Shown: positions 1 through 64,000 of the stretch, piece by piece | Layout of the letters: each line of letters begins with the position of its first letter | How positions within the stretch are numbered: position 1 is the stretch's first letter | Assembly (NCBI GenBank): GCA_050949565.1 | Contig: JBMNFY010000011.1 | Span: 32,001-96,000, forward strand | Reading direction: 5' to 3' | Length of the DNA: 64,000 nt | Origin: Kiritimatiellia bacterium | GTDB lineage: Bacteria > Verrucomicrobiota > Kiritimatiellia > RFP12 > UBA1067 | Notes under the pieces: model-generated | Seen by the model: only the letters and a program-made list of their open reading frames with translations | Told to the model about the DNA's origin: nothing | Databases searched by the model: none | Made by a program: the position numbers and the translations under genes

Positions 1-2889
1 GCCCTCCGCATCGCCATACTGCCCCTGCTCCAGCCGGATCGTGCCCATGATAAAGTTGGCGTAGGGATGCTCCGGCCTTTGGCGCAGGATGGTAAGCGCG
101 CGCGCCTCGGCCGTTCGCCGATCCTCTAGCGACACATCCAGCGTCAACAACACATCCAGCAGCGCCTGAACATCGGGACGGATCAGCGCCGCGCGCTGGA
201 AGCACAGCCGCGCATTTTTGAGTCCTTGCTTGCCCTTGCTCTGCCAGACACGCCCCTGAATCACTTGTGTAAAGTAACCATCCTGGTCCTTGCTGATCTT
301 GGTCAGGCGCGGCAGCACCTTGGTCTCGACCGCGCCGATGTCATCCTGCTCGATCATCGCCATCGCCAGCATCGCCAGCGTCATCGGCGTGGCATCAGGC
401 TCCTCCGCCATCTCCTGCAACAGCACGCGAGCGCGCGACAGGTCACCCGACACCAGATAAAGCGCCGCCCAATCCTGCCGCAACTGGCGTCGCGGCGCAC
501 CGGCCTTCTCGCCGTTTTCCAAGATGGCGCGCGCCTCATCCACAATACTGCGTTGCAGTGCGAGGCGTGCCAGTCCAGAAATCGCAAAGGTATTCTTAGG
601 GTCGCGTTCAAGCGCCTTCTTATACTCGGCGGCACTCTGTTTGAAGTCACCGCGCATTTCGTAGAGCGAGGCCATCATCGCGGAGAGCGCCGCGCGTTTC
701 TGCTCGTCCTGCTGCATGGCATACGCACCGCGCAAGCCGGCCAGCACTGATCCGGGGCTGCTCGACAACGCCCACTGCCACCCCATGCGCACAAACAGCT
801 CAACATTGCGCACATAACCGTAATGGCGGCTGAGTGACCAGAGCGGATAGCGATCACGGCCGTGCTCCACCTTGTCGCGAAGTTGGCGCTCGATCGTCTC
901 TTTCATCTCGGGGTGCATTCCGCGCGCCACCGCGTCAAAGAGATTCAGCAAAGCGCTGATGTTGTCGGGATAGATCTCGCGCGCCTTGAGATACGCCTCA
1001 AAGGCCGCTTCCGGCTGCTTCAAATCATCAAGCGTCACCCCCGCATTGTTTGCAACAAACGCCATGTGGCGCAACAGGGCCACGCGGTAGCGGTAGCCTA
1101 ACTGACGCGGCTTGCCCTCGCCCCACTCAACAAATGGCTGCCAGCGCGTCCAAAAGGCCCGGTGCGACTCTAGCAACTTATCCGCCGCGATGTCCTCTGT
1201 GCGCGACGCGGCACCGTAAAACAACCGGTCCGGCACTGGCACCAGTCCCGCGCCGTACCACAGATCCGGCAACCCCATGCAGATTGCCTTATCTGCCATT
1301 GCCGTGTCTGCCGAGAAGAGGTCGTCGATAAAGAGATGGAAGCTGTACGCCAACAGGCTCTCGGCGCGCAGACGTGCGCGTTCGCTGAAGCGCGTGTCGG
1401 CCGTGAACGTCCGGCGCACCGCGTCCGTATAATGCGTCTCGCGCGCCCGATACGGACAGAGCAGATGCACGGTCTGCCCGCGCTCCCGTGCGCGGATCAA
1501 CAGATTAGCGTCGATGATCCCGTTCGCCACCACCCAGTCGCGCTGTCCCAGTCCGTCCAGCACCTCATCCGCAGCGCGATCAGCGAAAGCCCCGTTATCG
1601 GCCACCAGCCAGCGGACGTTTAACACGCCCGCCACCAGAATAGCCACGACCAGTATTGGCATCGCCATCAGCCCGACACCACGACCGGCATTAAATAGGA
1701 TTGTCGTAGATCGGGCCAGCGGATGCGGCAACGGGGGTTCGTCATCATCCTCTTTGTCGAATGGGATCTCGACATCCACCGGGTCGTCAAGCAGAGCTAG
1801 GGCGCGCCACGAGGCGGTGAGCAGTGCGATCCCAACACCGGCAATCAGATAGGTCGCGGCCGGAACGACGCCCGCCTTCGCAACCACCCCCCACGGCCCG
1901 AAGGGAACGTTAAAGAGCAGCAGCAGGGCAAAAATGGTAAGCACGAGACTTAATATGAAGGCGCTCCACGAACGGCGATTATCCAGCGAGCGAAGCGCCG
2001 CAAAAAAGCTCAATGCCGCTGAACCGAGTCCCAGCACGAAGACCGGGAACCACAAATGCTCAGGGAACATCTGGCCAATCGCCTGCGCCTGCTCACGCAA
2101 CACCGATACCGTCACGTGCAGCATCGCTTGGAGCGTCACCTCCAAGCCCCGGCTCAGCACAAACTGCCGTGCGGCGAACGCATGCACACCGGCCAGCGCC
2201 AAAGCCGCCAGCACAGCCGTACCAAACAGACGGCCGACCCGGCACCACTCGAGCTTCCACTCCACGACCACGGCGAAAACCGCCATCACCGGCAAGGCCA
2301 CCAGAAACAGCGGCGACTCGGCCATACCCGCGCCATACAGAAGGCCAAAGAACAGTAGCCACACGGTGCGCTTCGAACGCGCGTAGACGGTCAGCAGGTG
2401 CGCACAGGCCATCAGCAACGCCACGTCGAAGATTTGCGGCTGAAACCGCGTAGCCGCCTGCCAGACCGGCAGGCTGAGACCGACCGCCAGCGCCGCCACC
2501 CAGCCCGCAAAGCGTGCGTTGCGTGAGGCATGCGTCACTGCGGACTCTTCGCGCATGGCCTCGAAAACAACAAACCAGACCACCTTGAACGTCCATCCGA
2601 CCGCGAGTGCGCCGGCCACCGCCGCCATCAGGTTCAAACGGAGTGGCAGAGAGAGCCAAGGCAGACGCACAACGTGTCCGGCCGCCCACATGAGGAGCGG
2701 GTGCGACGGCACTTCGCGCACATCCAGGCCCGCCGCCCACGCGATCCATGTGGCCGAGGCTCCTGGAAACGCATAATCAAGCGCCGTCGCCGCATAGAGC
2801 GCCAGCGCCGCCAGGGTCAGGAGCCAAAAAGAAACGCGCGACCGTCGCAGCCGGCCGCGCGTGATGGGACGAAACTCAAGAAACAGCAT
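1..2889 (-). CDS. DUF2723/TMEM260-like multi-pass membrane protein (GT-C-like) with C-terminal TPR repeats; runs off the window edge
   Basis: Not in the ORF track because no stop lies in the window. Manual translation from ATG 2889 gives MLFLEFRP...LALYAATALDYAFPG...HPLL...LRLNLMAAVAGALAV...WQAAT, about 10 hydrophobic helices, then TPR-like repeats (EAAFEAYLKAREIYPDN, AAEYKKALERDPKN). Frame is open to base 1. Confidence 0.75.
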   Translation of the reverse strand, partial: MLFLEFRPITRGRLRRSRVSFWLLTLAALALYAATALDYAFPGASATWIAWAAGLDVREVPSHPLLMWAAGHVVRLPWLSLPLRLNLMAAVAGALAVGWTFKVVWFVVFEAMREESAVTHASRNARFAGWVAALAVGLSLPVWQAATRFQPQIFDVALLMACAHLLTVYARSKRTVWLLFFGLLYGAGMAESPLFLVALPVMAVFAVVVEWKLEWCRVGRLFGTAVLAALALAGVHAFAARQFVLSRGLEVTLQAMLHVTVSVLREQAQAIGQMFPEHLWFPVFVLGLGSAALSFFAALRSLDNRRSWSAFILSLVLTIFALLLLFNVPFGPWGVVAKAGVVPAATYLIAGVGIALLTASWRALALLDDPVDVEIPFDKEDDDEPPLPHPLARSTTILFNAGRGVGLMAMPILVVAILVAGVLNVRWLVADNGAFADRAADEVLDGLGQRDWVVANGIIDANLLIRARERGQTVHLLCPYRARETHYTDAVRRTFTADTRFSERARLRAESLLAYSFHLFIDDLFSADTAMADKAICMGLPDLWYGAGLVPVPDRLFYGAASRTEDIAADKLLESHRAFWTRWQPFVEWGEGKPRQLGYRYRVALLRHMAFVANNAGVTLDDLKQPEAAFEAYLKAREIYPDNISALLNLFDAVARGMHPEMKETIERQLRDKVEHGRDRYPLWSLSRHYGYVRNVELFVRMGWQWALSSSPGSVLAGLRGAYAMQQDEQKRAALSAMMASLYEMRGDFKQSAAEYKKALERDPKNTFAISGLARLALQRSIVDEARAILENGEKAGAPRRQLRQDWAALYLVSGDLSRARVLLQEMAEEPDATPMTLAMLAMAMIEQDDIGAVETKVLPRLTKISKDQDGYFTQVIQGRVWQSKGKQGLKNARLCFQRAALIRPDVQALLDVLLTLDVSLEDRRTAEARALTILRQRPEHPYANFIMGTIRLEQGQYGDAEG

Positions 2890-2898
2890 GGTTCGTCT

Positions 2899-3396
2899 TT
2901 ACATGTGCTTCCTGCGCCGTAGCGCCGCCACCGCCGCGCCGACCACCAGAAGCATGGCTGTGCTAGGTTCGGGAACCGGTGCCCAACCTGTAAAGGAGTT
3001 GGGCGTGAAGTAGTCCGTGATAATGTCGAACTCGCTGGTGCTGATCGACGCCGTATCGTTCCACGCCAACGAAGACTGACTAACCGCATATTGACCATCC
3101 GTGTAGTTGAACAGCACGACGTAATAGGCACCCGCGTTGCGCGTGGTCGCGTCGGTCGTCTCCTGCGGGAAAAGGGTCGTGCCCTCGAATGCATTCACGT
3201 TCCACGCAAGTGACTCAACACCCGGCGACCAGACGTTGTTGTTGATCGAAGGCGCATTACCATCGGCCACATAGACCAAGCTGGCGTACTCCGTGCCTGT
3301 CGGAACGCTCTCCGCCGCCCAACCGATGACCACAGCCTGCGAGGCCAGAACACCGGTCAAGAACACCAAGCATGCCGTCAAAACTGTCTTATTCAT
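2899..3396 (-). CDS. PEP-CTERM sorting-domain protein
   Basis: Signal peptide; C-terminus VPEPSTAMLLVVGAAVAALRRRK has the PEP motif, TM helix and basic tail. Confidence 0.92.
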   Translation of the reverse strand: MNKTVLTACLVFLTGVLASQAVVIGWAAESVPTGTEYASLVYVADGNAPSINNNVWSPGVESLAWNVNAFEGTTLFPQETTDATTRNAGAYYVVLFNYTDGQYAVSQSSLAWNDTASISTSEFDIITDYFTPNSFTGWAPVPEPSTAMLLVVGAAVAALRRRKHM

Positions 3397-3423
3397 AACT
3401 TTATCCCTCGTGTCCTTTCAGGC

Positions 3424-4233
3424 TTATTCGCCATCAGGCTTGAAAGTAAACGTCCCGTTGCCGGAACGGCGATAGTACCAGAAACCCTGACCGGCGGGAA
3501 TGTCGGCGGCGGGCAACGCAATGCCTCCCGTCGTCGTGACCCACTTGCCGTTGAACTGCGTCTTGGAGCCACCGGTGTAGTAGTGGTAGGTGGTGTAATA
3601 GGTGCCGTCACCCTTGCTCACCAAGATGCGGTCGGTTGTCGCGCTAATTCCGTTCGCGCCGACCGCTCCAGCCCAGTCGAGATCATTGAGGTCAAACGCT
3701 GTTAATCCCGCATAGCTGATCAGGTTCAACCCCTCGCCGATGGTGGTGGACTGCTTCGCCGTAGAAACCTGGCCTTTGACGTAGACCGAAGAACCGGCTC
3801 CAGCGGTCCGCTTGATCCAGAATCCTTGACCACGCGCGATATCAAAGGTACTGGCGGCGGGCGGAGTCAACTCCTTCTTCGTTCCGTCCGGCATCAACTG
3901 CTCCGTGGTGATCGGGGTCCAGCCGACGCCGGTTTGGTTGTAGTAATAGTAGTAGATTGGACCCGTGGCGTCGGTCGTGAGCACCACCAACTGATCGGCG
4001 CTGCCCGGATCGCTGGCGTGGGTCAGCCCGTAGGTTGCAACCAAGTCGCTCAGCTTGCTGGCCACACCGGCCTGCATGCAGGCCTCAAACGGCACCGCGA
4101 CGATCGTGTTCTTGGCGGCGGCCGCCGGGATTTCAACGAACCCGACCACATTGGTTCCTTCGACCGGATCCATCGCCGCATGCACGAGACCGGCTGCCGC
4201 AACTACCGCAAAAGTTATCCATCCTTTTTTCAT
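3424..4233 (-). CDS. Secreted protein with internal duplication (GQGFW motif twice)
   Basis: Signal peptide; NVVGFV, IARGQGFWIKR and IPAGQGFWYYRR motifs; tight operon spacing. Confidence 0.75.
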   Translation of the reverse strand: MKKGWITFAVVAAAGLVHAAMDPVEGTNVVGFVEIPAAAAKNTIVAVPFEACMQAGVASKLSDLVATYGLTHASDPGSADQLVVLTTDATGPIYYYYYNQTGVGWTPITTEQLMPDGTKKELTPPAASTFDIARGQGFWIKRTAGAGSSVYVKGQVSTAKQSTTIGEGLNLISYAGLTAFDLNDLDWAGAVGANGISATTDRILVSKGDGTYYTTYHYYTGGSKTQFNGKWVTTTGGIALPAADIPAGQGFWYYRRSGNGTFTFKPDGE

Positions 4234-4258
4234 GGCATTCCCTTTCTAGCCTGCTCGC

Positions 4259-5014
4259 TTACTGCGCGATCACCTTGAAAAAGCGTACTGTGTCACCGGC
4301 CGGCACCTCGACGGCCGCCGGCAACTCCGCACCCGACTCACCCTGCACGAGCGTCTGAGCAGAGACCTGCACACGGCTCGCCACGGTCTGCCAACCGTCA
4401 TTCAGGGAGGTCGCACTCTGCACCTGATAAAGTGCCTTGTCAGAGACATTCTTGATGCGCAGGTTCACACGGCCGTTGCCCGCCTGCATCGAGGCGATCT
4501 CCGGCTGAGGTGTCCCCTCGGGAGACGACGTCGATCCAGCAGCGCTGAGCCCTCCCCCGGCGGCGGCCGTACCGCCTACGGTGCCGAGGCTGAGCGCGGA
4601 AGCCGTACCGCTTGCGGCGCTCGCACCCTGCGCGGCGACCAGACCGCCGATCGCCCCGTCGGCCTTGCGCGTATCGAGCAGGACAATCACCCACGCGCCG
4701 CCTTCCGGATAGGTCGCGGCCGAGTACTGGATGGCCTTATATCCGCACTTGGCCCCCTCTACCGCCTGCCCGGTGGTGGCGATCACGTTGTTGTCAGGAT
4801 CGACCAGCGAACCATCGGTATAGACACCGCCGAAAACCTGACCCTGCTTGACATACACCAGCAGGTAAGTCTCACCGACCAAGACAGACGTCCCGTCGGC
4901 ATAGGTATCGGGTCCGGGCGTGGACATCGCGAGCGTCCGCTGATCCTTCACCTCCGCCCCGAACATCGTGGTTGCCACGAGCAACCCACTGAACACTAAA
5001 AGCGCTTTTTTCAT
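4259..5014 (-). CDS. Secreted protein with Ala/Gly/Ser linker and C-terminal YQVQ..W..RFFKV domain
   Basis: Signal peptide MKKALLVF; AAGGAG RBS upstream; low-complexity linker. Confidence 0.75.
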   Translation of the reverse strand: MKKALLVFSGLLVATTMFGAEVKDQRTLAMSTPGPDTYADGTSVLVGETYLLVYVKQGQVFGGVYTDGSLVDPDNNVIATTGQAVEGAKCGYKAIQYSAATYPEGGAWVIVLLDTRKADGAIGGLVAAQGASAASGTASALSLGTVGGTAAAGGGLSAAGSTSSPEGTPQPEIASMQAGNGRVNLRIKNVSDKALYQVQSATSLNDGWQTVASRVQVSAQTLVQGESGAELPAAVEVPAGDTVRFFKVIAQ

Positions 5015-5035
5015 CGTGTGTCTCCTTGAGATAGC

Positions 5036-6220
5036 TTAGGGAACGATGTATGGTTTGAAATACCGATATCCGCCGCTCGGAATCGTGTAGGTGTAGGTCG
5101 CCGCGCCGCCGGTGAAGTTGGCGAACGAAGGCGTGATCGCACCATCCAGCAATGTCCAATTAACATCGGTAACATCCACCTTCCCGTAAATCTGGACCCG
5201 TCCGTTGATCTTACCGGTTTTAACCGCGTTATTGACCTTCAAGGAAAGCGTCAAGGCCAGCTCCGTCGGCGAGGTCATTTCGATCTTCGAGATGCCGAAG
5301 TCGTAGCCCTCAACCTTCGTGACCGCATTCCCGCCGATACTGTCCAGCAGGTAGGCCTGATTGATCTGCGCCTGTGAGAGATCGCTCAAACCGCCCTGTC
5401 CCGTCACGTTGCCGTCGCTCAGCCAAGCGTTGACCCGCGTGAGTTCCTCGTCCGACAGCGAGGTGGGCGCCGGCAGTGTCGGCACGGCCTGTGTCGGCCC
5501 CGGCACCACGTAGGCCGGATCGCCGTGGCTGACGTACAGGTTGTCGATCATCCCCGTGCCGTAGAAGTTAACCGACGCCAATGTGTTCGCCGCGCCGGCG
5601 TTTCTGACGGCCAGATCCGTGAAGACCGGGGCGTCGTTCAGCAGCACATCGAATTTGTTGTCCTGAAGCTTGACGGTCACTTGGTACCACATGTTGGTGT
5701 CGAGCGCCGCCGCGTTGGTTGTGGCTCCGTCGCCGTGCACCACCACCAGCTTGGCATCGGCTGTCAGGAAGAGCGCCATCTTGGAACTGGCCAGCAGGTC
5801 AGGGTCGGGCGCATTGACCAGCGGATCGAACTTCATGCGCAGGTCCACATAAACCGGCTTGCCGTTGAATGAGACCGCAGTGGCGTCCGCATAAGCCAAC
5901 GTGTTGGAGACCACTTCGCCGTCCGTCTCAAGTTGCAACACCTTGGAGTTTGTATCGAACCAGACGTTCGATCGCGCCGGCAGCCCGGTCATGGCGGGGA
6001 AGTCGTTGGACAGGACGTTATAGCCCGCCCTCGCCGCCCAGTCCGGAACAGCCGTCCCCTCGAACGCCTCCCGATAAGCGCCAGCCTGCATCGGGCTGAC
6101 GTTCCATGCTTGAGGAACCGTTGAATCTGCCGTCTGCGCGTTCCCGTGCAGAACGAGCGCGAGCGCACACGCGGCCCCCGCTCCGGCGATTCTCGCCAAC
6201 CTTGTTTTGGTAGACATCAT
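5036..6220 (-). CDS. Secreted protein, LamG/concanavalin-like core, C-terminus ending RYFKPYIVP
   Basis: Signal peptide; WYQVTVKL...FDVLLN...G.IDNLYV jelly-roll pattern. Confidence 0.7.
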   Translation of the reverse strand: MMSTKTRLARIAGAGAACALALVLHGNAQTADSTVPQAWNVSPMQAGAYREAFEGTAVPDWAARAGYNVLSNDFPAMTGLPARSNVWFDTNSKVLQLETDGEVVSNTLAYADATAVSFNGKPVYVDLRMKFDPLVNAPDPDLLASSKMALFLTADAKLVVVHGDGATTNAAALDTNMWYQVTVKLQDNKFDVLLNDAPVFTDLAVRNAGAANTLASVNFYGTGMIDNLYVSHGDPAYVVPGPTQAVPTLPAPTSLSDEELTRVNAWLSDGNVTGQGGLSDLSQAQINQAYLLDSIGGNAVTKVEGYDFGISKIEMTSPTELALTLSLKVNNAVKTGKINGRVQIYGKVDVTDVNWTLLDGAITPSFANFTGGAATYTYTIPSGGYRYFKPYIVP

Positions 6221-6288
6221 AGCTCGTCTCCATGCCGGATCCCTTGCGGAACCCCGTCAAAAAAAACTATTCCCAATCGTTACGGGGT

Positions 6289-6318
6289 AGTGTATCGCAA
6301 TTGACGGCCCCCCGACAA
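6289..6318 (-). promoter_or_regulatory. Putative sigma70 promoter for the secreted-protein/PEP-CTERM operon
   Basis: Minus strand reads TTGTCG-N18-TACACT about 70 nt upstream of the ATG at 6220. Confidence 0.4.
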
Positions 6319-6478
6319 GCGGAAAAAAACGAAATTTTTCGGAAAAACGCCCTGAAAAACTCAAACACCAAGTTTTTCTTGGCTATCGCCCGTCTATGAC
6401 CTCATGTAGAGGGCTTCAGCGCGGTATGACACACCTTCTTCTCCCTCAGGGGCGGCTCGCTCTGTCATTCAACTGATC

Positions 6479-7351
6479 TTATTGGACGTGACGACAGCGC
6501 GGATAATTGCTGCACCCCCAGAACTGGCTTCCAGCCTTGGCCCCTCGTCTTGCCGTACGCAGAACCATGTCGGCCCCGCATTTGGGGCACTGCCTTGTCT
6601 GCTGCGGCTCAGCGGACGTTGGCACTTCCGCACTTTCGACAACTTCGTCCTCAACGGTTTCTGGTCCCTGTTGGGCGGGACGCAGACTCTGGACGTATGC
6701 TTTGTGCTGACGGGCGGTCTTCCACCCTGGCGTAAGGCGATTCTCGCGGATCGCGGCTTCCACTGCCGTCACAGCCTCCACATCAAAAAGGATGTCTCGG
6801 TGGCTACTTATGTAGCGGACACAACTACCCGGATGCGTGACGTGCGTTGGAAGCTTATCTCGCGTCTTCAACGTACACTCGCCGGTGAAAACGATGACGG
6901 ACTTGACCTGCTCTTTGGACAGACCGAGCAGTTCTCGCAAACACTCCGTGTGCTTATAATTCTGCAATAGTGGATTCTGGAATTTCTGGCTGTGGCCACC
7001 ATGAATCTTCTGTGTCCACTGCCGGTCGTGCTCGCCACCGAATATCCAGCCTTTGTAATGTTTTGTCTCAACGACAAACACACCGTACGGGGAAACGACG
7101 ATGTGATCGATCTGCGTGGTGCCGCCCCGACCATCGGGGATTGTCACATTGTTGATAACTCGGTAAACATCTTTGGGCAGAGACAGCTTAAACCCCAAGC
7201 GCATCAGCATCTCGCCGAACCACCCTTTCACGCCGGGCATTCGAAAAATTGGCGTGAAAATCAATATCAGACCAACGAGGGTAAACAAGAGTGGATTCTG
7301 CGTCCATATTTGCCCAAACGACTTCATTGCTGCTTTTATCAGTTGATCCAT
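6479..7351 (-). CDS. NERD nuclease-related protein with N-terminal TM and C-terminal topoisomerase-type C4 zinc ribbon
   Basis: KGWFGE, TTQIDHIVVSPYGVFVVETKHYKGWIFG, FQNPLLQN; CPKCG...FWGCSNYPRC. Confidence 0.9.
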   Translation of the reverse strand: MDQLIKAAMKSFGQIWTQNPLLFTLVGLILIFTPIFRMPGVKGWFGEMLMRLGFKLSLPKDVYRVINNVTIPDGRGGTTQIDHIVVSPYGVFVVETKHYKGWIFGGEHDRQWTQKIHGGHSQKFQNPLLQNYKHTECLRELLGLSKEQVKSVIVFTGECTLKTRDKLPTHVTHPGSCVRYISSHRDILFDVEAVTAVEAAIRENRLTPGWKTARQHKAYVQSLRPAQQGPETVEDEVVESAEVPTSAEPQQTRQCPKCGADMVLRTARRGAKAGSQFWGCSNYPRCRHVQ

Positions 7352-7510
7352 CCCTCGTTCCTTCAGTTAATAATCAGATGACAGACTGAATAGATAATAT
7401 GACACGACCGCTTTCCCCTGTCAAACTGGAACCAGAAACCAAAATTCCGCGCGCGCGGTGGAAGTATTCTGCTTGATTATCGTGCGCCGGTTTTTCTATC
7501 ATCCCAAGCC

Positions 7511-8791
7511 ATGGCTATGAAAATTCTTGTTGTTGGTGGCGGCGGACGCGAGCATGCGATTGCGTGGCGGCTCGTGCGCGACACATCCCGCCCTGAGATT
7601 TTTTGCGCGCCGGGCAATGCCGGCACGGCATCTGATGCGTGCAACCTGCCGATCCAGGCCGATGATATCCCGGCCCTGCTGGCATGGGCACGAGAGCACC
7701 AACCGGACCTCACGGTGGTCGGCCCTGAAGCGCCGCTCTGCCTCGGCATTACCGACGCTTTCACCGCAGCCGGGCTGCGCGTCTTCGGCCCGCGCCAGGC
7801 CGCCGCGCAGATGGAGGGCAGCAAGCGTTTCGCCAAGGAGATCATGAACGCCGCTGGTGTGCCGACTGCCCGTGCGCTGGTCTTCGATGATGCCGAAGCC
7901 GCCGTGGCGGCACTCCCCTCTTTCTCCCTGCCGGTGGTGGTCAAAGCCGACGGTCTCGCCGCAGGCAAGGGCGTGGTGATCGCCCAAACCCATGATGAAG
8001 CGGCTGACGCAATCCGCTCGATGCTGGTGGACGCCGTCTTTGGCGCGGCTGGCGCAGAGATTCTGATTGAGGAGTTTCTGGAAGGCGAGGAGGCCTCGAT
8101 TCTCGCCCTGATCGATGGCGAGCACGCGGTGCTACTACCGCCATCGCAGGACCACAAGCGTGTCTTCAACGCCGATCAAGGCCCCAACACCGGCGGCATG
8201 GGAGCCTACTCGCCGGCGCCGGTGGTCACCCCCGATCTGTTACCGACCATCAAAGAGCGGATCATCCTGCCGGTCGTGCGCGAACTGCGCCAGCGCGGTA
8301 TCGTTTACAAGGGCGTGCTCTACGCCGGACTGATGATCGGCCCCAAGGGCATCTCCGTTCTGGAGTTCAACGCGCGTTTCGGCGATCCCGAGACCGAGGC
8401 CGTGCTGCCCCGTATCGGCGGCGACCTCATCCCCGCGCTCGAAGCCTGCATCGACGGCACGCTGACCGACGCGCATGTGCAGGTCCGCCCTGAAGCCGCA
8501 GCCACCGTGATCCTGGCCTCCGGCGGCTACCCTGGATCCTACCGTAAGGGTCTCCCCATCTCCGGACTCGATCAGGCCGCCGCTGCAGATGACGCCATCG
8601 TCTTCCACGCGGGCACCGCGTTGAAGGACGGCCAGATCGTTACCGCAGGCGGACGCGTACTCGCCGTCACCGCGCTGGGTGCCGATCTGCGTGCCGCCGT
8701 GGGTCGCGCTTATGAGGCTGCGGCCAAGATTCACTTTGATGGCGTACACTATCGCACGGATATCGCCCACCGCGCTTTTGACCGGGGATAA
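7511..8791 (+). CDS. purD: Phosphoribosylamine--glycine ligase
   Basis: GGGGREHA, APGNAG, VVGPEAPL, EGSKRFAK, KADGLAAGKGV, QDHKR, GPNTGGMGAY, EFNARFGDPE. Confidence 0.98.
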   Translation: MAMKILVVGGGGREHAIAWRLVRDTSRPEIFCAPGNAGTASDACNLPIQADDIPALLAWAREHQPDLTVVGPEAPLCLGITDAFTAAGLRVFGPRQAAAQMEGSKRFAKEIMNAAGVPTARALVFDDAEAAVAALPSFSLPVVVKADGLAAGKGVVIAQTHDEAADAIRSMLVDAVFGAAGAEILIEEFLEGEEASILALIDGEHAVLLPPSQDHKRVFNADQGPNTGGMGAYSPAPVVTPDLLPTIKERIILPVVRELRQRGIVYKGVLYAGLMIGPKGISVLEFNARFGDPETEAVLPRIGGDLIPALEACIDGTLTDAHVQVRPEAAATVILASGGYPGSYRKGLPISGLDQAAAADDAIVFHAGTALKDGQIVTAGGRVLAVTALGADLRAAVGRAYEAAAKIHFDGVHYRTDIAHRAFDRG

Positions 8792-8817
8792 CAGACAAGA
8801 CCCTTGAAATAACCCTC

Positions 8818-8930
8818 GTGGCATGGGCGTCCATTCCATGTGAAACACGGGCAAGATGCCCGTGCCACGCGTGAAACACGGGCAAGATGCCCGTGCCACG
8901 TATGAAACACGGGCAAGATGCCCGTGCCAC
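8818..8930. repeat. REP-like palindrome cluster: 3 tandem 28-bp TGAAACACGGGCAAGATGCCCGTGCCAC units (period 31) plus one degenerate inverted copy
   Basis: Units start at 8841, 8872 and 8903; internal hairpin CACGGGCA-AGA-TGCCCGTG; same unit at 30371. Confidence 0.9.
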
Positions 8931-8999
8931 ACCTGCAGCACTCAACTATCGACGCTCGGGAGGGATTCCCGAACGTTCTTTCAACAGGAGACCTCACAC

Positions 9000-9512
9000 A
9001 TGTCCACACCTCTCGTCGGTATCGTCATGGGCAGCGATTCGGATTGGCCGCTCGTGCAGAAGGCCGCAGACACCCTTAAAGCTTTTGATGTCGCATTTGA
9101 CGTGCGCGTCATCTCCGCACACCGCACACCGGAACTCGCCTCTGATTACGCGGCCAACGCCGAAGCGCGCGGCCTCAAGGTCATCATCGCGGCGGCCGGC
9201 GGTGCCGCCCACCTCGGCGGCGTGCTCGCCGCCCACACGGTCCTCCCGGTGATCGGCATTCCGGTCGCCGGCGGTGCGCTCAACGGTCTTGATGCGCTCT
9301 ACGCCACGCTCCAGATGCCGGCCGGTGTCCCGGTCGCCACCGTGACGCTCGGCAGCGCGGGCCCGGTCAACGCCGCCCTGCTCGCCGTCCAGATCCTCGG
9401 CACTGCCGATCCAGAGTTGCGCAAGAAATTCCGCGTCTACAAGGACGGCCTGAAGGACAAGGTCGCAGAAGGCAACGCCAAGGTGCAGGCGCAACTTGAA
9501 GCTAGGATTTAG
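9000..9512 (+). CDS. purE: N5-carboxyaminoimidazole ribonucleotide mutase
   Basis: MSTPLVGIVMGSDSD, SAHRTP, AGGAAHL, PVIGIP, QMPAGVPVATV; AGGAG RBS; start trimmed from the track ORF 8856. Confidence 0.97.
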   Translation: MSTPLVGIVMGSDSDWPLVQKAADTLKAFDVAFDVRVISAHRTPELASDYAANAEARGLKVIIAAAGGAAHLGGVLAAHTVLPVIGIPVAGGALNGLDALYATLQMPAGVPVATVTLGSAGPVNAALLAVQILGTADPELRKKFRVYKDGLKDKVAEGNAKVQAQLEARI

Positions 9513-9598
9513 GATTTAGGATTTAGGAGTTGGGACAGGTCTGGGCTCGCGAAGCGCAATGAAACCCTGAGACCCTGAAACCCTGAAACCCTGAAACC
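9503..9598. repeat. Short tandem repeats: (TAGGATT)x4 and (TGAAACCC)x5
   Basis: Read directly at 9503-9531 and 9560-9598, between convergent genes. Confidence 0.85.
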
Positions 9599-9622
9599 AG
9601 CCTCCGCGCACGGCGCGGAGGC

Positions 9623-10744
9623 TCACAGCGCGGCGAGCAACTCGCGGATCGCCCGTTCGCGCGCCTCAATGGATTCGCACAGGCGGAACTGCACGCGGGC
9701 GCGGTTGAGATTCTGCTCCGGCTGGCGAATCTTGAAATAGACGCTGCCGGCCAGATAGTCTTGGAAGAAACGCAGCCCCAGTTCAAACGTGATCAACCGG
9801 ATCGCGTCGTACAGGTAGTGGCGGTCCGCCTCGGTCAGGAACGCGCGGGCGTGTTTCATGTAGCCCTTGCAGAACGCAGCGCAGAGGTCGAGGTCAAACA
9901 CCACCTTGCTGAGGTTCTGCTCCTCCTCGCCTGCTGGATTGCAGATTGAGCGCAGGGCGTCACCGAAGTCGTAGTGGATCAGGCCGGGACTCACGGTGTC
10001 GAGGTCGATCATCGCCGTACCCTTGCCGGTGAAATCATCGATCATGATATTGTTGACCTTGGGGTCGCCGTGCATCAGCCGTAGCGACAACTCGCCTCTC
10101 TGCAACGCATCCTGCAACGTACCGGCGAACCCGCGTCGATCTTCGATGAACTTCGCCATGCGGCGCGCCTCCATCGACGCATTAAGCCGCTTCTCGGCCA
10201 GCGGCTCGTTCTGGAGCGTTGCGTCATACTGCGCCATATAGTTGGGCGTGATGTGAAACCCCGGCAGCGGATCGATGATGTCTGCGGGATCCAGATCCGA
10301 GACCAGCCAGTGGAAATGCCCCAGCACGGCACCGCACTCCGCCGCATGCTCGGCATTCTGCGCCTCGTCGTAAGCGGTGGCCGACGCGATTTTCGTGATC
10401 ACGCGCCAGATGTCGCCGGTCTCGTCCACGAAATAATCTTCGCCGGTGCGCGTCTTGACGATACGCGGCATCTGCCAGACGCGATCTGTCCGGCCAGCCT
10501 CGGCCTCGGCCTCCAGTTTGGCGTGCACATGCGCCGTCAGCCGGTGCAGGTTGCGCATGATCACCTCGGGCTGCGGAAAGACCTTGCGGTTGACCCGCTG
10601 CAAGATCACCTGTTCCTCCGCAAAGGTGTTGCGGAAGATACCCAGAAAGGTATCGTTGACGTTCCCGCTGCCTGTCGGGTTGATGGTAACCAGCCGGCCC
10701 GATATCTCGAACTGGCGCATCATCAGAGACAATTCCATTCGCAT
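9623..10744 (-). CDS. APH-family sugar kinase (N-acetylhexosamine 1-kinase-like)
   Basis: GSGNVNDT, ILQRVN, GFHITP, HGDPKVNN, IDLDTV, YDFGDALR, RFFQDYLAG; start trimmed to the ATG after AAGGA. Confidence 0.85.
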   Translation of the reverse strand: MRMELSLMMRQFEISGRLVTINPTGSGNVNDTFLGIFRNTFAEEQVILQRVNRKVFPQPEVIMRNLHRLTAHVHAKLEAEAEAGRTDRVWQMPRIVKTRTGEDYFVDETGDIWRVITKIASATAYDEAQNAEHAAECGAVLGHFHWLVSDLDPADIIDPLPGFHITPNYMAQYDATLQNEPLAEKRLNASMEARRMAKFIEDRRGFAGTLQDALQRGELSLRLMHGDPKVNNIMIDDFTGKGTAMIDLDTVSPGLIHYDFGDALRSICNPAGEEEQNLSKVVFDLDLCAAFCKGYMKHARAFLTEADRHYLYDAIRLITFELGLRFFQDYLAGSVYFKIRQPEQNLNRARVQFRLCESIEARERAIRELLAAL

Positions 10745-10839
10745 CACTTCCTTGTTGTCACGTAATGACAGGCATTTTTCATGGTTTACGCACAAAACGC
10801 AACCCCAAAAAACCAGGGGCGGGGTTTTGCTTCCGGACT

Positions 10840-13428
10840 TTATTGCGGTGTTCCGCTCATGCGGACGGGGATGATGTCCCCCTTGTCGTTGAAGTACATG
10901 CGGTCGAGGCAAACCACACGGTGGTGCGCAGACAGCGATGGTATAGGACGGCGATGGTAACAAATGTACCAATCGTCGGTACCGGGAATGTTGATCACGG
11001 AATGATGTCCCGCGCCAGTTGCCAAAGGGCGCTGTGAGTCGAGTATCCGTCCCTTGAATTCAAAAGGACCAAAAGGTGAAGACGACACGCTGTAGTTGAC
11101 GCAATAGGAATCCTTTGTCCAGCTACCACTCGAATACATGAAGTACCAGACGCCTTTCCTCTCGAACATCACGGAGCCCTCGACATAATCTTGCGGGGTG
11201 ATGTCACGCCAAATCCTCCCGTCATCAAGCGGCTGCAACGACTTGAAATCCGGTGCCAGCTTGACGAGATTGCAGCGGCCCCATCCTCCATAGATCATGT
11301 ACCACTCGCCTTCGTAGCAAAAGACATACTGGTCGATCGGCTGAGCACCATTCCAGAAACGATCGATGAGAGGCTTGCCGATCAAATCGCGGTACGGCCC
11401 CTCCGGACGATCCGCAACCGCCACGCCGATACCACCGTACTTGCTGATGCCCGGCTCCGGTTGCGGCTCACCGTCCTCGCGCCGGCCGCCGACAGGGTAA
11501 GCGTCGTTTGCGCCAAAGAAGAGATAGTACTTGCCGTCCTTCTCGTGGGCGTCGGGTGCCCACAGGCAGCCCCGCGCCCAAGTGACCTCATTCGTCGTCA
11601 AAATCCGCGCGTGCTTCGTCCAGACCTTCAGGTCCGGCGATGAGAATGCATCCATCGCAACCTGCTGCTCGAACGGGAGCGACATCGTCGGGAAAATCCA
11701 ATAGGTTTTTCCGTATCGCCGGATCTGCGGATCGGCATACCATCCGGGCAGAATCGGATTTCCTCCTGTCTCAAAGGTCTGCTTGTCACCCTCGATGTCG
11801 CCACGTTTCTTCCCCGTCACATACTCCCTGCATGCCCAGTAGGCAGGCTTTGGCGAAAAGTCTTTGTGGACGATGCCAAAGTGGTGTTCGCTATAGTACG
11901 GGTCTTTTTCGACCGCGAGAAATTCATAGATGAAGTACCTTTCAACACCATTCGCGAAGGCGGACTTTATCGCATCGACCGTATACTTCGCTTGCTGGGA
12001 TTCGTCACTCGTGCCGACTGATCGCCCACGGCTGGACACGATCACACGGCCCTTCATGTCGCTGCCGAAGAGATACGCCGCCGCGCCGACGGCGGGTCCG
12101 CCACTCTTGTCCTTGCCGACCAGCAGCGGAACCATCTGATCACCGGGCTGGAGCAGACGTGCAGAGAAAAACCGATCCGCAGAAAGTCCAGCCGGATCGC
12201 ATTTCAACCCTACGGTGCTCGCCTCTTCCGACGGGAACGTCTTCGTTGACTGCGGCATTGCCTTGTTGTCCCACCATGCCTCGACACCAATGCGCAAACG
12301 GTTGCGCGCGGCAGCCCCTTCCCTTGCGCCGTGTGCTGAGGAACCGGCATACTGGCCGCCGCGCATCGGATAGTAAAGCGGGTAACCCCCGAAGAGAACG
12401 AGCGTTCCGCCTTTTTTCACAAAGTCAACGACCGCATCAATCGTGTCGTCAGGATACCGTTCACCGAACGGGAAGACGACCAGATCAATCTCCCCACGAG
12501 GAAGGCGAGCGTTGAGTTCCTCAGCCGAACACACGGTACACGTCGAGCCGACAGGCAATATCTCCTGCAACGAACGCGCGAACTCAGCAGCGGTGGCTCC
12601 GGGTATGCCCAGGTCAACATACACCGCGCGCCAAGCCTTCTGGTCTGGTCTTGCGATTTTGAGCCCCGCCTTAAGGACCGGCGTTTCCGGCACCCTTGCC
12701 CTGTGTGTCGGCCAGCCCATTTCCGTAATCCAAATCGGACGGTCGGCAATACCGTTCCGCGCCATCATCTGCTTCAAGTTCTTAAGGTCCTCCGTCAACC
12801 CCGGTTCCGGCGGATTCGGGTGACGGTAGGGATGGACATTGACAATGTCAAAGGCGTCCTTCGCACCCGCTTTGATGGCCGCCTCAATGAAATCGTACGC
12901 ACACCCCGCCGTGCCGCCGAAGGCGACCAGAACAGTCGGATCGACGGCCTTTACCTCCTCATACGCCACCTTCAACACCTCGGCGTACTTTTCAGGATTC
13001 GGATCCTTCCAGAAGGCACTGATGTTGGCCTCGTTCCAGATCTCGACCACGGGGATCCGCCCTTTGAAATGCCGCGCCGACTCACGGATAAATGCGCGCC
13101 ATTCCGTGAGATGCTCATTCACCGGCTGCGCCCACCCCGGAACGCCATGAAAAATCGGCAATACCTTGATGCCGTATTTCGCCGCGTCATCAACGACTTG
13201 ATCATACCGCGAGAAATCAAATGGACCATTCTTGGCTTTCTGGCAGTGATGCCAATCGAAGTCGCTGCGGACGTAATCGAAGCCCGCATCCTGCATCATT
13301 TCGTAGGTACGGATACGGTTGTTGAACTCATCCCGCGTCACATGCGCGCAGACGCCGACACGCCCGTCTGCCTGCGCCATGATCGCCGCCGCCACCAACA
13401 ACGGAGCAATAACTTTGATGTTCATCAT
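10840..13428 (-). CDS. Secreted bimodular glycoside hydrolase: clan GH-A barrel (GH39/GH5-like) plus GH43
   Basis: Signal peptide; EIWNEAN, VNVHPY, IWITEMGW; GH43 motifs YADP, LWAPD, PIDQ, YVEG, GHHS. Confidence 0.85.
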   Translation of the reverse strand: MMNIKVIAPLLVAAAIMAQADGRVGVCAHVTRDEFNNRIRTYEMMQDAGFDYVRSDFDWHHCQKAKNGPFDFSRYDQVVDDAAKYGIKVLPIFHGVPGWAQPVNEHLTEWRAFIRESARHFKGRIPVVEIWNEANISAFWKDPNPEKYAEVLKVAYEEVKAVDPTVLVAFGGTAGCAYDFIEAAIKAGAKDAFDIVNVHPYRHPNPPEPGLTEDLKNLKQMMARNGIADRPIWITEMGWPTHRARVPETPVLKAGLKIARPDQKAWRAVYVDLGIPGATAAEFARSLQEILPVGSTCTVCSAEELNARLPRGEIDLVVFPFGERYPDDTIDAVVDFVKKGGTLVLFGGYPLYYPMRGGQYAGSSAHGAREGAAARNRLRIGVEAWWDNKAMPQSTKTFPSEEASTVGLKCDPAGLSADRFFSARLLQPGDQMVPLLVGKDKSGGPAVGAAAYLFGSDMKGRVIVSSRGRSVGTSDESQQAKYTVDAIKSAFANGVERYFIYEFLAVEKDPYYSEHHFGIVHKDFSPKPAYWACREYVTGKKRGDIEGDKQTFETGGNPILPGWYADPQIRRYGKTYWIFPTMSLPFEQQVAMDAFSSPDLKVWTKHARILTTNEVTWARGCLWAPDAHEKDGKYYLFFGANDAYPVGGRREDGEPQPEPGISKYGGIGVAVADRPEGPYRDLIGKPLIDRFWNGAQPIDQYVFCYEGEWYMIYGGWGRCNLVKLAPDFKSLQPLDDGRIWRDITPQDYVEGSVMFERKGVWYFMYSSGSWTKDSYCVNYSVSSSPFGPFEFKGRILDSQRPLATGAGHHSVINIPGTDDWYICYHRRPIPSLSAHHRVVCLDRMYFNDKGDIIPVRMSGTPQ

Positions 13429-13568
13429 CGTTTCTTCAATCGCAATAGAGTAAGTGAATAAAGATCCGCCAGCCAGCGACCGACGGGAGTACGCTTTTTT
13501 CAGGTACCGAATGAAGTTCATTTTGGCATGCAGGCAGAATCTCGGCAAGGACAAACAAAACAGCGCGC

Positions 13569-13597
13569 TTGTTTGGGTGGCGCGGACCCTGTATAAT
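13569..13597 (+). promoter_or_regulatory. Sigma70 promoter of der (near-leaderless)
   Basis: TTGTTT-N17-TATAAT; ATG only 8 nt downstream; no Shine-Dalgarno. Confidence 0.6.
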
Positions 13598-13605
13598 CAG
13601 GGCGC

Positions 13606-15123
13606 ATGATTCCCCAACAGACAGAGACGGCAAAAGACCGGGTGATTGTGATTGTCGGACGCCCCAACGTCGGCAAATCCGCCATCTTCAACCGCATCGC
13701 GGGACGCCGGATCGCGATCGTGCACGACGAGAGCGGCGTGACCCGCGACCGGTTGGTGCGCGAGGTGGAGTGGGACGATGAGCGCTTTCAACTGGTGGAC
13801 ACCGGCGGCGTGGTGATGCTCGATGCCGAAGGCCGCAAGAACACCATTGAGTCCGGCATCCGCGCCCAAGTGGACGCAGCGCTTGATGATGCCGCCGTGG
13901 CGATCTTGGTGGTAGACGTGCAACAGGGCGTGCATCCGTTGGACGAAGAGGTCGCCAGCATCATCCGCAAGCGCGGTGTGCCCTGTGTGGTCGCGGTCAA
14001 CAAGTGCGACCAGCCGCAGCATGAGCCTGGCGCCGCCGAGTTTGCACGTCTCGGATTCCCCCTCTTTCCCGTGGCGGCCCAGCACAACCGCGGCATGGGT
14101 GACCTGATGGATGCGGTGTTGCCCCACCTGCCGGAAGTCGCCAACGAGACGGAGGAAAAACCGCTGCGCGTCGCGATCGTTGGACGCCCCAACGCCGGCA
14201 AGTCCTCGTACATCAACCGACTGCTGCGCGAGGATCGCGTGATCGTCTCCGATGTCGCCGGCACCACGCGCGATTCGATCGACGTTCCCTTCACGATCGG
14301 CAGCGGCGATCAGGCGCGCCACTATGTTTTGGTAGACACGGCCGGCATGCGCAACAGGCACCGCGTCGACAGTGCGGTAGAACGTTTCAGCCTGTTCCGC
14401 GCCGAGGAGAGCATCAAAGACGCCGACGTCGTGGTGCTGGTGCTTGATCCAGAACTGGGCCCCACCGTGCAGGACAAACATATCGCGTCCTTGATCCAGA
14501 AAAACAAAAAGGGCTGCGTGCTGATGATGAACAAGTGGGACCTTGCTCAGGAGAAAGGGATGACGCAGACCCAGACCGAGCCGGTACTGCGCGCGATCAT
14601 GCCGTTCATGAATTACGTGCCACTGGTGTTCGTCTCGGCCAAGACCGGCTACAACATACGCCGCAGCATTGAGGTCATCGACGCCGTAGCCACCCAGACG
14701 CGAACTAAGCTACCGACGGGCATGCTGAACCGCACACTGGTTGAAGCGACGCGCCGGGTGGTTGCTCCCTTGCGCGGCGGCAAGCGCCTGCGCGTCTACT
14801 ACGCGGTGCAACTCGGCGTGGCGCCCATCACGATCCGCATGTTCGTAAACGACCCCAAGATCGCGACCAGGCCCTACACCGATTTCATGATACGCGCGCT
14901 ACGCGAGCGCTTCGGTCTCGAAGGCGCGCCGGTCGAAATCCTCTACCGTGCGCGTTCGCGTCCCGAACTCAGTGCAAGTGCGGGCGCGGCAGCGGACGCA
15001 TCGGTAGTTGGAGACCCAGACGCCGAGACCAAGACAGTGAACCGCCCTACCCGACCGCCCCGCCGCAAAGCCAAAGCACGGTCTCCCAAGAAATCGCCGC
15101 CCCGCCGTACGAAATCCCGTTAA
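13606..15123 (+). CDS. der: Ribosome biogenesis GTPase Der (EngA)
   Basis: Two G domains: GRPNVGKS/DTGG/NKCD and GRPNAGKS/DTAG/NKWD; KH-like C-domain; basic tail. Confidence 0.97.
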   Translation: MIPQQTETAKDRVIVIVGRPNVGKSAIFNRIAGRRIAIVHDESGVTRDRLVREVEWDDERFQLVDTGGVVMLDAEGRKNTIESGIRAQVDAALDDAAVAILVVDVQQGVHPLDEEVASIIRKRGVPCVVAVNKCDQPQHEPGAAEFARLGFPLFPVAAQHNRGMGDLMDAVLPHLPEVANETEEKPLRVAIVGRPNAGKSSYINRLLREDRVIVSDVAGTTRDSIDVPFTIGSGDQARHYVLVDTAGMRNRHRVDSAVERFSLFRAEESIKDADVVVLVLDPELGPTVQDKHIASLIQKNKKGCVLMMNKWDLAQEKGMTQTQTEPVLRAIMPFMNYVPLVFVSAKTGYNIRRSIEVIDAVATQTRTKLPTGMLNRTLVEATRRVVAPLRGGKRLRVYYAVQLGVAPITIRMFVNDPKIATRPYTDFMIRALRERFGLEGAPVEILYRARSRPELSASAGAAADASVVGDPDAETKTVNRPTRPPRRKAKARSPKKSPPRRTKSR

Positions 15124-15165
15124 CCTCCGCATGAGTGCCCGACATGTATGGTAAAAAAACAGGTT

Positions 15166-15391
15166 GTTTGTTTAACGCAGAGGTGCAGAGACGCAGAGGT
15201 TTTTTGGGGAGCCCTGATCGGGTGTTTCACGCGAAGGCGCGAAGACGCGAAGGATTGGAGGGCGAGTGTCCTCACGAGCCGCCTTCCGCTACGCGGAAGG
15301 ATGGTCTCAAACTTCCTCGCAGAGCACCGGGAGGGACGAGCGTCGCTCGTCCGCGGGCAAGCAGACGCTTGCCCCTCCCAGCGCTTCGCAA
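15166..15391. repeat. Mosaic of dispersed repeats and REP-like palindromes
   Basis: 15166-15281 matches the reverse complement of 57501-57624; hairpins at 15334-15352 and 15355-15374; 15355-15391 matches the reverse complement of 52369-52405. Confidence 0.85.
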
Positions 15392-15507
15392 GCCGATGAC
15401 AAGTGCTGGAGGGTGACATCTGGATGGCGCGATAAAAATAGAAACCTTTGTGTCCTTGCCTTTGTGTGAGATTGACTTGATTCGCGGGCTCCGCCCGCAC
15501 TAGTTGT

Positions 15508-16914
15508 ATGTACCGAAAAATTTCCGTTCAATGGTGGCGTTTCTGGATGGCCGGTGAAGGGCTCTCGGTCAAGACCGGCCGCGCGTTATTGCTCTGTGCC
15601 CTGACCGGCCTCATAGCCGGGTTGGCGGCATCGGGATTCTATTGGTTGCTGGAGAGCGCCCGCTACTATCTGATGGAAGGGCTGGCGCACTACACGCCGC
15701 CGCTTGCAGCAGGTGAAACGGCGATCTATCCGACCGTGCATCACACGGAACGACTGCGCTGGGTGCTACTGGTACTGCCAGCCTTAGGTGCCATGGCAGG
15801 CGCGCTGCTCGTCAAGTTCTTCGCGCCATCCGCTGGCGGACACGGTACCGACGCCGCGATCAACGCCTACCACCGCAACGAAGGACGGATTCCTTTTGCC
15901 GTGATTCCAGTCAAGGCGGTTGCCTCGGCACTGGTGATCGGTTCGGGGGGTTCCGCTGGTTGCGAGGGGCCAGTCACACAAATCGGTGCGGGTTGCGGCT
16001 CGGCCTTGGCCAGTCTGCTCAAACTCGACGCTGCCGAGCGTCGCGTCCTGATGGCGGCTGGTCTGGCTGCGGGCGTGGGCGCGATTTTCCGCGCACCGCT
16101 GGCGGGCGCGATTTTCGCGGCGGAGATTTTCTACAGCGGCCTCGACATCGAGTACGAAATCTTGATGCCTTCGCTGGTAGCATCGACTGTCGCCTACACG
16201 GTCTTCGCGCTTTTCTTCGGCTGGCACCCGCTCTTCGTCATGCCGGATTACACCTTTGCCGATCCGCGTAAACTGCTACCGTACCTCTTTCTCGCATTGG
16301 TGGTTGCCCTTGGCGCGAAGTTCTATATCTTGGTTTTCCGGCAGTTTGAATCCGCAAGCCGCACCTGGCGCGTGCCAACATGGGTCAAGCCCGGGATCGG
16401 TGGCTTGCTGACCGGTCTGATCGGCTTCTTCCTGCCTCAGGTTCTGGGCTCTGGCTACGGCATCATCCAGCAGACGCTCGTGGTCGACAGTCCGCTTGCC
16501 GAACGTTTCGGAGGACTCTCGCTAGCAATGCTTCTCCTGATCTTTTTCGGCAAGGTTTTCGCGACCGCATTCACGGTCGCCAGCGGCGGAAGCGGCGGCG
16601 TATTCGGTCCGGCGCTGGTCTCGGGCGCGGCGCTCGGAGCGGCCACCGGCTTAGCGCTGACGCGCCTCTTCCCCGGTCTCGAACTCCATCCCGGCGCCTT
16701 CGCGCTGGTCGGCATGGCCGGCTTTCTGGCCGCCTCGGTGCGTGTGCCGATCGCAGCGATCATCATGGTCAGCGAGATCACCGGCAATCACAACCTGCTG
16801 CTGCCCAGTATGTGGGTATGCGGCGTATCCTACTGGCTCAGCAACGGCTGGACCATCTACCGCAGCCAAGTGCGCACCCGCGACTGCTCCCCCGCACACA
16901 TGCGCGGAGGATAA
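15508..16914 (+). CDS. ClC-family chloride channel / H+:Cl- antiporter, no CBS domains
   Basis: GHGTDAAI, GGSAGCEGP, FRAPLAGAIFAAE, SGGSGGVFGP, EITG; many TM helices. Confidence 0.93.
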   Translation: MYRKISVQWWRFWMAGEGLSVKTGRALLLCALTGLIAGLAASGFYWLLESARYYLMEGLAHYTPPLAAGETAIYPTVHHTERLRWVLLVLPALGAMAGALLVKFFAPSAGGHGTDAAINAYHRNEGRIPFAVIPVKAVASALVIGSGGSAGCEGPVTQIGAGCGSALASLLKLDAAERRVLMAAGLAAGVGAIFRAPLAGAIFAAEIFYSGLDIEYEILMPSLVASTVAYTVFALFFGWHPLFVMPDYTFADPRKLLPYLFLALVVALGAKFYILVFRQFESASRTWRVPTWVKPGIGGLLTGLIGFFLPQVLGSGYGIIQQTLVVDSPLAERFGGLSLAMLLLIFFGKVFATAFTVASGGSGGVFGPALVSGAALGAATGLALTRLFPGLELHPGAFALVGMAGFLAASVRVPIAAIIMVSEITGNHNLLLPSMWVCGVSYWLSNGWTIYRSQVRTRDCSPAHMRGG

Positions 16915-16919
16915 ATTAA

Positions 16920-19499
16920 ATGCGCTTGCCGCAAAACAGCACGACAGTTATCCTTACGGGCATGTGTATGGGGAGGACAGGGGAAGTCGCTTCACGACGG
17001 TGCACGCGCTTGAAGGCGTTGGCGCTGCTCTCCGCTTCGCTGATGACGGGTGGCTGGGTTGTGTCCGCCGCGCCTGCGCCGACGGTATGGCTGTGGCACG
17101 AAGAAGGAATGCCGGACAGCCTGCCCGGACTCGCGGAACGCTTGCGCATGGAGGGTTTCGCGCTACAACTCACGGACGGCGCGACGCTCGTAACAAAAGG
17201 CTTGAAGCCGGGTGCACCGGATGTGTTGGTGCTGCCCTACGGCGACCGCTACCCGGCGGCCGTGGCCGCCGCACTTAACACTCCGGCCGCGCGCGGCTGC
17301 GCTCTGGTGGTAACGGGCGGCGAACGGTCGTTCGACCAACCGATCTATTCAACCGCAGCAGGCGCACGAACCCTCACGGCGACGGGTGACGAATTGGCGT
17401 GTCTCGCACAGGATGCGGCATGGAATCGACCGCTGGCTGGACCGGATGACCGCGTGCGCACAGAAGTCGTCGGCAACGCCGTGCGCGTGACGCTGGGGCT
17501 GGCCGCCTATGCGTACGCCGGGATCGATCTGCCGCCGATGGACGCTGCCGACGCCGTGCTCGAACTTGAGTTGCGGGGCAAGCCGCCAGTGCAACGTCTT
17601 TCGCTGGACCTCCACGAAAAAGACGGAACCCGCTGGAAACAGATTGTGCCCGTATCGCCGGAGTGGACACGCCACCGCGTTCATTTCGCGCAGTTCCTGC
17701 CGTACGCCTCGCCCCGCGCCGCCGGACGCGAGGGGCCATCGCCAACGCATGTGACAAGGCTCTCTGTCGGCTCGACGCATACGATGGCAGGGCGTAAGGA
17801 CGACTGCGTTTTCGAACTGCGCGGTGTGCGTGTGTTGCGTGCGCAGGTCACGACGGCGCAGGTCGCCGCCACACCGCCGTTCGTCGATGCGAACCTCTCG
17901 GTGGCGCATTGGTTCGGCGCGCAGCATGTCGGTGAATCGCGCAGCAAGCCCGCGCCGCAGTTACGTGACGGCATGCGACGTGCGCAAGCGGAGACGCCGT
18001 TCCTGTATGCGCACACCGCTCCGCTCCAAGGATCACGCTGGGCGGTATTCGATCTCGCGGCGGTCTCAGCGGAGCGGCGTGAAACTGATGCTGACCGTGT
18101 CGTACAGGCGGTCAGGGCGTTGGCTACGGGGGTCTGGCAACAGACACCGCGCCCCCGTTTCCGCGCCGCAGAAGATCGCGTGGTGATGGATGTCTGTCTG
18201 CCGCTGATGAATCCCGGCACCGCGCAGGCAACCGTGACGGCGACGTTGCACATGGGCGGTACCGAGCCGATTTCGCGTACGTTCACGCTGCCGCCGCGCC
18301 AAAGCAAGACGATCGATATGATTTTGGCAGAGGGCATCGCGGCACCGCTCCTGACGCAAACGCCGCTCGATCTGCGTGTGGAGACGCGCGCCTCGACTGG
18401 GCCGGTTGTGGGGGACGCGCGTTTCCGTTTCGACGCCCGCGCCGCGTTGCGCGGCATCTGCGACACCATGCTGGCGCACGCCAAGGAAGACGGCCGTCTG
18501 CACGGCTACTCGTTTATCGACAACCGCGGCATCCGTGTCCTGCTGGGTGGATACGAGATCTTTGGCGACAGCCGCTACCGAGATGCCGCCCTGCGATGGG
18601 GTATGACCCAACTGACCGAGCAACGCGAAGACGGCGGATACCGCATGGGCTACGGCATTACATCCAAGGGCGAAGAGTGTTATGTTGCGGACGGCGGGGA
18701 GATCGTCGTCGGTATCCTACGGCTGGCGGCCTACGCTGAACCCGACTTGCGCGAACGTCTGCTCGCCAGTGCGGACCGCTACATGCGTTACCGCGAGTCG
18801 TTCCGCGTGGCCGAGGGCGGTATCGGCGTCGGCTGGTGCCTGTTCGATTACGGGCAGCGACCGCCCACGCCCCTGAACACGCCGACGCGCATCTACGCCC
18901 CGGAGCGCAACACCTACACGATCGGTTGCTCGTTGGCCGGAGCCTACGGACACGCCGCGTTGCGCGGACAGCCCGACCTCTTCCGACAAGCCGCTGCCGA
19001 TGCCGACTGGCTGATGCCGCGGACCAGCAAACTGAACGGGGCCTTTATCGAGAGCTTCGTATTCGCGCACGCTTTCGCCGTGACCCCGGAAAGACGCAAA
19101 CTCTACGCGGATTACCTGCACTCGGCTTTTCTTGATCCGATGCTGAGCGCGGCCAACAAAGAGCGGACATGGTGGTTCGACGGCCAAGGACGCCATGCCC
19201 TAAATCTCTTCGGTCTGGTATACTGTGCACACCGGCTGGAAGAGCGAGCGGAGTTGACCGCCGAGATTTATCGCGCACTGTGTGCGATGTTTTCGTCGGA
19301 CGCGCCGCGATCGATCCCCGAAATTCTCGCTGGACAACAGTTGAGACAACCGGAATGGCTGGCCATCAGCTACGGCACGCTGGGGCTGGTCGATGCCGTG
19401 TCGCCACTGGCAAGTATGGCGCGATGGACGGATGGTCCGCCTCGTGAAACCTCTCGCAAGACAGATCACAAAAAACACCAACAAAAGGACAAATCATGA
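16920..19499 (+). CDS. Large secreted hypothetical protein (CBM-like jelly roll plus probable alpha/alpha-barrel C-terminus)
   Basis: GGAGG RBS; hydrophobic leader; LSLDLHEKDGTRW...VSPEWTRHRVHF CBM-like pattern; QREDGGY repeat-like motif. Confidence 0.6.
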   Translation: MRLPQNSTTVILTGMCMGRTGEVASRRCTRLKALALLSASLMTGGWVVSAAPAPTVWLWHEEGMPDSLPGLAERLRMEGFALQLTDGATLVTKGLKPGAPDVLVLPYGDRYPAAVAAALNTPAARGCALVVTGGERSFDQPIYSTAAGARTLTATGDELACLAQDAAWNRPLAGPDDRVRTEVVGNAVRVTLGLAAYAYAGIDLPPMDAADAVLELELRGKPPVQRLSLDLHEKDGTRWKQIVPVSPEWTRHRVHFAQFLPYASPRAAGREGPSPTHVTRLSVGSTHTMAGRKDDCVFELRGVRVLRAQVTTAQVAATPPFVDANLSVAHWFGAQHVGESRSKPAPQLRDGMRRAQAETPFLYAHTAPLQGSRWAVFDLAAVSAERRETDADRVVQAVRALATGVWQQTPRPRFRAAEDRVVMDVCLPLMNPGTAQATVTATLHMGGTEPISRTFTLPPRQSKTIDMILAEGIAAPLLTQTPLDLRVETRASTGPVVGDARFRFDARAALRGICDTMLAHAKEDGRLHGYSFIDNRGIRVLLGGYEIFGDSRYRDAALRWGMTQLTEQREDGGYRMGYGITSKGEECYVADGGEIVVGILRLAAYAEPDLRERLLASADRYMRYRESFRVAEGGIGVGWCLFDYGQRPPTPLNTPTRIYAPERNTYTIGCSLAGAYGHAALRGQPDLFRQAAADADWLMPRTSKLNGAFIESFVFAHAFAVTPERRKLYADYLHSAFLDPMLSAANKERTWWFDGQGRHALNLFGLVYCAHRLEERAELTAEIYRALCAMFSSDAPRSIPEILAGQQLRQPEWLAISYGTLGLVDAVSPLASMARWTDGPPRETSRKTDHKKHQQKDKS

Positions 19500-20842
19500 A
19501 ACGACTGATGATTGCGGCGGCGGCCGCATGTCTCTCTCTCTCACTGTGTTCGTCGGTACATGCCCGACTGATCGACACGGTCCCTATGATCGTGCGCGCG
19601 GACAATGACGCCACCATAACGCTGACCTTTGAAAATGAACCGCTGCTCGCCAAGCCGGATGACGTGCAGGCGGAATACGTCTGCGCGGACGGACTCGACG
19701 CCAACGGCGTGCCGCTCGGCTACGGACGTTTTCAGGCGATACCGTGCGAGATCCGCGACAACACGCTGACGGTAACCGTCCGCTTCCGTGGCGAAACCCA
19801 ACACACCATCCGGGTCATTCAAAAAAGTTCCAATCCCAAAAAGCCCAAGGTGCTGGGCGTGGCCCAGCTCTACTCGCTGCGCCCAGACTACTTCGCCCTG
19901 CGGCCTTATCGGGGCGACATGCACATGCACAGCAAATTCTCGGACGGCAACAAGAACGAATCGCCGGCCCTGATGGTCGCCACCTGCCGCAAACTCGGAC
20001 AGGACTTCGCCATCGAGACCGACCACCACGCCTATGCCGGCTCGCTGGATGCCATCGCGGCGTTTTCAAAACTCCCGACGGACATGAAGACATTCCCCGG
20101 AGAAGAGGTACACAGCCCCGGAAACGGCGTGCACATCCTGTCGCTCGGCGCGTCGGAGAGCATGACGGATTGGTTCACGAAATCAAGGGCCGAGTACGAT
20201 CAGGCGGTCGCGGCGGAACGAGCCAAATTGCCGGACACGATCCCCGATAGCTTCAAGCACCAAATCGCCGCCTCGTTCGCGGTTTGGGACAAGATCCGTG
20301 CCTGCGGCGGCATCGCCGTGTTTTGCCACCCCTACTGGCGGCCAGCCTACCGGCAGTACGTCCCTGCCATCGTCTCCGACTACCTGTTGGAAACGGCGAA
20401 GTTTGACGCGATGGAAGTGCTCAATTGCGACAGTAGCGAACTCAGCATCCTCCACTACAACGAACTGCGTGCACAAGGCAAAAAGATCGCTGGCATCGGT
20501 GTCACCGACGCCCACGCATCCAAGAACTTGGGGGTCGCCTACACCTTGGTTCTGGCTGAGCAATTGGACTTCCCGTCGCTGGCCAAGAACATCCGCCTGC
20601 GTAACTGTGCGGCGGTGGATATCGACCCCGTTTCAAAACGGCAAACCGTCACCGGCGAGTTCCGTTTCTCCCGTTACGCCCTCTTCCTGCTCAAGCATTT
20701 CTTCCCGCTTCAGGATGACATCTGCCGTAAGGAAGGCGAGTGGCTGCTGAAGGCGCTTGAAGGTGACGAGCAGGCCATCGCCTCGTTGAAGGCATCGCAA
20801 GGAACGACACCCGCGCTCAGGGTCAAGTATTGGCAGAAATGA
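19496..20842 (+). CDS. Secreted PHP-domain metallohydrolase
   Basis: GDMHMHS, TDHH, GEE, CHPYW, TDAH metal ligands; ATGA overlap with the upstream gene. Confidence 0.85.
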   Translation: MKRLMIAAAAACLSLSLCSSVHARLIDTVPMIVRADNDATITLTFENEPLLAKPDDVQAEYVCADGLDANGVPLGYGRFQAIPCEIRDNTLTVTVRFRGETQHTIRVIQKSSNPKKPKVLGVAQLYSLRPDYFALRPYRGDMHMHSKFSDGNKNESPALMVATCRKLGQDFAIETDHHAYAGSLDAIAAFSKLPTDMKTFPGEEVHSPGNGVHILSLGASESMTDWFTKSRAEYDQAVAAERAKLPDTIPDSFKHQIAASFAVWDKIRACGGIAVFCHPYWRPAYRQYVPAIVSDYLLETAKFDAMEVLNCDSSELSILHYNELRAQGKKIAGIGVTDAHASKNLGVAYTLVLAEQLDFPSLAKNIRLRNCAAVDIDPVSKRQTVTGEFRFSRYALFLLKHFFPLQDDICRKEGEWLLKALEGDEQAIASLKASQGTTPALRVKYWQK

Positions 20843-20852
20843 TCGCATGGCA

Positions 20853-20958
20853 GTTAGCATTTAGGAGTTAGGATTTAGGAGTTTTTCAGGATCGGGATCG
20901 GGATCGCTATCGGGATCGTTCTTCATGGATATTGTGGACTTCGTGGACGTTGTGGACA
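20853..20958. repeat. Stacked short tandem repeats: TTAGGA(G/T) heptamers, ATCGGG hexamers, GTGGAC-based nonamers
   Basis: Read directly; the 28-nt block 20891-20918 is identical to 50005-50032. Confidence 0.85.
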
Positions 20959-23900
20959 CGCAACAGAGTGACTACAAGGCTGTACCGCGCACACGAGGCG
21001 TGTGCCTCCTGTTGGTGATCGTAAGCACCGGCGCGGCGGTTTTCGCCGCGCCGGGCGGACGCTGGACGTTTGACGGCTCGCCGGCGGACAGCAGCGGCAA
21101 CGGCCTGCACGCGAAGATAACGGGCACGCCGCAGTACGTGGCGGCGCGGGACGGTCAGGCGCTGCGATTGGAAGGGAGCGCGGCAACCATCCCCGACGCG
21201 CCCGGTCTGCGGCTCGCGCGCGGTATGCGCATCGAAACGCGCGTGCGCTTTGACGCGCTGGCGGACGGCAACGCTTGGATTGATGTCGCCATAAAGGGCA
21301 GCTACAATCACGGCGAGTATATCCTGCGCGTCAATCCCGAATCGGAGGGCCGCCAGTTCGGCTTTTTCGTAAACACCGGTGCCTGGGAGCCGCGCGTTAA
21401 CGGACGCGTCCGCGTGACCACCAATGTCTGGTACGATGTGGCGGCGGGATGGGACGAACAGGGCCTCTGGCTGACGGTGAATGGCGATACGACGCGCACG
21501 GCCCGCAATGGTCTTCCGGTCACCACTTGGGGGCCGTTACGCGTCGGCCCGTTTCACGGCGCGATCGATACGCTGAGCGTCCAGCGCACGGACGACGGTT
21601 TGCAAGGGATCGGCCTCTGGCCATTCGAGGGCGACTTGCGCGACCGCACGGAACATGGACGCCACTGGCGTGCCGACGGTGCTACCTTCGTGTCTGCGGA
21701 ACACGGCGGCTTAGCATTGAACGCAACCTCCGCCGCACCCGAATTGCCCAGTCACGCCGACCTGCAACTTGCAGCGGGGCTCCGGCTCGACTGCGCGGTG
21801 CTATTCAACGACATACCGACCAACATCACACCGATCGTGATGAAACAGGGCGAGTACATGCTGCGCCTCGATGCGCAATCAGAGGGCGGGCTTCTTGCGT
21901 TTTTTGTCAACCTCGATGGCAAGTGGGAGTCGCGTGTGCGGAGCGTGCAGCGTCCCGAGCCCGGTGTCTGGTATTACGTTTCCGCAAACTGGAATGGCTT
22001 TGAGCTTATGCTGGATGTCAACGGCGAACGCAACCAAGTCACGCGCGTGGGCGTGCCCCGCCCCGGCTCGGCACCGCTCAAACTCGGGCGGTTCAACGGC
22101 GCGATCGACAACCTGCATATTGAGAATCCCCGGCCAGCCGTGGTGCGGCTACGCAACCTCACGACGCATGCTGTCCTGCTGCATGCCGGACAGCCGGTCC
22201 GAGTGAGTGCCGAGGTGGTCCACTATGCCCAAGCCGTCACGGGTTGCGTTGCGACACTCGATCTGCCGACCGGCGTGACCTGCGACACGCCGGTGTCCGT
22301 ACCGCTCGCACTGCTTGCCCCAACCGAGGCGCAGACCGTAGAATGGACGTTGCGCGCGAATACCGGCCAAGTCGCCACAGCGACGTTCCGGCTGGTCGCC
22401 AACGGCGAGACCCTGCATCAGGCCAAGAAAACACTGCCCTTTTTCGGTGCCGCTGACCGTGCACTCGGGACTGGCGTATGGACACCGCCGCCGCGTCCGA
22501 CCGATACGCAGGCCGCAACCTATTACGTGGACAGTGTATATGGCGACAATGCCAACGCCGGCACGTCACCCACAGCCGCGTGGCGCGATTTCACGCCGGT
22601 CAACGGGCGCACGCTCGGTCCCGGTGAACGCCTACTGCTGCGCCGTGGCAGCGTGTTCAATCAGGAACTCAGACTCTCGGCGCGTGGCACACCTGAAGTG
22701 TGGGCCGAGATCGGCAGCTACGGCGAGGGCGCACGACCGGTCATCCGCCGCAACTGGGATATCGATGATCGTTGCGCGTTGATCGAGAGCCCCGACTATC
22801 TGGCCGTCCGCGGCCTGACAGTCTGTTTTGCGGGCAAGGGCTTCGTGGTCCACTACGCGCACAGCGGACATCGCGGCCTGCTGATCGAAGATTGTGTGGC
22901 GCACCACATCGAGGGCCTTTACCGCCACAACAGCCACGGCATCCCCGAGTGGCTCCACCGGCGCGGCGCACCCGGCGACAGCGCGCGATCATGCGGGTTC
23001 GGCGTCAGCGGCTCGGCAGCATCCATGTTGGTGATCCGCGACTGTGAGATGTTCCAATGTTCCAGTGGCTTTTTCTTCGCTGGGCACGATGTCACCATCG
23101 ACCGTGTCTTCTGTCACGACAACTTCACGCACAATACATCGCCGCATCCGTTTCTGGTGTCGGTCTGGCGGGCGTATCTGCAGAACAGCGTGTTCGACGC
23201 GGCGGGCTGGCATGCTTACGCCGGCACCATGGGGATCATGCTGGGCAACCAGAACGGACTGATCATCCGCAACTGCCACTTCCTCAACCAGCCGGACTCC
23301 GGTTCGCACGACGAAGGCGGCGTCGACTTCGAGGCGGGCGGCGACGGCTGCCTGATCGACCACTGCACCTTCCGCAACAACGCCGGCGCGGCGATCGAAG
23401 TACTTGGATTGAAATCACCCCAGGCGCGTAATGTCGAGATCGCGAATTCGCGCTTCATCCGCAACAACGTCGCCAACAAACTCGGCCCTTCGGAAATTTT
23501 CATCTGGGGCGGCAACCGCGACCCCGAAGTCTGCTGTAGCACGGGAACCATCCGCGACAACGGCTACGTGCTCACGCCCGGCGTACTGTTCTTCACCAAC
23601 CAGGCCCCCGCGTTGACCCGCTGGACCTTGACGAACAACACCCAGTACGCCACCAGCGAAGAACTGGAGCGCGCCATGCCGTTCAACGATCCGCCGCGAG
23701 TGAATGCCGGTCGCGAAATCTGGACCGATCAGCCGCAGGTGCGCCTGACCGGCTCGGTCACAGATGATGCGCGCCCCGCGCCCGCACGGCTCGCCGTGCG
23801 CTGGGAGTTATTGCACGGCCCCGGCACGGTGGTGTTCGATGATCCGTCCGCGGCTGTCACCGATGCGCGTTTCTCCGCGCCCGGAGATTATCTGCTCCGT

Positions 23901-24470
23901 CTGGTGGCGGATGACGGCGAGCTGTGGCGCAGCGCCCTGACCACCGTGCATCTCCTGCCGCCGCGTACTACAGTGGCGCGTGCGTGGACCTTTGAAACGA
24001 CACACGACAAGGAGGGGTGGAGCGACTGGGATCTCGGCACGAGCGACCAAGACTGGCGTGACCAAAAATGGGCCTGCATCTCGCGACCGGTCAAACACGT
24101 CGCCGGCGGCTTTTACTCCGTAGCGGTCGAAAAGAGTGCCGGGGCGTACCTGCTCTCAGCCGACGCACTTAACGTGCCGCTCGCTTCCGCACCGCGCTTC
24201 ACGATCCGCATGCAGAACCGCACCGGCGCGACGAGCATGCGCCTACGCTTCACCACCGATACCGAACCGTCATGGGAAGCGAACCTCGGCATACGTTTCG
24301 CCGTGAACAACTATGATCCCTCGCCGCACCTCTACACGGTAGAGATGAGCGCGGTTGACGGTTGGCGCGGAACGCTCAAGCAGCTCAGGCTCGAACTCAC
24401 CGACGGCACACCCATCACCGGCTCCTGCCGTATCGACTACATCTGGCTGGGCGGCTCTGCCCAGCCCTAG
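20925..24470 (+). CDS. Secreted multidomain protein: 2x LamG-like, right-handed beta-helix, PKD/Ig-like, CBM-like
   Basis: WTFDG..ADSSGNG and WPFEGDLRD LamG starts; TYYVDS..GDNANAGTSP..AW; VNAG...LTGSVTDD...PGDYLLRL. Start codon uncertain (overlaps repeats). Confidence 0.8.
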   Translation: MDIVDFVDVVDTQQSDYKAVPRTRGVCLLLVIVSTGAAVFAAPGGRWTFDGSPADSSGNGLHAKITGTPQYVAARDGQALRLEGSAATIPDAPGLRLARGMRIETRVRFDALADGNAWIDVAIKGSYNHGEYILRVNPESEGRQFGFFVNTGAWEPRVNGRVRVTTNVWYDVAAGWDEQGLWLTVNGDTTRTARNGLPVTTWGPLRVGPFHGAIDTLSVQRTDDGLQGIGLWPFEGDLRDRTEHGRHWRADGATFVSAEHGGLALNATSAAPELPSHADLQLAAGLRLDCAVLFNDIPTNITPIVMKQGEYMLRLDAQSEGGLLAFFVNLDGKWESRVRSVQRPEPGVWYYVSANWNGFELMLDVNGERNQVTRVGVPRPGSAPLKLGRFNGAIDNLHIENPRPAVVRLRNLTTHAVLLHAGQPVRVSAEVVHYAQAVTGCVATLDLPTGVTCDTPVSVPLALLAPTEAQTVEWTLRANTGQVATATFRLVANGETLHQAKKTLPFFGAADRALGTGVWTPPPRPTDTQAATYYVDSVYGDNANAGTSPTAAWRDFTPVNGRTLGPGERLLLRRGSVFNQELRLSARGTPEVWAEIGSYGEGARPVIRRNWDIDDRCALIESPDYLAVRGLTVCFAGKGFVVHYAHSGHRGLLIEDCVAHHIEGLYRHNSHGIPEWLHRRGAPGDSARSCGFGVSGSAASMLVIRDCEMFQCSSGFFFAGHDVTIDRVFCHDNFTHNTSPHPFLVSVWRAYLQNSVFDAAGWHAYAGTMGIMLGNQNGLIIRNCHFLNQPDSGSHDEGGVDFEAGGDGCLIDHCTFRNNAGAAIEVLGLKSPQARNVEIANSRFIRNNVANKLGPSEIFIWGGNRDPEVCCSTGTIRDNGYVLTPGVLFFTNQAPALTRWTLTNNTQYATSEELERAMPFNDPPRVNAGREIWTDQPQVRLTGSVTDDARPAPARLAVRWELLHGPGTVVFDDPSAAVTDARFSAPGDYLLRLVADDGELWRSALTTVHLLPPRTTVARAWTFETTHDKEGWSDWDLGTSDQDWRDQKWACISRPVKHVAGGFYSVAVEKSAGAYLLSADALNVPLASAPRFTIRMQNRTGATSMRLRFTTDTEPSWEANLGIRFAVNNYDPSPHLYTVEMSAVDGWRGTLKQLRLELTDGTPITGSCRIDYIWLGGSAQP

Positions 24471-24552
24471 CGATTTTGCACACACAGCCAAACTTTTGCA
24501 TGTTTTCTGCGAAAACAGTTGCATGGATGCCAAAACATGCTACTCTAGTTCC

Positions 24553-25887
24553 ATGATTATTCAATTTTCCGTTTCGAACTACCGGTGTTTTCGGGAGTTT
24601 CAGACGCTTAATCTGACGGCAAGCAGTGATAAGTCGTTACCTGACAACTGTATTGTCACATCGCTGGCGGGACGCCCCGAAAGACGTTGGCTCAAAGGCG
24701 CTGCGATTTATGGCGCGAACGCGAGCGGTAAGTCAACGGTTCTGAATGCTTTGAAGGCACTGGCAGGAATGGTCATCCACTCCGCAAAGATCACGGATGC
24801 CACGGAACCGATCAGGCAGATTGATCCATTTGCTCTGTGTCCCGATCATCCCGAAGTCCCTACAGCCTTCGGGGTTGTGTTTGTTGTCGATGACACGCGA
24901 TATGAATACCGAGTGGCGGCCACGCGCAAACGTATCTGGCACGAATCGTTGCGGGCGTTTCCCAGCGCTCGCGCACAGACGTGGTATGCTCGTGACTGGA
25001 GTCCGGAATCCGCCTCCTATGTCTGGACGCCGGAACGGCCGACGGGATTTCAGCGCGATCCTCAACTGGAGAGCTATACACTGAGCAACATGCTGTTCCT
25101 GTCAAAAGCGGTAGCCAACAACCGTGCAGAGTTGGAGCCGATCTTCCGTTGGTTTAAAGAAAATTTGGTTTTCTTGGACATGAGTGCGCGGAGCCACCTG
25201 TCACTTGACTACACACTCAATCAGATCGAGCAACAAGGCGAATATTGTGCGTCAATCAAAGAACTGTTACGCCATGCGGACATCGGCGTAACCGGTGTGG
25301 AAACAATTGAGGACGGTTCTCCTGAAAAGGTCGAAAAACTATTCGCTGATGTCCCCGTAGAAATCCAAAAGCGTTTTATCAAAGAAACGTGGTTACGCCC
25401 TTCGTTGATACACGCAGGAATGACGCCTGTTCAGATTCCTTTGCCATGGGAGACCGAATCGGCGGGCACTCGCCGTTTGTTTGCACTGGCGGGGCCGTGG
25501 CTGGATATTCTTAACCGAGGGAAGGTAGTCTGCATCGACGAGTTGGAGACCAGCATGCACCCGCACATGGTGCGGGAACTGCTACGGCTGTTTTTCGATC
25601 CAGCCGTTAATACCGGTGGTGCGCAAGTGATCTTCACGACCCACAATCCGCTCTTGCTCGACACAACCCTGTTGCGCCGCGACCAAGTGTGGTTCACCGA
25701 CAAGGATAACAAAGGCGCAGCTCACCTCTATCCCCTGACCGACTATAGTCCCCGCAAAGGCGAGTCGCTCGTCCGTGGCTACCTCTCCGGAAGGTACGGA
25801 GCGCTGCCATTCATCCCTGCAGGACTGCTCGATGCAATACCGTCGTACGAGGGGAAAGAGACAACTCCGGAGGTTCCCCATGACTGA
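24553..25887 (+). CDS. AAA_21 ATPase (RloA/AbiLi-like)
   Basis: MIIQFSVSNYRCF, AIYGANASGKS (Walker A), ESAGT, CIDELETSMHP (Walker B), QVIFTTH, RRDQVWF, YLSGRYGALP. Confidence 0.9.
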   Translation: MIIQFSVSNYRCFREFQTLNLTASSDKSLPDNCIVTSLAGRPERRWLKGAAIYGANASGKSTVLNALKALAGMVIHSAKITDATEPIRQIDPFALCPDHPEVPTAFGVVFVVDDTRYEYRVAATRKRIWHESLRAFPSARAQTWYARDWSPESASYVWTPERPTGFQRDPQLESYTLSNMLFLSKAVANNRAELEPIFRWFKENLVFLDMSARSHLSLDYTLNQIEQQGEYCASIKELLRHADIGVTGVETIEDGSPEKVEKLFADVPVEIQKRFIKETWLRPSLIHAGMTPVQIPLPWETESAGTRRLFALAGPWLDILNRGKVVCIDELETSMHPHMVRELLRLFFDPAVNTGGAQVIFTTHNPLLLDTTLLRRDQVWFTDKDNKGAAHLYPLTDYSPRKGESLVRGYLSGRYGALPFIPAGLLDAIPSYEGKETTPEVPHD

Positions 25888-26632
25888 CGGTTGCGGTTAT
25901 GATCCGGAATGGTGGAAAATACCCAAGGCGGCAAGTATCGCTCGAAAACGCCGGGCCACCACGTCCCGCGCAACCGCCAAGCCGGGGGACGCTTTTTTGA
26001 TTGTCACCGAAGGACAAGTAACAGAACCAGTCTACTTCAACTGTTTACTGAAAGATCTCCGGTTGCACACTGTTCACGTTAAGGTCATACCCGGTCACAC
26101 TCCCGATCCGCTTCGCGTGATTGATACTGCGGTCGAAGAGGTCAAGGCTCACCAGAAGAAATACAAGAACGGTTTGCTTGCGCAAGATGAGCCGTCAAAA
26201 TTCGATCATGTCTGGGTTGTCATCGACACTGACGTTGCGGTCCGGACGGGGTGTTGGAATGACGTGAAGCAACTCGCGGCTACACAAAAAGTAAAGCTTG
26301 CGCACTCAACACCCTGTTTCGAATACTGGTTGCTTTTGCATCTGTCGTACACGACCCGTGGAGATCTGGTGGATGGCGATGCCGCCAAGCGTGCGGTGGA
26401 AAAGGAGTTGGGCCGGGACTATTCGACAAACGAAAAAGTTGCTCGTGACGTCATGCCGCTATTCATGAATCACTGGCCAGAGGCGGTACGCCATGCGCAA
26501 AGAGTGCGTCAACATCATGCCGATGCCAACACCCCCGAGCCAGCCAATCCATCTACCGAGGTTGATCGCCTCGTCCAAGCGCTGAGTGATTCGAGTCGCT
26601 ACGGTCGACAGGCCGCAATCACAACGGAATAA
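25880..26632 (+). CDS. RloB-family protein (AbiLii-like, TOPRIM-like)
   Basis: LIVTEGQVTEPVYF, VWVVIDTD, STPCFEYWLLLH, NPSTEV; overlaps the ATPase stop. Confidence 0.9.
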   Translation: MTDGCGYDPEWWKIPKAASIARKRRATTSRATAKPGDAFLIVTEGQVTEPVYFNCLLKDLRLHTVHVKVIPGHTPDPLRVIDTAVEEVKAHQKKYKNGLLAQDEPSKFDHVWVVIDTDVAVRTGCWNDVKQLAATQKVKLAHSTPCFEYWLLLHLSYTTRGDLVDGDAAKRAVEKELGRDYSTNEKVARDVMPLFMNHWPEAVRHAQRVRQHHADANTPEPANPSTEVDRLVQALSDSSRYGRQAAITTE

Positions 26633-26720
26633 AAACAGCCGCGCAAGCCCCCTTCACACGAAAAGGGCGTAAAACCCGCTCCGTGCCTCATCTTGCTTTT
26701 GAGTGGTCGGAGAGTAACGC

Positions 26721-28103
26721 CTACACGGTATCGGGTATCTCGTAGCCGGACCGGTAGGATGCTTTGACCATAGCGGTAGCGGCGGGATTGTCGAAGGCGT
26801 TGGCTGCCGCGTCGTACTTCAGCGCCACATTCCCCAAGCGGTGGGCGATGTTGCCCATGTGGGCGACCATGTTGCTGGCATGGGCGACCGCGATGTCGGC
26901 GTTGGGTGCCTTGCGGCTCTTCACGCAGGCGATGAAGTTGCGGTAGTGCTCCAAATCGCCCGCCTGCCCGTGCATCTTTTCCACTACCTGACTGCTGCCC
27001 TTCTCCACCACAAATCCGCCGCCATGACGACCGAGGATCATCAGTTGCTTCTGTCCGTAGATCTCAATGCGCGTGGCGTTCTGCTTCCAGTCCGAAACCA
27101 GATGCTTCTTGCGCAGCACGTCGCTGCTCTTTTCCATGTAGGCGGGATATTGGCTCATGTCAAAGGTCATCGCGAACGTCGGAAACTCCCAAGCGACATT
27201 CAGGACATCGGGCACCTCGGAATCGTCCCCTTTGCGGGTGACAAACTGGCCGCCCAGCGCGCGCACGCTCGTGGGCAGGCCGGGGTCGCCCATCATCATC
27301 AGGGCCAGGTCGATCTGGTGGATACCGTCGTCGGTCATGTCGCCGCCGCAGTAGTCCCAGTAAAAATGCCAGCCGCCGCCACGCCAGATGCGCTGGTGAT
27401 AGGGCCGCAAGGCGGCGCGTCCCAGCCAGCGGTCCCAGTCGAAGCCTGCCGGTTGCTGGCCGGGGTCGCCCAGTTTGAAGGGCGAGCCGCTCTTGAGGTT
27501 GAAGACCTTGACCAGACCGATCTCGCCAAGCTGCCCGCTCTGCACAATCTCGCGCGCCCGAAGGTTGTACTCAGTCGAACGGTTCTGTGTGCCGACCTGC
27601 ACGACCCGCCGGTATTTGGCTGCGGCCTCGACCATCTTCCCGCTCTCCCACATGCAGAATGAATGCGGTTTCTCGACGTAGACATCCTTGCCGGCCTGAC
27701 ACGCCTGGATGGTCAGCGGTGCATGCCAGTTGTCGTGGGTTGCGACGATAACCGCGTCGATATCTTTAGCTTCCAGAATCTTGCGGTAGTCTTTCTCAAA
27801 GCGCGGTTTCTCCGTTTGCACCGGCTGAATGAATGTCCACATCTGATCCATGCGCTCATCGCTCAGATCAGAGATTGCCACGCAGTGGGCGCCGGCATCT
27901 TCAATCATCACGCGCAAGATGAAGCGACCGCGGCCGCCGCAACCGATAATTGCGACATTGACCCGTTCGTTCGCCCCGGCCACACGCTCCGCGCTCAACG
28001 CCTGCCACGCGCCGAGCCCCGCCGCCGCTGCGGACGCGCGCTTGATAAAGCCGCGCCGCGTGCTTGTCGCACCCTTCGTCAACAGTTCTGAATGGTCTTT
28101 CAT
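26721..28103 (-). CDS. Tat-exported Gfo/Idh/MocA oxidoreductase
   Basis: TRRGFIK twin-Arg; IGCGGRG, AGKDVYVEKP, QVGTQNRS, DDGIHQID. Confidence 0.92.
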   Translation of the reverse strand: MKDHSELLTKGATSTRRGFIKRASAAAAGLGAWQALSAERVAGANERVNVAIIGCGGRGRFILRVMIEDAGAHCVAISDLSDERMDQMWTFIQPVQTEKPRFEKDYRKILEAKDIDAVIVATHDNWHAPLTIQACQAGKDVYVEKPHSFCMWESGKMVEAAAKYRRVVQVGTQNRSTEYNLRAREIVQSGQLGEIGLVKVFNLKSGSPFKLGDPGQQPAGFDWDRWLGRAALRPYHQRIWRGGGWHFYWDYCGGDMTDDGIHQIDLALMMMGDPGLPTSVRALGGQFVTRKGDDSEVPDVLNVAWEFPTFAMTFDMSQYPAYMEKSSDVLRKKHLVSDWKQNATRIEIYGQKQLMILGRHGGGFVVEKGSSQVVEKMHGQAGDLEHYRNFIACVKSRKAPNADIAVAHASNMVAHMGNIAHRLGNVALKYDAAANAFDNPAATAMVKASYRSGYEIPDTV

Positions 28104-28105
28104 TC

Positions 28106-30307
28106 TTATTCCTCCTTTAACGGTTGAAGTGACGTCTCGCGGATGAAGATGTTGCGGAACTGCATAAGGGAGGGTGGGCTGTTCCAGACACCGTCCTGCA
28201 TGCTGCCGTGATGCTGTAGCGCGATCGGACCGCTTTCAGGCAGATTCGGGATGGCGACGCCAGGCAGGACGGCCTTGCCGTTGAGCAGCACGCGCACGGT
28301 GTTGCCGCGCATCGCGATCTCAAAGCGGTTCCATTTACCGACCGGATTGTCCGCCTTGAGCTTCGGCGTAACGCCAGCGCGCACCTCGGGCGGCATAGCG
28401 CGGTCAAGCCGCACTCCATACATTTCACCGGAGCCGATCGGCCAGCACCAGATGTTCACTTGGTATTTGCCGGAGCCGCGCAGAAAGACGCCGGAGTCCG
28501 AATCCGGAATCGCAAGCGCGATGACCTTGCCGTCCGGCCCTTTCTCATCGCTGCCGTCTGGCAGGATGGAGCGGGCATTGGGATTCGTGTAAGGCGTTTC
28601 CTTGATCCTCCAGTCAACGACCAAATCAAAGTCCTTAAACGCTTGCTGGCTCCACAGGTTCTTATCGCCCGCCGCTTCGCTGCGGGCATCGTAGTCGATC
28701 ACGCCATCGATCACCTTCCAGTGCCCGTTGTCGCCTTCGGGAACCTTCCAGCCACGCAGGTCAACGCCGTTGAACAGCGGCACAAAACCGTCGCCCTCGC
28801 GCGCGATCTCTTCGGGCTTGGGCTGAGTGGAGGGCAACTCTTTGATGCGGATGTTACGGAATTGGCATTCCGAGCCTTCGGACTCTAGCATGAGGTAGCC
28901 CTTGCGCGGCGAGGCCCCATAAGCGATGGTGACCTCTTTGCCGTTGACGCTGAGGCTGATGTCGCCGTTGATCGCCGCCACGCGGTAGTGGTTCCATTCC
29001 GGGGAAGGACGGGTACGCTCTTCAGCGGGGAAGCTGCGCTGACCGTTCGGCGAGATACGCCCGGCCACGGTCAGCTTCGCACCGTTGACGGCGAAAACAT
29101 CACCGTGTGTACTGTACCACTCATTCTTGCCCTTTACGTTGAATCCCGGATCAAGGACCTGTATCTCGATGCCGCGCGAGAAGGGCGAGCCGGCGACCGG
29201 CAGGGCATCGGCCCAGATGAAGAGACCGGAGTTGCCGCCTGACTTCATGTGTCGCCACTCGAAGTCGATGATAAAGTTCTCATACATTTTCTCGGTGCGC
29301 AGGGTGCCGATCGGATCACCGGTAGTGATGATCAGCCCATCGCGCACAAAAAATGTCTCCGGCGCGATGCTGCACGGCACCCAACCGGTGAGGTCGCGTC
29401 CGTTGAAGAGCGGCACGAAGCCGCTCTCCTCGCCTTTGAGCGGCACGCGCCACTGGCTACCGTCGTTGCGCTTCGCGCGCGCAGCCCATTCGGGCTTAGC
29501 TTGCTCGGGCGTCGCAGCCGGACGCGGCGTGTAGTAATCGTGCTGTTTGAGCGAGAAGACCGCCTCATCCGCTGAGAGGCGCACCAGAACATAGCCGATA
29601 TCGCCCCAGTGTCCGGTGGAGGGCAGGCACAGGGTCTGCACGCCGCTGGTCTCCTGCTGCAACCAATTGTGGTTGTGGCCGTACACATACCCCTTACAGG
29701 CGGGTGTAGCCGCGAGTAGCGTGGCGATGCCGGTCTCGTGAAGCGGATGGTGAGCACCAACGAAGACTGGTTTGCTGCGTCCGCTCAATACGGTCCGCAA
29801 CCAAGCGCGCTGCGCGTCGTCCAGACCGCCATGCACCGGGCCTTCGAGGCAGGAGTCCAACAGCACGAAATCGGCATGCGGCGTTTCAACCAACGACACC
29901 AGCCGATCCGGCACGAGTGACGCGGCGGCGCACTCCGGGAAAATGGCGAAGAACGGCGCGCGCCGGTCGTGGTTACCAAATGCGGCATGCCAGCGGACGC
30001 CAGCGTCGTCGAGCGGCTTGACCAGCGTCTTGAGCATGCGGTAGTCATTGGTGGCACCGCGATCGATCGAGAGGTCGCCATAGAACAGCACGTTGGCGGG
30101 ACGCGGGTTGAGCGCCAGCACCTCACGCACACAGCGCTCCAAACCCGCGCGCTGGTGCTGGTTTTTGTTGTCCATCGTCACATGTAAATCAGCGAAGAGC
30201 GCCACCAGATTCGGATCAAGCGGGATATCCGCGGCCAGCGCGGTAAGCGCGCCTAGCATAGCCAGTGCGACGGCCAGCAACCGGGTTTTCGACAACATCG
30301 TGTTCAT
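28106..30307 (-). CDS. Secreted fusion: calcineurin-like metallophosphoesterase plus 2x DUF1080 (3-keto-glycoside hydrolase-like)
   Basis: ADLH, GDL, GNHD, HH, GHNH; twice PLFNG.DL.GW...[ND]SG..I...WN; AGGAG RBS; start trimmed from 30400. Confidence 0.88.
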   Translation of the reverse strand: MNTMLSKTRLLAVALAMLGALTALAADIPLDPNLVALFADLHVTMDNKNQHQRAGLERCVREVLALNPRPANVLFYGDLSIDRGATNDYRMLKTLVKPLDDAGVRWHAAFGNHDRRAPFFAIFPECAAASLVPDRLVSLVETPHADFVLLDSCLEGPVHGGLDDAQRAWLRTVLSGRSKPVFVGAHHPLHETGIATLLAATPACKGYVYGHNHNWLQQETSGVQTLCLPSTGHWGDIGYVLVRLSADEAVFSLKQHDYYTPRPAATPEQAKPEWAARAKRNDGSQWRVPLKGEESGFVPLFNGRDLTGWVPCSIAPETFFVRDGLIITTGDPIGTLRTEKMYENFIIDFEWRHMKSGGNSGLFIWADALPVAGSPFSRGIEIQVLDPGFNVKGKNEWYSTHGDVFAVNGAKLTVAGRISPNGQRSFPAEERTRPSPEWNHYRVAAINGDISLSVNGKEVTIAYGASPRKGYLMLESEGSECQFRNIRIKELPSTQPKPEEIAREGDGFVPLFNGVDLRGWKVPEGDNGHWKVIDGVIDYDARSEAAGDKNLWSQQAFKDFDLVVDWRIKETPYTNPNARSILPDGSDEKGPDGKVIALAIPDSDSGVFLRGSGKYQVNIWCWPIGSGEMYGVRLDRAMPPEVRAGVTPKLKADNPVGKWNRFEIAMRGNTVRVLLNGKAVLPGVAIPNLPESGPIALQHHGSMQDGVWNSPPSLMQFRNIFIRETSLQPLKEE

Positions 30308-30327
30308 CAAGGTTCTCCTTATTCGGT

Positions 30328-30430
30328 CGAGGTTCTTGCAAAACCCCTCGTGGCATGGGCGTCCCGCCCATGAAACACGGGCAAGATGCCCGTGCCACAC
30401 TTGTAGGCAAGGGGTTTTGCAAGACCCTCG
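30328..30430. repeat. MITE/REPIN-like element: REP doublet inside 21-bp terminal inverted repeats
   Basis: CGAGGTTCTTGCAAAACCCCT ... AGGGGTTTTGCAAGACCCTCG (1 mismatch), enclosing the same REP unit as 8841. Confidence 0.8.
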
Positions 30431-30439
30431 GTCATTTGG

Positions 30440-31549
30440 TCATTCGGTGCGGCGCGCGGCCAGCACCTCGTCATAAACAGCCAACGTTTTTTCCACCATC
30501 TGATCAAGTGAAAAACGCGCGAGCGCATCTTCGCGAAGCCCGGTCAGCGTGTGGCGCGAGGCTTCGACCAGCCGGTCGGCAAGTTGGGCGGCGTCGCCCG
30601 GCTCGACCAGCCAGCCGTTGACCCCTTCGCGCACGATGTCAAGCGCTCCGCCGAAACGGGTGGCAATCACCGGGCAGTCCATCGCCAGCGCCTCCGCCAT
30701 CGAGCGGCCAAAGGCTTCGGGTTTGGCTTGATTGCCCGACACCAAAACATGGGCGCAGGCGTAGATTTCGGCAACCTGGCTCTGGCTGCCGGCAAACACC
30801 ACATGCTCATCGAGCCCCAGACGGCGCACCTGCTCATGCAGAGATTGTGCATAGTCGGCGCGTGCGGGCTCGACGCCACCGACGATCACGGTCTTGATGG
30901 TCGGCAGGCGTTCACGCACCGCAGCCGTGGCGTCGATCAGCACGTCGTATCCTTTGAGCTGCGTGATACGACCGACACCCAACACCACAAAACGGCCCTC
31001 CAACTCGAAGCGACGCCGAAAGTCGGCCATGAACGCCGTGTCGGTCCGTGCCGGATCGAAACGTTGAGGATCGATGCCGCGCGGAATCAAGCGGAGTCGC
31101 TCGTCCGGCGTACCGTAGTGGGCGCGGACAAAATCAAGAACAGCGGTACTGGGGCAGATCACACGCTCGCCCATGGTCATAATACGGCTATAGGCGCTCA
31201 CGCTATTGAAGCCGTGTACGGTAGAGACCACGGGCAAGCGCAACGAACGGTTGGCCAGACGTACGAGCCAGCCCGGCACCCGGCTGCGGAAATGGATGAG
31301 ATCCGGTTGGATCGCCACCAGCGCGCGTCGCAACGCTGCGGCGCGCGCTAGGGCCGTAAGGGGATTCTTCGACTTGACCTCCAGCGTCACATGCCGACCG
31401 CCCTCACGCTCCACGGTCGATACCATCCTTCCGCCGCTCGAGATTACGGTACTGACGTGGCCGCGCCGGACGAACTCGCGATTAAGCTCGACCGTGCCGC
31501 GTTCCACGCCGCCCTCGTCAAGCGCCGGAAGGATCTGGAGAATATGCAT
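30440..31549 (-). CDS. Glycosyltransferase family 4
   Basis: ILQILPAL..GGVE, STVHG, VGRITQLKG, EAFGRSMAEALA (EX7E). Confidence 0.92.
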   Translation of the reverse strand: MHILQILPALDEGGVERGTVELNREFVRRGHVSTVISSGGRMVSTVEREGGRHVTLEVKSKNPLTALARAAALRRALVAIQPDLIHFRSRVPGWLVRLANRSLRLPVVSTVHGFNSVSAYSRIMTMGERVICPSTAVLDFVRAHYGTPDERLRLIPRGIDPQRFDPARTDTAFMADFRRRFELEGRFVVLGVGRITQLKGYDVLIDATAAVRERLPTIKTVIVGGVEPARADYAQSLHEQVRRLGLDEHVVFAGSQSQVAEIYACAHVLVSGNQAKPEAFGRSMAEALAMDCPVIATRFGGALDIVREGVNGWLVEPGDAAQLADRLVEASRHTLTGLREDALARFSLDQMVEKTLAVYDEVLAARRTE

Positions 31550-31592
31550 GCAAGAACCCGCCGTTGCGGGGTTCTCGATCCAGCCGACGGAT

Positions 31593-32462
31593 CTATTTCA
31601 GATCGTTGAACATCTGAAACGCTTCGGCCGGTTTGAGCCCCTGGTGAACGACCGCCCCGACCGCCTGGATCATTGCCGCAGGCTTTTCCGACTGGAAGAC
31701 GTTGCGCCCCATATCCACACCGGCGGCACCGCTCTGGATCGCCCTGTAGGCCAAATCCAGCGCCTCCAGCTCGGGCAGCTTCTTGCCACCCGCGATCACG
31801 ATCGGCACCGGGCAGCAAGCCACGACTTTCTCAAAGCCTTCGGTGTAGTAGGTTTTCACGATGTTTGCGCCGTTCTCCGCGCACAGCCGCGAGGCCAGCC
31901 CGAAGTAACGCGCATCGCGCGCCATGTCCTTACCGACCGCCGTCACGCCCATCACCGGAATGCCATAGGCCTGACCCTCATCGACCGCCTGATAGAGGTT
32001 CGCCACGGTCTCAGCCTCGGTGGCGGCATCGCCGACCGACACCATCACCGCGATAGCCGAGGCGTTGACCTTCACCGCGTCCTGAATGTCGATCACCACG
32101 TTGTGGTTGAGTTCGGTCAGGATCGAGGTGCCAGCATCCGCGCGCAGACAAATCGGCTTGCGGCTAGTCGGCGGCACTAACGAACGCAGCACGCCGCGCG
32201 TACACATCAAGCAATCCGCGTGCTCAATCAGCGGCACAATGCTGAGATCGATGCGCTCGACGCCCGAGGTCGGCCCCATAATGAAACCGTGATCGAAAGC
32301 CAGCATCACGGTACGCCCCGTGGCCGGGTTGAATATCCGGCTCAAGCGATCCTTCATACCCCAGTCGAGATTATTCGACCCCTTGAGAAAAAAGCCGTCG
32401 GTACACTGTTCCACGCCGATCCCATACTCCTTACCGTCGCGGATATCATCTAAATCTGCCAT
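31593..32462 (-). CDS. lsrF: LsrF-type thiolase / class I aldolase (DhnA family)
   Basis: MADLDDIRDGK...LDWGMKDRLSRIFNP..GRTVMLAFDHG, VKTYY, PIVIAGGKKLPE, GVDMGRNVFQ closely resemble E. coli LsrF. Confidence 0.9.
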   Translation of the reverse strand: MADLDDIRDGKEYGIGVEQCTDGFFLKGSNNLDWGMKDRLSRIFNPATGRTVMLAFDHGFIMGPTSGVERIDLSIVPLIEHADCLMCTRGVLRSLVPPTSRKPICLRADAGTSILTELNHNVVIDIQDAVKVNASAIAVMVSVGDAATEAETVANLYQAVDEGQAYGIPVMGVTAVGKDMARDARYFGLASRLCAENGANIVKTYYTEGFEKVVACCPVPIVIAGGKKLPELEALDLAYRAIQSGAAGVDMGRNVFQSEKPAAMIQAVGAVVHQGLKPAEAFQMFNDLK

Positions 32463-32475
32463 AGTTCTCTCCTTT

Positions 32476-33111
32476 TCAACTTACTGCCTTGAGCGACTTC
32501 GCGAAGGACGCGAAAATGCAGGCCATCGAGGCCGCGCCGGCATCGCGCGGACCGATCGAACGCTCACCGAGGTTTTTCGCGCGCCCGAATTTGGCGCGCA
32601 TCTCGCAAGTGGCTTCCGCCCCTTGCTCTGCGGCTACGGCCGCCCGCTCGAACATCACGACGATGCCTTGAGAGTGGGCGGACAGCAATGCCTCGGTCGC
32701 GGGGATCAGCGCATCCATCAGTGTCTTATCGCCGATGCGGGCGCGCGTGACATACCCCAGTTCCTTGAGCCCGCCGTTGAAGACCTTAGCCAGCGCTGCG
32801 GCATCAAGTTCCGTCGCGCCTTCCAGCGCGGTATCGCTCATGCCCTGCAACCAAGAGCCGTACAGCGTGCTGGTCGAGCCGCAAGCCTCGTTTTGCAAGG
32901 CTTCGCTCAGCGACTTAAGGTAGCTTTTGAAGTCTGCGCCATCGGCCTTCTCCATCGCCCGGAAGGCCGTTACGATGGCCGTCCCGTGATCGCCGTCGCC
33001 GCCGGCGGCGGCGTCCAACTCGGAGAAGTGTTTTTCCTCCGCGCGGATCGCCTCGCCAGCCGTAGCGATCATCTCCTTGAACGTCTGAAGCGTCAGCATC
33101 ATGTCTGTCAC
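32476..33111 (-). CDS. dhaL: Dihydroxyacetone kinase-family L subunit
   Basis: LDAAAGGDGDHG, GDKTLMDALIP, AKFGRAKNLGERSIG..DAGA; start may be 33102. Confidence 0.88.
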   Translation of the reverse strand: MTDMMLTLQTFKEMIATAGEAIRAEEKHFSELDAAAGGDGDHGTAIVTAFRAMEKADGADFKSYLKSLSEALQNEACGSTSTLYGSWLQGMSDTALEGATELDAAALAKVFNGGLKELGYVTRARIGDKTLMDALIPATEALLSAHSQGIVVMFERAAVAAEQGAEATCEMRAKFGRAKNLGERSIGPRDAGAASMACIFASFAKSLKAVS

Positions 33112-33129
33112 TCGTTATAGGTTGCGGGC

Positions 33130-34128
33130 TCAGGCATTCCAGTACGGCGTACGGGCGGGCGCACTGAGATACTCCCGGTGATCCGCATCGAGCTTGCACA
33201 GGATCATCTGGAACCCGGCCATCTCCTGCACGGTCAGATACTCGCCGCAAGCGCCGGGCGTGACATTGATGCCCTTGTCGGCAAGAATCTGCGCAGCTTT
33301 ACGGTAGACGATCAGCATCTCCATCAGCGTGGTCGCGCCGACGCCGTTGATGATCAGCAACGCCGTATCGCCAGCCTTGACACCGGACGCCTGCATCAGC
33401 GGTGCGATCATACGGGCGGCCGTCTCGTCAGCCGTGAGAATCTTGGTGCGGCCACCGCCGGCTTCGCCGTGCTGGCCCATGCCGATCTCCATCTCGTCAT
33501 CCGGCAACACCGTGATCGGCTCGCCGTTTTGTGGATGCGTGCAGCCGGTCATGGCCACCGCCAGCGTCGCCACATGACGATTGAAGCGCTCGCCGATATC
33601 CATGATCTCGTCGAGGCTCTTACCGGCTTCCGCCGCCGCGCCAATCACCTTGTAAAGCGGGACACAGCCCCCCAGGCCGCGCCTCTCATCCGGGTCAGCA
33701 TCAACACCGGGGCCGATGTCGTCGTGCGTCACGATCTCGCGGACCTTAATGCCCTCTTTCTCGGCGTCACGCAACGCCTTGGAGGCGCTCATGCGGTCGC
33801 CGTCATGGTTCAGCGTAACCAGCACGATACCCGCATCGCGCTTGAGCAGACGCAGCGCTTCGAGCAACTTGGGCGCGCCCGGCGCGGCGAAAACGTCGCC
33901 CACCACACTCGCGTCCAACATGCCCTCGCCCACATACCCGCTGAGCGCGGGCTCGTGTCCGGAGCCACCCAGCGTGACGATCGCGACCTTGCTCTCGTCC
34001 TTCGGCGTGGCGCGCATCACGATCCTGTCGCTTACGAGCTTGACTTTGCCCTTGTAGCACGAGACCAGTCCTTCCAGCAATTCCTTGGTCAGATTCGCTG
34101 GATCATTAATAAACTTCTTCATCGCCAT
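33130..34128 (-). CDS. dhaK: Dihydroxyacetone kinase-family K subunit
   Basis: MKKFINDP, GGSGHEP..GYVGEGMLDA, RRGLGG, EIGMGQHGE. Confidence 0.9.
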   Translation of the reverse strand: MAMKKFINDPANLTKELLEGLVSCYKGKVKLVSDRIVMRATPKDESKVAIVTLGGSGHEPALSGYVGEGMLDASVVGDVFAAPGAPKLLEALRLLKRDAGIVLVTLNHDGDRMSASKALRDAEKEGIKVREIVTHDDIGPGVDADPDERRGLGGCVPLYKVIGAAAEAGKSLDEIMDIGERFNRHVATLAVAMTGCTHPQNGEPITVLPDDEMEIGMGQHGEAGGGRTKILTADETAARMIAPLMQASGVKAGDTALLIINGVGATTLMEMLIVYRKAAQILADKGINVTPGACGEYLTVQEMAGFQMILCKLDADHREYLSAPARTPYWNA

Positions 34129-34140
34129 GTTTAAACTCCC

Positions 34141-34449
34141 TTACACCAATTGTATGTACTCGACCGCCACGTCGCCGTCATACACGAACGCGATTTTCAT
34201 CGTCGGGAACGTGGTGATCGGCCAGAGCACGTTCTTGCCTTGCAACGCCTTTTCGATGTCATCGACGACGTAGGCCACATGCGCCTCTCCCTGAATCGCC
34301 GCCGCCATCGGACTATCCGGCTCGAAGTAGAGGAACTCGATCTTGTACGGATGCTTGCTGGCGTCGGTGATCCACACCTTCAGCGGCTCGATAAAGGACA
34401 TGTCGTCCAGTTTCTCAAACACCGGAACACCTGTGTGATTGTACGTCAT
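34141..34449 (-). CDS. Small VOC/glyoxalase-like hypothetical protein
   Basis: YNHTGVP, KIEFL, HVAYVVDDIEKAL, VEYIQ pattern; GGGAGA RBS. Confidence 0.7.
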   Translation of the reverse strand: MTYNHTGVPVFEKLDDMSFIEPLKVWITDASKHPYKIEFLYFEPDSPMAAAIQGEAHVAYVVDDIEKALQGKNVLWPITTFPTMKIAFVYDGDVAVEYIQLV

Positions 34450-34492
34450 TTTGTTTCTCCCTCTCTTTAACGTTTTCGTCTTGTTTCAAACC

Positions 34493-35221
34493 TTACAGCG
34501 CGGCACCCGGCACCGTGAAACGCAGCCCTGCACTGTCATGGAAAGTCGCGTACTCGGTGACAATCGCCCCATCCTTGCCGGCCTGCATGAAGTGCCAGGT
34601 CTCAGGACCGGCCAGCTTATGCACCTTGCCGTCCGCCTCCCACTTCTCGACGTGCACGCACTTGAGGTGCGGAATCTGCAACTTGGACAGCATGGCCTTG
34701 GCCTCGGGGAACTGATCGAGGTTCGGCTCGCCAACCTCGCTGAACCCGTACACATAACCGTTGCGCACCTGCCAGCTCTCGATCTTGCAACGGATCGTCT
34801 TGCCGTCCGCGTCCTTCGTAGGCAGATGGCGATGCTCGGCGATGCTCTGTCCGGGCAGCAGATAGATGTCGTGTCCGAAATACCCCTCAGCCTTCTCATT
34901 GCACCAAATCACGCCACCCATACCGAGCGCCGTAAAATCGCCCTTACCGAAATCAATCGCCCAGAACGGTCCATCCGGACGCTTCAACTCGGCATAGACA
35001 GGCACATTGAACTTCTCCATCAAATCGTAATACGCCTGCTTGGCCTTGGCCACATCGAATTTCCCGTCCTTGTAAAAATCCTCGTTCCTCATTTGTGTTG
35101 TCTCCTTTTTGTATCCGCAACACGGGCTCGTGCAGCCCGCAGTTAAACCCATCAGTCCTGCACCCACTCCGACAGCCACCAGGCCGGTCAACACTGAGCG
35201 CATCGAAATCATCTGTTTCAT
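34493..35221 (-). CDS. Cupin, D-lyxose ketol-isomerase-like, with predicted lipoprotein signal
   Basis: LTAG-C lipobox; IDFGKGDF, LLPGQSIAEHRH, KIESW, PETWHFMQAG..GAIVTEYAT. Confidence 0.72.
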   Translation of the reverse strand: MKQMISMRSVLTGLVAVGVGAGLMGLTAGCTSPCCGYKKETTQMRNEDFYKDGKFDVAKAKQAYYDLMEKFNVPVYAELKRPDGPFWAIDFGKGDFTALGMGGVIWCNEKAEGYFGHDIYLLPGQSIAEHRHLPTKDADGKTIRCKIESWQVRNGYVYGFSEVGEPNLDQFPEAKAMLSKLQIPHLKCVHVEKWEADGKVHKLAGPETWHFMQAGKDGAIVTEYATFHDSAGLRFTVPGAAL

Positions 35222-35352
35222 GGTCGTTTCCTTTCCTCCTGGCCGCACCAGTTGCGATGCCGCCACCTGTTAGACATATTGAATCGTATTGGGTCCCAGT
35301 TTAGCCCAATCCGCCGCCCGTGTAAATCCGGAATCTCGAAAGCACAGCCGCG

Positions 35353-38300
35353 TTATTTCAGCAGAATCAAGGTGCCGGGCGACTTCGACTTCACCACGCC
35401 CGTCCCGCTGAACACCTCGGGGTGCGTCAATGCGCCGTACTGACCACCGACATAGCGCACGCCGTTGATCACCAGATCGCCCACAACGAACTTGCCCGGA
35501 TAGTCCAACTCCACACGCGCGCCGGTCTCGATCGTGAGTGACGACTCGTCGCTGGACAACGCTTGCAGTGCCGCGATTTCAGAGACTCCGCTGATCCGTA
35601 TATCATCGATCAACGAGCACGGATCGCCCTGCGGAATCAACTCCGTAGACCCCTGAAACTTCAGGATATGCGTGCCGGCCGTAACATGGACCAGCGGTAT
35701 CGTCGCCGTGAGGTAGCCGCGTTCCGTCACGGTCACGCTGCCGCACACCGCGCCCGCCAATTGCACGTAAATCACATGATTCGTGTACCAAATCCCGGCG
35801 TTATAGCGCGGACAGTAGGCGAAGGTCAGGGTATAGGTGCCGTCCACGGGGAAGTTGAGCGTCACCTGAATGGAACCGTTTCTGCGCACGTAGGCGGTCT
35901 GGACGCCCTCCGGCGCGTATGCCAACGCAGTGGCCGCGAAATAACTGCCGTTACGCTGATAGCCGGCATCATCGGTATTGAACGTCCAGCCCGGGCAGCC
36001 GGTCGCCGCCGCGCCGCGCCGGTCCTTCGCTCCCTGCTCGCCCCCCTCCGGCAGCAACGGGTTGCTTTCGAAGCCCGCATACGGCACGTCGACCGTGACA
36101 TAGGTCCGTGCGCCGCGAACCGCGAAAAGGCCTTCGCTGACGGTAAGTGCACCGGTAAACGGCGTGCTGTTTTCCGGGCAATCTGTCAGGGCGAATGTTC
36201 CCTGCCCGAGCTTCCGCCACGCTCCCTCCAGCGTGTTGACCGCCAGATCGGCCTCGGTCACGCGCAGGTTTGTGCCCGCCGCGTCCTCGCTCACCAGCCG
36301 GTGCAGCGTCTGCCGGTGCTGCACTTCGCCGAGTTCGTTGGTCGCGCCGACAACCTCGAAGGCCGCGCCTGCCGAAACCGTGACCGCGCTTTCGGGCGCG
36401 AGCAGATTGACCAGTGCGTTTGACGGACTGGCCAGAGTGAAGTCGAGACGCAACGTGCCGTTGGAGACCAGCGTCGGCCCCGTATAGGTCATGGGCGCCG
36501 CGATTTTGAGTATACCGGTGCCCTGCTTGACCAATGCACCGGTCGAATCCGGTGCCTGCGCGAAACCCTTGCCGCGGATCGCAACCTCATAGTCCAGCGT
36601 ATCGATAATCGCACCGCCATTGCAGATCAGCGGCGCGGCCGACGCTTCGGACAACGCTATGAAAAAGTCTGTGTTGCGGGCAGCTTCGACCACCGTGCCG
36701 TTGAAGAGCAGCGGACTCAGGCTGAGGTGCTGATCGGTGGCATTGGGCACGCCGAGCACCGGCAGCCGCAGACGACCGCCATCCAGCGACAGTTGCGTGG
36801 CGTTCCCTTCCACGAAACGGAGTTCATTGCCCACCGTCACGAATGCGTCATTGGTGATGGAGACCACGGCATTCGAACCGGCGATGTCCAGCCAGTCCGC
36901 CCTGAAGTCACAGCCTTCGTCAAACACCACGCTGCAACCGTCCGCAGTGTCCCAGCCGCACGAGAGCTTGCGGAGGCGGCCCCGTACATTCGACCAGCGG
37001 TGCAGCGCAGCGCCGCTGCCGGGCAGCGCATCGCCCGCCAGATAGAGATCGACGTAGCCAAAGTACGCGCCGTCCGCGTTGACGACCGTCAACGGCACGC
37101 CATCGTCACGGCCATCCGGGAAACACGACAAGTCATCGTGAGGCTGAATCACAAAGCCGGCGAACGCATGGGCGCGCGGGGTTTCGATGCCGCGCGTGAA
37201 GGTGACCGTCGAGCCAGACGGCACGACAAAGCGCGTCGAGCGGTCGTTGGCATAGATCTGGTTCGGCACATAAATCATGTTGCCGAATGTGCCGCCCGCG
37301 CGCGGCTCGAAACGTCCGCCAGTGGCGAAAGAGAGATCTCCGCCGCCGATCGCATCGACAGCATCGGCCGCTACCACACCGCCGCCCACATGCAGGCCAC
37401 CCGCCAGCGAAAACGGGCCTTGCAAATCGAGTCGGCCGTCGCCGGTTTTGACCAGCGTCACGGGACCGTCAGGCCGATCGCCCAATGCGGTGCCCGGCAC
37501 GGTATTGGTCTCATCCGTCGGCACGCGAAGCGTCAGGCTCACCGGATACGCGGCCGTCGCATTCGTCACCTTGCCAAAACCGCCGCCATCCGCTTGTAGG
37601 CCGCCGTTGAGACGGACGTCCAACGCTCCAACATCCAGCGTCGCGTCAGCCGCCAGCCTGACGGGATCCGCGACCTGCTTGACCGTCGTGCCAATGGCAA
37701 AGCGGAAGCTGCCGGCGGTCACGCCGTACTCACTCTCACTCTGCGATGCCAGTGCGGCCGTCGGGAACGTCAGCGCACCACCCTGCGTGCTATAGGCACC
37801 GGGCAGGAACGAAATCGCACCTTCACCGTCATTCAGCGTGCCCGCCCACTCGCCGACGCCCTCTTTGCCGGCTTCGATGTAGCGGTCTCCCTCACGAAAG
37901 CCAAAGGTCACTAGCGCGTATTCGCCCGGTCCCAGCGCGACCGGTTCCGGCAAACGGTGGAAGCGATACCCGCCTTCGAGCGGATAGGTCTCCGCAGCAC
38001 CCAAGGCGGTCACGGCCAACGGCACCCCACCGGTGCGCGCGAAAATGGCAACCTTTTTGAAGTGCCCGTTCCCATCCCCAGCGCTGTCGTACGCACCCAG
38101 ATGCGTGACGGTGATCAGCCGGTTGACCTGAAAGTCTGTACGCAGTGAGACTGAGACACCGCCTGCACCGGTGTTATGAAGCGCTGGGTCGGCGGCATAC
38201 GCCTGGAAAAAGCGCGGTGCTGCGTCGTTGAAAGCCAGCGAGCCCTGCTGCACCGCCAGTCCGCCGAGCGTGGCGGCACCGGTCACGACAGCGCCGCCGT

Positions 38301-41300
38301 CTCCGGTTTTGGTCAGCGTCTGCACACTGACCACGTCAGCGGCCAGTGTAACTTGGGAGCCGTCATCGACCGTCACAGCCGGAGATGAACCGCTGAAATC
38401 CAACACACCGCTCTCAATGGTGCGCTCGGCCCCCGCAACGGACAACGTTCCAATGTTTTGCAGGCCGCCCTGCAGCGAGATGGTCTGTGCCGTCGCAACA
38501 TCGTTTGTGATAATGGCGGCTGCACCAACACCTCCAGCGCGGATACCGCCCTGCCAATTGGTGGCAGTGGGCCAGTCGGCTTCTGCTGCGGTACCGATCC
38601 ACACGCCATCTGCGGTCTGCTTGATCGGCCCATCAGCCAACAACACCTGCCGGGCGTGCGCCGCATAGACCTCGCGCGGATCATGCGCGTAGGCGGTCAG
38701 CACCTGCTCGCCGTTGTGCTCGCTGTCGTCCCCCAACCGATAGAGGGCACGCGCCACGGCCAACTCCTTGAGGCAGTGGTTGCGCTCAATGTCAGCCTGC
38801 GCGTTTGAAAAGTCGGTAATCAGCGGCGCTGTCGCGGCATTCGGCAACGCATAGCCCTGCACGAGCGGTAACAAGGCGGCAAGCCACATGGCGGCAGAAC
38901 CGCTGTCAAAGCTTTCGCTTGCCAACGCGACCGCACGGTAATGGGAGAAGCTCGACGCGGCGTTGAACTGGATGGCCTTGGCAAGCAACGGCGAGACGCC
39001 TCCCGGATCCAACGTGCGTCCGAGCGCGATCAGATAGCTATCCATCATGCTCACGGAACGTCCATATTGGCCCATGCCGCGGAAATTCCAACCGGCATCC
39101 CATGGATTCGAGCTTACGACATCAACCAGCGTCTGCGCACCGACCGGATCGCCCAGCAACCCCAGAACGTGAGCGTAGATCAGCCGATCCGCCGGACTGC
39201 CTGCACTGGCATACGCCGTGCGCAACATCGGCAGCGCGGTGGCGGTGTCGGCCAGCACCGTGGGCAACGTGGCATAGTTATCGACCAAGCCTGTAACAGC
39301 CAGTTGAATCACATCTTGGGAGAGCGGGAAGCTGTCCGTGTTATTGGCGTAAGCAGCATCAATAATGCCCACACCAACCAGATGCGCTTGCAGCGCCGCG
39401 ATGTCTACCGAACGCACGTCGACACCGGCCTGAACGGCCAGCGCCGCGGCGTAACCGGCCGCATAGCCTTGGTTCTGCACGTCGCGTTGCATGCGCAGCA
39501 GCGGCATGGCGTCGCGATGCGCGCTGATGCCAAGCCCTGTCACCAGCAGACCGTCCAGCGTCTTGGGCAACAACGCGCGGAACGGCAGGCTTGCCGTCCA
39601 AGAGGACGTGCCGGGGTCGTAGACGAAGAAGAGGTCATGCACCGTGAATCCGTGCGAGTCAAAGTTGCTGGTCGGCCGCACGATCGTGTCGGGCCATGTG
39701 CGGTTGTTCAAGATGTCGATCGGCGTGACAGTCACCGCGCCCACCAGACGACGCCGCTCACGCGTCGCGGGATTCTGTGCGGCATCCCAGGTCGACGCAG
39801 GCATACTCTTGCGCGCGCGCCGCGCGAAGAAAAACACGTCGGTCACATCGGCATCGCCCACGAAACCAATATCGTTGTTGAGATAGCTGTTGCCCAGCAC
39901 ATGCCGTGCCCAGCCCGCGCCCTGCACGGCAGGTTCACTGCCCGTGATGAACTCGGTCTGAGCACCGGCGGCTGCGGCCACATCGGCGTTGCCGGTCGAA
40001 TCGATCACCGTCTGCGCACGGATGACGCCGCGCTGGCCGTCGGGCAACACGACCACCACGCCCTTCACCGCATCGCCGTCGACCACCGCCCCGTTCGCGA
40101 GCGTCCCGTAAAGCACGCGCACGTCGGCGGCACGGCACGCCTGCCTATACCACTCTGCCTTGGCGGTGTAGAGCGCGGCACCGGTCGCCTTCCAGCCGGG
40201 GTCAACATCATTCGCCGTAAACCCGCACGCATTGCCGTAGTAGTACGCGCCGATGCGCCCGTCGGTCTGCACACCGCCCATCGTGTAGAGCACATCCAGC
40301 ACCAGCGTGTCGGCACCGGCGCGGCCGGCACTGATCGCGGCCGGCGCACCCGCCGTGCCCGCCCCGACCACCAAGACCCCGCACGTCGCCAGCACCGGCA
40401 GCGAACGTTCACCCTCCTCGACCACACCCAGCGCGTTCGTGGCCACCGGCGGCAGTCCTGCCAGCGCTTCACGCACCTCTTCGGTCCCCGGCACAACGCC
40501 AACATCCGGCGGCAGCGAGACACCGGCGAGCGGTGCGCGAGCCAGCGCCTCGACGGCCGCGACCGCACCAATGCGATCGGCCAGAGACATCATGCGCACC
40601 GGATGCTGCAGGTCGGCCGCCAGAGAACGCGGCAGGTCGGCCCGCACGCCCAGCACGTAGAGATACGGCACGTCTTGAGGCCGGAATGCGTCCAGATCCA
40701 GCGCATTGGCACCGGGCCACGCCGTGGCCTGCTCGGACGCCACACCGACGATGTGATCCGGCGGCAACCACGAGAGACGGTCCGCCTGATCCAAGCAGGT
40801 CTTGGTCCACGTCAGATCACGCGCTGTCTGCTCGATCTCCAAAAGCTCCAGCATGCCGCCCGTTTGCATGGGCACGGTGAAACTGCAACGGTAAACGCGT
40901 CCATCCACACTCGTCGGCATGCCTGCCGGCGCCTCCACACCACCGATCGTGACCGGATAGGTATGGCTCGGCAGGGCCTCGACACTCAGCCCCGGCGCGG
41001 AGGGTGCGTTCGTAGCATCTGCGATCACAATCCGCGAGAACGAGTAATCACCAGGCGTAAAGTCGGTCTTGACCGCCCCCGCGCAACGGGCGGGCCACGC
41101 GCCCTCGGTCGCGTCGATGACGACCCGCGCCGTCACCGCTTGGCGTCCCGCGCGGTTCGCCAGCACCACGCCAGCAGGGTTTCCATCGGCATCCCGCAGG
41201 ACATCGCACACCGGCGCACCGCCCAGAAAAGGGACCCCCTGCTCTTCCAACGTAAGGTCCAGCGTGCGCTTCAGCGTCAGCGGCGTGACGTGGCAACAAC

Positions 41301-42075
41301 TGCCCCCTACCGGATCATTCGGGTCGGTATGGACGACCAGTTCGTCGAGCAACTGACGCACATACGTACCTCCCGGCGTGATATTGCACGCTAGACGCAG
41401 AAAGCGGGCACTGAACGGAGCGCCCGGCACGATCCGGGCGACCCAAGTACTGTCGCCGTCCGTTGTCAATTGCTCAAGTTCTGTGTTGTATGCGACGGCA
41501 GTCCACGTCACGCCGTCATCACTGCGCTCAAGGCCGGCGACCGTTGTTGAAAATGGGCTATTGCCGGAGAGGCGGACGTAGTAGTACAGATCCAGTTGCG
41601 TCACACTGCCCGCGCCGGCAAATGTGACCGTGATCACTACGTCCGAGTTATACTGGACGCTGCCTGTGACTGCATTGAACTTAACGCCATCGGTCAACCG
41701 GGTATTACCGGGATCGCCGTGCGAGGCGTCCGGCACGACATTCGCCTGATAGGTAAACGGTACCTCGAGCGAGAAAACCTGTTGCGCCAACGGATGGGTA
41801 TGGAATTCAGGAACCAGCGCGGGCCAGAGCTCACGCGTCCCGGCCAGATCGTCGCCCAGATAGGTGCGTGGTGCCACAAGAAACACGCTGGCCCCATTAG
41901 TTTTCGCGGCCACCGCCGCAGCCACCGCCGCGCTGCCGCCGCCGACCACCACGACATCCGCATCGCGGACCACCGGCACGGAACGTGCGGTCTGCGCCAC
42001 AGGTTCTGCTCTCAAAACGGCCTGCGTCAGGCACGTCGCACCCACACACATGATCGCAACACACGTTCTCATCAC
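35353..42075 (-). CDS. 2240-aa secreted protein: two FAD-dependent oxidoreductase modules plus autotransporter passenger-type repeats
   Basis: DVVVVGGGSAA/VVIDAT and VLVVGAGTAG/VIDSTGNADVA; repeats LTKTGDG, LVKTGDGRL, LVKQGTGILKI..MTYTGPTLVSNGTL; ends PGTLILLK. Confidence 0.85.
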   Translation of the reverse strand: MMRTCVAIMCVGATCLTQAVLRAEPVAQTARSVPVVRDADVVVVGGGSAAVAAAVAAKTNGASVFLVAPRTYLGDDLAGTRELWPALVPEFHTHPLAQQVFSLEVPFTYQANVVPDASHGDPGNTRLTDGVKFNAVTGSVQYNSDVVITVTFAGAGSVTQLDLYYYVRLSGNSPFSTTVAGLERSDDGVTWTAVAYNTELEQLTTDGDSTWVARIVPGAPFSARFLRLACNITPGGTYVRQLLDELVVHTDPNDPVGGSCCHVTPLTLKRTLDLTLEEQGVPFLGGAPVCDVLRDADGNPAGVVLANRAGRQAVTARVVIDATEGAWPARCAGAVKTDFTPGDYSFSRIVIADATNAPSAPGLSVEALPSHTYPVTIGGVEAPAGMPTSVDGRVYRCSFTVPMQTGGMLELLEIEQTARDLTWTKTCLDQADRLSWLPPDHIVGVASEQATAWPGANALDLDAFRPQDVPYLYVLGVRADLPRSLAADLQHPVRMMSLADRIGAVAAVEALARAPLAGVSLPPDVGVVPGTEEVREALAGLPPVATNALGVVEEGERSLPVLATCGVLVVGAGTAGAPAAISAGRAGADTLVLDVLYTMGGVQTDGRIGAYYYGNACGFTANDVDPGWKATGAALYTAKAEWYRQACRAADVRVLYGTLANGAVVDGDAVKGVVVVLPDGQRGVIRAQTVIDSTGNADVAAAAGAQTEFITGSEPAVQGAGWARHVLGNSYLNNDIGFVGDADVTDVFFFARRARKSMPASTWDAAQNPATRERRRLVGAVTVTPIDILNNRTWPDTIVRPTSNFDSHGFTVHDLFFVYDPGTSSWTASLPFRALLPKTLDGLLVTGLGISAHRDAMPLLRMQRDVQNQGYAAGYAAALAVQAGVDVRSVDIAALQAHLVGVGIIDAAYANNTDSFPLSQDVIQLAVTGLVDNYATLPTVLADTATALPMLRTAYASAGSPADRLIYAHVLGLLGDPVGAQTLVDVVSSNPWDAGWNFRGMGQYGRSVSMMDSYLIALGRTLDPGGVSPLLAKAIQFNAASSFSHYRAVALASESFDSGSAAMWLAALLPLVQGYALPNAATAPLITDFSNAQADIERNHCLKELAVARALYRLGDDSEHNGEQVLTAYAHDPREVYAAHARQVLLADGPIKQTADGVWIGTAAEADWPTATNWQGGIRAGGVGAAAIITNDVATAQTISLQGGLQNIGTLSVAGAERTIESGVLDFSGSSPAVTVDDGSQVTLAADVVSVQTLTKTGDGGAVVTGAATLGGLAVQQGSLAFNDAAPRFFQAYAADPALHNTGAGGVSVSLRTDFQVNRLITVTHLGAYDSAGDGNGHFKKVAIFARTGGVPLAVTALGAAETYPLEGGYRFHRLPEPVALGPGEYALVTFGFREGDRYIEAGKEGVGEWAGTLNDGEGAISFLPGAYSTQGGALTFPTAALASQSESEYGVTAGSFRFAIGTTVKQVADPVRLAADATLDVGALDVRLNGGLQADGGGFGKVTNATAAYPVSLTLRVPTDETNTVPGTALGDRPDGPVTLVKTGDGRLDLQGPFSLAGGLHVGGGVVAADAVDAIGGGDLSFATGGRFEPRAGGTFGNMIYVPNQIYANDRSTRFVVPSGSTVTFTRGIETPRAHAFAGFVIQPHDDLSCFPDGRDDGVPLTVVNADGAYFGYVDLYLAGDALPGSGAALHRWSNVRGRLRKLSCGWDTADGCSVVFDEGCDFRADWLDIAGSNAVVSITNDAFVTVGNELRFVEGNATQLSLDGGRLRLPVLGVPNATDQHLSLSPLLFNGTVVEAARNTDFFIALSEASAAPLICNGGAIIDTLDYEVAIRGKGFAQAPDSTGALVKQGTGILKIAAPMTYTGPTLVSNGTLRLDFTLASPSNALVNLLAPESAVTVSAGAAFEVVGATNELGEVQHRQTLHRLVSEDAAGTNLRVTEADLAVNTLEGAWRKLGQGTFALTDCPENSTPFTGALTVSEGLFAVRGARTYVTVDVPYAGFESNPLLPEGGEQGAKDRRGAAATGCPGWTFNTDDAGYQRNGSYFAATALAYAPEGVQTAYVRRNGSIQVTLNFPVDGTYTLTFAYCPRYNAGIWYTNHVIYVQLAGAVCGSVTVTERGYLTATIPLVHVTAGTHILKFQGSTELIPQGDPCSLIDDIRISGVSEIAALQALSSDESSLTIETGARVELDYPGKFVVGDLVINGVRYVGGQYGALTHPEVFSGTGVVKSKSPGTLILLK

Positions 42076-42160
42076 GCCTACCTCCTACGCTCCTCGCCAG
42101 CCCATCTAATACTTACTGGCTAGCACTGTACCGAAAACAGCGTGGCTTGGTCAACAGGGA

Positions 42161-43573
42161 TCAAGAGACAATGCCCAGCGGCGGCGTCTTTTCCCAGACA
42201 CCACGGGTGAAGTCCGGCACGTCCACCGAACGACTGCGATTCGCCACGGAATCCGCGCTCAACGTGCCGACCGCGCTCCAAGCGGCCGCGTCGTACACGG
42301 TCTGGTCCAGCGGTTCGCCGTTGCGCAGACAGTAGATCACGCGCCAGTTCATGATGAAGTCCATGCCGCCGTGTCCGCCGACCCGTTTCGCCTCGGCGCC
42401 CATGCGCTTCCAGAGCGGATGGTCGTAAGCTTCGAACCACGGTGCCATGTCTTGATCCCAGGCATGGTAGTTGGTGGTCTTTTTGTCGCCCAGAATCTTC
42501 TGGATCGCAGGCGGCAGATCCTCTTTCTTATAGTCCAGCGCAATGCGGTTCGGGAAACCACCGAACGTTCCGCGCGTGCCCTGAATCAAATTGTGGCGGC
42601 TGTAAGGGCGCGGGGTGGTCTCGTCCCACTGCACCATGATCGAGCGCCCCTTGACAGTTTTGATGATCGTGGTGTTGATGTCACCGCAACGCCACTCCTT
42701 GATCTGGTTCCACTTGTGGTCAGCGGGGAAGCGCTCTTTGGCATACAGCGCGCGACCGAGCGCCGGAGACGACACCGAACTCAGATAATCAAAGCGATCC
42801 CCCTGGTTGATGCCCATGTACTGCGCTATCGGGCCCAGGCCGTGGGTCGGATACAGGTTGCCGTTGCGCCGCGCGTAGTGCAAGGTGCGCCACGAGCCCG
42901 TGCCGTGCTCCACTTGGTTCATCTGCCCGCGCAGCTCATGGATATAGGCGGCTTCACCGTGCAGCAACTCACCGAAAAGCCCTTGCCTGACCATGTTCAG
43001 CACCATCAGCTCCTCACGCCCATAATTGACGTTCTCAAGCATCATGCAGTGACGCCGCGTCTTCTCCGCCGTATCAACCAGCGCCCAGCACTCTTCTGTT
43101 GTGATCGCGGCGGGAACCTCGAGGAAAGCGTGCTTTCCAGCCCGCATCGTATCAAGCGCCTGTGGCGTGTGCAGTTCCCAAGGGGTTGCGATATAGACGA
43201 TATCGACATCGTCACGCTCGAGCATCTTTTTGTAGGCTTCCGGACCATCGCTGAACGTCGCCGGCTTCGGCTTCCCTGCATCGGCAACGCGCTTGAGCGC
43301 ACGATCTAACGTGGGCTGGTGGATGTCGCACAGCGCCGTGACCTCCGCCCCCTCGATTTTGAGCATGTCACCAAGATGGCCGCTGCCGCGTCCTAAGCCG
43401 ATGAAACCCACGCGCACACGCTCCATCTTCGGCGTTCTGAGCCCCATCACAGTAGTTCCTGCACTACCTTGGGCGCGCGCTGAGGTCGGCTTAAGTACCT
43501 GCGCGGCAGCCGCACCGTATCCGGCCACGGCTGACAATTTCAGAAAATCACGACGCGATGCTTTGTACGACAT
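42161..43573 (-). CDS. Tat-exported GH109 NAD-dependent glycosidase (Gfo/Idh/MocA fold)
   Basis: SRRDFLK; [50 protein letters not shown]. Confidence 0.9.
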
Positions 43574-43675
43574 TTCTTTCTCCCTGCTCTTTTGTCTGTT
43601 GCACAGTTTCAATTGAAAACTGTGTGGTATATTAAATCCTACATGCCCTTCAAGCAAGCGCAAAGGCGAGCATCA

Positions 43676-45784
43676 TCACTCACTGCGCGCGGGACGTCGC
43701 ATCCCCATCTTTTCAAGCGGCAGCGGCTTGAACCCCGGGATGCGCGTGAAGACCGGCGAATCGGGCTTCAACCGGAAATCTCGCTGCTGCATGTTGACGA
43801 ACCCGGGATCGTCAAATGTCACGAATTGGAGTTCGTTGGTCACCCAGCGGTTGCTCTTAACCTCATCGCACTTCACAAACAGATTGCGCACGGCGATGTT
43901 GTCGCGCGCGGCACCGGGCTTTGGATCCATGAACCCGATCAACTCCGGATATGCCTCGGTATAGGGCGGCTGCGTGATGTCCACCTCTTTGAGCAGCCGC
44001 TCCTGCCACAGCGGTGCCTCGATGAATGCCTTCCAACGCGCATCATTCCACGGAGCGGAACCCAACGCGCGTTTGCACTCGATGAAGACGCAGTTGTCCA
44101 CGGTGTTGCCGTGTCCGCCATGCGAAAAGACCGTGCCGAAAGAACCTTTGCCGGGGTCGCCGCAACGGAAGAACAGATTGCCGTAGACCGTTTCGCCGCC
44201 ATCGCCGTCGTCAAAGTAAACCGCCGCGTTGCCATGCCCGCGCGGGCTCCCGATCTCGCTCCACAGGTTGTAGCGCAGCACGTTGCCGCGACAAGACGGA
44301 TTACGCCCCTTGTAGAATGCGGCCGCGTCGTCAGAGGCCATGCAGACGTTGCTGACCACGTTGTACTCGAACAGGTGGTTGTTGCCGTGCATGCTGATCG
44401 CCTGATGCGGCGCGTCGTGAATCAGATTGTGGCGGGCCACGTTGCCGACACCGGAAAAATGCAGCGCGCTGGCGTACGTGAACTGATGCACGGAGAAACG
44501 CCGGATGTGCGTATCTTCCAGCACATGCCCCGCAGGCGTCAGCGTCTTGCGGTCTCCTCCGCCCAACGTCACGCCGCCCGTGCCGGTGTCGTAAATGTCG
44601 CACCGCGCGATCCGGTTGGATGCGCCGCCGTTCATGTGAATCGACTTGCGCCGCAAATTGCGGAACACGCACTCCTCCACGGTCACCCGCCGACACTCGG
44701 TGATCGTCAGTCCATCTCCCTGCCCCTCTTCAAAGATCAGACCGCGCAACGCGATGTCGGTCGCATTCTGCAAAACGATGAGCGGTTCGTCACGCACCGC
44801 CAGCGCAACCCGTGCCTGCGTAAGATCCTGATCGGGCCAGAGGTAGAGCCGGTTCGCCGCGACATCAATGAAGTATTCGCCGGGACGATCCAACTCTTCG
44901 AGTAGATTGACCGCACGCCAGCGGCGCGGCGACGGATTGCCCTGGCGCACACCGTAAACATGCGCCACCTTGAACGTAATCCGGCGCTGCGCGGGATCGA
45001 TGGCCGCCACGCGGATCGCGTCGTCATACCAGTCGAAACACCAGAACCCATGCAGCCACACGCCCCGCTCCACCCGCCAACGCGCCGGACGGTCGCCCTC
45101 GTACTCAAATACGCCGCCGCGATTCTCTTTGGGACGCGCCTTCTTCGGGTCAGCCGAATCCGAAACCGATCCATCGTTGCGCATCGTTCCTTGGTCGATG
45201 ATCTTGGCGATCGTCGCCCAGCCCTCGTTCGGCCAGCAAGCCAGCGTCATACGGCGACCGTTGACAAACAGTTCCGGAATACCGAACGGCAACCGGAAAT
45301 TGTCGCGCGGCACAGAGGTCTTCGGGAAACCCAGCGCATTCAGGTCCGCACAGCGCACCTGTCCGCGTGCCGCCGGATCGAGGCGTTCGTCGATCGCATC
45401 CCCCGCAAGCGGTTGGAACGCACCGCAAGGAATCGGACGCGCACCGGTCAGAGAGACCACGGCACCCGGCGCCGCCTTATAGACGATCGGCGCACCCTCC
45501 GCGCCGGAGTCTTCCGCTTCCAACTTTAAACTGCGGGTCAACGCATAGCGTCCGGCATGCAACACCACCTCGGCGCCGCCCGGCAACGCCCCTGCTTTCT
45601 TAGCTGCGCGCACCGCATCACGCGCCCGTTCCAGCGTCGCAAACGGCGCATCGGCACTTCCCGGCCCCGCATCATTACCGTCCGGCCGCACATGAAACAC
45701 ACGCGCATCCGCACCGTACACGCCGAGCGCCGTTCCCCACACGCCTGCCAAGCAGAGCACCGTCATTCCGTATTTCAGCATCAT
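43676..45784 (-). CDS. Secreted right-handed beta-helix protein (GH141-like)
   Basis: FHVRPDGNDAGPGS..APFATLERARDAVR, NLLEELDRPGEYF, NLIHDAPH; ATGA overlap with ogt stop. Confidence 0.82.
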   Translation of the reverse strand: MMLKYGMTVLCLAGVWGTALGVYGADARVFHVRPDGNDAGPGSADAPFATLERARDAVRAAKKAGALPGGAEVVLHAGRYALTRSLKLEAEDSGAEGAPIVYKAAPGAVVSLTGARPIPCGAFQPLAGDAIDERLDPAARGQVRCADLNALGFPKTSVPRDNFRLPFGIPELFVNGRRMTLACWPNEGWATIAKIIDQGTMRNDGSVSDSADPKKARPKENRGGVFEYEGDRPARWRVERGVWLHGFWCFDWYDDAIRVAAIDPAQRRITFKVAHVYGVRQGNPSPRRWRAVNLLEELDRPGEYFIDVAANRLYLWPDQDLTQARVALAVRDEPLIVLQNATDIALRGLIFEEGQGDGLTITECRRVTVEECVFRNLRRKSIHMNGGASNRIARCDIYDTGTGGVTLGGGDRKTLTPAGHVLEDTHIRRFSVHQFTYASALHFSGVGNVARHNLIHDAPHQAISMHGNNHLFEYNVVSNVCMASDDAAAFYKGRNPSCRGNVLRYNLWSEIGSPRGHGNAAVYFDDGDGGETVYGNLFFRCGDPGKGSFGTVFSHGGHGNTVDNCVFIECKRALGSAPWNDARWKAFIEAPLWQERLLKEVDITQPPYTEAYPELIGFMDPKPGAARDNIAVRNLFVKCDEVKSNRWVTNELQFVTFDDPGFVNMQQRDFRLKPDSPVFTRIPGFKPLPLEKMGMRRPARSE

Positions 45785-46248
45785 CCCCTCATCCCCCTTT
45801 TTTCCAGCGCCAGCAGCCACGCCTTGCGCGACAGCCCGCCGCCATATCCCACCAAACTCCCGTCCGCGCCGATCACACGGTGGCACGGAATGATGATCGC
45901 AATCGGGTTGCGGTTATTGGCCATACCGACCGCGCGCGTGGCCTTGGGATTCCCGACAGCCGCCGCTGCCCGCTGATAACTCCACATCTCACCATACGGG
46001 ATCGTTTCAAGCACAGCCCACACACGCCGTTGAAACGGCGTTCCCACCGGAGCCAACGGTAGCGAAAAAACCGTCAACCTGCCATCCAGATACGCCTGCA
46101 ACTGGCGGAACGTCTCATCCAGCAACGCCCCCTCCGCCACGCTAGCATCCCTTGCCTCCTCGTCGGCAAAAAACACCCGCGTCACCGCGCCGTCCTTCAC
46201 CTCAACGCCAATCCAACCCAGCTCTGTTTTTCGATAAGCAAGTGCCAT
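45781..46248 (-). CDS. ogt: Methylated-DNA--protein-cysteine methyltransferase
   Basis: GTPFQRRVW..IPYGE, RAVGMAN, IIIPCHRVIG active site. Confidence 0.95.
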   Translation of the reverse strand: MALAYRKTELGWIGVEVKDGAVTRVFFADEEARDASVAEGALLDETFRQLQAYLDGRLTVFSLPLAPVGTPFQRRVWAVLETIPYGEMWSYQRAAAAVGNPKATRAVGMANNRNPIAIIIPCHRVIGADGSLVGYGGGLSRKAWLLALEKRGMRG

Positions 46249-46261
46249 GACCTTTTCTGTT

Positions 46262-46298
46262 AACGCTCAACCATGAAACACATGAAACTTCATGAAAA
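46262..46298. repeat. 37-bp direct repeat, copy 1
   Basis: AACGCTCAACCATGAAACACATGAAACTTCATGAAAA, identical to 47137-47173. Confidence 0.92.
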
Positions 46299-46433
46299 TC
46301 AGGGACGAGCAGGTACCCATCCCTCTTGGCGATCTCGGCATCTTGGCGGTTCCAAAAACTCCCCAAAAAATCTGTGTAATCTGTGCCATCTGTGGATAGA
46401 AATATCAGTGGATGAGAATAAATTGGCGGGGGT

Positions 46434-46760
46434 TCACTCCCCGTACATTTCCGTAATGGCACGGCGCAGAGCCGCAGCATCGCACTCGGGCAACGACCCC
46501 AGCTTGCGGCCAAACCGTTTTTTGCTGATGGTTCGGATTTGATCAACCGCGATTTCTGCCGGTCTGCCGGCGCATCGGATCTGAATGCGTGACCGCCAGC
46601 CCGGATGTATCTGGCTGGTCAACGGGCAGACCGTCACTGTCGCCAACACCTCATTCAGGGCATCCAGGCTCACAATCACAACCGGCCGTGTCTTGGCAAT
46701 CTCTGATCCACGCACAGGATCCAGTTCTGCCCAAAAAATGTCGTACCGTTTTATATTCAC
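46434..46760 (-). CDS. mazF: PemK/MazF endoribonuclease toxin
   Basis: DIFWAELDPVRGSEIAKTRPVVIVS, VCPLTS, DQIRTISKKR; GTG start overlapping the antitoxin stop. Confidence 0.92.
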   Translation of the reverse strand: MNIKRYDIFWAELDPVRGSEIAKTRPVVIVSLDALNEVLATVTVCPLTSQIHPGWRSRIQIRCAGRPAEIAVDQIRTISKKRFGRKLGSLPECDAAALRRAITEMYGE

Positions 46761-47086
46761 ATCCGCGCCGATTGTTTTGGATGGACGCGATAAGCGGCCG
46801 GTTTTTCAGCCGCCCGTTCTGCCTCCCACGGAACGGTTTCGATTCCATCGGACGCAGTGACCTCCCATGCTAACCAATCCTCTTCCTCGGCGGCCATCGC
46901 CCGCGCCGTTTCCGCCCATGACAACTTTTGCCCCGTCTGCGGTTTCGGGCACAACAAGATGCCATCCTGAGTCTCATTCAGCACAAGCGTCTCCCCCACG
47001 TCGTATCTGCGCAGCACGTCCGCAGGGATTCTCACTCCGCGCGAATTCCCGATCCTCACAACTTTCACCTCAACCGTTTGCATCAT
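46757..47086 (-). CDS. mazE: AbrB/MazE-family antitoxin
   Basis: VVRIGNSRGVRIP; GGAGG RBS; directly upstream of the toxin. Confidence 0.88.
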   Translation of the reverse strand: MMQTVEVKVVRIGNSRGVRIPADVLRRYDVGETLVLNETQDGILLCPKPQTGQKLSWAETARAMAAEEEDWLAWEVTASDGIETVPWEAERAAEKPAAYRVHPKQSARM

Positions 47087-47103
47087 AACCTCCCAACCAA
47101 TAC

Positions 47104-47138
47104 GTAATTACAGTACCAACATTTCGATGCAAGGTCAA
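47104..47138 (-). promoter_or_regulatory. mazEF promoter with putative operator
   Basis: TTGACC-N17-(TG)N-TACTGT; palindrome GTAATTAC (47104-47111) overlaps the -10 end. Confidence 0.6.
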
Positions 47139-47173
47139 CGCTCAACCATGAAACACATGAAACTTCATGAAAA
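47137..47173. repeat. 37-bp direct repeat, copy 2
   Basis: Identical to 46262-46298. Confidence 0.92.
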
Positions 47174-47321
47174 ACCATGCCATGCCTTTCCGTGTGTTCA
47201 GTGTATTCCGTGGTTAAAAACCCCGCGCCACGCCCCCAAAAAACTCTGCGTCTCTGCGCCTCTGCGTTAAAAACCCCGAGCCATGCCCCAAAAATCGTAA
47301 TCTGTGGATGCAAAAAAACGC

Positions 47322-49892
47322 TCAATTCGCCACGATGTTAATCAAGCGGTTGGGGACGCAGATGACCTTACGGATCGTCTTGCCGTCCAAGGCTTCGCGC
47401 ACCGCATCCTGCTCCAGCGCGAGCCGCTGCATCGTCTCCTCGTCGGCCGACGACGGCATCATGACGCGCGCCTTGGGCTTGCCCAGCACCTGCACGAGGA
47501 TCTCCACCTCGTCCACCTTGAGATACTCTTCGTCGTACTCAGGCCAGGGCTCGTAGGCGAGCGTCTTATCGTGCCCCAGACGCTCCCAAAGCTCTTCGCC
47601 CAGATGCGGCGCGAACGGGGACAGCAGCAGCACGAAGGTCTCCGCCGCCTCGCGCGGCAGCGGCTTGGCGTTGCCGGAGAAGCCATTGACGAAGATCATC
47701 ATCTGGCTGATGGCCGTATTGAAACTCATTGCATCGAGATCGTCCGTCACCTTTTTGATGGTGGCGTGCAGCAGACGGCGCTGCTCCGCGTCCAACGGGT
47801 CATCCGTGATCGGCTGTTCCACAACCATACGGAAGGCACGCTTGAGAAAACGGAACACGCCCTCCACACCTTTGGTATTCCAAGGCTTGACCGCCTCCAG
47901 CGGCCCCATGAACATCTCGTACAGGCGCATGCTGTCCGCGCCGTACTCGCGGATGACATCGTCGGGATTGACCACATTCTTCAGCGACTTGGACATCTTG
48001 GCCGGGAACTCGACGAGCTTCTCGCCGGTCTCGGTGTGGAAAGCGCCTTCGGTGCGCTGTTCCACCTTCTCCATCGGCACCAGCGCACCGCGCGCGTCCT
48101 TGTAGGAGAGACCCAGAATCATGCCTTGGTTCACGAGCTTCTGGAACGGCTCAGGGGTTGACACATAGCCCAGATCAAACAGCACCTTGTGCCAGAAGCG
48201 GGAATAGAGCAGATGCAGTACCGCGTGTTCCGCGCCGCCGACGTACAAGTCCACCGGCATCCAATACTTTTCTTTGGCCGTATCGAACGCGGCACGCTCG
48301 TTGCGCGGATCGATGTAGCGCAGATAGTACCAGCAGGAGCCCGCCCACTGCGGCATCGTGTTGGTCTCGCGACGCCCCTTCGCCCCAGTGACCGGATCGG
48401 TGTAATCAAGCCATGCGCCCGCCTTTGCGAGCGGCGGCTCGCCGGTGCCGGTGGGCTTGTAGTCCTCCAACTCGGGCAGGAGCAGCGGCAGATCGTTATC
48501 ATCCACCAGACGGATGGAGCCGTCCTCCATGTGAATCACCGGGAAAGGCTCACCCCAGTAGCGCTGCCGACTGAAGAGCCAGTCGCGCAGCTTGTACTTC
48601 ACCGCGGCCTTGCCGACCCCGCGCGCGGCCAGCCACTCGGTGGTCACGCGCATGGAATCAGCGACAGCCATGCCGTTGATATCGAGCCCCTCGCTATTCG
48701 CCGAGCCGATCATGCGGCCATTGCCGGTCCAGCAGGCGCGGCCGGCCAGCACGTCATCCACAGATACGCCTTCAGCCGCCGCCTCGTCCGCGTCGGGCTC
48801 GATGATGCAGACGATCGGCAACTTGAATGTCTGGGCGAACTCAAAGTCACGCGTGTCATGCGCCGGCACGGCCATGATCGCGCCCGTGCCGTAACTGATC
48901 AGCACGTAGTCGGCGATCCAGATGGGAATCTCTCCGCCGGTCACGGGATTGACCGCGTACGCGCCGGTGAAGACTCCGGTCTTCTCGGTGTTCAGCTCGG
49001 TGCGATCCATGTCGCTCTTACGCGCGGCCTCCTCGCGGTAGCGGTCAACGTCGGTCCGCTGCGCGTCGGTCGTAATGCGCGTCACCAGCGGATGCTCGGG
49101 AGCCAGCACCATGTAGGTCGCACCGAACAGGGTGTCGGGACGCGTGGTGTACACTGTGACCTTTTCGTCGCATCCCGCGATTGTGAAATCGACCTCCGCG
49201 CCCTCCGACTTACCGATCCAATTGCGCTGCATCTCTTTGATGCCTTCCGGCCAGTCCAGTCCGTCCAGATCCGCCAGCAGGCGCTCGGCATACTCTGTGA
49301 TGCGCAGCATCCATTGACGCATCGGCCTGCGGATCACCGGATGGTTGCCGCGTTCGCTGCGTCCGTCGATCACCTCTTCGTTGGCGAGCACCGTACCGAG
49401 TGCGGGGCACCAGTTCACCGGCACCTCGGCCATGTAGGCGAGGCCCTTCTTGTAAAGCTGCGTAAAAATCCACTGCGTCCACTTGTAGTAGCCGGGATCG
49501 GTGGTGTTCACCTCGCGATCCCAATCGTAACTGAATCCCAGCGCTTTGATCTGCTGGCGGAAACGATTAATATTGCGTTCGGTCGTGATCGCGGGATGCG
49601 TACCGGTCTCGACCGCATACTGCTCAGCCGGCAGACCGAATGCGTCCCAGCCCATCGGATGCAGCACGTTGAAACCGCGCATGCGCTTGTACCGGCAAAG
49701 GATGTCCGTCGCCGTATAGCCTTCGGGATGGCCGACGTGCAATCCTGAGCCGCTCGGATACGGAAACATATCGAGGCAATAGAACTTCGGCTTGCCCGCT
49801 TCAAAGTCATTCACCTTGAAGGTTTTGTTCGTCTCCCAATACGTCTGCCATTTTTTTTCAATCGCGGTGAAATCATACTCGTTCGTCGTCAT
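47322..49892 (-). CDS. leuS: Leucine--tRNA ligase
   Basis: [64 protein letters not shown]. Confidence 0.98.
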
Positions 49893-49962
49893 AACCGATT
49901 CCCATGGGTTAAAGAAAGTGGCATTGTAGCACGCAGCCCGCGAAACATCCACACCGAGAGAT

Positions 49963-50258
49963 GTTAGTTCATTAGTTCATTAGCGTTAGTGCATTAGTTT
50001 GGTCATCGGGATCGGGATCGCTATCGGGATCGGGATCGCCGCCAGTCAACCTCTCTTTATTGCGGCCACCCAGTGGCTCGCAATGATGAGTGTAAAAACG
50101 GACGGGAGGATGGGCACCGGGCGCGCGCAGGATATGCAATGAGGGGTACAAAACTCCTAACTCCTAAATCCTAAATCCCAACTCCTAAATCCGCGCGTAG
50201 CGCGGCTGCGCGGCGCAAGGTTTTAACCTCATCTTTGTGACCACTGGGTGGTCACAAA
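49963..50258. repeat. Intergenic repeat mosaic: TTAGTTC/TTAGCG heptamers, ATCGGG hexamers, AACTCCT/AAATCCT heptamers, TTG(C/T)G(A/G)CCAC-N3-GTGG palindromes
   Basis: Read directly at 49963-50000, 50005-50038, 50057-50097, 50151-50192 and 50234-50258. Confidence 0.85.
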
Positions 50259-50348
50259 AAGTGGGCGGATTGACTGACGCCGCGCGGAATTGGTACCCTG
50301 AACCAAACTCCAATTGTGAGCCCACCCCGTAAACAGCAGGTGTCCGGT

Positions 50349-52337
50349 ATGATGATCCATGTTCTCCGCGCAAAGAATCGCGTCCCGCTGTGCGTCGCAT
50401 TTGTCGCTTTGGCACTGACCGCCGCATCTCAGTCCATCTACGAAAGCGTATGCGGGGAAGCGCGTCACATTTCGCGTACTTCTCTGGCGGTCGCCGCGCC
50501 GCGCGAGGTTTGGGAGGCCACGCTAAAGCAACGCAGATCGATGTGGCACGAGATGCTGGGGCTGTCGCCCATGCCCGAGCGCGGCCCCCTGAAGGCGACC
50601 GTGACAGGGGTACTCGATCGCGGCGACTATGTGGTCGAGAAGATTCATTTCCAGAGTCTTCCCGGTGCCTACGTGATAGGCAACCTCTACCGTCCGGCGA
50701 AGGTGACCGGACGCCTGCCCGCAGTCTTGTACCTGTGCGGGCACTCCAAAGGGAAGGTCAATCCGCCATATCAGGCTAACCCGCGTTGGTTCGGCCAGCA
50801 CGGATACGTGGCGCTTGTGCTGGATCCCATACAGCTTGGAGAGTCGCAAGGATTTCATCACGGCACCTACAGCGAAAAACGCTGGGATTGGCCCAGCCGG
50901 GGCTACACGCCTTTGGGCACGGAGGTGTGGAATGCCATGCGCGCGCTCGACTACTTGGAGACCCGGCCTGACGTTGACGCTGGTCGCATGGGTGTGACCG
51001 GCCTCAGCGGCGGCGGCGTTGTTTCATGGTGCCTCGGGGCGGCGGACGAACGGGTCAAGGTTGTGGTGCCGGTGTGCCAGAGCGGCAGTATCGAAGACGT
51101 GGCGATAGACCGCTCCGCCGACGGTCACTGCGACTGTGCGTTCTGGATCAACTATTACCGCTGGTGCTGGCCTGACATCGGTTCGCTGATAGCGCCACGC
51201 GCCTTGTTGATCGCCTCCGGCACGGAGGACATCTTGTGGCGTCCGTCAGGTTTCCGTGATGTGGCGCACCGCATCCGCGGCCAGTACATAGCACTGGACG
51301 CTACGGGACACTTTGATCTGGTCGAAGACGTCGCGCCGCACGGTTATACGCCAAAGTTGCGTAAGGCCATTTTTACGTGGTTCAACAGGCACCTGAAGGG
51401 CGACCCCACGCCGGTCGAGGATGACGTGACCGAGTTCGTCGAGCCGGAGGAGAACCTGCTGGTGTTCGGCGGCAAGTTGCCCGCGGACGACCTCACGCGG
51501 ACGATCGACACCGTGCTGGTCCAACATGGCGCGCAGCCTGAAGTCACGACTGCGGCGGAGTGGCAGGCGCACCAGCGGGACGCGCTCGAACGGTTGCGCG
51601 CGTCAACATTCCGTAACATTCCGGCTGACCACGCGCCGCGCGGACGTAACGTCCGCCAAGATGGCAGCACGAAAAACGGAGAGTTTTTCATCACCCGCGA
51701 GTTCGCGTCATGCGACGGACTCAACCTGCGCGTGAAGATCATGCGGCGCGCCGGTGCGCCGCAGCCTGTGCCGACGGTGGCGTACGCCATTCAGCCTGCG
51801 GCGAAAAGCACGTTTTCCGGTGGCGGCTCTTCGCGTCCGGCCATCGCCGCACCACTGACGACCGCCGGCGTCGAGGTTCGCAATACGGGTTTCACTTCGG
51901 TCGGTCCGGGGTACCTGTGGACGTTACGGCGGACCTACCCGCTCTTGGGGCAGACGCTGCCTGAACGGCAGGTGTGCGACCTGCTGGCTGGCATCGCGCT
52001 GTTGCGACGGGACACCCCCACCGGCCCGGTGGCCTTGTACGGGCAGGGACACACGGCGGTGCTGGCGGTTTATGCGGCCTTGCTCGATCCAGAGGTCAGC
52101 GAGGTCATCCTCGCTGGCTTGCCCGAGAGCCACACCGACCCCAATACGCCTGAATTTCTGGGCGTTCTGCGCGTCGGCGATCTGCCGCACAACCTCGCGT
52201 TGCTGTGGCCGCGCCCCATCACGTTCATAGGCACCGTACCGCCAGCTTACGCATACACGCGGCAGGTCTACGAAAAACTAGGCACCGCCGACCGCTTCCG
52301 AGTGATCGACAGTGCGAAAGCATGGCGTCCGCTGTAG
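50349..52337 (+). CDS. Secreted alpha/beta-hydrolase (acetylxylan esterase-like), two-module
   Basis: PAVLYLCGH, MRALDYLETRPDVD..RMGVTGLSGGG nucleophile elbow, HCDC, PHGY; degenerate second module. Confidence 0.85.
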   Translation: MMIHVLRAKNRVPLCVAFVALALTAASQSIYESVCGEARHISRTSLAVAAPREVWEATLKQRRSMWHEMLGLSPMPERGPLKATVTGVLDRGDYVVEKIHFQSLPGAYVIGNLYRPAKVTGRLPAVLYLCGHSKGKVNPPYQANPRWFGQHGYVALVLDPIQLGESQGFHHGTYSEKRWDWPSRGYTPLGTEVWNAMRALDYLETRPDVDAGRMGVTGLSGGGVVSWCLGAADERVKVVVPVCQSGSIEDVAIDRSADGHCDCAFWINYYRWCWPDIGSLIAPRALLIASGTEDILWRPSGFRDVAHRIRGQYIALDATGHFDLVEDVAPHGYTPKLRKAIFTWFNRHLKGDPTPVEDDVTEFVEPEENLLVFGGKLPADDLTRTIDTVLVQHGAQPEVTTAAEWQAHQRDALERLRASTFRNIPADHAPRGRNVRQDGSTKNGEFFITREFASCDGLNLRVKIMRRAGAPQPVPTVAYAIQPAAKSTFSGGGSSRPAIAAPLTTAGVEVRNTGFTSVGPGYLWTLRRTYPLLGQTLPERQVCDLLAGIALLRRDTPTGPVALYGQGHTAVLAVYAALLDPEVSEVILAGLPESHTDPNTPEFLGVLRVGDLPHNLALLWPRPITFIGTVPPAYAYTRQVYEKLGTADRFRVIDSAKAWRPL

Positions 52338-52416
52338 GTCAGGCTTGAGCGGTTGGAGTTGATCGTTTTTGCGAAGCGCCGAAAGGGACAAGCGTCTGCT
52401 TGACCGGTGGCAATGC

Positions 52417-52454
52417 AAAAAAGTACGGCGGGACGTCCTGTCCCGCCGTACTTT
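52417..52454. terminator. Intrinsic terminator, probably bidirectional
   Basis: 15-bp perfect stem AAAGTACGGCGGGAC/GTCCCGCCGTACTTT with 5-nt loop and a 6-T run on the minus strand, downstream of pckG. Confidence 0.8.
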
Positions 52455-52528
52455 ACCACTCCGTGACGAAACACAGAGCAGAGCTTTTACACTCGTCATT
52501 GCGATCCACTGAGTGGTCGCAATAAGGC

Positions 52529-54436
52529 TTACTTCTCCAGCGCGGCTTTGATCTCGGCCAGCTTCGCCTTGAGCGCGTACGGCATGCGACTGCCGAACGG
52601 CTCGTACGATTTAGCGACAGCCTCGATCTCCTTCTTCCAGCCTTCGACGTCCACGGAGAGCAACTCCTTCATCGTCTTCTTCATCTCGGACGCACTACGC
52701 TGCGGATCGACATACCCGGTCATATCGATCGCGTCGGGCGTCGGCAGGAAGCCGATGGGCGTCTCCACCGCCTTGCCCTTGCCTTCGATGCGCTCGCAGA
52801 CCCACTTCAAGACACGGATGTTGTCGCCAAAGCCGTTCCACATGAAGCCCTTTTCGTCCTTGCGGAACCAGTTCGTGAAGAACACCTTGGGCAGCTTGTT
52901 CACATCCGTGCGCAACGGCATGGTCAGCCAATGCAGCATGTAGTCGGCCGCATTGTAGCCGAAGAACGGCAGCATCGCCATCGGGTCACGGCGCACCACG
53001 CCGACCTCAGCGAGGTTAGCGGCGGTGGTTTCGGAGCCGGCGGCGGAACCCATGAACACCGCATGCGTCCAGTCCTTGGCCTGGTTCACCAGCGGGATCA
53101 CAGTCGGACGGCGACCGCCAAACAGGAAGGCGGAAACCGGTACGCCGTTGGGGTCTTCCCACTCGTCGGCGATTACCGGGCACTGCGCGGCAGGCGCGGT
53201 GAAACGGGCGTTCGGATGCGCGGCCTTGACCTTCTTGCCATCTTTGTCGACCGTATCAGGCGTCCAATCGTTGCCCTGCCAGTCGATCGCGTGCGCCGGT
53301 GCCGGCACGCCCATGCCCTCCCACCAGATGTCGCCATCGTCGGTGAGCGCGCAGTTCGTGAAGATCGTGTTTTTCGTGATCGTGCGCATGGCGTTGGGGT
53401 TGCTGTCCATCGAGGTTCCCGGCGCCACACCGAAGAAACCGCTTTCGGGGTTGATCGCATACAGACGGCCATCCGCGCCGATCTTCATCCACGCGATATC
53501 GTCGCCGATCGTCTCGATCTTCCAGCCCGGGAGACGCGGCTCCATCATGGCGAGGTTGGTCTTGCCGCACGCGCTCGGGAAAGCCGCCGTGATGTAATTC
53601 ACCTTGCCCTCCGGCGAGGTGAGCTTCAGGATCAGCATGTGCTCGGCCAGCCAGCCCTCCTTGCGGGCGAGGCTGGAGGCGATACGCAGCGCCAGGCACT
53701 TCTTGCCGAGCAGGGCGTTGCCGCCGTAACCCGAACCGAACGACCAGATCTCGCTCGTCTCGGGGAAGTGCGAGATGTACTTCTTCTCAAGCGGGGCGCA
53801 CGGCCAGGGCACATCCTTCTGCCTCGGCTTCAGCGGCGCGCCGACCGAGTGCAGGCACTTGATAAACTCGCCGTCCTTGCCCAACTGCTTCAGCACCTTC
53901 GTGCCGACGCGGGTCATGATGATCATGTTGACCACAACGTAAGGCGAATCGGTCAGTTCGACGCCGATCTTGGAGATGGGAGAGCCGATCGGCCCCATCG
54001 AGAAGGGGATCACATACAGTGTGCGGCCTTTCATGCACCCCTTATAGAGACCGGTCATCGTCGCCTTCAACTCAGCCGGGGCGACCCAGTTGTTCGTCGG
54101 GCCGGCGTCCTCCTGCTTCGTGGTCGAAATGTACGTGCGGTTTTCGACGCGCGCCACGTCCGACCAGTGCGAGCGAGCCAGATAGCATCCGGGACGCTTC
54201 TTGGGGTTGAGCTTGATAAACGCGCCGCTCTCGACCATGCTTTCGCAAATCGCGGTGTATTCCTTCTTGGTACCGTTACACCAGTAGACATCCTTTGCCT
54301 GGGTCAGCTTGGCAAAATCATTCACCCACTTGATCAGCTCTTCGTGCTGGGTGGGATACTTGGCGGCGGATGCCTTGGCGGCTTTTGTCTTTGCAGTCGT
54401 TTTACACGCGCGTTTTGCAGTCTTCTTACAGGACAT
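52529..54436 (-). CDS. pckG: Phosphoenolpyruvate carboxykinase (GTP)
   Basis: [66 protein letters not shown]; GGAG RBS before MSCKK. Confidence 0.97.
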
Positions 54437-54706
54437 TTTGGTGATCTCCATGCTTGGTCTTTTTGTCACTCTAGCGGCCCGCCCAAGCTCCGGGCATGAG
54501 CAGCGGTAAAGTTGGCGCAACATGGTACAAATCATTCCCCCCACCGACAAGTGAAATTTTTTTCGACCGCGCTGCCCCTAGGGTTCGATTACGCCACTCA
54601 CCATTAACTAACTTTACACTGCCGTGCATGCTCCCTTATGATGAGTGGTCGAACATCAAGAACGATAAGGGCAATCGGGTGGTGACAGGGGACGGTTAAT
54701 CTCGTA

Positions 54707-54862
54707 CAGTTGGTCCTCGCACTTCGTCGGTTACACCTCGTCGTTTTGTACTTCGGCGCGTACACTTAGTTTCTGCCGAATTGACGACTAAGTGTTTTCG
54801 ACTAAGTGTGTAAGACTAAGTGTGTAGGACTAAGTGTGTAGGACTAAGTGTGTAGGACTAAG
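54707..54862. repeat. 14-bp tandem repeat (GACTAAGTGTGTAG) x6, preceded by about 5 degenerate inverted units
   Basis: GACTAAG at 54786, 54800, 54814, 54828, 54842 and 54856; CACTTAGT-like units at 54707-54771. Confidence 0.88.
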
Positions 54863-54876
54863 GGAGAACGGGCCGC

Positions 54877-56634
54877 ATGGCATGTAAAGGCAGGGAGAGG
54901 CGGGATCGGACGTTGCGGCAGTGTGCTCGCGGCGTGGGTCTGGTGGCCTTGGTTTTCAGTTTGACGGTCGCCTCCCTACTGGCTGTCGACGCCGCGCGTG
55001 TCGGTCCCGCTGAAACGGTTCGCTCTGAAGTGCTGACGCAGGCGCTGGCCCAAAGTCGTAGCGAATCCGCTACAACGCAGACCGTGGCCTTTGCCCGCGA
55101 GATGGACCGTCTGGCGCGCCGTGCCTATTTCAACAGTTTCTCATTCCGCCAGCAGGGCATGGCACTGATGGTACTGGGCCTGCTGATCACCGCCGGCTGT
55201 TTCGGGGTGGCGTACCGGCTGAGTCTGCGCATCCCCGATCCGCGCACCATCGACGGCAATGATCCCGCACGCGCCGATCGCTGGGCGGTGAATGCGGTGC
55301 TAGCGGCCGGCGCGTTGCTGTTGGTCGGCGCGACTATCCTGCAAGTCCGTCAGCGGCACGCTGACTCCGTAGCCGACAGGGCGCTGCGCGCCAGCCTCGT
55401 CAATCCAGCGTTGAAGCCCGGCGAGACGCATGTCTGCCCATGCCGTCGCGGCACCTCGGCCGCCGATCTTGCCGCGCAGTGGCCGTTCCTGCGTGGACCT
55501 GAGATGTCGGGACGCACCACACTCACCAACCTGCCGCTCGCATGGGACGGGACAACCGACAAGAACATCCGCTGGAAAAGCAAACTGCCGCGCGGAGGAT
55601 CCAGCACACCGGCGGTCTGGGGCCAGCGGCTCTTTCTGACGGCAGGCGATGAGCAGACGCGCAGTGTCATGGCGTATGATACCGCAACCGGCGAGTTGCT
55701 CTGGTCCACCGACATCCCGGACGGTGCGAAGGGGGGCGAGCCGTTACCGGAGACCAGTGACGATACCGGATTTGCCGCCTCCTCGCCAGCCTGCGACGAA
55801 TCGCACGTCTATGCCATTTTCGCCAGTGGCGACTTAGCCGCTCTCGATCATGACGGCAAGATCGTCTGGCAACTCTATTTGGGGCGTCCCCATAACACTT
55901 ATGGACACGCTTCGTCGCTCGTCTACTGTGGCGAGATGCTGATCGTGCAGTGGGATCAAGAGGAGCACAGCCGCATTCTGGCACTCGATAAGACCTGCGG
56001 ACGCACGCTCTGGGAGACCCCGCGCACGGCCGGCATGTCTTGGAGCACGCCGCTGATCATGCCGCTGTGTGACGGCTACGTACTGTTGGTGCATGCCAGC
56101 GGCAAGACGTGTGGCATGGAGTTGGCGACCGGCAAGAAACTCTGGGAGGTCGAAGCCGTTACTGGAGAGATCGCTCCGTCGCTGACATGGGAGAAGGATA
56201 TCTGGTTGGCCGCAAACTGCTACTCACGCATGGTGGCGTACCGGATGCCGCAAGAGGGTGCACCGGAGATGCTCTGGGAGTGGGATGAAGGCAATCTGCC
56301 GGATGTCGCCAGCCCGGTGATCGCAGACGGACTCGTCTTTCTGGCTACTGACGCCGGCGAAGTCCTCTGCCATGACTTGGCTGACGGCAAGCAACTGTGG
56401 TACAAGGAGTTTGAGGACGGCTACTATGCCTCGCCTGTCGCTGCCGAGGGCCGGGTCTACATCGTGGATCGCAAGAAGGGGCTGTTCCGCGTCTATGCCG
56501 TCGCACGTGAGGCCAAGGAGTTGTCCGTCAACCCGATGGGCGAGGCGGTCTGCGCCACGCCGGCCTTTGCCAATGGGCAGATCTTCGTGCGCGGCCACAG
56601 CCACCTCTGGTGTATCGGTGCGGGCGCGCCGTGA
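54877..56634 (+). CDS. PQQ-type beta-propeller protein with N-terminal TM helices
   Basis: WPFLRGP, NIRWKSKLP..GSSTPAVWG, GELLW/GKIVW/GKKLW repeats, ATPAFANGQIFVRG. Confidence 0.85.
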   Translation: MACKGRERRDRTLRQCARGVGLVALVFSLTVASLLAVDAARVGPAETVRSEVLTQALAQSRSESATTQTVAFAREMDRLARRAYFNSFSFRQQGMALMVLGLLITAGCFGVAYRLSLRIPDPRTIDGNDPARADRWAVNAVLAAGALLLVGATILQVRQRHADSVADRALRASLVNPALKPGETHVCPCRRGTSAADLAAQWPFLRGPEMSGRTTLTNLPLAWDGTTDKNIRWKSKLPRGGSSTPAVWGQRLFLTAGDEQTRSVMAYDTATGELLWSTDIPDGAKGGEPLPETSDDTGFAASSPACDESHVYAIFASGDLAALDHDGKIVWQLYLGRPHNTYGHASSLVYCGEMLIVQWDQEEHSRILALDKTCGRTLWETPRTAGMSWSTPLIMPLCDGYVLLVHASGKTCGMELATGKKLWEVEAVTGEIAPSLTWEKDIWLAANCYSRMVAYRMPQEGAPEMLWEWDEGNLPDVASPVIADGLVFLATDAGEVLCHDLADGKQLWYKEFEDGYYASPVAAEGRVYIVDRKKGLFRVYAVAREAKELSVNPMGEAVCATPAFANGQIFVRGHSHLWCIGAGAP

Positions 56635-56682
56635 CCACCGCGCCGTTTTTATTTCACAGCTTTTTCAGAACAGGTCGTCAAT

Positions 56683-57465
56683 ATGCGTGAGTGCTTGGAT
56701 GTTTTTTTGCTGGCGGTGCTTCAGGGCATCACCGAGTTCCTGCCGATCAGTAGTTCTGGGCACTTAGTTCTCGCCCAGAATCTGCTCAAGACCAACACGC
56801 CGGGCGTGCGGCTGGAGATTGTGCTGCACCTCGGCACCATGATCTCCATCATAGCCTTCTATCGCAAGCCGCTGTGGGCGTTGACTTGCGGTGTGTTTAA
56901 GGGGCAGCGTGCGAGTTGGGCCGCGCTCGGCCGGATCATCCTCTCAGCGGTTCCAGCCGCCTTCTTCTACTTCCTGTGCCACGACAAGGTCCATGCCTTT
57001 TACGAAGACTCGCAGGCGGTCGGCGGCTTCCTGATTTTCACCGGCGTCGTGCTACTCGCCCTGCGCTGGATGCGGAGCGGCAACGAATCGGTGAACGGTG
57101 CGCGCGCCTTGCTGACCGGTCTTGCGCAGGCACTGGCGGTACTACCCGGCATCAGCCGCTCCGGCATGACCATCGCAGCGGCCCGCATGGCTGGAGTCGC
57201 GCCGGGACTGGCGGCCGAGTTCTCGTTTCTCATGAGCCTGCCGCTATTGGTCGGTGCCGCGTTGCTGGACATCCTCGGACTCACAACACAAAACGGAAGT
57301 GCCGACTCCCTGCCCGGCTGGCTTCTTTTCGCCGGTGCGGTCGTCTCAGCCGTAGTGGGCTACGCGGCACTGGCACTGCTGGTGCGCACCCTGCACAGCG
57401 GACGCTTCTGGCTTTTCGGCCCCTACTGCATCGCGGCGGGGAGCATCACCCTGATCGTGCTTTGA
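56683..57465 (+). CDS. uppP: Undecaprenyl-diphosphate phosphatase (BacA)
   Basis: QGITEFLPISSSGHL, LHLGT, LPGISRSGMTI, AEFSFLMSLP. Confidence 0.96.
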   Translation: MRECLDVFLLAVLQGITEFLPISSSGHLVLAQNLLKTNTPGVRLEIVLHLGTMISIIAFYRKPLWALTCGVFKGQRASWAALGRIILSAVPAAFFYFLCHDKVHAFYEDSQAVGGFLIFTGVVLLALRWMRSGNESVNGARALLTGLAQALAVLPGISRSGMTIAAARMAGVAPGLAAEFSFLMSLPLLVGAALLDILGLTTQNGSADSLPGWLLFAGAVVSAVVGYAALALLVRTLHSGRFWLFGPYCIAAGSITLIVL

Positions 57466-57500
57466 GTGTGAACGCCGAACCACGAAAATGCCAAGTGGTA

Positions 57501-57624
57501 CGGCTCGTGGGGACAGTCGCCCACCAGTGCTTCGCGTCTTCGCGCCTTCGCGTGAAACACCCGAGCAGTGCTTTTACTCTCCCCCAAAAACCTCTGCGTC
57601 TCTGCGCCTCTGCGTTAAACAAAC
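57501..57624. repeat. Dispersed ~120-bp repeat (inverted copy of 15166-15281)
   Basis: CGGCTCGTG...CTTCGCGTCTTCGCGCCTTCGCGTGAAACACCCGA...CCCCCAAAAACCTCTGCGTCTCTGCGCCTCTGCGTTAAACAAAC. Confidence 0.88.
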
Positions 57625-57659
57625 CCGAGCAGCGCAAAACAAACTCATGCACTAATGAA

Positions 57660-59195
57660 CTACCGATCCGACTCCCACTTCTCCAGCCACACGCATCGGT
57701 TACCGGGGCCGAACGCCTCAAGGAACGCGGGGGTATTTGTGTCGCACATGCGGTCACGCACAGGCACCTCCGTGATTTTACCGAACACGCCACCCGTCCG
57801 CTCGATGAAGACATTCCCGTCCAGACGCGGCATAGATGAAGACCCGTCGAGGTTTTTGAGCCCGCTCCCCACATCCATCAAACGGTCAATCGAGTGGCAG
57901 ATCACGTTATTGCGTATCACGTAGTTGAACGCCCGGTTGCGCTCAGCGTGGAACCACCCCTTCACGTGCGCCGCGCAACCGCGATCCGCACGCTGTTCGC
58001 TGAAGCCCACGCCCGCGTTCATCATGAGATTGTTCGCGTAAAGGATGTTCTCCATACGGCTCGGGTTACCGTCCTTCGCCGTAAGGAAGTATTCGATCGA
58101 GTAGTTGCACCTGTCGAACACATTGTGCGCGAAGAGGACGTTCTTCTGATCGAAGCGTTTCATCCCGTCTTTCGGAGGGATGTTGAACTGATGCGTCACG
58201 CCCGCATCATATATCTGGTCAAAAAAGCAGTTCGTGACCGTGTAGTTCTCGCAACCGCCGTAGATTTCCACACCGTTGCCGAGGCGCGTGGGATAGTCGC
58301 GCCCGTAGATGCCCTCCGCCTGAATGGATCCACCGATCCAAACAAACTCGCTGTTCGACACCGTGAGGTTGCGGCAGGTGCCCGCCGCAACACCGTGCAC
58401 GCCCACGTACTTGACGGTAAAGTTGTCAATCGTCACGTCATCAGCACCCCCCACGCCGAATCCTGACGTCTTCACGTTGAACTCGATTGAGCGGAAGCGT
58501 TCGCCTGGATTGCGTTCGCTGTAGAGGTACACGAGCCCCGTGCCGTCTTTGTAGTAGTCGTGCCAGAAATGCAGATCGCCATCAAGATCGCGGTAAGAGT
58601 TGAAGGGACGCCCCGTATACTTGTTGAACTTCTCCCCCGTTTTCTTGTCCGTGCGAATGACGATCTTGATCGCATGTGCGGCACCATCGTCGAAAACGAG
58701 CGTGCCCACATCCGTTTCGCCGATTGGATACGACCACACACGCGGATTGTCCGTCCGCCGCCACTTCTTCGGATCGGCGCCGTTCTCCGGCGAACCATAG
58801 ATCATCGGTTTCGGTCCGGTGCCGTATGCCGCGTAGGTTACACCCTTCTGTACGCATACTCTGCCGCGGTACACGCCGCCACGCTGATAGCGCACCCAAC
58901 TACCGGGCGCGAGGTTCTCGCGATTGAGCCGTGCCGTCGTCTGCCAGGCCGTCGAAGGCGTACGGCCGTCCGCCGTGTCGTTGCCCTGCGCCGCTGAGAC
59001 GTAGTAGACGGGCACACCTGCGGGCGGCGTGCTGTCTCCCGTTGCACGGATTTCCGCGATGCGCGCATCCATCACACGCCGCAACGCGGACGGCGAGTTG
59101 ATCTGCGCGAGATCCAGTTCCTTCGCATCCAGTCCCGACACCAGCAGCCCCAGCCCCATCATCAAAGGACACAACTTGGCACTCATATCATCCAT
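57660..59195 (-). CDS. Secreted right-handed beta-helix protein
   Basis: YYVSAAQGNDTADGRTPSTAWQT, AAYGTGPKP, GNGVEIYG, QIYDAGVTHQ. Confidence 0.8.
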   Translation of the reverse strand: MDDMSAKLCPLMMGLGLLVSGLDAKELDLAQINSPSALRRVMDARIAEIRATGDSTPPAGVPVYYVSAAQGNDTADGRTPSTAWQTTARLNRENLAPGSWVRYQRGGVYRGRVCVQKGVTYAAYGTGPKPMIYGSPENGADPKKWRRTDNPRVWSYPIGETDVGTLVFDDGAAHAIKIVIRTDKKTGEKFNKYTGRPFNSYRDLDGDLHFWHDYYKDGTGLVYLYSERNPGERFRSIEFNVKTSGFGVGGADDVTIDNFTVKYVGVHGVAAGTCRNLTVSNSEFVWIGGSIQAEGIYGRDYPTRLGNGVEIYGGCENYTVTNCFFDQIYDAGVTHQFNIPPKDGMKRFDQKNVLFAHNVFDRCNYSIEYFLTAKDGNPSRMENILYANNLMMNAGVGFSEQRADRGCAAHVKGWFHAERNRAFNYVIRNNVICHSIDRLMDVGSGLKNLDGSSSMPRLDGNVFIERTGGVFGKITEVPVRDRMCDTNTPAFLEAFGPGNRCVWLEKWESDR

Positions 59196-59281
59196 TCTCC
59201 CTCTTTCAGAAAAGTGTTACCCCTCAGCGCTCTCGCATAGTTTTTCTATGGTAGCACAAGGAGAAATCAGGTATCAACTGC

Positions 59282-60723
59282 AAGGACTTTCCCCAAAAAA
59301 TCGGGGGCAATTATATCTAAGTCCTTGAAAACAAAGGGGATGCGTCTCTGACGGGCGTGCCTGAAAGTGAAAAAGTGGTTTTCCTCCGCCGGTTCTGCCA
59401 AAATGGCGGTTCAACCAAAAACCGGAAAGGAAAACCGACATGAATCATAGCGCAACGGCGTTCAAAGCGCGAGAGCAACTCAAGAATTTTTTGGGGGAAC
59501 TTTCCCCCCGGTTTTCCAAGCCGCTCGGCAAGTTCGTGGGCGACATGGTCTACGGGATACAGGCGTCGCAGGACGTGAAGCTCAGCCGGATCGCCCGCGC
59601 GCTCGACGAGCCGATATCGATGAAGAAACTGGAGGACAGGCTGAGCCGGATGCTCGGGAGCGAGGGCATCGAGCAGGGGATTTCCGACGCTGTCGCCCGT
59701 CTGGGCTCGCGTCACGTCCATCAGGACACGCTGATCGTCATCGACCCGACCGACATCCGTAAGCTGTACGCGAAGAAGATGGAATATCTCGCCCGCGTCC
59801 GGGACGGGAGCACGGGGGAGATCGGCAACGGATACAGCGCCTGCCTGGCGGTCGCCTGCGAGAGCGGCGGCCGCCGGATCACGCCGTTGCACATGCGGCT
59901 GTGGTCGAGCGAGGCGGAGGGCTTCATCAGCCAGAACGACGAGGTGCTCGGCGTCATCGACCAGATCAGCTCCCGCGCGAAGAAGCGCGGCATCTACGTC
60001 ATCGACCGCGGAGGCGACGGAGACTGGCTGTTCGACGGCCTGGACCGGCGCAAACTGGACTACATCGTGCGCCTCGTGGGCAACCGCAACCTGCTCCACG
60101 GCCGGCGGACCGCGCTGGCCGAAGAACTGGCGGCATCCTGCCCCATGAAGCACATCGAGATCGTCACGAGGGAGACGGGGGACGGGGTGAAAAGCTATAA
60201 GCTGGAGTTCGGCGCCATGACCGTCGCCCTGCCGCAGAGGCCCGACAAGCCCCTGCGCATGGTCGTGGTGAAGGGGTTCGGCGAGCGGCCGATGCTCCTG
60301 CTGACCACGCTGGCCGGGACGACGTCGCGCAAGTCCCTGTGGCAGGTCGTCGAGGGCTATCTGACGCGGTGGCGCGTCGAGGACGCGATCCGCTTCGTCA
60401 AGCAGAGCTACAACCTCGAGGACATCCGGGTCCTGACGTACCGGCGCCTGAAAAACATGGTCGCTCTGCTGCTGGCCGTCATCTACTTCAACTGCGTCTG
60501 GCTGGCCGGACGGCTGCGCTGCGAGATCCTGACGACCAACATCACCCACGCCGCCAAGCGCATCTACGGCGTGGCCGAGTTCCTCCACTACGCCGTCGCC
60601 GACGGCCTCGGGAGGCTCTTCACGCGCCACGGGAAATGGTACGGCTACAAGCCGCCAGACCCCGAATCAAACCCGCTCGGACTGGTCTTTCTGGAATGAC
60701 CAGATTTTTTGGGGAAACTCCTT
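59282..60723 (+). mobile_element. Insertion sequence (IS4-superfamily DDE), 1442 bp, 21-bp terminal inverted repeats, 9-bp target duplication
   Basis: Left IR AAGGACTTTCCCCAAAAAATC, right IR GATTTTTTGGGGAAACTCCTT (1 mismatch); ATCAACTGC at 59273-59281 and 60724-60732. Confidence 0.93.
59440..60699 (+). CDS. DDE transposase
   Basis: VIDPTD, VIDRGGD, YLTRWRVEDAIRFVKQ (YREK signature). Confidence 0.93.
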   Translation: MNHSATAFKAREQLKNFLGELSPRFSKPLGKFVGDMVYGIQASQDVKLSRIARALDEPISMKKLEDRLSRMLGSEGIEQGISDAVARLGSRHVHQDTLIVIDPTDIRKLYAKKMEYLARVRDGSTGEIGNGYSACLAVACESGGRRITPLHMRLWSSEAEGFISQNDEVLGVIDQISSRAKKRGIYVIDRGGDGDWLFDGLDRRKLDYIVRLVGNRNLLHGRRTALAEELAASCPMKHIEIVTRETGDGVKSYKLEFGAMTVALPQRPDKPLRMVVVKGFGERPMLLLTTLAGTTSRKSLWQVVEGYLTRWRVEDAIRFVKQSYNLEDIRVLTYRRLKNMVALLLAVIYFNCVWLAGRLRCEILTTNITHAAKRIYGVAEFLHYAVADGLGRLFTRHGKWYGYKPPDPESNPLGLVFLE

Positions 60724-60791
60724 ATCAACTGCGGTTTGCGGACGGGGCCGTTTTTTGGTATTCTCCATTTCTTACGTTTTGGACGAAAAAG

Positions 60792-61334
60792 ATGAAATGC
60801 GAACTGTGTCATAAAGCGGATGCGGAAACCGCGATCCAGCGCGAGGTGGACGGCGAGGTTCAGGAGCTTTACGTCTGCCAGAACTGTGCCCGGCAGGAAG
60901 CCGCGCCGACCGCACCGCCGGTCTCAGAGGAGGGGCAGCCGACTCCGGAAGACGAGATGGAATCGATGCCGCTGATGGGCATGATCCTCGACGCGGCGTT
61001 TGAGATCGTGGGACGCGCCATGAATCTTGCCGAGCCGGCGTGCCCGGCGTGCGGCATCATGCGCCACGAATACCGCAAGCAGTCGCGCCTAGGATGCCCG
61101 GAGTGCTACACGGCATTTGCCAAGGAGATGGACGCGGCGATCTTTGACCTGCATCGCGCCACGCAGCATGTCGGTAAGGTGCCGCAGCGGGCGCAAGCCC
61201 TTTGGCAGCGCCGTCAGCTTGAAAAGCGTCTGGAGGAGGCTGTCAAGGCGCAGCGCTATGAAGAGGCGATCGCACTACGCGATGAACTGCGTCGCCTGCC
61301 GGAGCCTGATGCTGCGGAAGGAGGCGCACCATGA
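60792..61334 (+). CDS. mcsA: McsA, activator of the protein-arginine kinase
   Basis: Four CXXC motifs (CELC, CQNC, CPAC, CPEC), HVGKVP, UVR coil YEEAIALRDEL; start trimmed from 60339. Confidence 0.9.
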   Translation: MKCELCHKADAETAIQREVDGEVQELYVCQNCARQEAAPTAPPVSEEGQPTPEDEMESMPLMGMILDAAFEIVGRAMNLAEPACPACGIMRHEYRKQSRLGCPECYTAFAKEMDAAIFDLHRATQHVGKVPQRAQALWQRRQLEKRLEEAVKAQRYEEAIALRDELRRLPEPDAAEGGAP

Positions 61335-62389
61335 TTTTACCGTCGGAGGAACAAAAGACGCCCCGGCAACCCGCGTTGCCTGCGGAAGCCGCGACGATCG
61401 CGATGAGCTGCCGCGTGCGGCTGGCGCGTAATCTGGCGGGCGAGCGCTTCCCGGACTGGGCAACCGAGCGTGACCGCGAACGGATCTTGGATGCGGTGCA
61501 CGAGGCCATGGACAAGGATGCCCCCGAACTGGGCATGGTGCCGATCGCAGGGATTGAGGCACAAGACCGCGACATCCTGTACGAATCGCGCCTGATCAGC
61601 AGAGAACTGATGGAGCGGGCAGCTGGCGGCGGCATGGCGGTGGCGCAGGATGGCTCGGCCTGCGTCATGATCAATGAAGAGGACCACCTGCGCATCCAAG
61701 GATTCGCGCGGGGGCTGGACATGCAGACTGCTTGGCGGCGTGCTGATGAGCTGGATACGCGCCTGGAGCGCCATCTCACGTACGCATGGTCGCCGCGGCT
61801 GGGATATCTGACAGCCTGTCCGAGTAATGTCGGCACCGGTCTGCGCGCCGGGGTCATGCTGCACCTTTTGGGACTGCGGCTGTGGGACGAGATTGAACCG
61901 GTCGTGACCGCGCTGGAAAGGATGCGGCTGCTGGTGCGCGGCATCGGCGGCGAGGGCTCCGAAGCGGCCGGCCAGATCTATCAGGTGTCGAATATGGACA
62001 CGCTGGGCATAGGCGAGGCGGAGATCATCCGCCGCGTGACGCGCATTTGTACGGAGGTGGTGCGGCAGGAGTACAACGCACGCGTGCGGCTCCTGCAAGA
62101 GTCGCCTTTGGTGCTGGCGGATTGTTTGGCGCGCTCGTTGAGCATCCTGCAGAACGCGCGCCTGCTGACCACGGCAGAGGCGCTGGAGTTTCTCTCGGCG
62201 TTGCGCTTAGGTGCGGCGATGGGATTGTGTACGCGCCTGAAGGTGGCGGATGTGGATACGTTGATCCTGATGATGCAACCCGGCCATTTGCAGAAGGGAC
62301 TGGGCGCGGAGATGTCCTCCGACGAACGTGACGAGATGCGTGCGGACTTCCTGAGCCGCAAAGTAGCCCATGTCAAACTGAAGTGTTGA
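61331..62389 (+). CDS. mcsB: Protein-arginine kinase McsB
   Basis: RVRLARNL, INEEDHLRIQ, GYLTACPSNVGTGLRA, VRGIGGEGSEA, YQVSN. Confidence 0.95.
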   Translation: MILPSEEQKTPRQPALPAEAATIAMSCRVRLARNLAGERFPDWATERDRERILDAVHEAMDKDAPELGMVPIAGIEAQDRDILYESRLISRELMERAAGGGMAVAQDGSACVMINEEDHLRIQGFARGLDMQTAWRRADELDTRLERHLTYAWSPRLGYLTACPSNVGTGLRAGVMLHLLGLRLWDEIEPVVTALERMRLLVRGIGGEGSEAAGQIYQVSNMDTLGIGEAEIIRRVTRICTEVVRQEYNARVRLLQESPLVLADCLARSLSILQNARLLTTAEALEFLSALRLGAAMGLCTRLKVADVDTLILMMQPGHLQKGLGAEMSSDERDEMRADFLSRKVAHVKLKC

Positions 62390-62398
62390 GGAGAATCG

Positions 62399-64000
62399 AT
62401 GAACATTTTTGAGCATTTTACAGAGCGCGCGCGACGCGCATTGCATTTGGCGGCACGCGAGGCCAGCCGCTTTAACCATCCCTATATCGGCACCGAGCAC
62501 CTGTTGCTGGGGCTGGTGGCGCTGGGCGAGGGCGTGGCGGTTGAGGTGTTGGGCGAACTGGGCGTGTCACTGGACGATGTGCGCATCGCGGTCGAGCGTA
62601 TGGTGGGGTTCGGCGGTGACATCAAGACCAAGGGTGACCTGCCCTACACGCCGCGCACCAAGAAGGTGCTGCAACTTGCGGTTGCCGAGGCGCACTCGAT
62701 GCGGCAGCAGATGGTGGGCACCGAACACCTGCTGCTGGCGCTGCTGCGCGAGGGCGAAGGAATTGCCGCGCAGGTCTTGCAGTCGCTGAATGTGCAGATC
62801 GACGAGGTACAGGACGGCGTGCGCCGCTTCCTTGAGGCGATGGAAGAGATGGACGAGGACGACGAAGGTGAATTTGGCCCGTCCGACCGCGACGAGGAAC
62901 AATCAGAGCCGATGCGCGATGGTCCGCCGCTGGGCATGCCGCCCATGGGTGGCACGAAAAAGGAGGCGAAGTCCAAAACGCCGGCGCTGAACGCATTCGG
63001 CCGCGACCTGACCGAACTGGCAAAAAAGGGTGAATTGGACCCGGTGGTCGGACGCCACAACGAACTGGAACGTGTGATCCAAATCTTGAGCCGCCGCTCC
63101 AAAAACAACGCGGCACTGCTGGGCGAAGCCGGTGTCGGCAAGACGGCGGTGGTTGAGGGGCTGGCGCATGCGATTGTCAGCGGCGATGTGCCGGAGCGCA
63201 TGCTCGATAAGCGCGTGATCGCGCTCGATATGGCGCTGATGGTGGCGGGTACGAAATACCGCGGCCAGTTCGAAGAGCGCATCAAGGCGGTCGTGGAAGA
63301 GATCCGGCGCGAAAAGAATGTCATTCTGTTTCTGGATGAACTGCACACGATTGTGGGCGCCGGCGGCGCCGAGGGCGCAATGGACGCCGCCAACATCATC
63401 AAACCCGCGCTGGCACGGGGTGAGTTGCAGTGCGTCGGCGCGACGACCCTGAGCGAGTACCGCAAGTCTATCGAGAAGGATGCCGCGCTGGAGCGCCGCT
63501 TCCAGACCGTGCGTGTTGAAGAGCCGACCGTCGAAGAGACGGTGGCGATCCTGCGCGGCATCGCACCGCGCTACGAGGCACATCACAATGTGCTGTACGA
63601 AGCCGAGGCGCTGGAGGCGGCGGCGAAGCTGACGGCGCGCTACCAGCCCGGCCGGCAATTGCCCGACAAGGCGATCGACGCGATCGACGAGTCCGGTGCG
63701 CGGGTGCGCATGCGGGTGTCGGCGCGTCCGCCGGACATGCGCGAATTTGAACGGCATATCCGCGAGGTGAGCCAGAAAAAAGACGCGGCGATCCGTGACC
63801 AGCATTTTGAGGAGGCGGCGGCATTGCGCGATGAAGAGCGCAAGGCCAAGCAAGAACTGGATGCCGCCGTGGCGGCGTGGAAGGCCGAGCACTGCGAGAA
63901 GCCCCAGCCGGTGACGGTCGACGATGTGACCGAGACGGTGGCATACATCACCGGCGTGCCGATCAAGCGCATGAGCGAGACCGAGTTGGCACGCATGCTC
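62399..64000 (+). CDS. clpC: ClpC ATPase subunit, partial at the window end
   Basis: Not in the ORF track. ATG 62399 gives [15 protein letters not shown]...[52 protein letters not shown] and a UVR domain. Confidence 0.95.

Follow-up and report, generated by a model that had tools for sequence, protein, structure and literature searches.

A conserved cupin-VOC-DhaK-DhaL-LsrF cassette in Kiritimatiellia, a probable route for the breakdown of a small keto-sugar

A conserved unit of five genes

The window, the whole 64,000-nucleotide stretch of Kiritimatiellia DNA that was analysed, carries a gene for a close relative of LsrF next to genes for a cupin, a VOC protein and the kinase subunits DhaK and DhaL. 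Which molecule would such a combination of enzymes break down, and by what route? A preliminary description of the locus proposed that DhaKL replaces LsrK, and that the cupin or the VOC protein replaces LsrG, in a pathway for AI-2 or, alternatively, for an undescribed rare or deoxy-sugar. We conclude that the operon probably degrades a small keto-sugar by an unstudied route, because the close LsrF relative is encoded together with a kinase and two isomerases that are all unusual, and one of the isomerases is exported. We assign a probability of roughly 0.55 to the fuller reading, in which the five genes form one operon for an Lsr-like, non-canonical cleavage of a small keto-sugar via the steps proposed below. 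No description of the operon was found in the literature searched.

The five open reading frames (ORFs) are co-oriented on the minus strand in the order cupin-VOC-DhaK-DhaL-LsrF, and the ORF calls give gaps of 43, 12, 18 and 13 nt, matching the 12-43 nt reported before. A promoter-like site, which is a consensus match only, lies upstream of the cupin gene (35298..35326, minus strand; TTTACA, 17 nt spacer, TAAACT); consensus matching returned 5 such sites, compared with 2.7 +/- 1.7 in shuffles. RNA libraries from biogas fermenters include contigs that carry the cassette, and six metatranscriptomic runs contain 85-99% of the sampled words. A single 4917-nt contig in run X16 (30403-35319, depth 23, flanking contigs 3.5-8) has its upper end (record 15, 35319) within the promoter-like site, and runs X17 (31933-35924, depth 24.2, flanks 4-8) and X18 (31826-34652, depth 14.5) yield overlapping contigs; such contigs may include DNA, and one that covers two genes is not proof that they are cotranscribed.

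Further copies of the cassette are present in genomes of Kiritimatiellia and in metagenomes. A cupin scan of genome contigs gave 20 loci, 17 of which hold the complete set in an identical order; two others are truncated where the contig stops, and the last contains only the cupin gene. LsrF scored above its cut-off in 35 of the 301 genomes of a phylum sample, and the regions inspected for 20 of these 35 include ten full cassettes, one VOC-DhaK-DhaL-LsrF and one DhaK-DhaL-LsrF-cupin arrangement. All five genes are also present in 27 of 77 metagenome loci retrieved with a VOC profile. The cluster is thus a real unit, conserved well above chance. Its flanking genes vary, with no conserved transporter or regulator among them, and in several genomes it sits among housekeeping genes.

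The encoded enzymes and their known relatives

The lsrF gene (31593-32462, minus strand) encodes 289 residues, and by sequence the protein is an orthologue-grade LsrF. It scores 453 bits against the NCBIfam equivalog model NF006081 (cut-off 297), 2.9e-19 against Pfam DeoC and 1.4e-107 against structure 3gkf, and it shares 58.2% identity with LsrF of E. coli. Diaz et al. 2009 (PMC2728841) name nine active-site residues (K203, D57, H58, D251, M252, G226, G227, G253 and R254), and all of them are invariant in 25 of 25 aligned LsrFs, including that of the window. In a tree, the cassette LsrFs form their own V-type clade (support 99/98, 15 rows from two phyla), with a signature of F61I, V105C and I256V that is fixed differently from both other groups in the alignment. 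LsrF reportedly acts by a thiolase mechanism. Sequence would be compatible with either a thiolase or an aldolase for the V-type protein, which we treat as a candidate CoA-dependent thiolase with the class I aldolase fold.

DhaK (33130-34128, minus strand, 332 aa) and DhaL (32476-33111, minus strand, 211 aa) correspond to the substrate-binding and nucleotide-binding subunits of a split kinase. DhaK matches Pfam Dak1 at 4.6e-99 and L. lactis DhaK (3ct4) at 9.6e-65; DhaL matches Pfam Dak2 at 1.6e-38 and E. coli DhaL (2btd) at 7.2e-18. Like the DhaKLM systems of E. coli (1oi2/2btd) and L. lactis (3ct4/3cr3), the pair divides Dak1 and Dak2 domains over two subunits, and the GGSGHEP histidine, the GD aspartate, the hemiaminal histidine (HGE) and the D..GDxDHG motif of DhaL all align. 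However, both subunits fall under their equivalog cut-offs (DhaK, 298 versus 406 bits for TIGR02363; DhaL, 112.9 versus 138.3 bits for TIGR02365), and DhaK carries LNHDGD and GMGQHGEAGG where the E. coli chain has NYTGD and GIHGE. The variant residues pointed out earlier (NHDGD, GQHGE) are real, and LNHxGD and GMGQHGE are kept in 14 of 14 cassette-type DhaKs; two other LsrF-linked DhaKs have NNYAGD and GMGLHGE instead. The cassette DhaK is the sole Dak1 protein in the genome.

The VOC protein (34141-34449, minus strand, 102 aa) is a candidate metalloenzyme with the glyoxalase I / methylmalonyl-CoA epimerase fold, as judged from its sequence and predicted structure. It reaches 19.9 bits against Pfam Glyoxalase_4, under the 27-bit cut-off, and 1.5e-6 against 3hdp and 2qh0 by sequence. 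Its model (pLDDT 96.1) has these same structures, of C. acetobutylicum glyoxalase I, as top fold matches (TMq 0.71), with methylmalonyl-CoA epimerases at TMq 0.54-0.68. The His/Glu/His/Glu set of these enzymes is retained; H5 is nearly invariant in the alignment, and E38, E43, H57 and E97 are invariant. The window protein is shorter than its relatives (about 130 residues) and belongs to a separate family of 'hypothetical' proteins.

The cupin gene (34493-35221, minus strand) encodes 242 residues from an ATG at 35221, and its frame stays open up to a GTG at 35266. The protein has no Pfam or NCBIfam match, the Pfam Lyx_isomer model being silent, and it aligns with the D-lyxose isomerase 2y0o at 3e-9. 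The predicted structure, with pLDDT >90 over residues 41-242 and residues 1-40 disordered, superimposes on the D-lyxose/D-mannose isomerases of B. subtilis (YdaE, 2y0o) and Thermofilum (7nzo) with TMt 0.82-0.86 and rmsd 2.6-3.1 Å at 24-26% identity. Their EHxH...E...H residues are kept, and E129, H130, H132, E148 and H210 are invariant among the homologues. Characterized D-lyxose/D-mannose isomerases are reported to be cytoplasmic, whereas the window cupin has an export signal of the lipoprotein type (LTAGC). Lipoprotein, Sec or TAT signals are carried by 29 of the 31 homologues inspected (18 of 20 in one set, 11 of 11 in another), the exceptions being L026 and L028. The cupin is thus an exported, lipid-anchored, predicted aldose-ketose isomerase; the preliminary description had recognized the isomerase and missed the export.

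The canonical partners of LsrF were looked for in the window and in the genome, which is 92.4% complete. Pfam scans of the large ORFs of the window (25 of at least 120 aa plus those scanned before) found no FGGY kinase, ABC transporter, SorC regulator or ABM protein, bearing out the reported absence of lsrK, lsrG, lsrABCD and lsrR. LsrK was not found in the genome either (best match 224 bits, cut-off 528), nor were LsrG, DhaM, EIIA-Man and LuxS. The cassette resembles the Lsr pathway of E. coli and Salmonella in its LsrF and in the general scheme of kinase, isomerase and C-C cleavage to DHAP. It differs in using split DhaK/DhaL in place of the FGGY-family LsrK and a VOC protein and an exported cupin in place of the ABM-fold LsrG, and LsrACDB, LsrR and LuxS do not accompany it.

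Proposed steps and competing readings

We infer a route, with its order of steps, phosphoryl donor and substrate, as follows. The exported cupin would convert an aldose-type substrate to a 2-ketose outside the cytoplasm, creating a HOCH2-C(=O)- end. After uptake, the VOC protein may shift a proton beside a carbonyl, either in an LsrG-like keto/hydroxy swap or in an epimerization, and DhaK/DhaL would then phosphorylate the hydroxymethyl-ketone end, presumably with ATP, as neither DhaM nor EIIA-Man was found. LsrF would form a Schiff base via its conserved lysine and use CoA to cleave a 3-hydroxy-2,4-diketone phosphate, giving DHAP and an acyl-CoA, which for a DPD isomer would be acetyl-CoA. As the cassette has no dehydrogenase, the substrate would have to bear the second carbonyl already; on chemical reasoning, we know of no natural aldose for which this is established. 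We favour an oxidized or deoxy sugar made or modified in the periplasm, a DPD isomer or something close to it, over AI-2. The cassette has no dedicated transporter, and uptake after export is unexplained by the proposed route, which counts against it.

Replacement of LsrK by DhaKL, and of LsrG by the VOC protein and/or the cupin, is a reasonable scheme because the unit is real, lsrK, lsrG and dhaM were not found, LsrF is of orthologue grade and the only Dak1 protein has cassette-specific motif changes. The specific tie to AI-2 is not supported, and an undescribed rare or deoxy-sugar pathway, the alternative raised at the outset, fits the data better. Under quenching or scavenging of AI-2, which we consider rather unlikely, exogenous DPD would be isomerized by the periplasmic cupin, the cytoplasmic VOC protein or both; DhaKL would phosphorylate it to P-DPD/P-HPD, from which LsrF would release DHAP and acetyl-CoA. 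The complete LsrF active site would suit it, as would the glyoxalase I fold of the VOC protein, an enzyme with the same kind of keto/hydroxy shift. Glyceraldehyde and DHA are substrates of DhaK-type kinases, and the C3=O/C4-OH/C5-OH end of DPD should mimic the former and the end of HPD the latter. The stretch is found in dense mixed communities (biogas, digester, landfill, bioreactor), and Bradley et al. 2018 (PMC6084841) associate a Bacteroidetes lsrF homologue with gut residence and propose AI-2 degradation. However, nothing links the route to AI-2 in particular: DPD is not an aldose, while the nearest relatives of the cupin are aldose-ketose isomerases. The genome lacks LuxS, as do 31 of the 35 LsrF-positive genomes (LuxS in four), and 10 of the 14 LuxS-positive genomes in the phylum sample lack LsrF. 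The cassette also lacks an accompanying transporter of the LsrB type or regulator of the LsrR type, and the three signature changes beside the LsrF active site may point to another acyl or side group. The cupin-VOC pair also occurs apart from DhaKL and LsrF, and AI-2 breakdown would not lead one to expect the periplasmic haem, beta-propeller, FGE-like and butyrate-kinase-type neighbours of the Bacteroidota clusters described below.

Still less probable is a route in which a rare aldose (D-lyxose, D-mannose or L-ribose) is cleaved as its ketose 1-phosphate, with isomerization by the cupin, phosphorylation by DhaKL, epimerization by the VOC protein and LsrF as a plain class I aldolase yielding DHAP and an aldehyde. 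DhaK-type kinases need a HOCH2-CO end, which a 2-ketose provides; the cupin matches D-lyxose/D-mannose isomerase in fold and sequence, and L-ribose isomerase next; LsrF has the fold and catalytic set of class I aldolases; and an extra oxidation would be unnecessary. However, LsrF scores far above its equivalog cut-off and far under the aldolase and ADH-synthase models, and the aldehyde would require enzymes missing from the cassette. Asp251, invariant here, is LsrF-specific and replaced by Ala in related aldolases, and LsrF products were undetected, according to Diaz et al. 2009 (PMC2728841).

We regard as very improbable a role in disposing, by isomerase, DhaKL and cleavage, of the 5-deoxyribose or methylthioribose that MtnN makes from radical-SAM and polyamine by-products. 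In its favour, MtnN is present (148 bits, cut-off 73.8), and because no MtnA/DrdI-type isomerase or LuxS was found in the genome, neither sugar has an established fate in this bacterium; 5-deoxyribulose should have a DHA-like end, and the cassette lacks a regulator and in several genomes sits among housekeeping genes. Against it, there would be little reason to export an isomerase acting on a by-product formed inside the cell, and thiolytic cleavage would require oxidation at C4, for which the cassette has no dehydrogenase. The genome also has two class II aldolase-family genes, and radical-SAM chemistry is widespread whereas LsrF is patchy (35 of 301 genomes). The DHAP shunt for these sugars reportedly consists of DrdK, DrdI and DrdA. 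It likewise combines a kinase, an isomerase and C-C cleavage to obtain DHAP from a small deoxy-sugar, whereas the cassette uses different enzyme families in all three steps and would place an isomerase before the kinase.

Related loci

Parabacteroides distasonis (plasmid 3, NZ_OY725748.1) and Aureibacter tunicatorum (pAT4) have VOC-DhaK-DhaL-LsrF in the same order together with a cupin homologue, with LsrFs 72.6% and 66.1% identical and the same DhaK motifs. These Bacteroidota clusters, annotated but unstudied, add a periplasmic NPCBM + HZS_alpha + FGE-sulfatase protein, a c-type cytochrome/beta-propeller, a Mala_s_1-like propeller and CcsA, with butyrate kinase, an MFS transporter and GH130 nearby; none of these extra proteins adjoins the window cassette.

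At least ten metagenome loci (L093, L095, L097, L105, L107, L117, L119, L121, L122 and L124) have the cupin-VOC pair and neither DhaKL nor LsrF within 3-10 kb, and the pair may therefore have an LsrF-independent job. Conversely, L038 has the module and no cupin nearby. Locus L035 encodes LsrF-DhaL-DhaK followed by an ABM-domain protein (the LsrG fold) and a TIM-barrel isomerase-like protein, an arrangement that, by analogy, is a non-orthologous parallel to the cassette.

Enzymes of the cassette

The five genes lie on the minus strand in the order cupin (34493-35221), VOC (34141-34449), DhaK (33130-34128), DhaL (32476-33111) and LsrF (31593-32462), with intergenic gaps of 43, 12, 18 and 13 nt. 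LsrF (289 aa; Pfam DeoC/LacD aldolase, 2.9e-19) is encoded once in the genome and scores 453 bits against NF006081 (3-hydroxy-5-phosphonooxypentane-2,4-dione thiolase), which has an equivalog cut-off of 297. It is 72.6% identical to the homologue of Parabacteroides distasonis, 66.1% to that of Aureibacter tunicatorum, 61.9% to that of Shinella sp. H4-D48, 58.2% to that of E. coli and 51.0% to that of Lacticaseibacillus paracasei, from a canonical lsr operon. Work by Marques from 2014 is said to describe the thiolase activity and mechanism of LsrF, and the cassette protein is a predicted candidate for a CoA-dependent thiolase that would transfer acetyl from P-HPD. Diaz et al., 2009 (PMC2728841) named nine active-site residues: K203 (the Schiff-base lysine), D57, H58, D251 (specific to LsrF), M252, and G226, G227, G253 and R254 of the phosphate site. 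The window protein has every one of them, and they are invariant across the 25 LsrFs aligned.

The LsrFs linked to VOC-DhaKL (V-type) have a fixed residue of their own at only three positions, F61I, V105C and I256V, where fixed means that at least 14 of the 15 VOC-DhaKL sequences agree and that three canonical and seven ‘oxidative-context’ sequences differ from them. Two of these positions adjoin named active-site residues in the sequence. The 15 V-type proteins form one clade (support 99/98), with sequences from Bacteroidota and Verrucomicrobiota interleaved. The E. coli protein clusters with those of Shinella and Sagittula (100/99), and two Bacillota sequences are on long branches, with unsure placement.

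DhaK (332 aa; Pfam Dak1, 4.6e-99) and DhaL (211 aa; Pfam Dak2, 1.6e-38) keep the catalytic His/Asp/His and the Mg-binding Asp motif, and both score below the equivalog cut-offs (298 bits versus 406.25 for TIGR02363, and 112.9 versus 138.3 for TIGR02365). Where the aligned E. coli DhaK chain has NYTGD and GIHGE, all 14 cassette DhaKs, from two phyla, have LNHxGD and GMGQHGE. The DhaKs of L035 and L036, two loci of one genus in the phylum sample, carry NNYAGD and GMGLHGE; judged by these motifs, the DhaKs co-vary with their LsrF partners.

The preliminary description had DhaKL standing in for LsrK, and the cupin or VOC protein for LsrG, and the content of the genome agrees with this. Six-frame searches of the assembly (4.66 Mb in 21 contigs, 92.4% complete, so that absences are not proof) found no lsrK, lsrG or dhaM: the best of 12 FGGY-type matches, none of them within the window, reached 224 bits versus a cut-off of 528 for LsrK; the ABM-fold isomerase LsrG had no match at E ≤ 0.001; and neither DhaM (TIGR02364) nor the EIIA-Man domain (PF03610) was matched. 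The same searches gave no match to LuxS or MtnA/DrdI, one gene for MtnN, two of the class II aldolase family and a single Dak1 gene, that of the cassette. Pfam identified no FGGY kinase, ABC transporter, SorC regulator or ABM protein among the other large ORFs of the window, and no ABC-transporter or SorC-type domain that would indicate LsrACDB or LsrR beside lsrF was present in the scanned window ORFs or in the flanks of 14 related loci. The cassette therefore differs from the Lsr AI-2 system, with its FGGY-type LsrK, ABM-type LsrG and adjacent LsrACDB and LsrR, none of which it shows. It also differs from the PTS-dependent DhaKLM system, in which DhaM is the phosphoryl donor. Because DhaM and EIIA-Man were not found, DhaKL presumably uses ATP directly.

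The cupin (242 aa from ATG, in a frame open to a GTG at 35266) has no Pfam match even at E ≤ 10, and thus none to the Lyx_isomer profile PF07385. In phmmer, its sequence matches D-lyxose isomerases (2y0o, 3e-9; 7nzo, 3.3e-6). An AlphaFold model built from 25 sequences has pLDDT mostly above 90 for residues 41-242, and in Foldseek it superimposes on D-lyxose isomerases with TMt 0.82-0.86 and rmsd 2.6-3.1 Å at 24-26% identity; L-ribose isomerases rank next. The model has a predicted cupin fold with the His-x-His, Glu and His residues of a metal site, and E129, H130, H132, E148 and H210 are invariant in the 25 aligned sequences. Residues 1-40 are disordered in the model, and the N-terminus has the make-up of a lipoprotein signal: a hydrophobic stretch, LTAGC and a Cys-rich linker. 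Of 20 homologues from genome records, 18 also carry an export-type signal (L026 and L028 begin at the mature domain), as do all 11 cupins of the phylum sample (mostly a lipobox, Sec-type in L043 and L047, twin-arginine in L040) and the homologue of Aureibacter. Since the window protein and most homologues carry such a signal, the first enzyme of the operon is predicted to work outside the cytoplasm.

The VOC protein (102 aa) matches Pfam Glyoxalase_4 weakly, at 19.9 bits versus a cut-off of 27. Its model (pLDDT 96.1) has the paired beta-alpha-beta-beta-beta fold. The best structural matches are to the Ni-glyoxalase I of C. acetobutylicum (2qh0/3hdp; TMq 0.71, probability 1.00), followed by methylmalonyl-CoA epimerases, and the sequence profile agrees with the glyoxalase I match (1.5e-6). 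VOC enzymes of the glyoxalase I/MMCE type have four metal ligands (His, Glu, His, Glu); the candidates for them here are H5, nearly invariant, and E38, E43, H57 and E97, all invariant, in 22 sequences. A search of the ESM Atlas returned family-level leads only.

Conservation and genomic neighbourhoods

The cluster, proposed as a pathway from the window alone, proved to be conserved. A cupin scan with one genome per species yielded 20 loci. In 17 of them the cassette is complete and its gene order is the same; two more are truncated by a contig end, past the second gene or the fourth, and L029 contains the cupin only. In the phylum sample, LsrF exceeds the cut-off in 35 of 301 genomes, with a patchy distribution (all 15 genomes of one family, 8 of the 12 belonging to the window's family, and scattered elsewhere). 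The LsrF regions of 20 of these 35 genomes were examined, and ten contain the full cassette. The others include VOC-DhaK-DhaL-LsrF lacking the cupin (L038), DhaK-DhaL-LsrF-cupin on a 2.8-kb contig (L040), LsrF-DhaL-DhaK with distant DhaKL (33-36% identity) and neither VOC nor cupin (L035, L036), two partial regions (L042, and L048 with matches to LsrF and DhaL only) and four in which LsrF is found in other company (L032, L033, L034, L051). A scan of metagenomes with a VOC profile returned 77 loci, 27 of them with all five genes.

The flanks of 14 Kiritimatiellia loci hold no recurring transporter, regulator or dehydrogenase and have nothing in common, comprising housekeeping genes, CAZymes and assorted regulators. 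Rhamnosidase or fucosidase neighbours occur at two of the 14, a Gfo/Idh/MocA protein with a multihaem cytochrome at one and an FGE-domain protein at one; we give these no weight, because genomes of this kind commonly carry such families. Immediately upstream of the cassette, the window has a gene (35353-42075, minus strand) for an exported protein of 2240 aa with four FAD_oxidored stretches and a PATR autotransporter-type repeat; only the closest relatives (L010, L011) retain it. In the downstream direction, the same strand carries genes for a GT4 glycosyltransferase, an exported metallophosphoesterase-DUF1080 protein and a TAT-signal Gfo/Idh/MocA oxidoreductase. Such neighbours, conserved in the closest relatives only, carry little weight.

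The last two of these genes (26721-30400, minus strand) are 2 nt apart, and the exported protein combines a metallophosphoesterase domain with two 3-keto-disaccharide-hydrolase (DUF1080) domains. On the plus strand (24355-26632), an AAA_21/AAA_15 ATPase (510-aa ORF) overlaps an RloB-like protein (285 aa), a pair of the kind known from abortive-infection or defence loci.

A cupin-VOC pair, or VOC alone, is also found apart from DhaK, DhaL and LsrF where the VOC protein is 40-54% identical to that of the window. This is the case at no fewer than ten loci with 3-10 kb beyond (L093, L095, L097, L105, L107, L117, L119, L121, L122, L124), absence of the three genes being judged by tblastn at 1e-4. 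On the basis of these loci, cupin and VOC appear to act together independently of the other three genes. The surrounding genes are of the housekeeping type, and one group has a large MFS sugar-transporter fusion directly upstream. Four metagenome contigs that lack DhaKL and LsrF (L103, L105, L107, L108) share the order 675-774-aa protein, cupin-VOC, DEAD-box helicase and RRM protein; in L108, the protein preceding cupin-VOC combines an MFS sugar transporter with a FUSC_2-like domain.

The cluster of P. distasonis starts with the cupin, a 1328-aa protein with NPCBM, HZS_alpha and FGE-sulfatase domains, and CcsA, continues with VOC, DhaK, DhaL and LsrF, and ends with a Mala_s_1-like beta-propeller, an MFS transporter and a GH130 enzyme. 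In Aureibacter, a butyrate kinase gene lies 3 kb upstream of VOC, DhaK, DhaL and LsrF, which are followed by a c-type cytochrome/beta-propeller, a RidA/chorismatase-like protein, the cupin, a Mala_s_1-like propeller and an HZS_alpha protein. Judged by these two clusters, the phyla have the five-gene core in common, and the Bacteroidota versions extend it with periplasmic redox-type proteins.

The annotated LsrF genes occur in three kinds of context: the canonical lsrK-lsrR-ABC-lsrF (L. paracasei), an FGGY kinase with an SDR, class II aldolase-like or glycerol-3-phosphate-dehydrogenase-like protein (Shinella, Sagittula), and VOC-DhaK-DhaL-LsrF. The verrucomicrobial loci L032-L036 have an arrangement related to the second kind. 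In Shinella (p1, L131) and Sagittula (p3, L132), lsrF is accompanied by sugar ABC transporters and adjoins either the FGGY kinase and a 651-aa ‘SDR family oxidoreductase’, or an alternative set of a glycerol-3-phosphate-dehydrogenase-like protein and a 397-aa class II aldolase-family protein; these contexts look catabolic rather than AI-2-related. The different cluster of L035 (5138-12051) and L036 runs from a TIM-barrel protein and a bifunctional class II aldolase/SDR fusion through LsrF, DhaL and DhaK to an ABM-domain protein, a second TIM-barrel protein and a molybdopterin oxidoreductase, which suggests an oxidative route to the LsrF substrate. Against the NCBIfam model of LsrG, the ABM protein of L035 gives no match at 1e-5.

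Proposed chemistry and substrate

The established chemistries of the enzyme families fit a single chain. An aldose-ketose isomerase makes a hydroxymethyl-ketone end, and the cupin may do so from an aldose-type substrate. DhaK-type kinases require such an end, or a glyceraldehyde-like one, and DhaKL would phosphorylate it. Enzymes of the glyoxalase I/MMCE type shift the proton beside a carbonyl, as the VOC protein might do here. LsrF splits 3-hydroxy-2,4-diketone phosphates into DHAP and acyl-CoA, the step with which the chain would end. Because the cassette has no dehydrogenase, the second carbonyl must already exist in the substrate. Candidates are DPD, an isomer of DPD, or a sugar whose oxidation precedes the cupin step.

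We consider a periplasmically formed keto-sugar more likely than AI-2, because the cupin carries an export signal, the Bacteroidota versions include periplasmic redox proteins, a butyrate-kinase-type gene is a neighbour in Aureibacter, and three residues beside the LsrF active site are changed. The cassette also has no tie to LuxS: 31 of the 35 LsrF-positive genomes of the phylum sample lack LuxS, and 10 of the 14 LuxS-positive genomes lack LsrF. AI-2 is still a live rival. In the nearest published statement to the module, Bradley et al., 2018 (PMC6084841) associate a Bacteroidetes lsrF homologue with gut residence and suggest AI-2 degradation. The literature searched held no description of an LsrF-DhaKL module.

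The keto-sugar reading can be extended to a scheme that, taken whole, we regard as improbable, in which the cassette would be the cytoplasmic half of an undescribed sugar route, redox-neutral and dependent on CoA. A ring carbon of a sugar, for example a 6-deoxyhexose or pentose from sulfated or fucose/rhamnose-rich glycans, would be oxidised in the periplasm by exported flavo- or haem enzymes, and the exported cupin would turn the resulting aldos-ulose into a 2,4-diulose. VOC would set the stereocentre between the two carbonyls, DhaKL would phosphorylate C1, and V-type LsrF would release DHAP and a non-acetyl acyl-CoA (lactyl-, glycolyl- or glyceroyl-CoA), which could yield ATP via Ptb/Buk-type enzymes. 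Among the signature changes, F61I and I256V introduce smaller residues, the third being V105C; if both residues line the acyl pocket, these two changes would enlarge it.

To our knowledge, the only role described for LsrF is the final step of AI-2 destruction in enteric bacteria. The cassette couples a distinct clade of LsrF firmly to another kinase and to other isomerases: the terminal enzyme is known, and the surrounding pathway is unstudied and conserved across phyla. The V-type module is kept in Kiritimatiellia and Bacteroidota, including one cultured human-gut species, and appears to be expressed in biogas reactors. If the substrate is another keto-sugar, the cassette would represent a new catabolic route to DHAP and acyl-CoA; if it is AI-2, abundant anaerobes would be unrecognised quenchers of interspecies signalling, an idea already raised for gut Bacteroidetes (PMC6084841). 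With either substrate, a function would be assigned to four protein families that are now called ‘hypothetical’ or named wrongly.

RNA-library coverage and the adjacent repeat

Twenty runs, belonging to 16 studies, contain the region 30400-35400; the samples are from biogas, digester, landfill and bioreactor sources. Six of the runs are metatranscriptomic and contain 85-99% of its sampled words, and contigs from four of these, X15-X18, were aligned to the window. In X16, one contig of 4917 nt (30403-35319) has a depth of 23, compared with 3.5-8 for others downstream and 5.3 upstream. The contig at 31933-35924 in X17 has a depth of 24.2 (others 4-8), and that at 31826-34652 in X18 a depth of 14.5, with 9.8 at 34639-35275 and 3-6 elsewhere. 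In X15, the depth is 45.5 at 30403-33522, 111 at 33493-33799, 24.8 at 33770-36500 and 14.6 at 25500-30363. These depths are means per contig from RNA libraries, which can contain DNA; a multi-gene contig is no proof of a single transcript, and uncovered bins in X17 and X18 are not evidence. The higher depth over the cassette in three runs argues for transcription rather than plain DNA carry-over.

Rfam over 30200-35500 gave two chance-level matches only, with no riboswitch or leader found. A promoter-like site (35326-35298, minus strand) lies just upstream of the cupin gene, but in the promoter/terminator scan of the cassette region such matches were not above chance as judged by shuffles; the scan placed no terminator-like site between lsrF and the following gene. 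Where the RNA contigs break off (30326-30400) there is a repeat, and the breaks carry no information on transcript ends.

Between the GT4 gene and the following gene, window 30329-30429 forms a 100-nt hairpin with a perfect stem, folding at -72.9 kcal/mol over 111 nt (z = -9.3) and having no Rfam match. The arm motif has 135 copies in the genome versus none for a reversed control, many of them arranged as inverted pairs with a spacing of about 77 nt; in other pairs the spacing is about 1.6 kb. This resembles an IS-derived MITE family. At the hairpin, contigs of the RNA libraries accumulate (summed depth 316-2669) and extend into many differing flanks.
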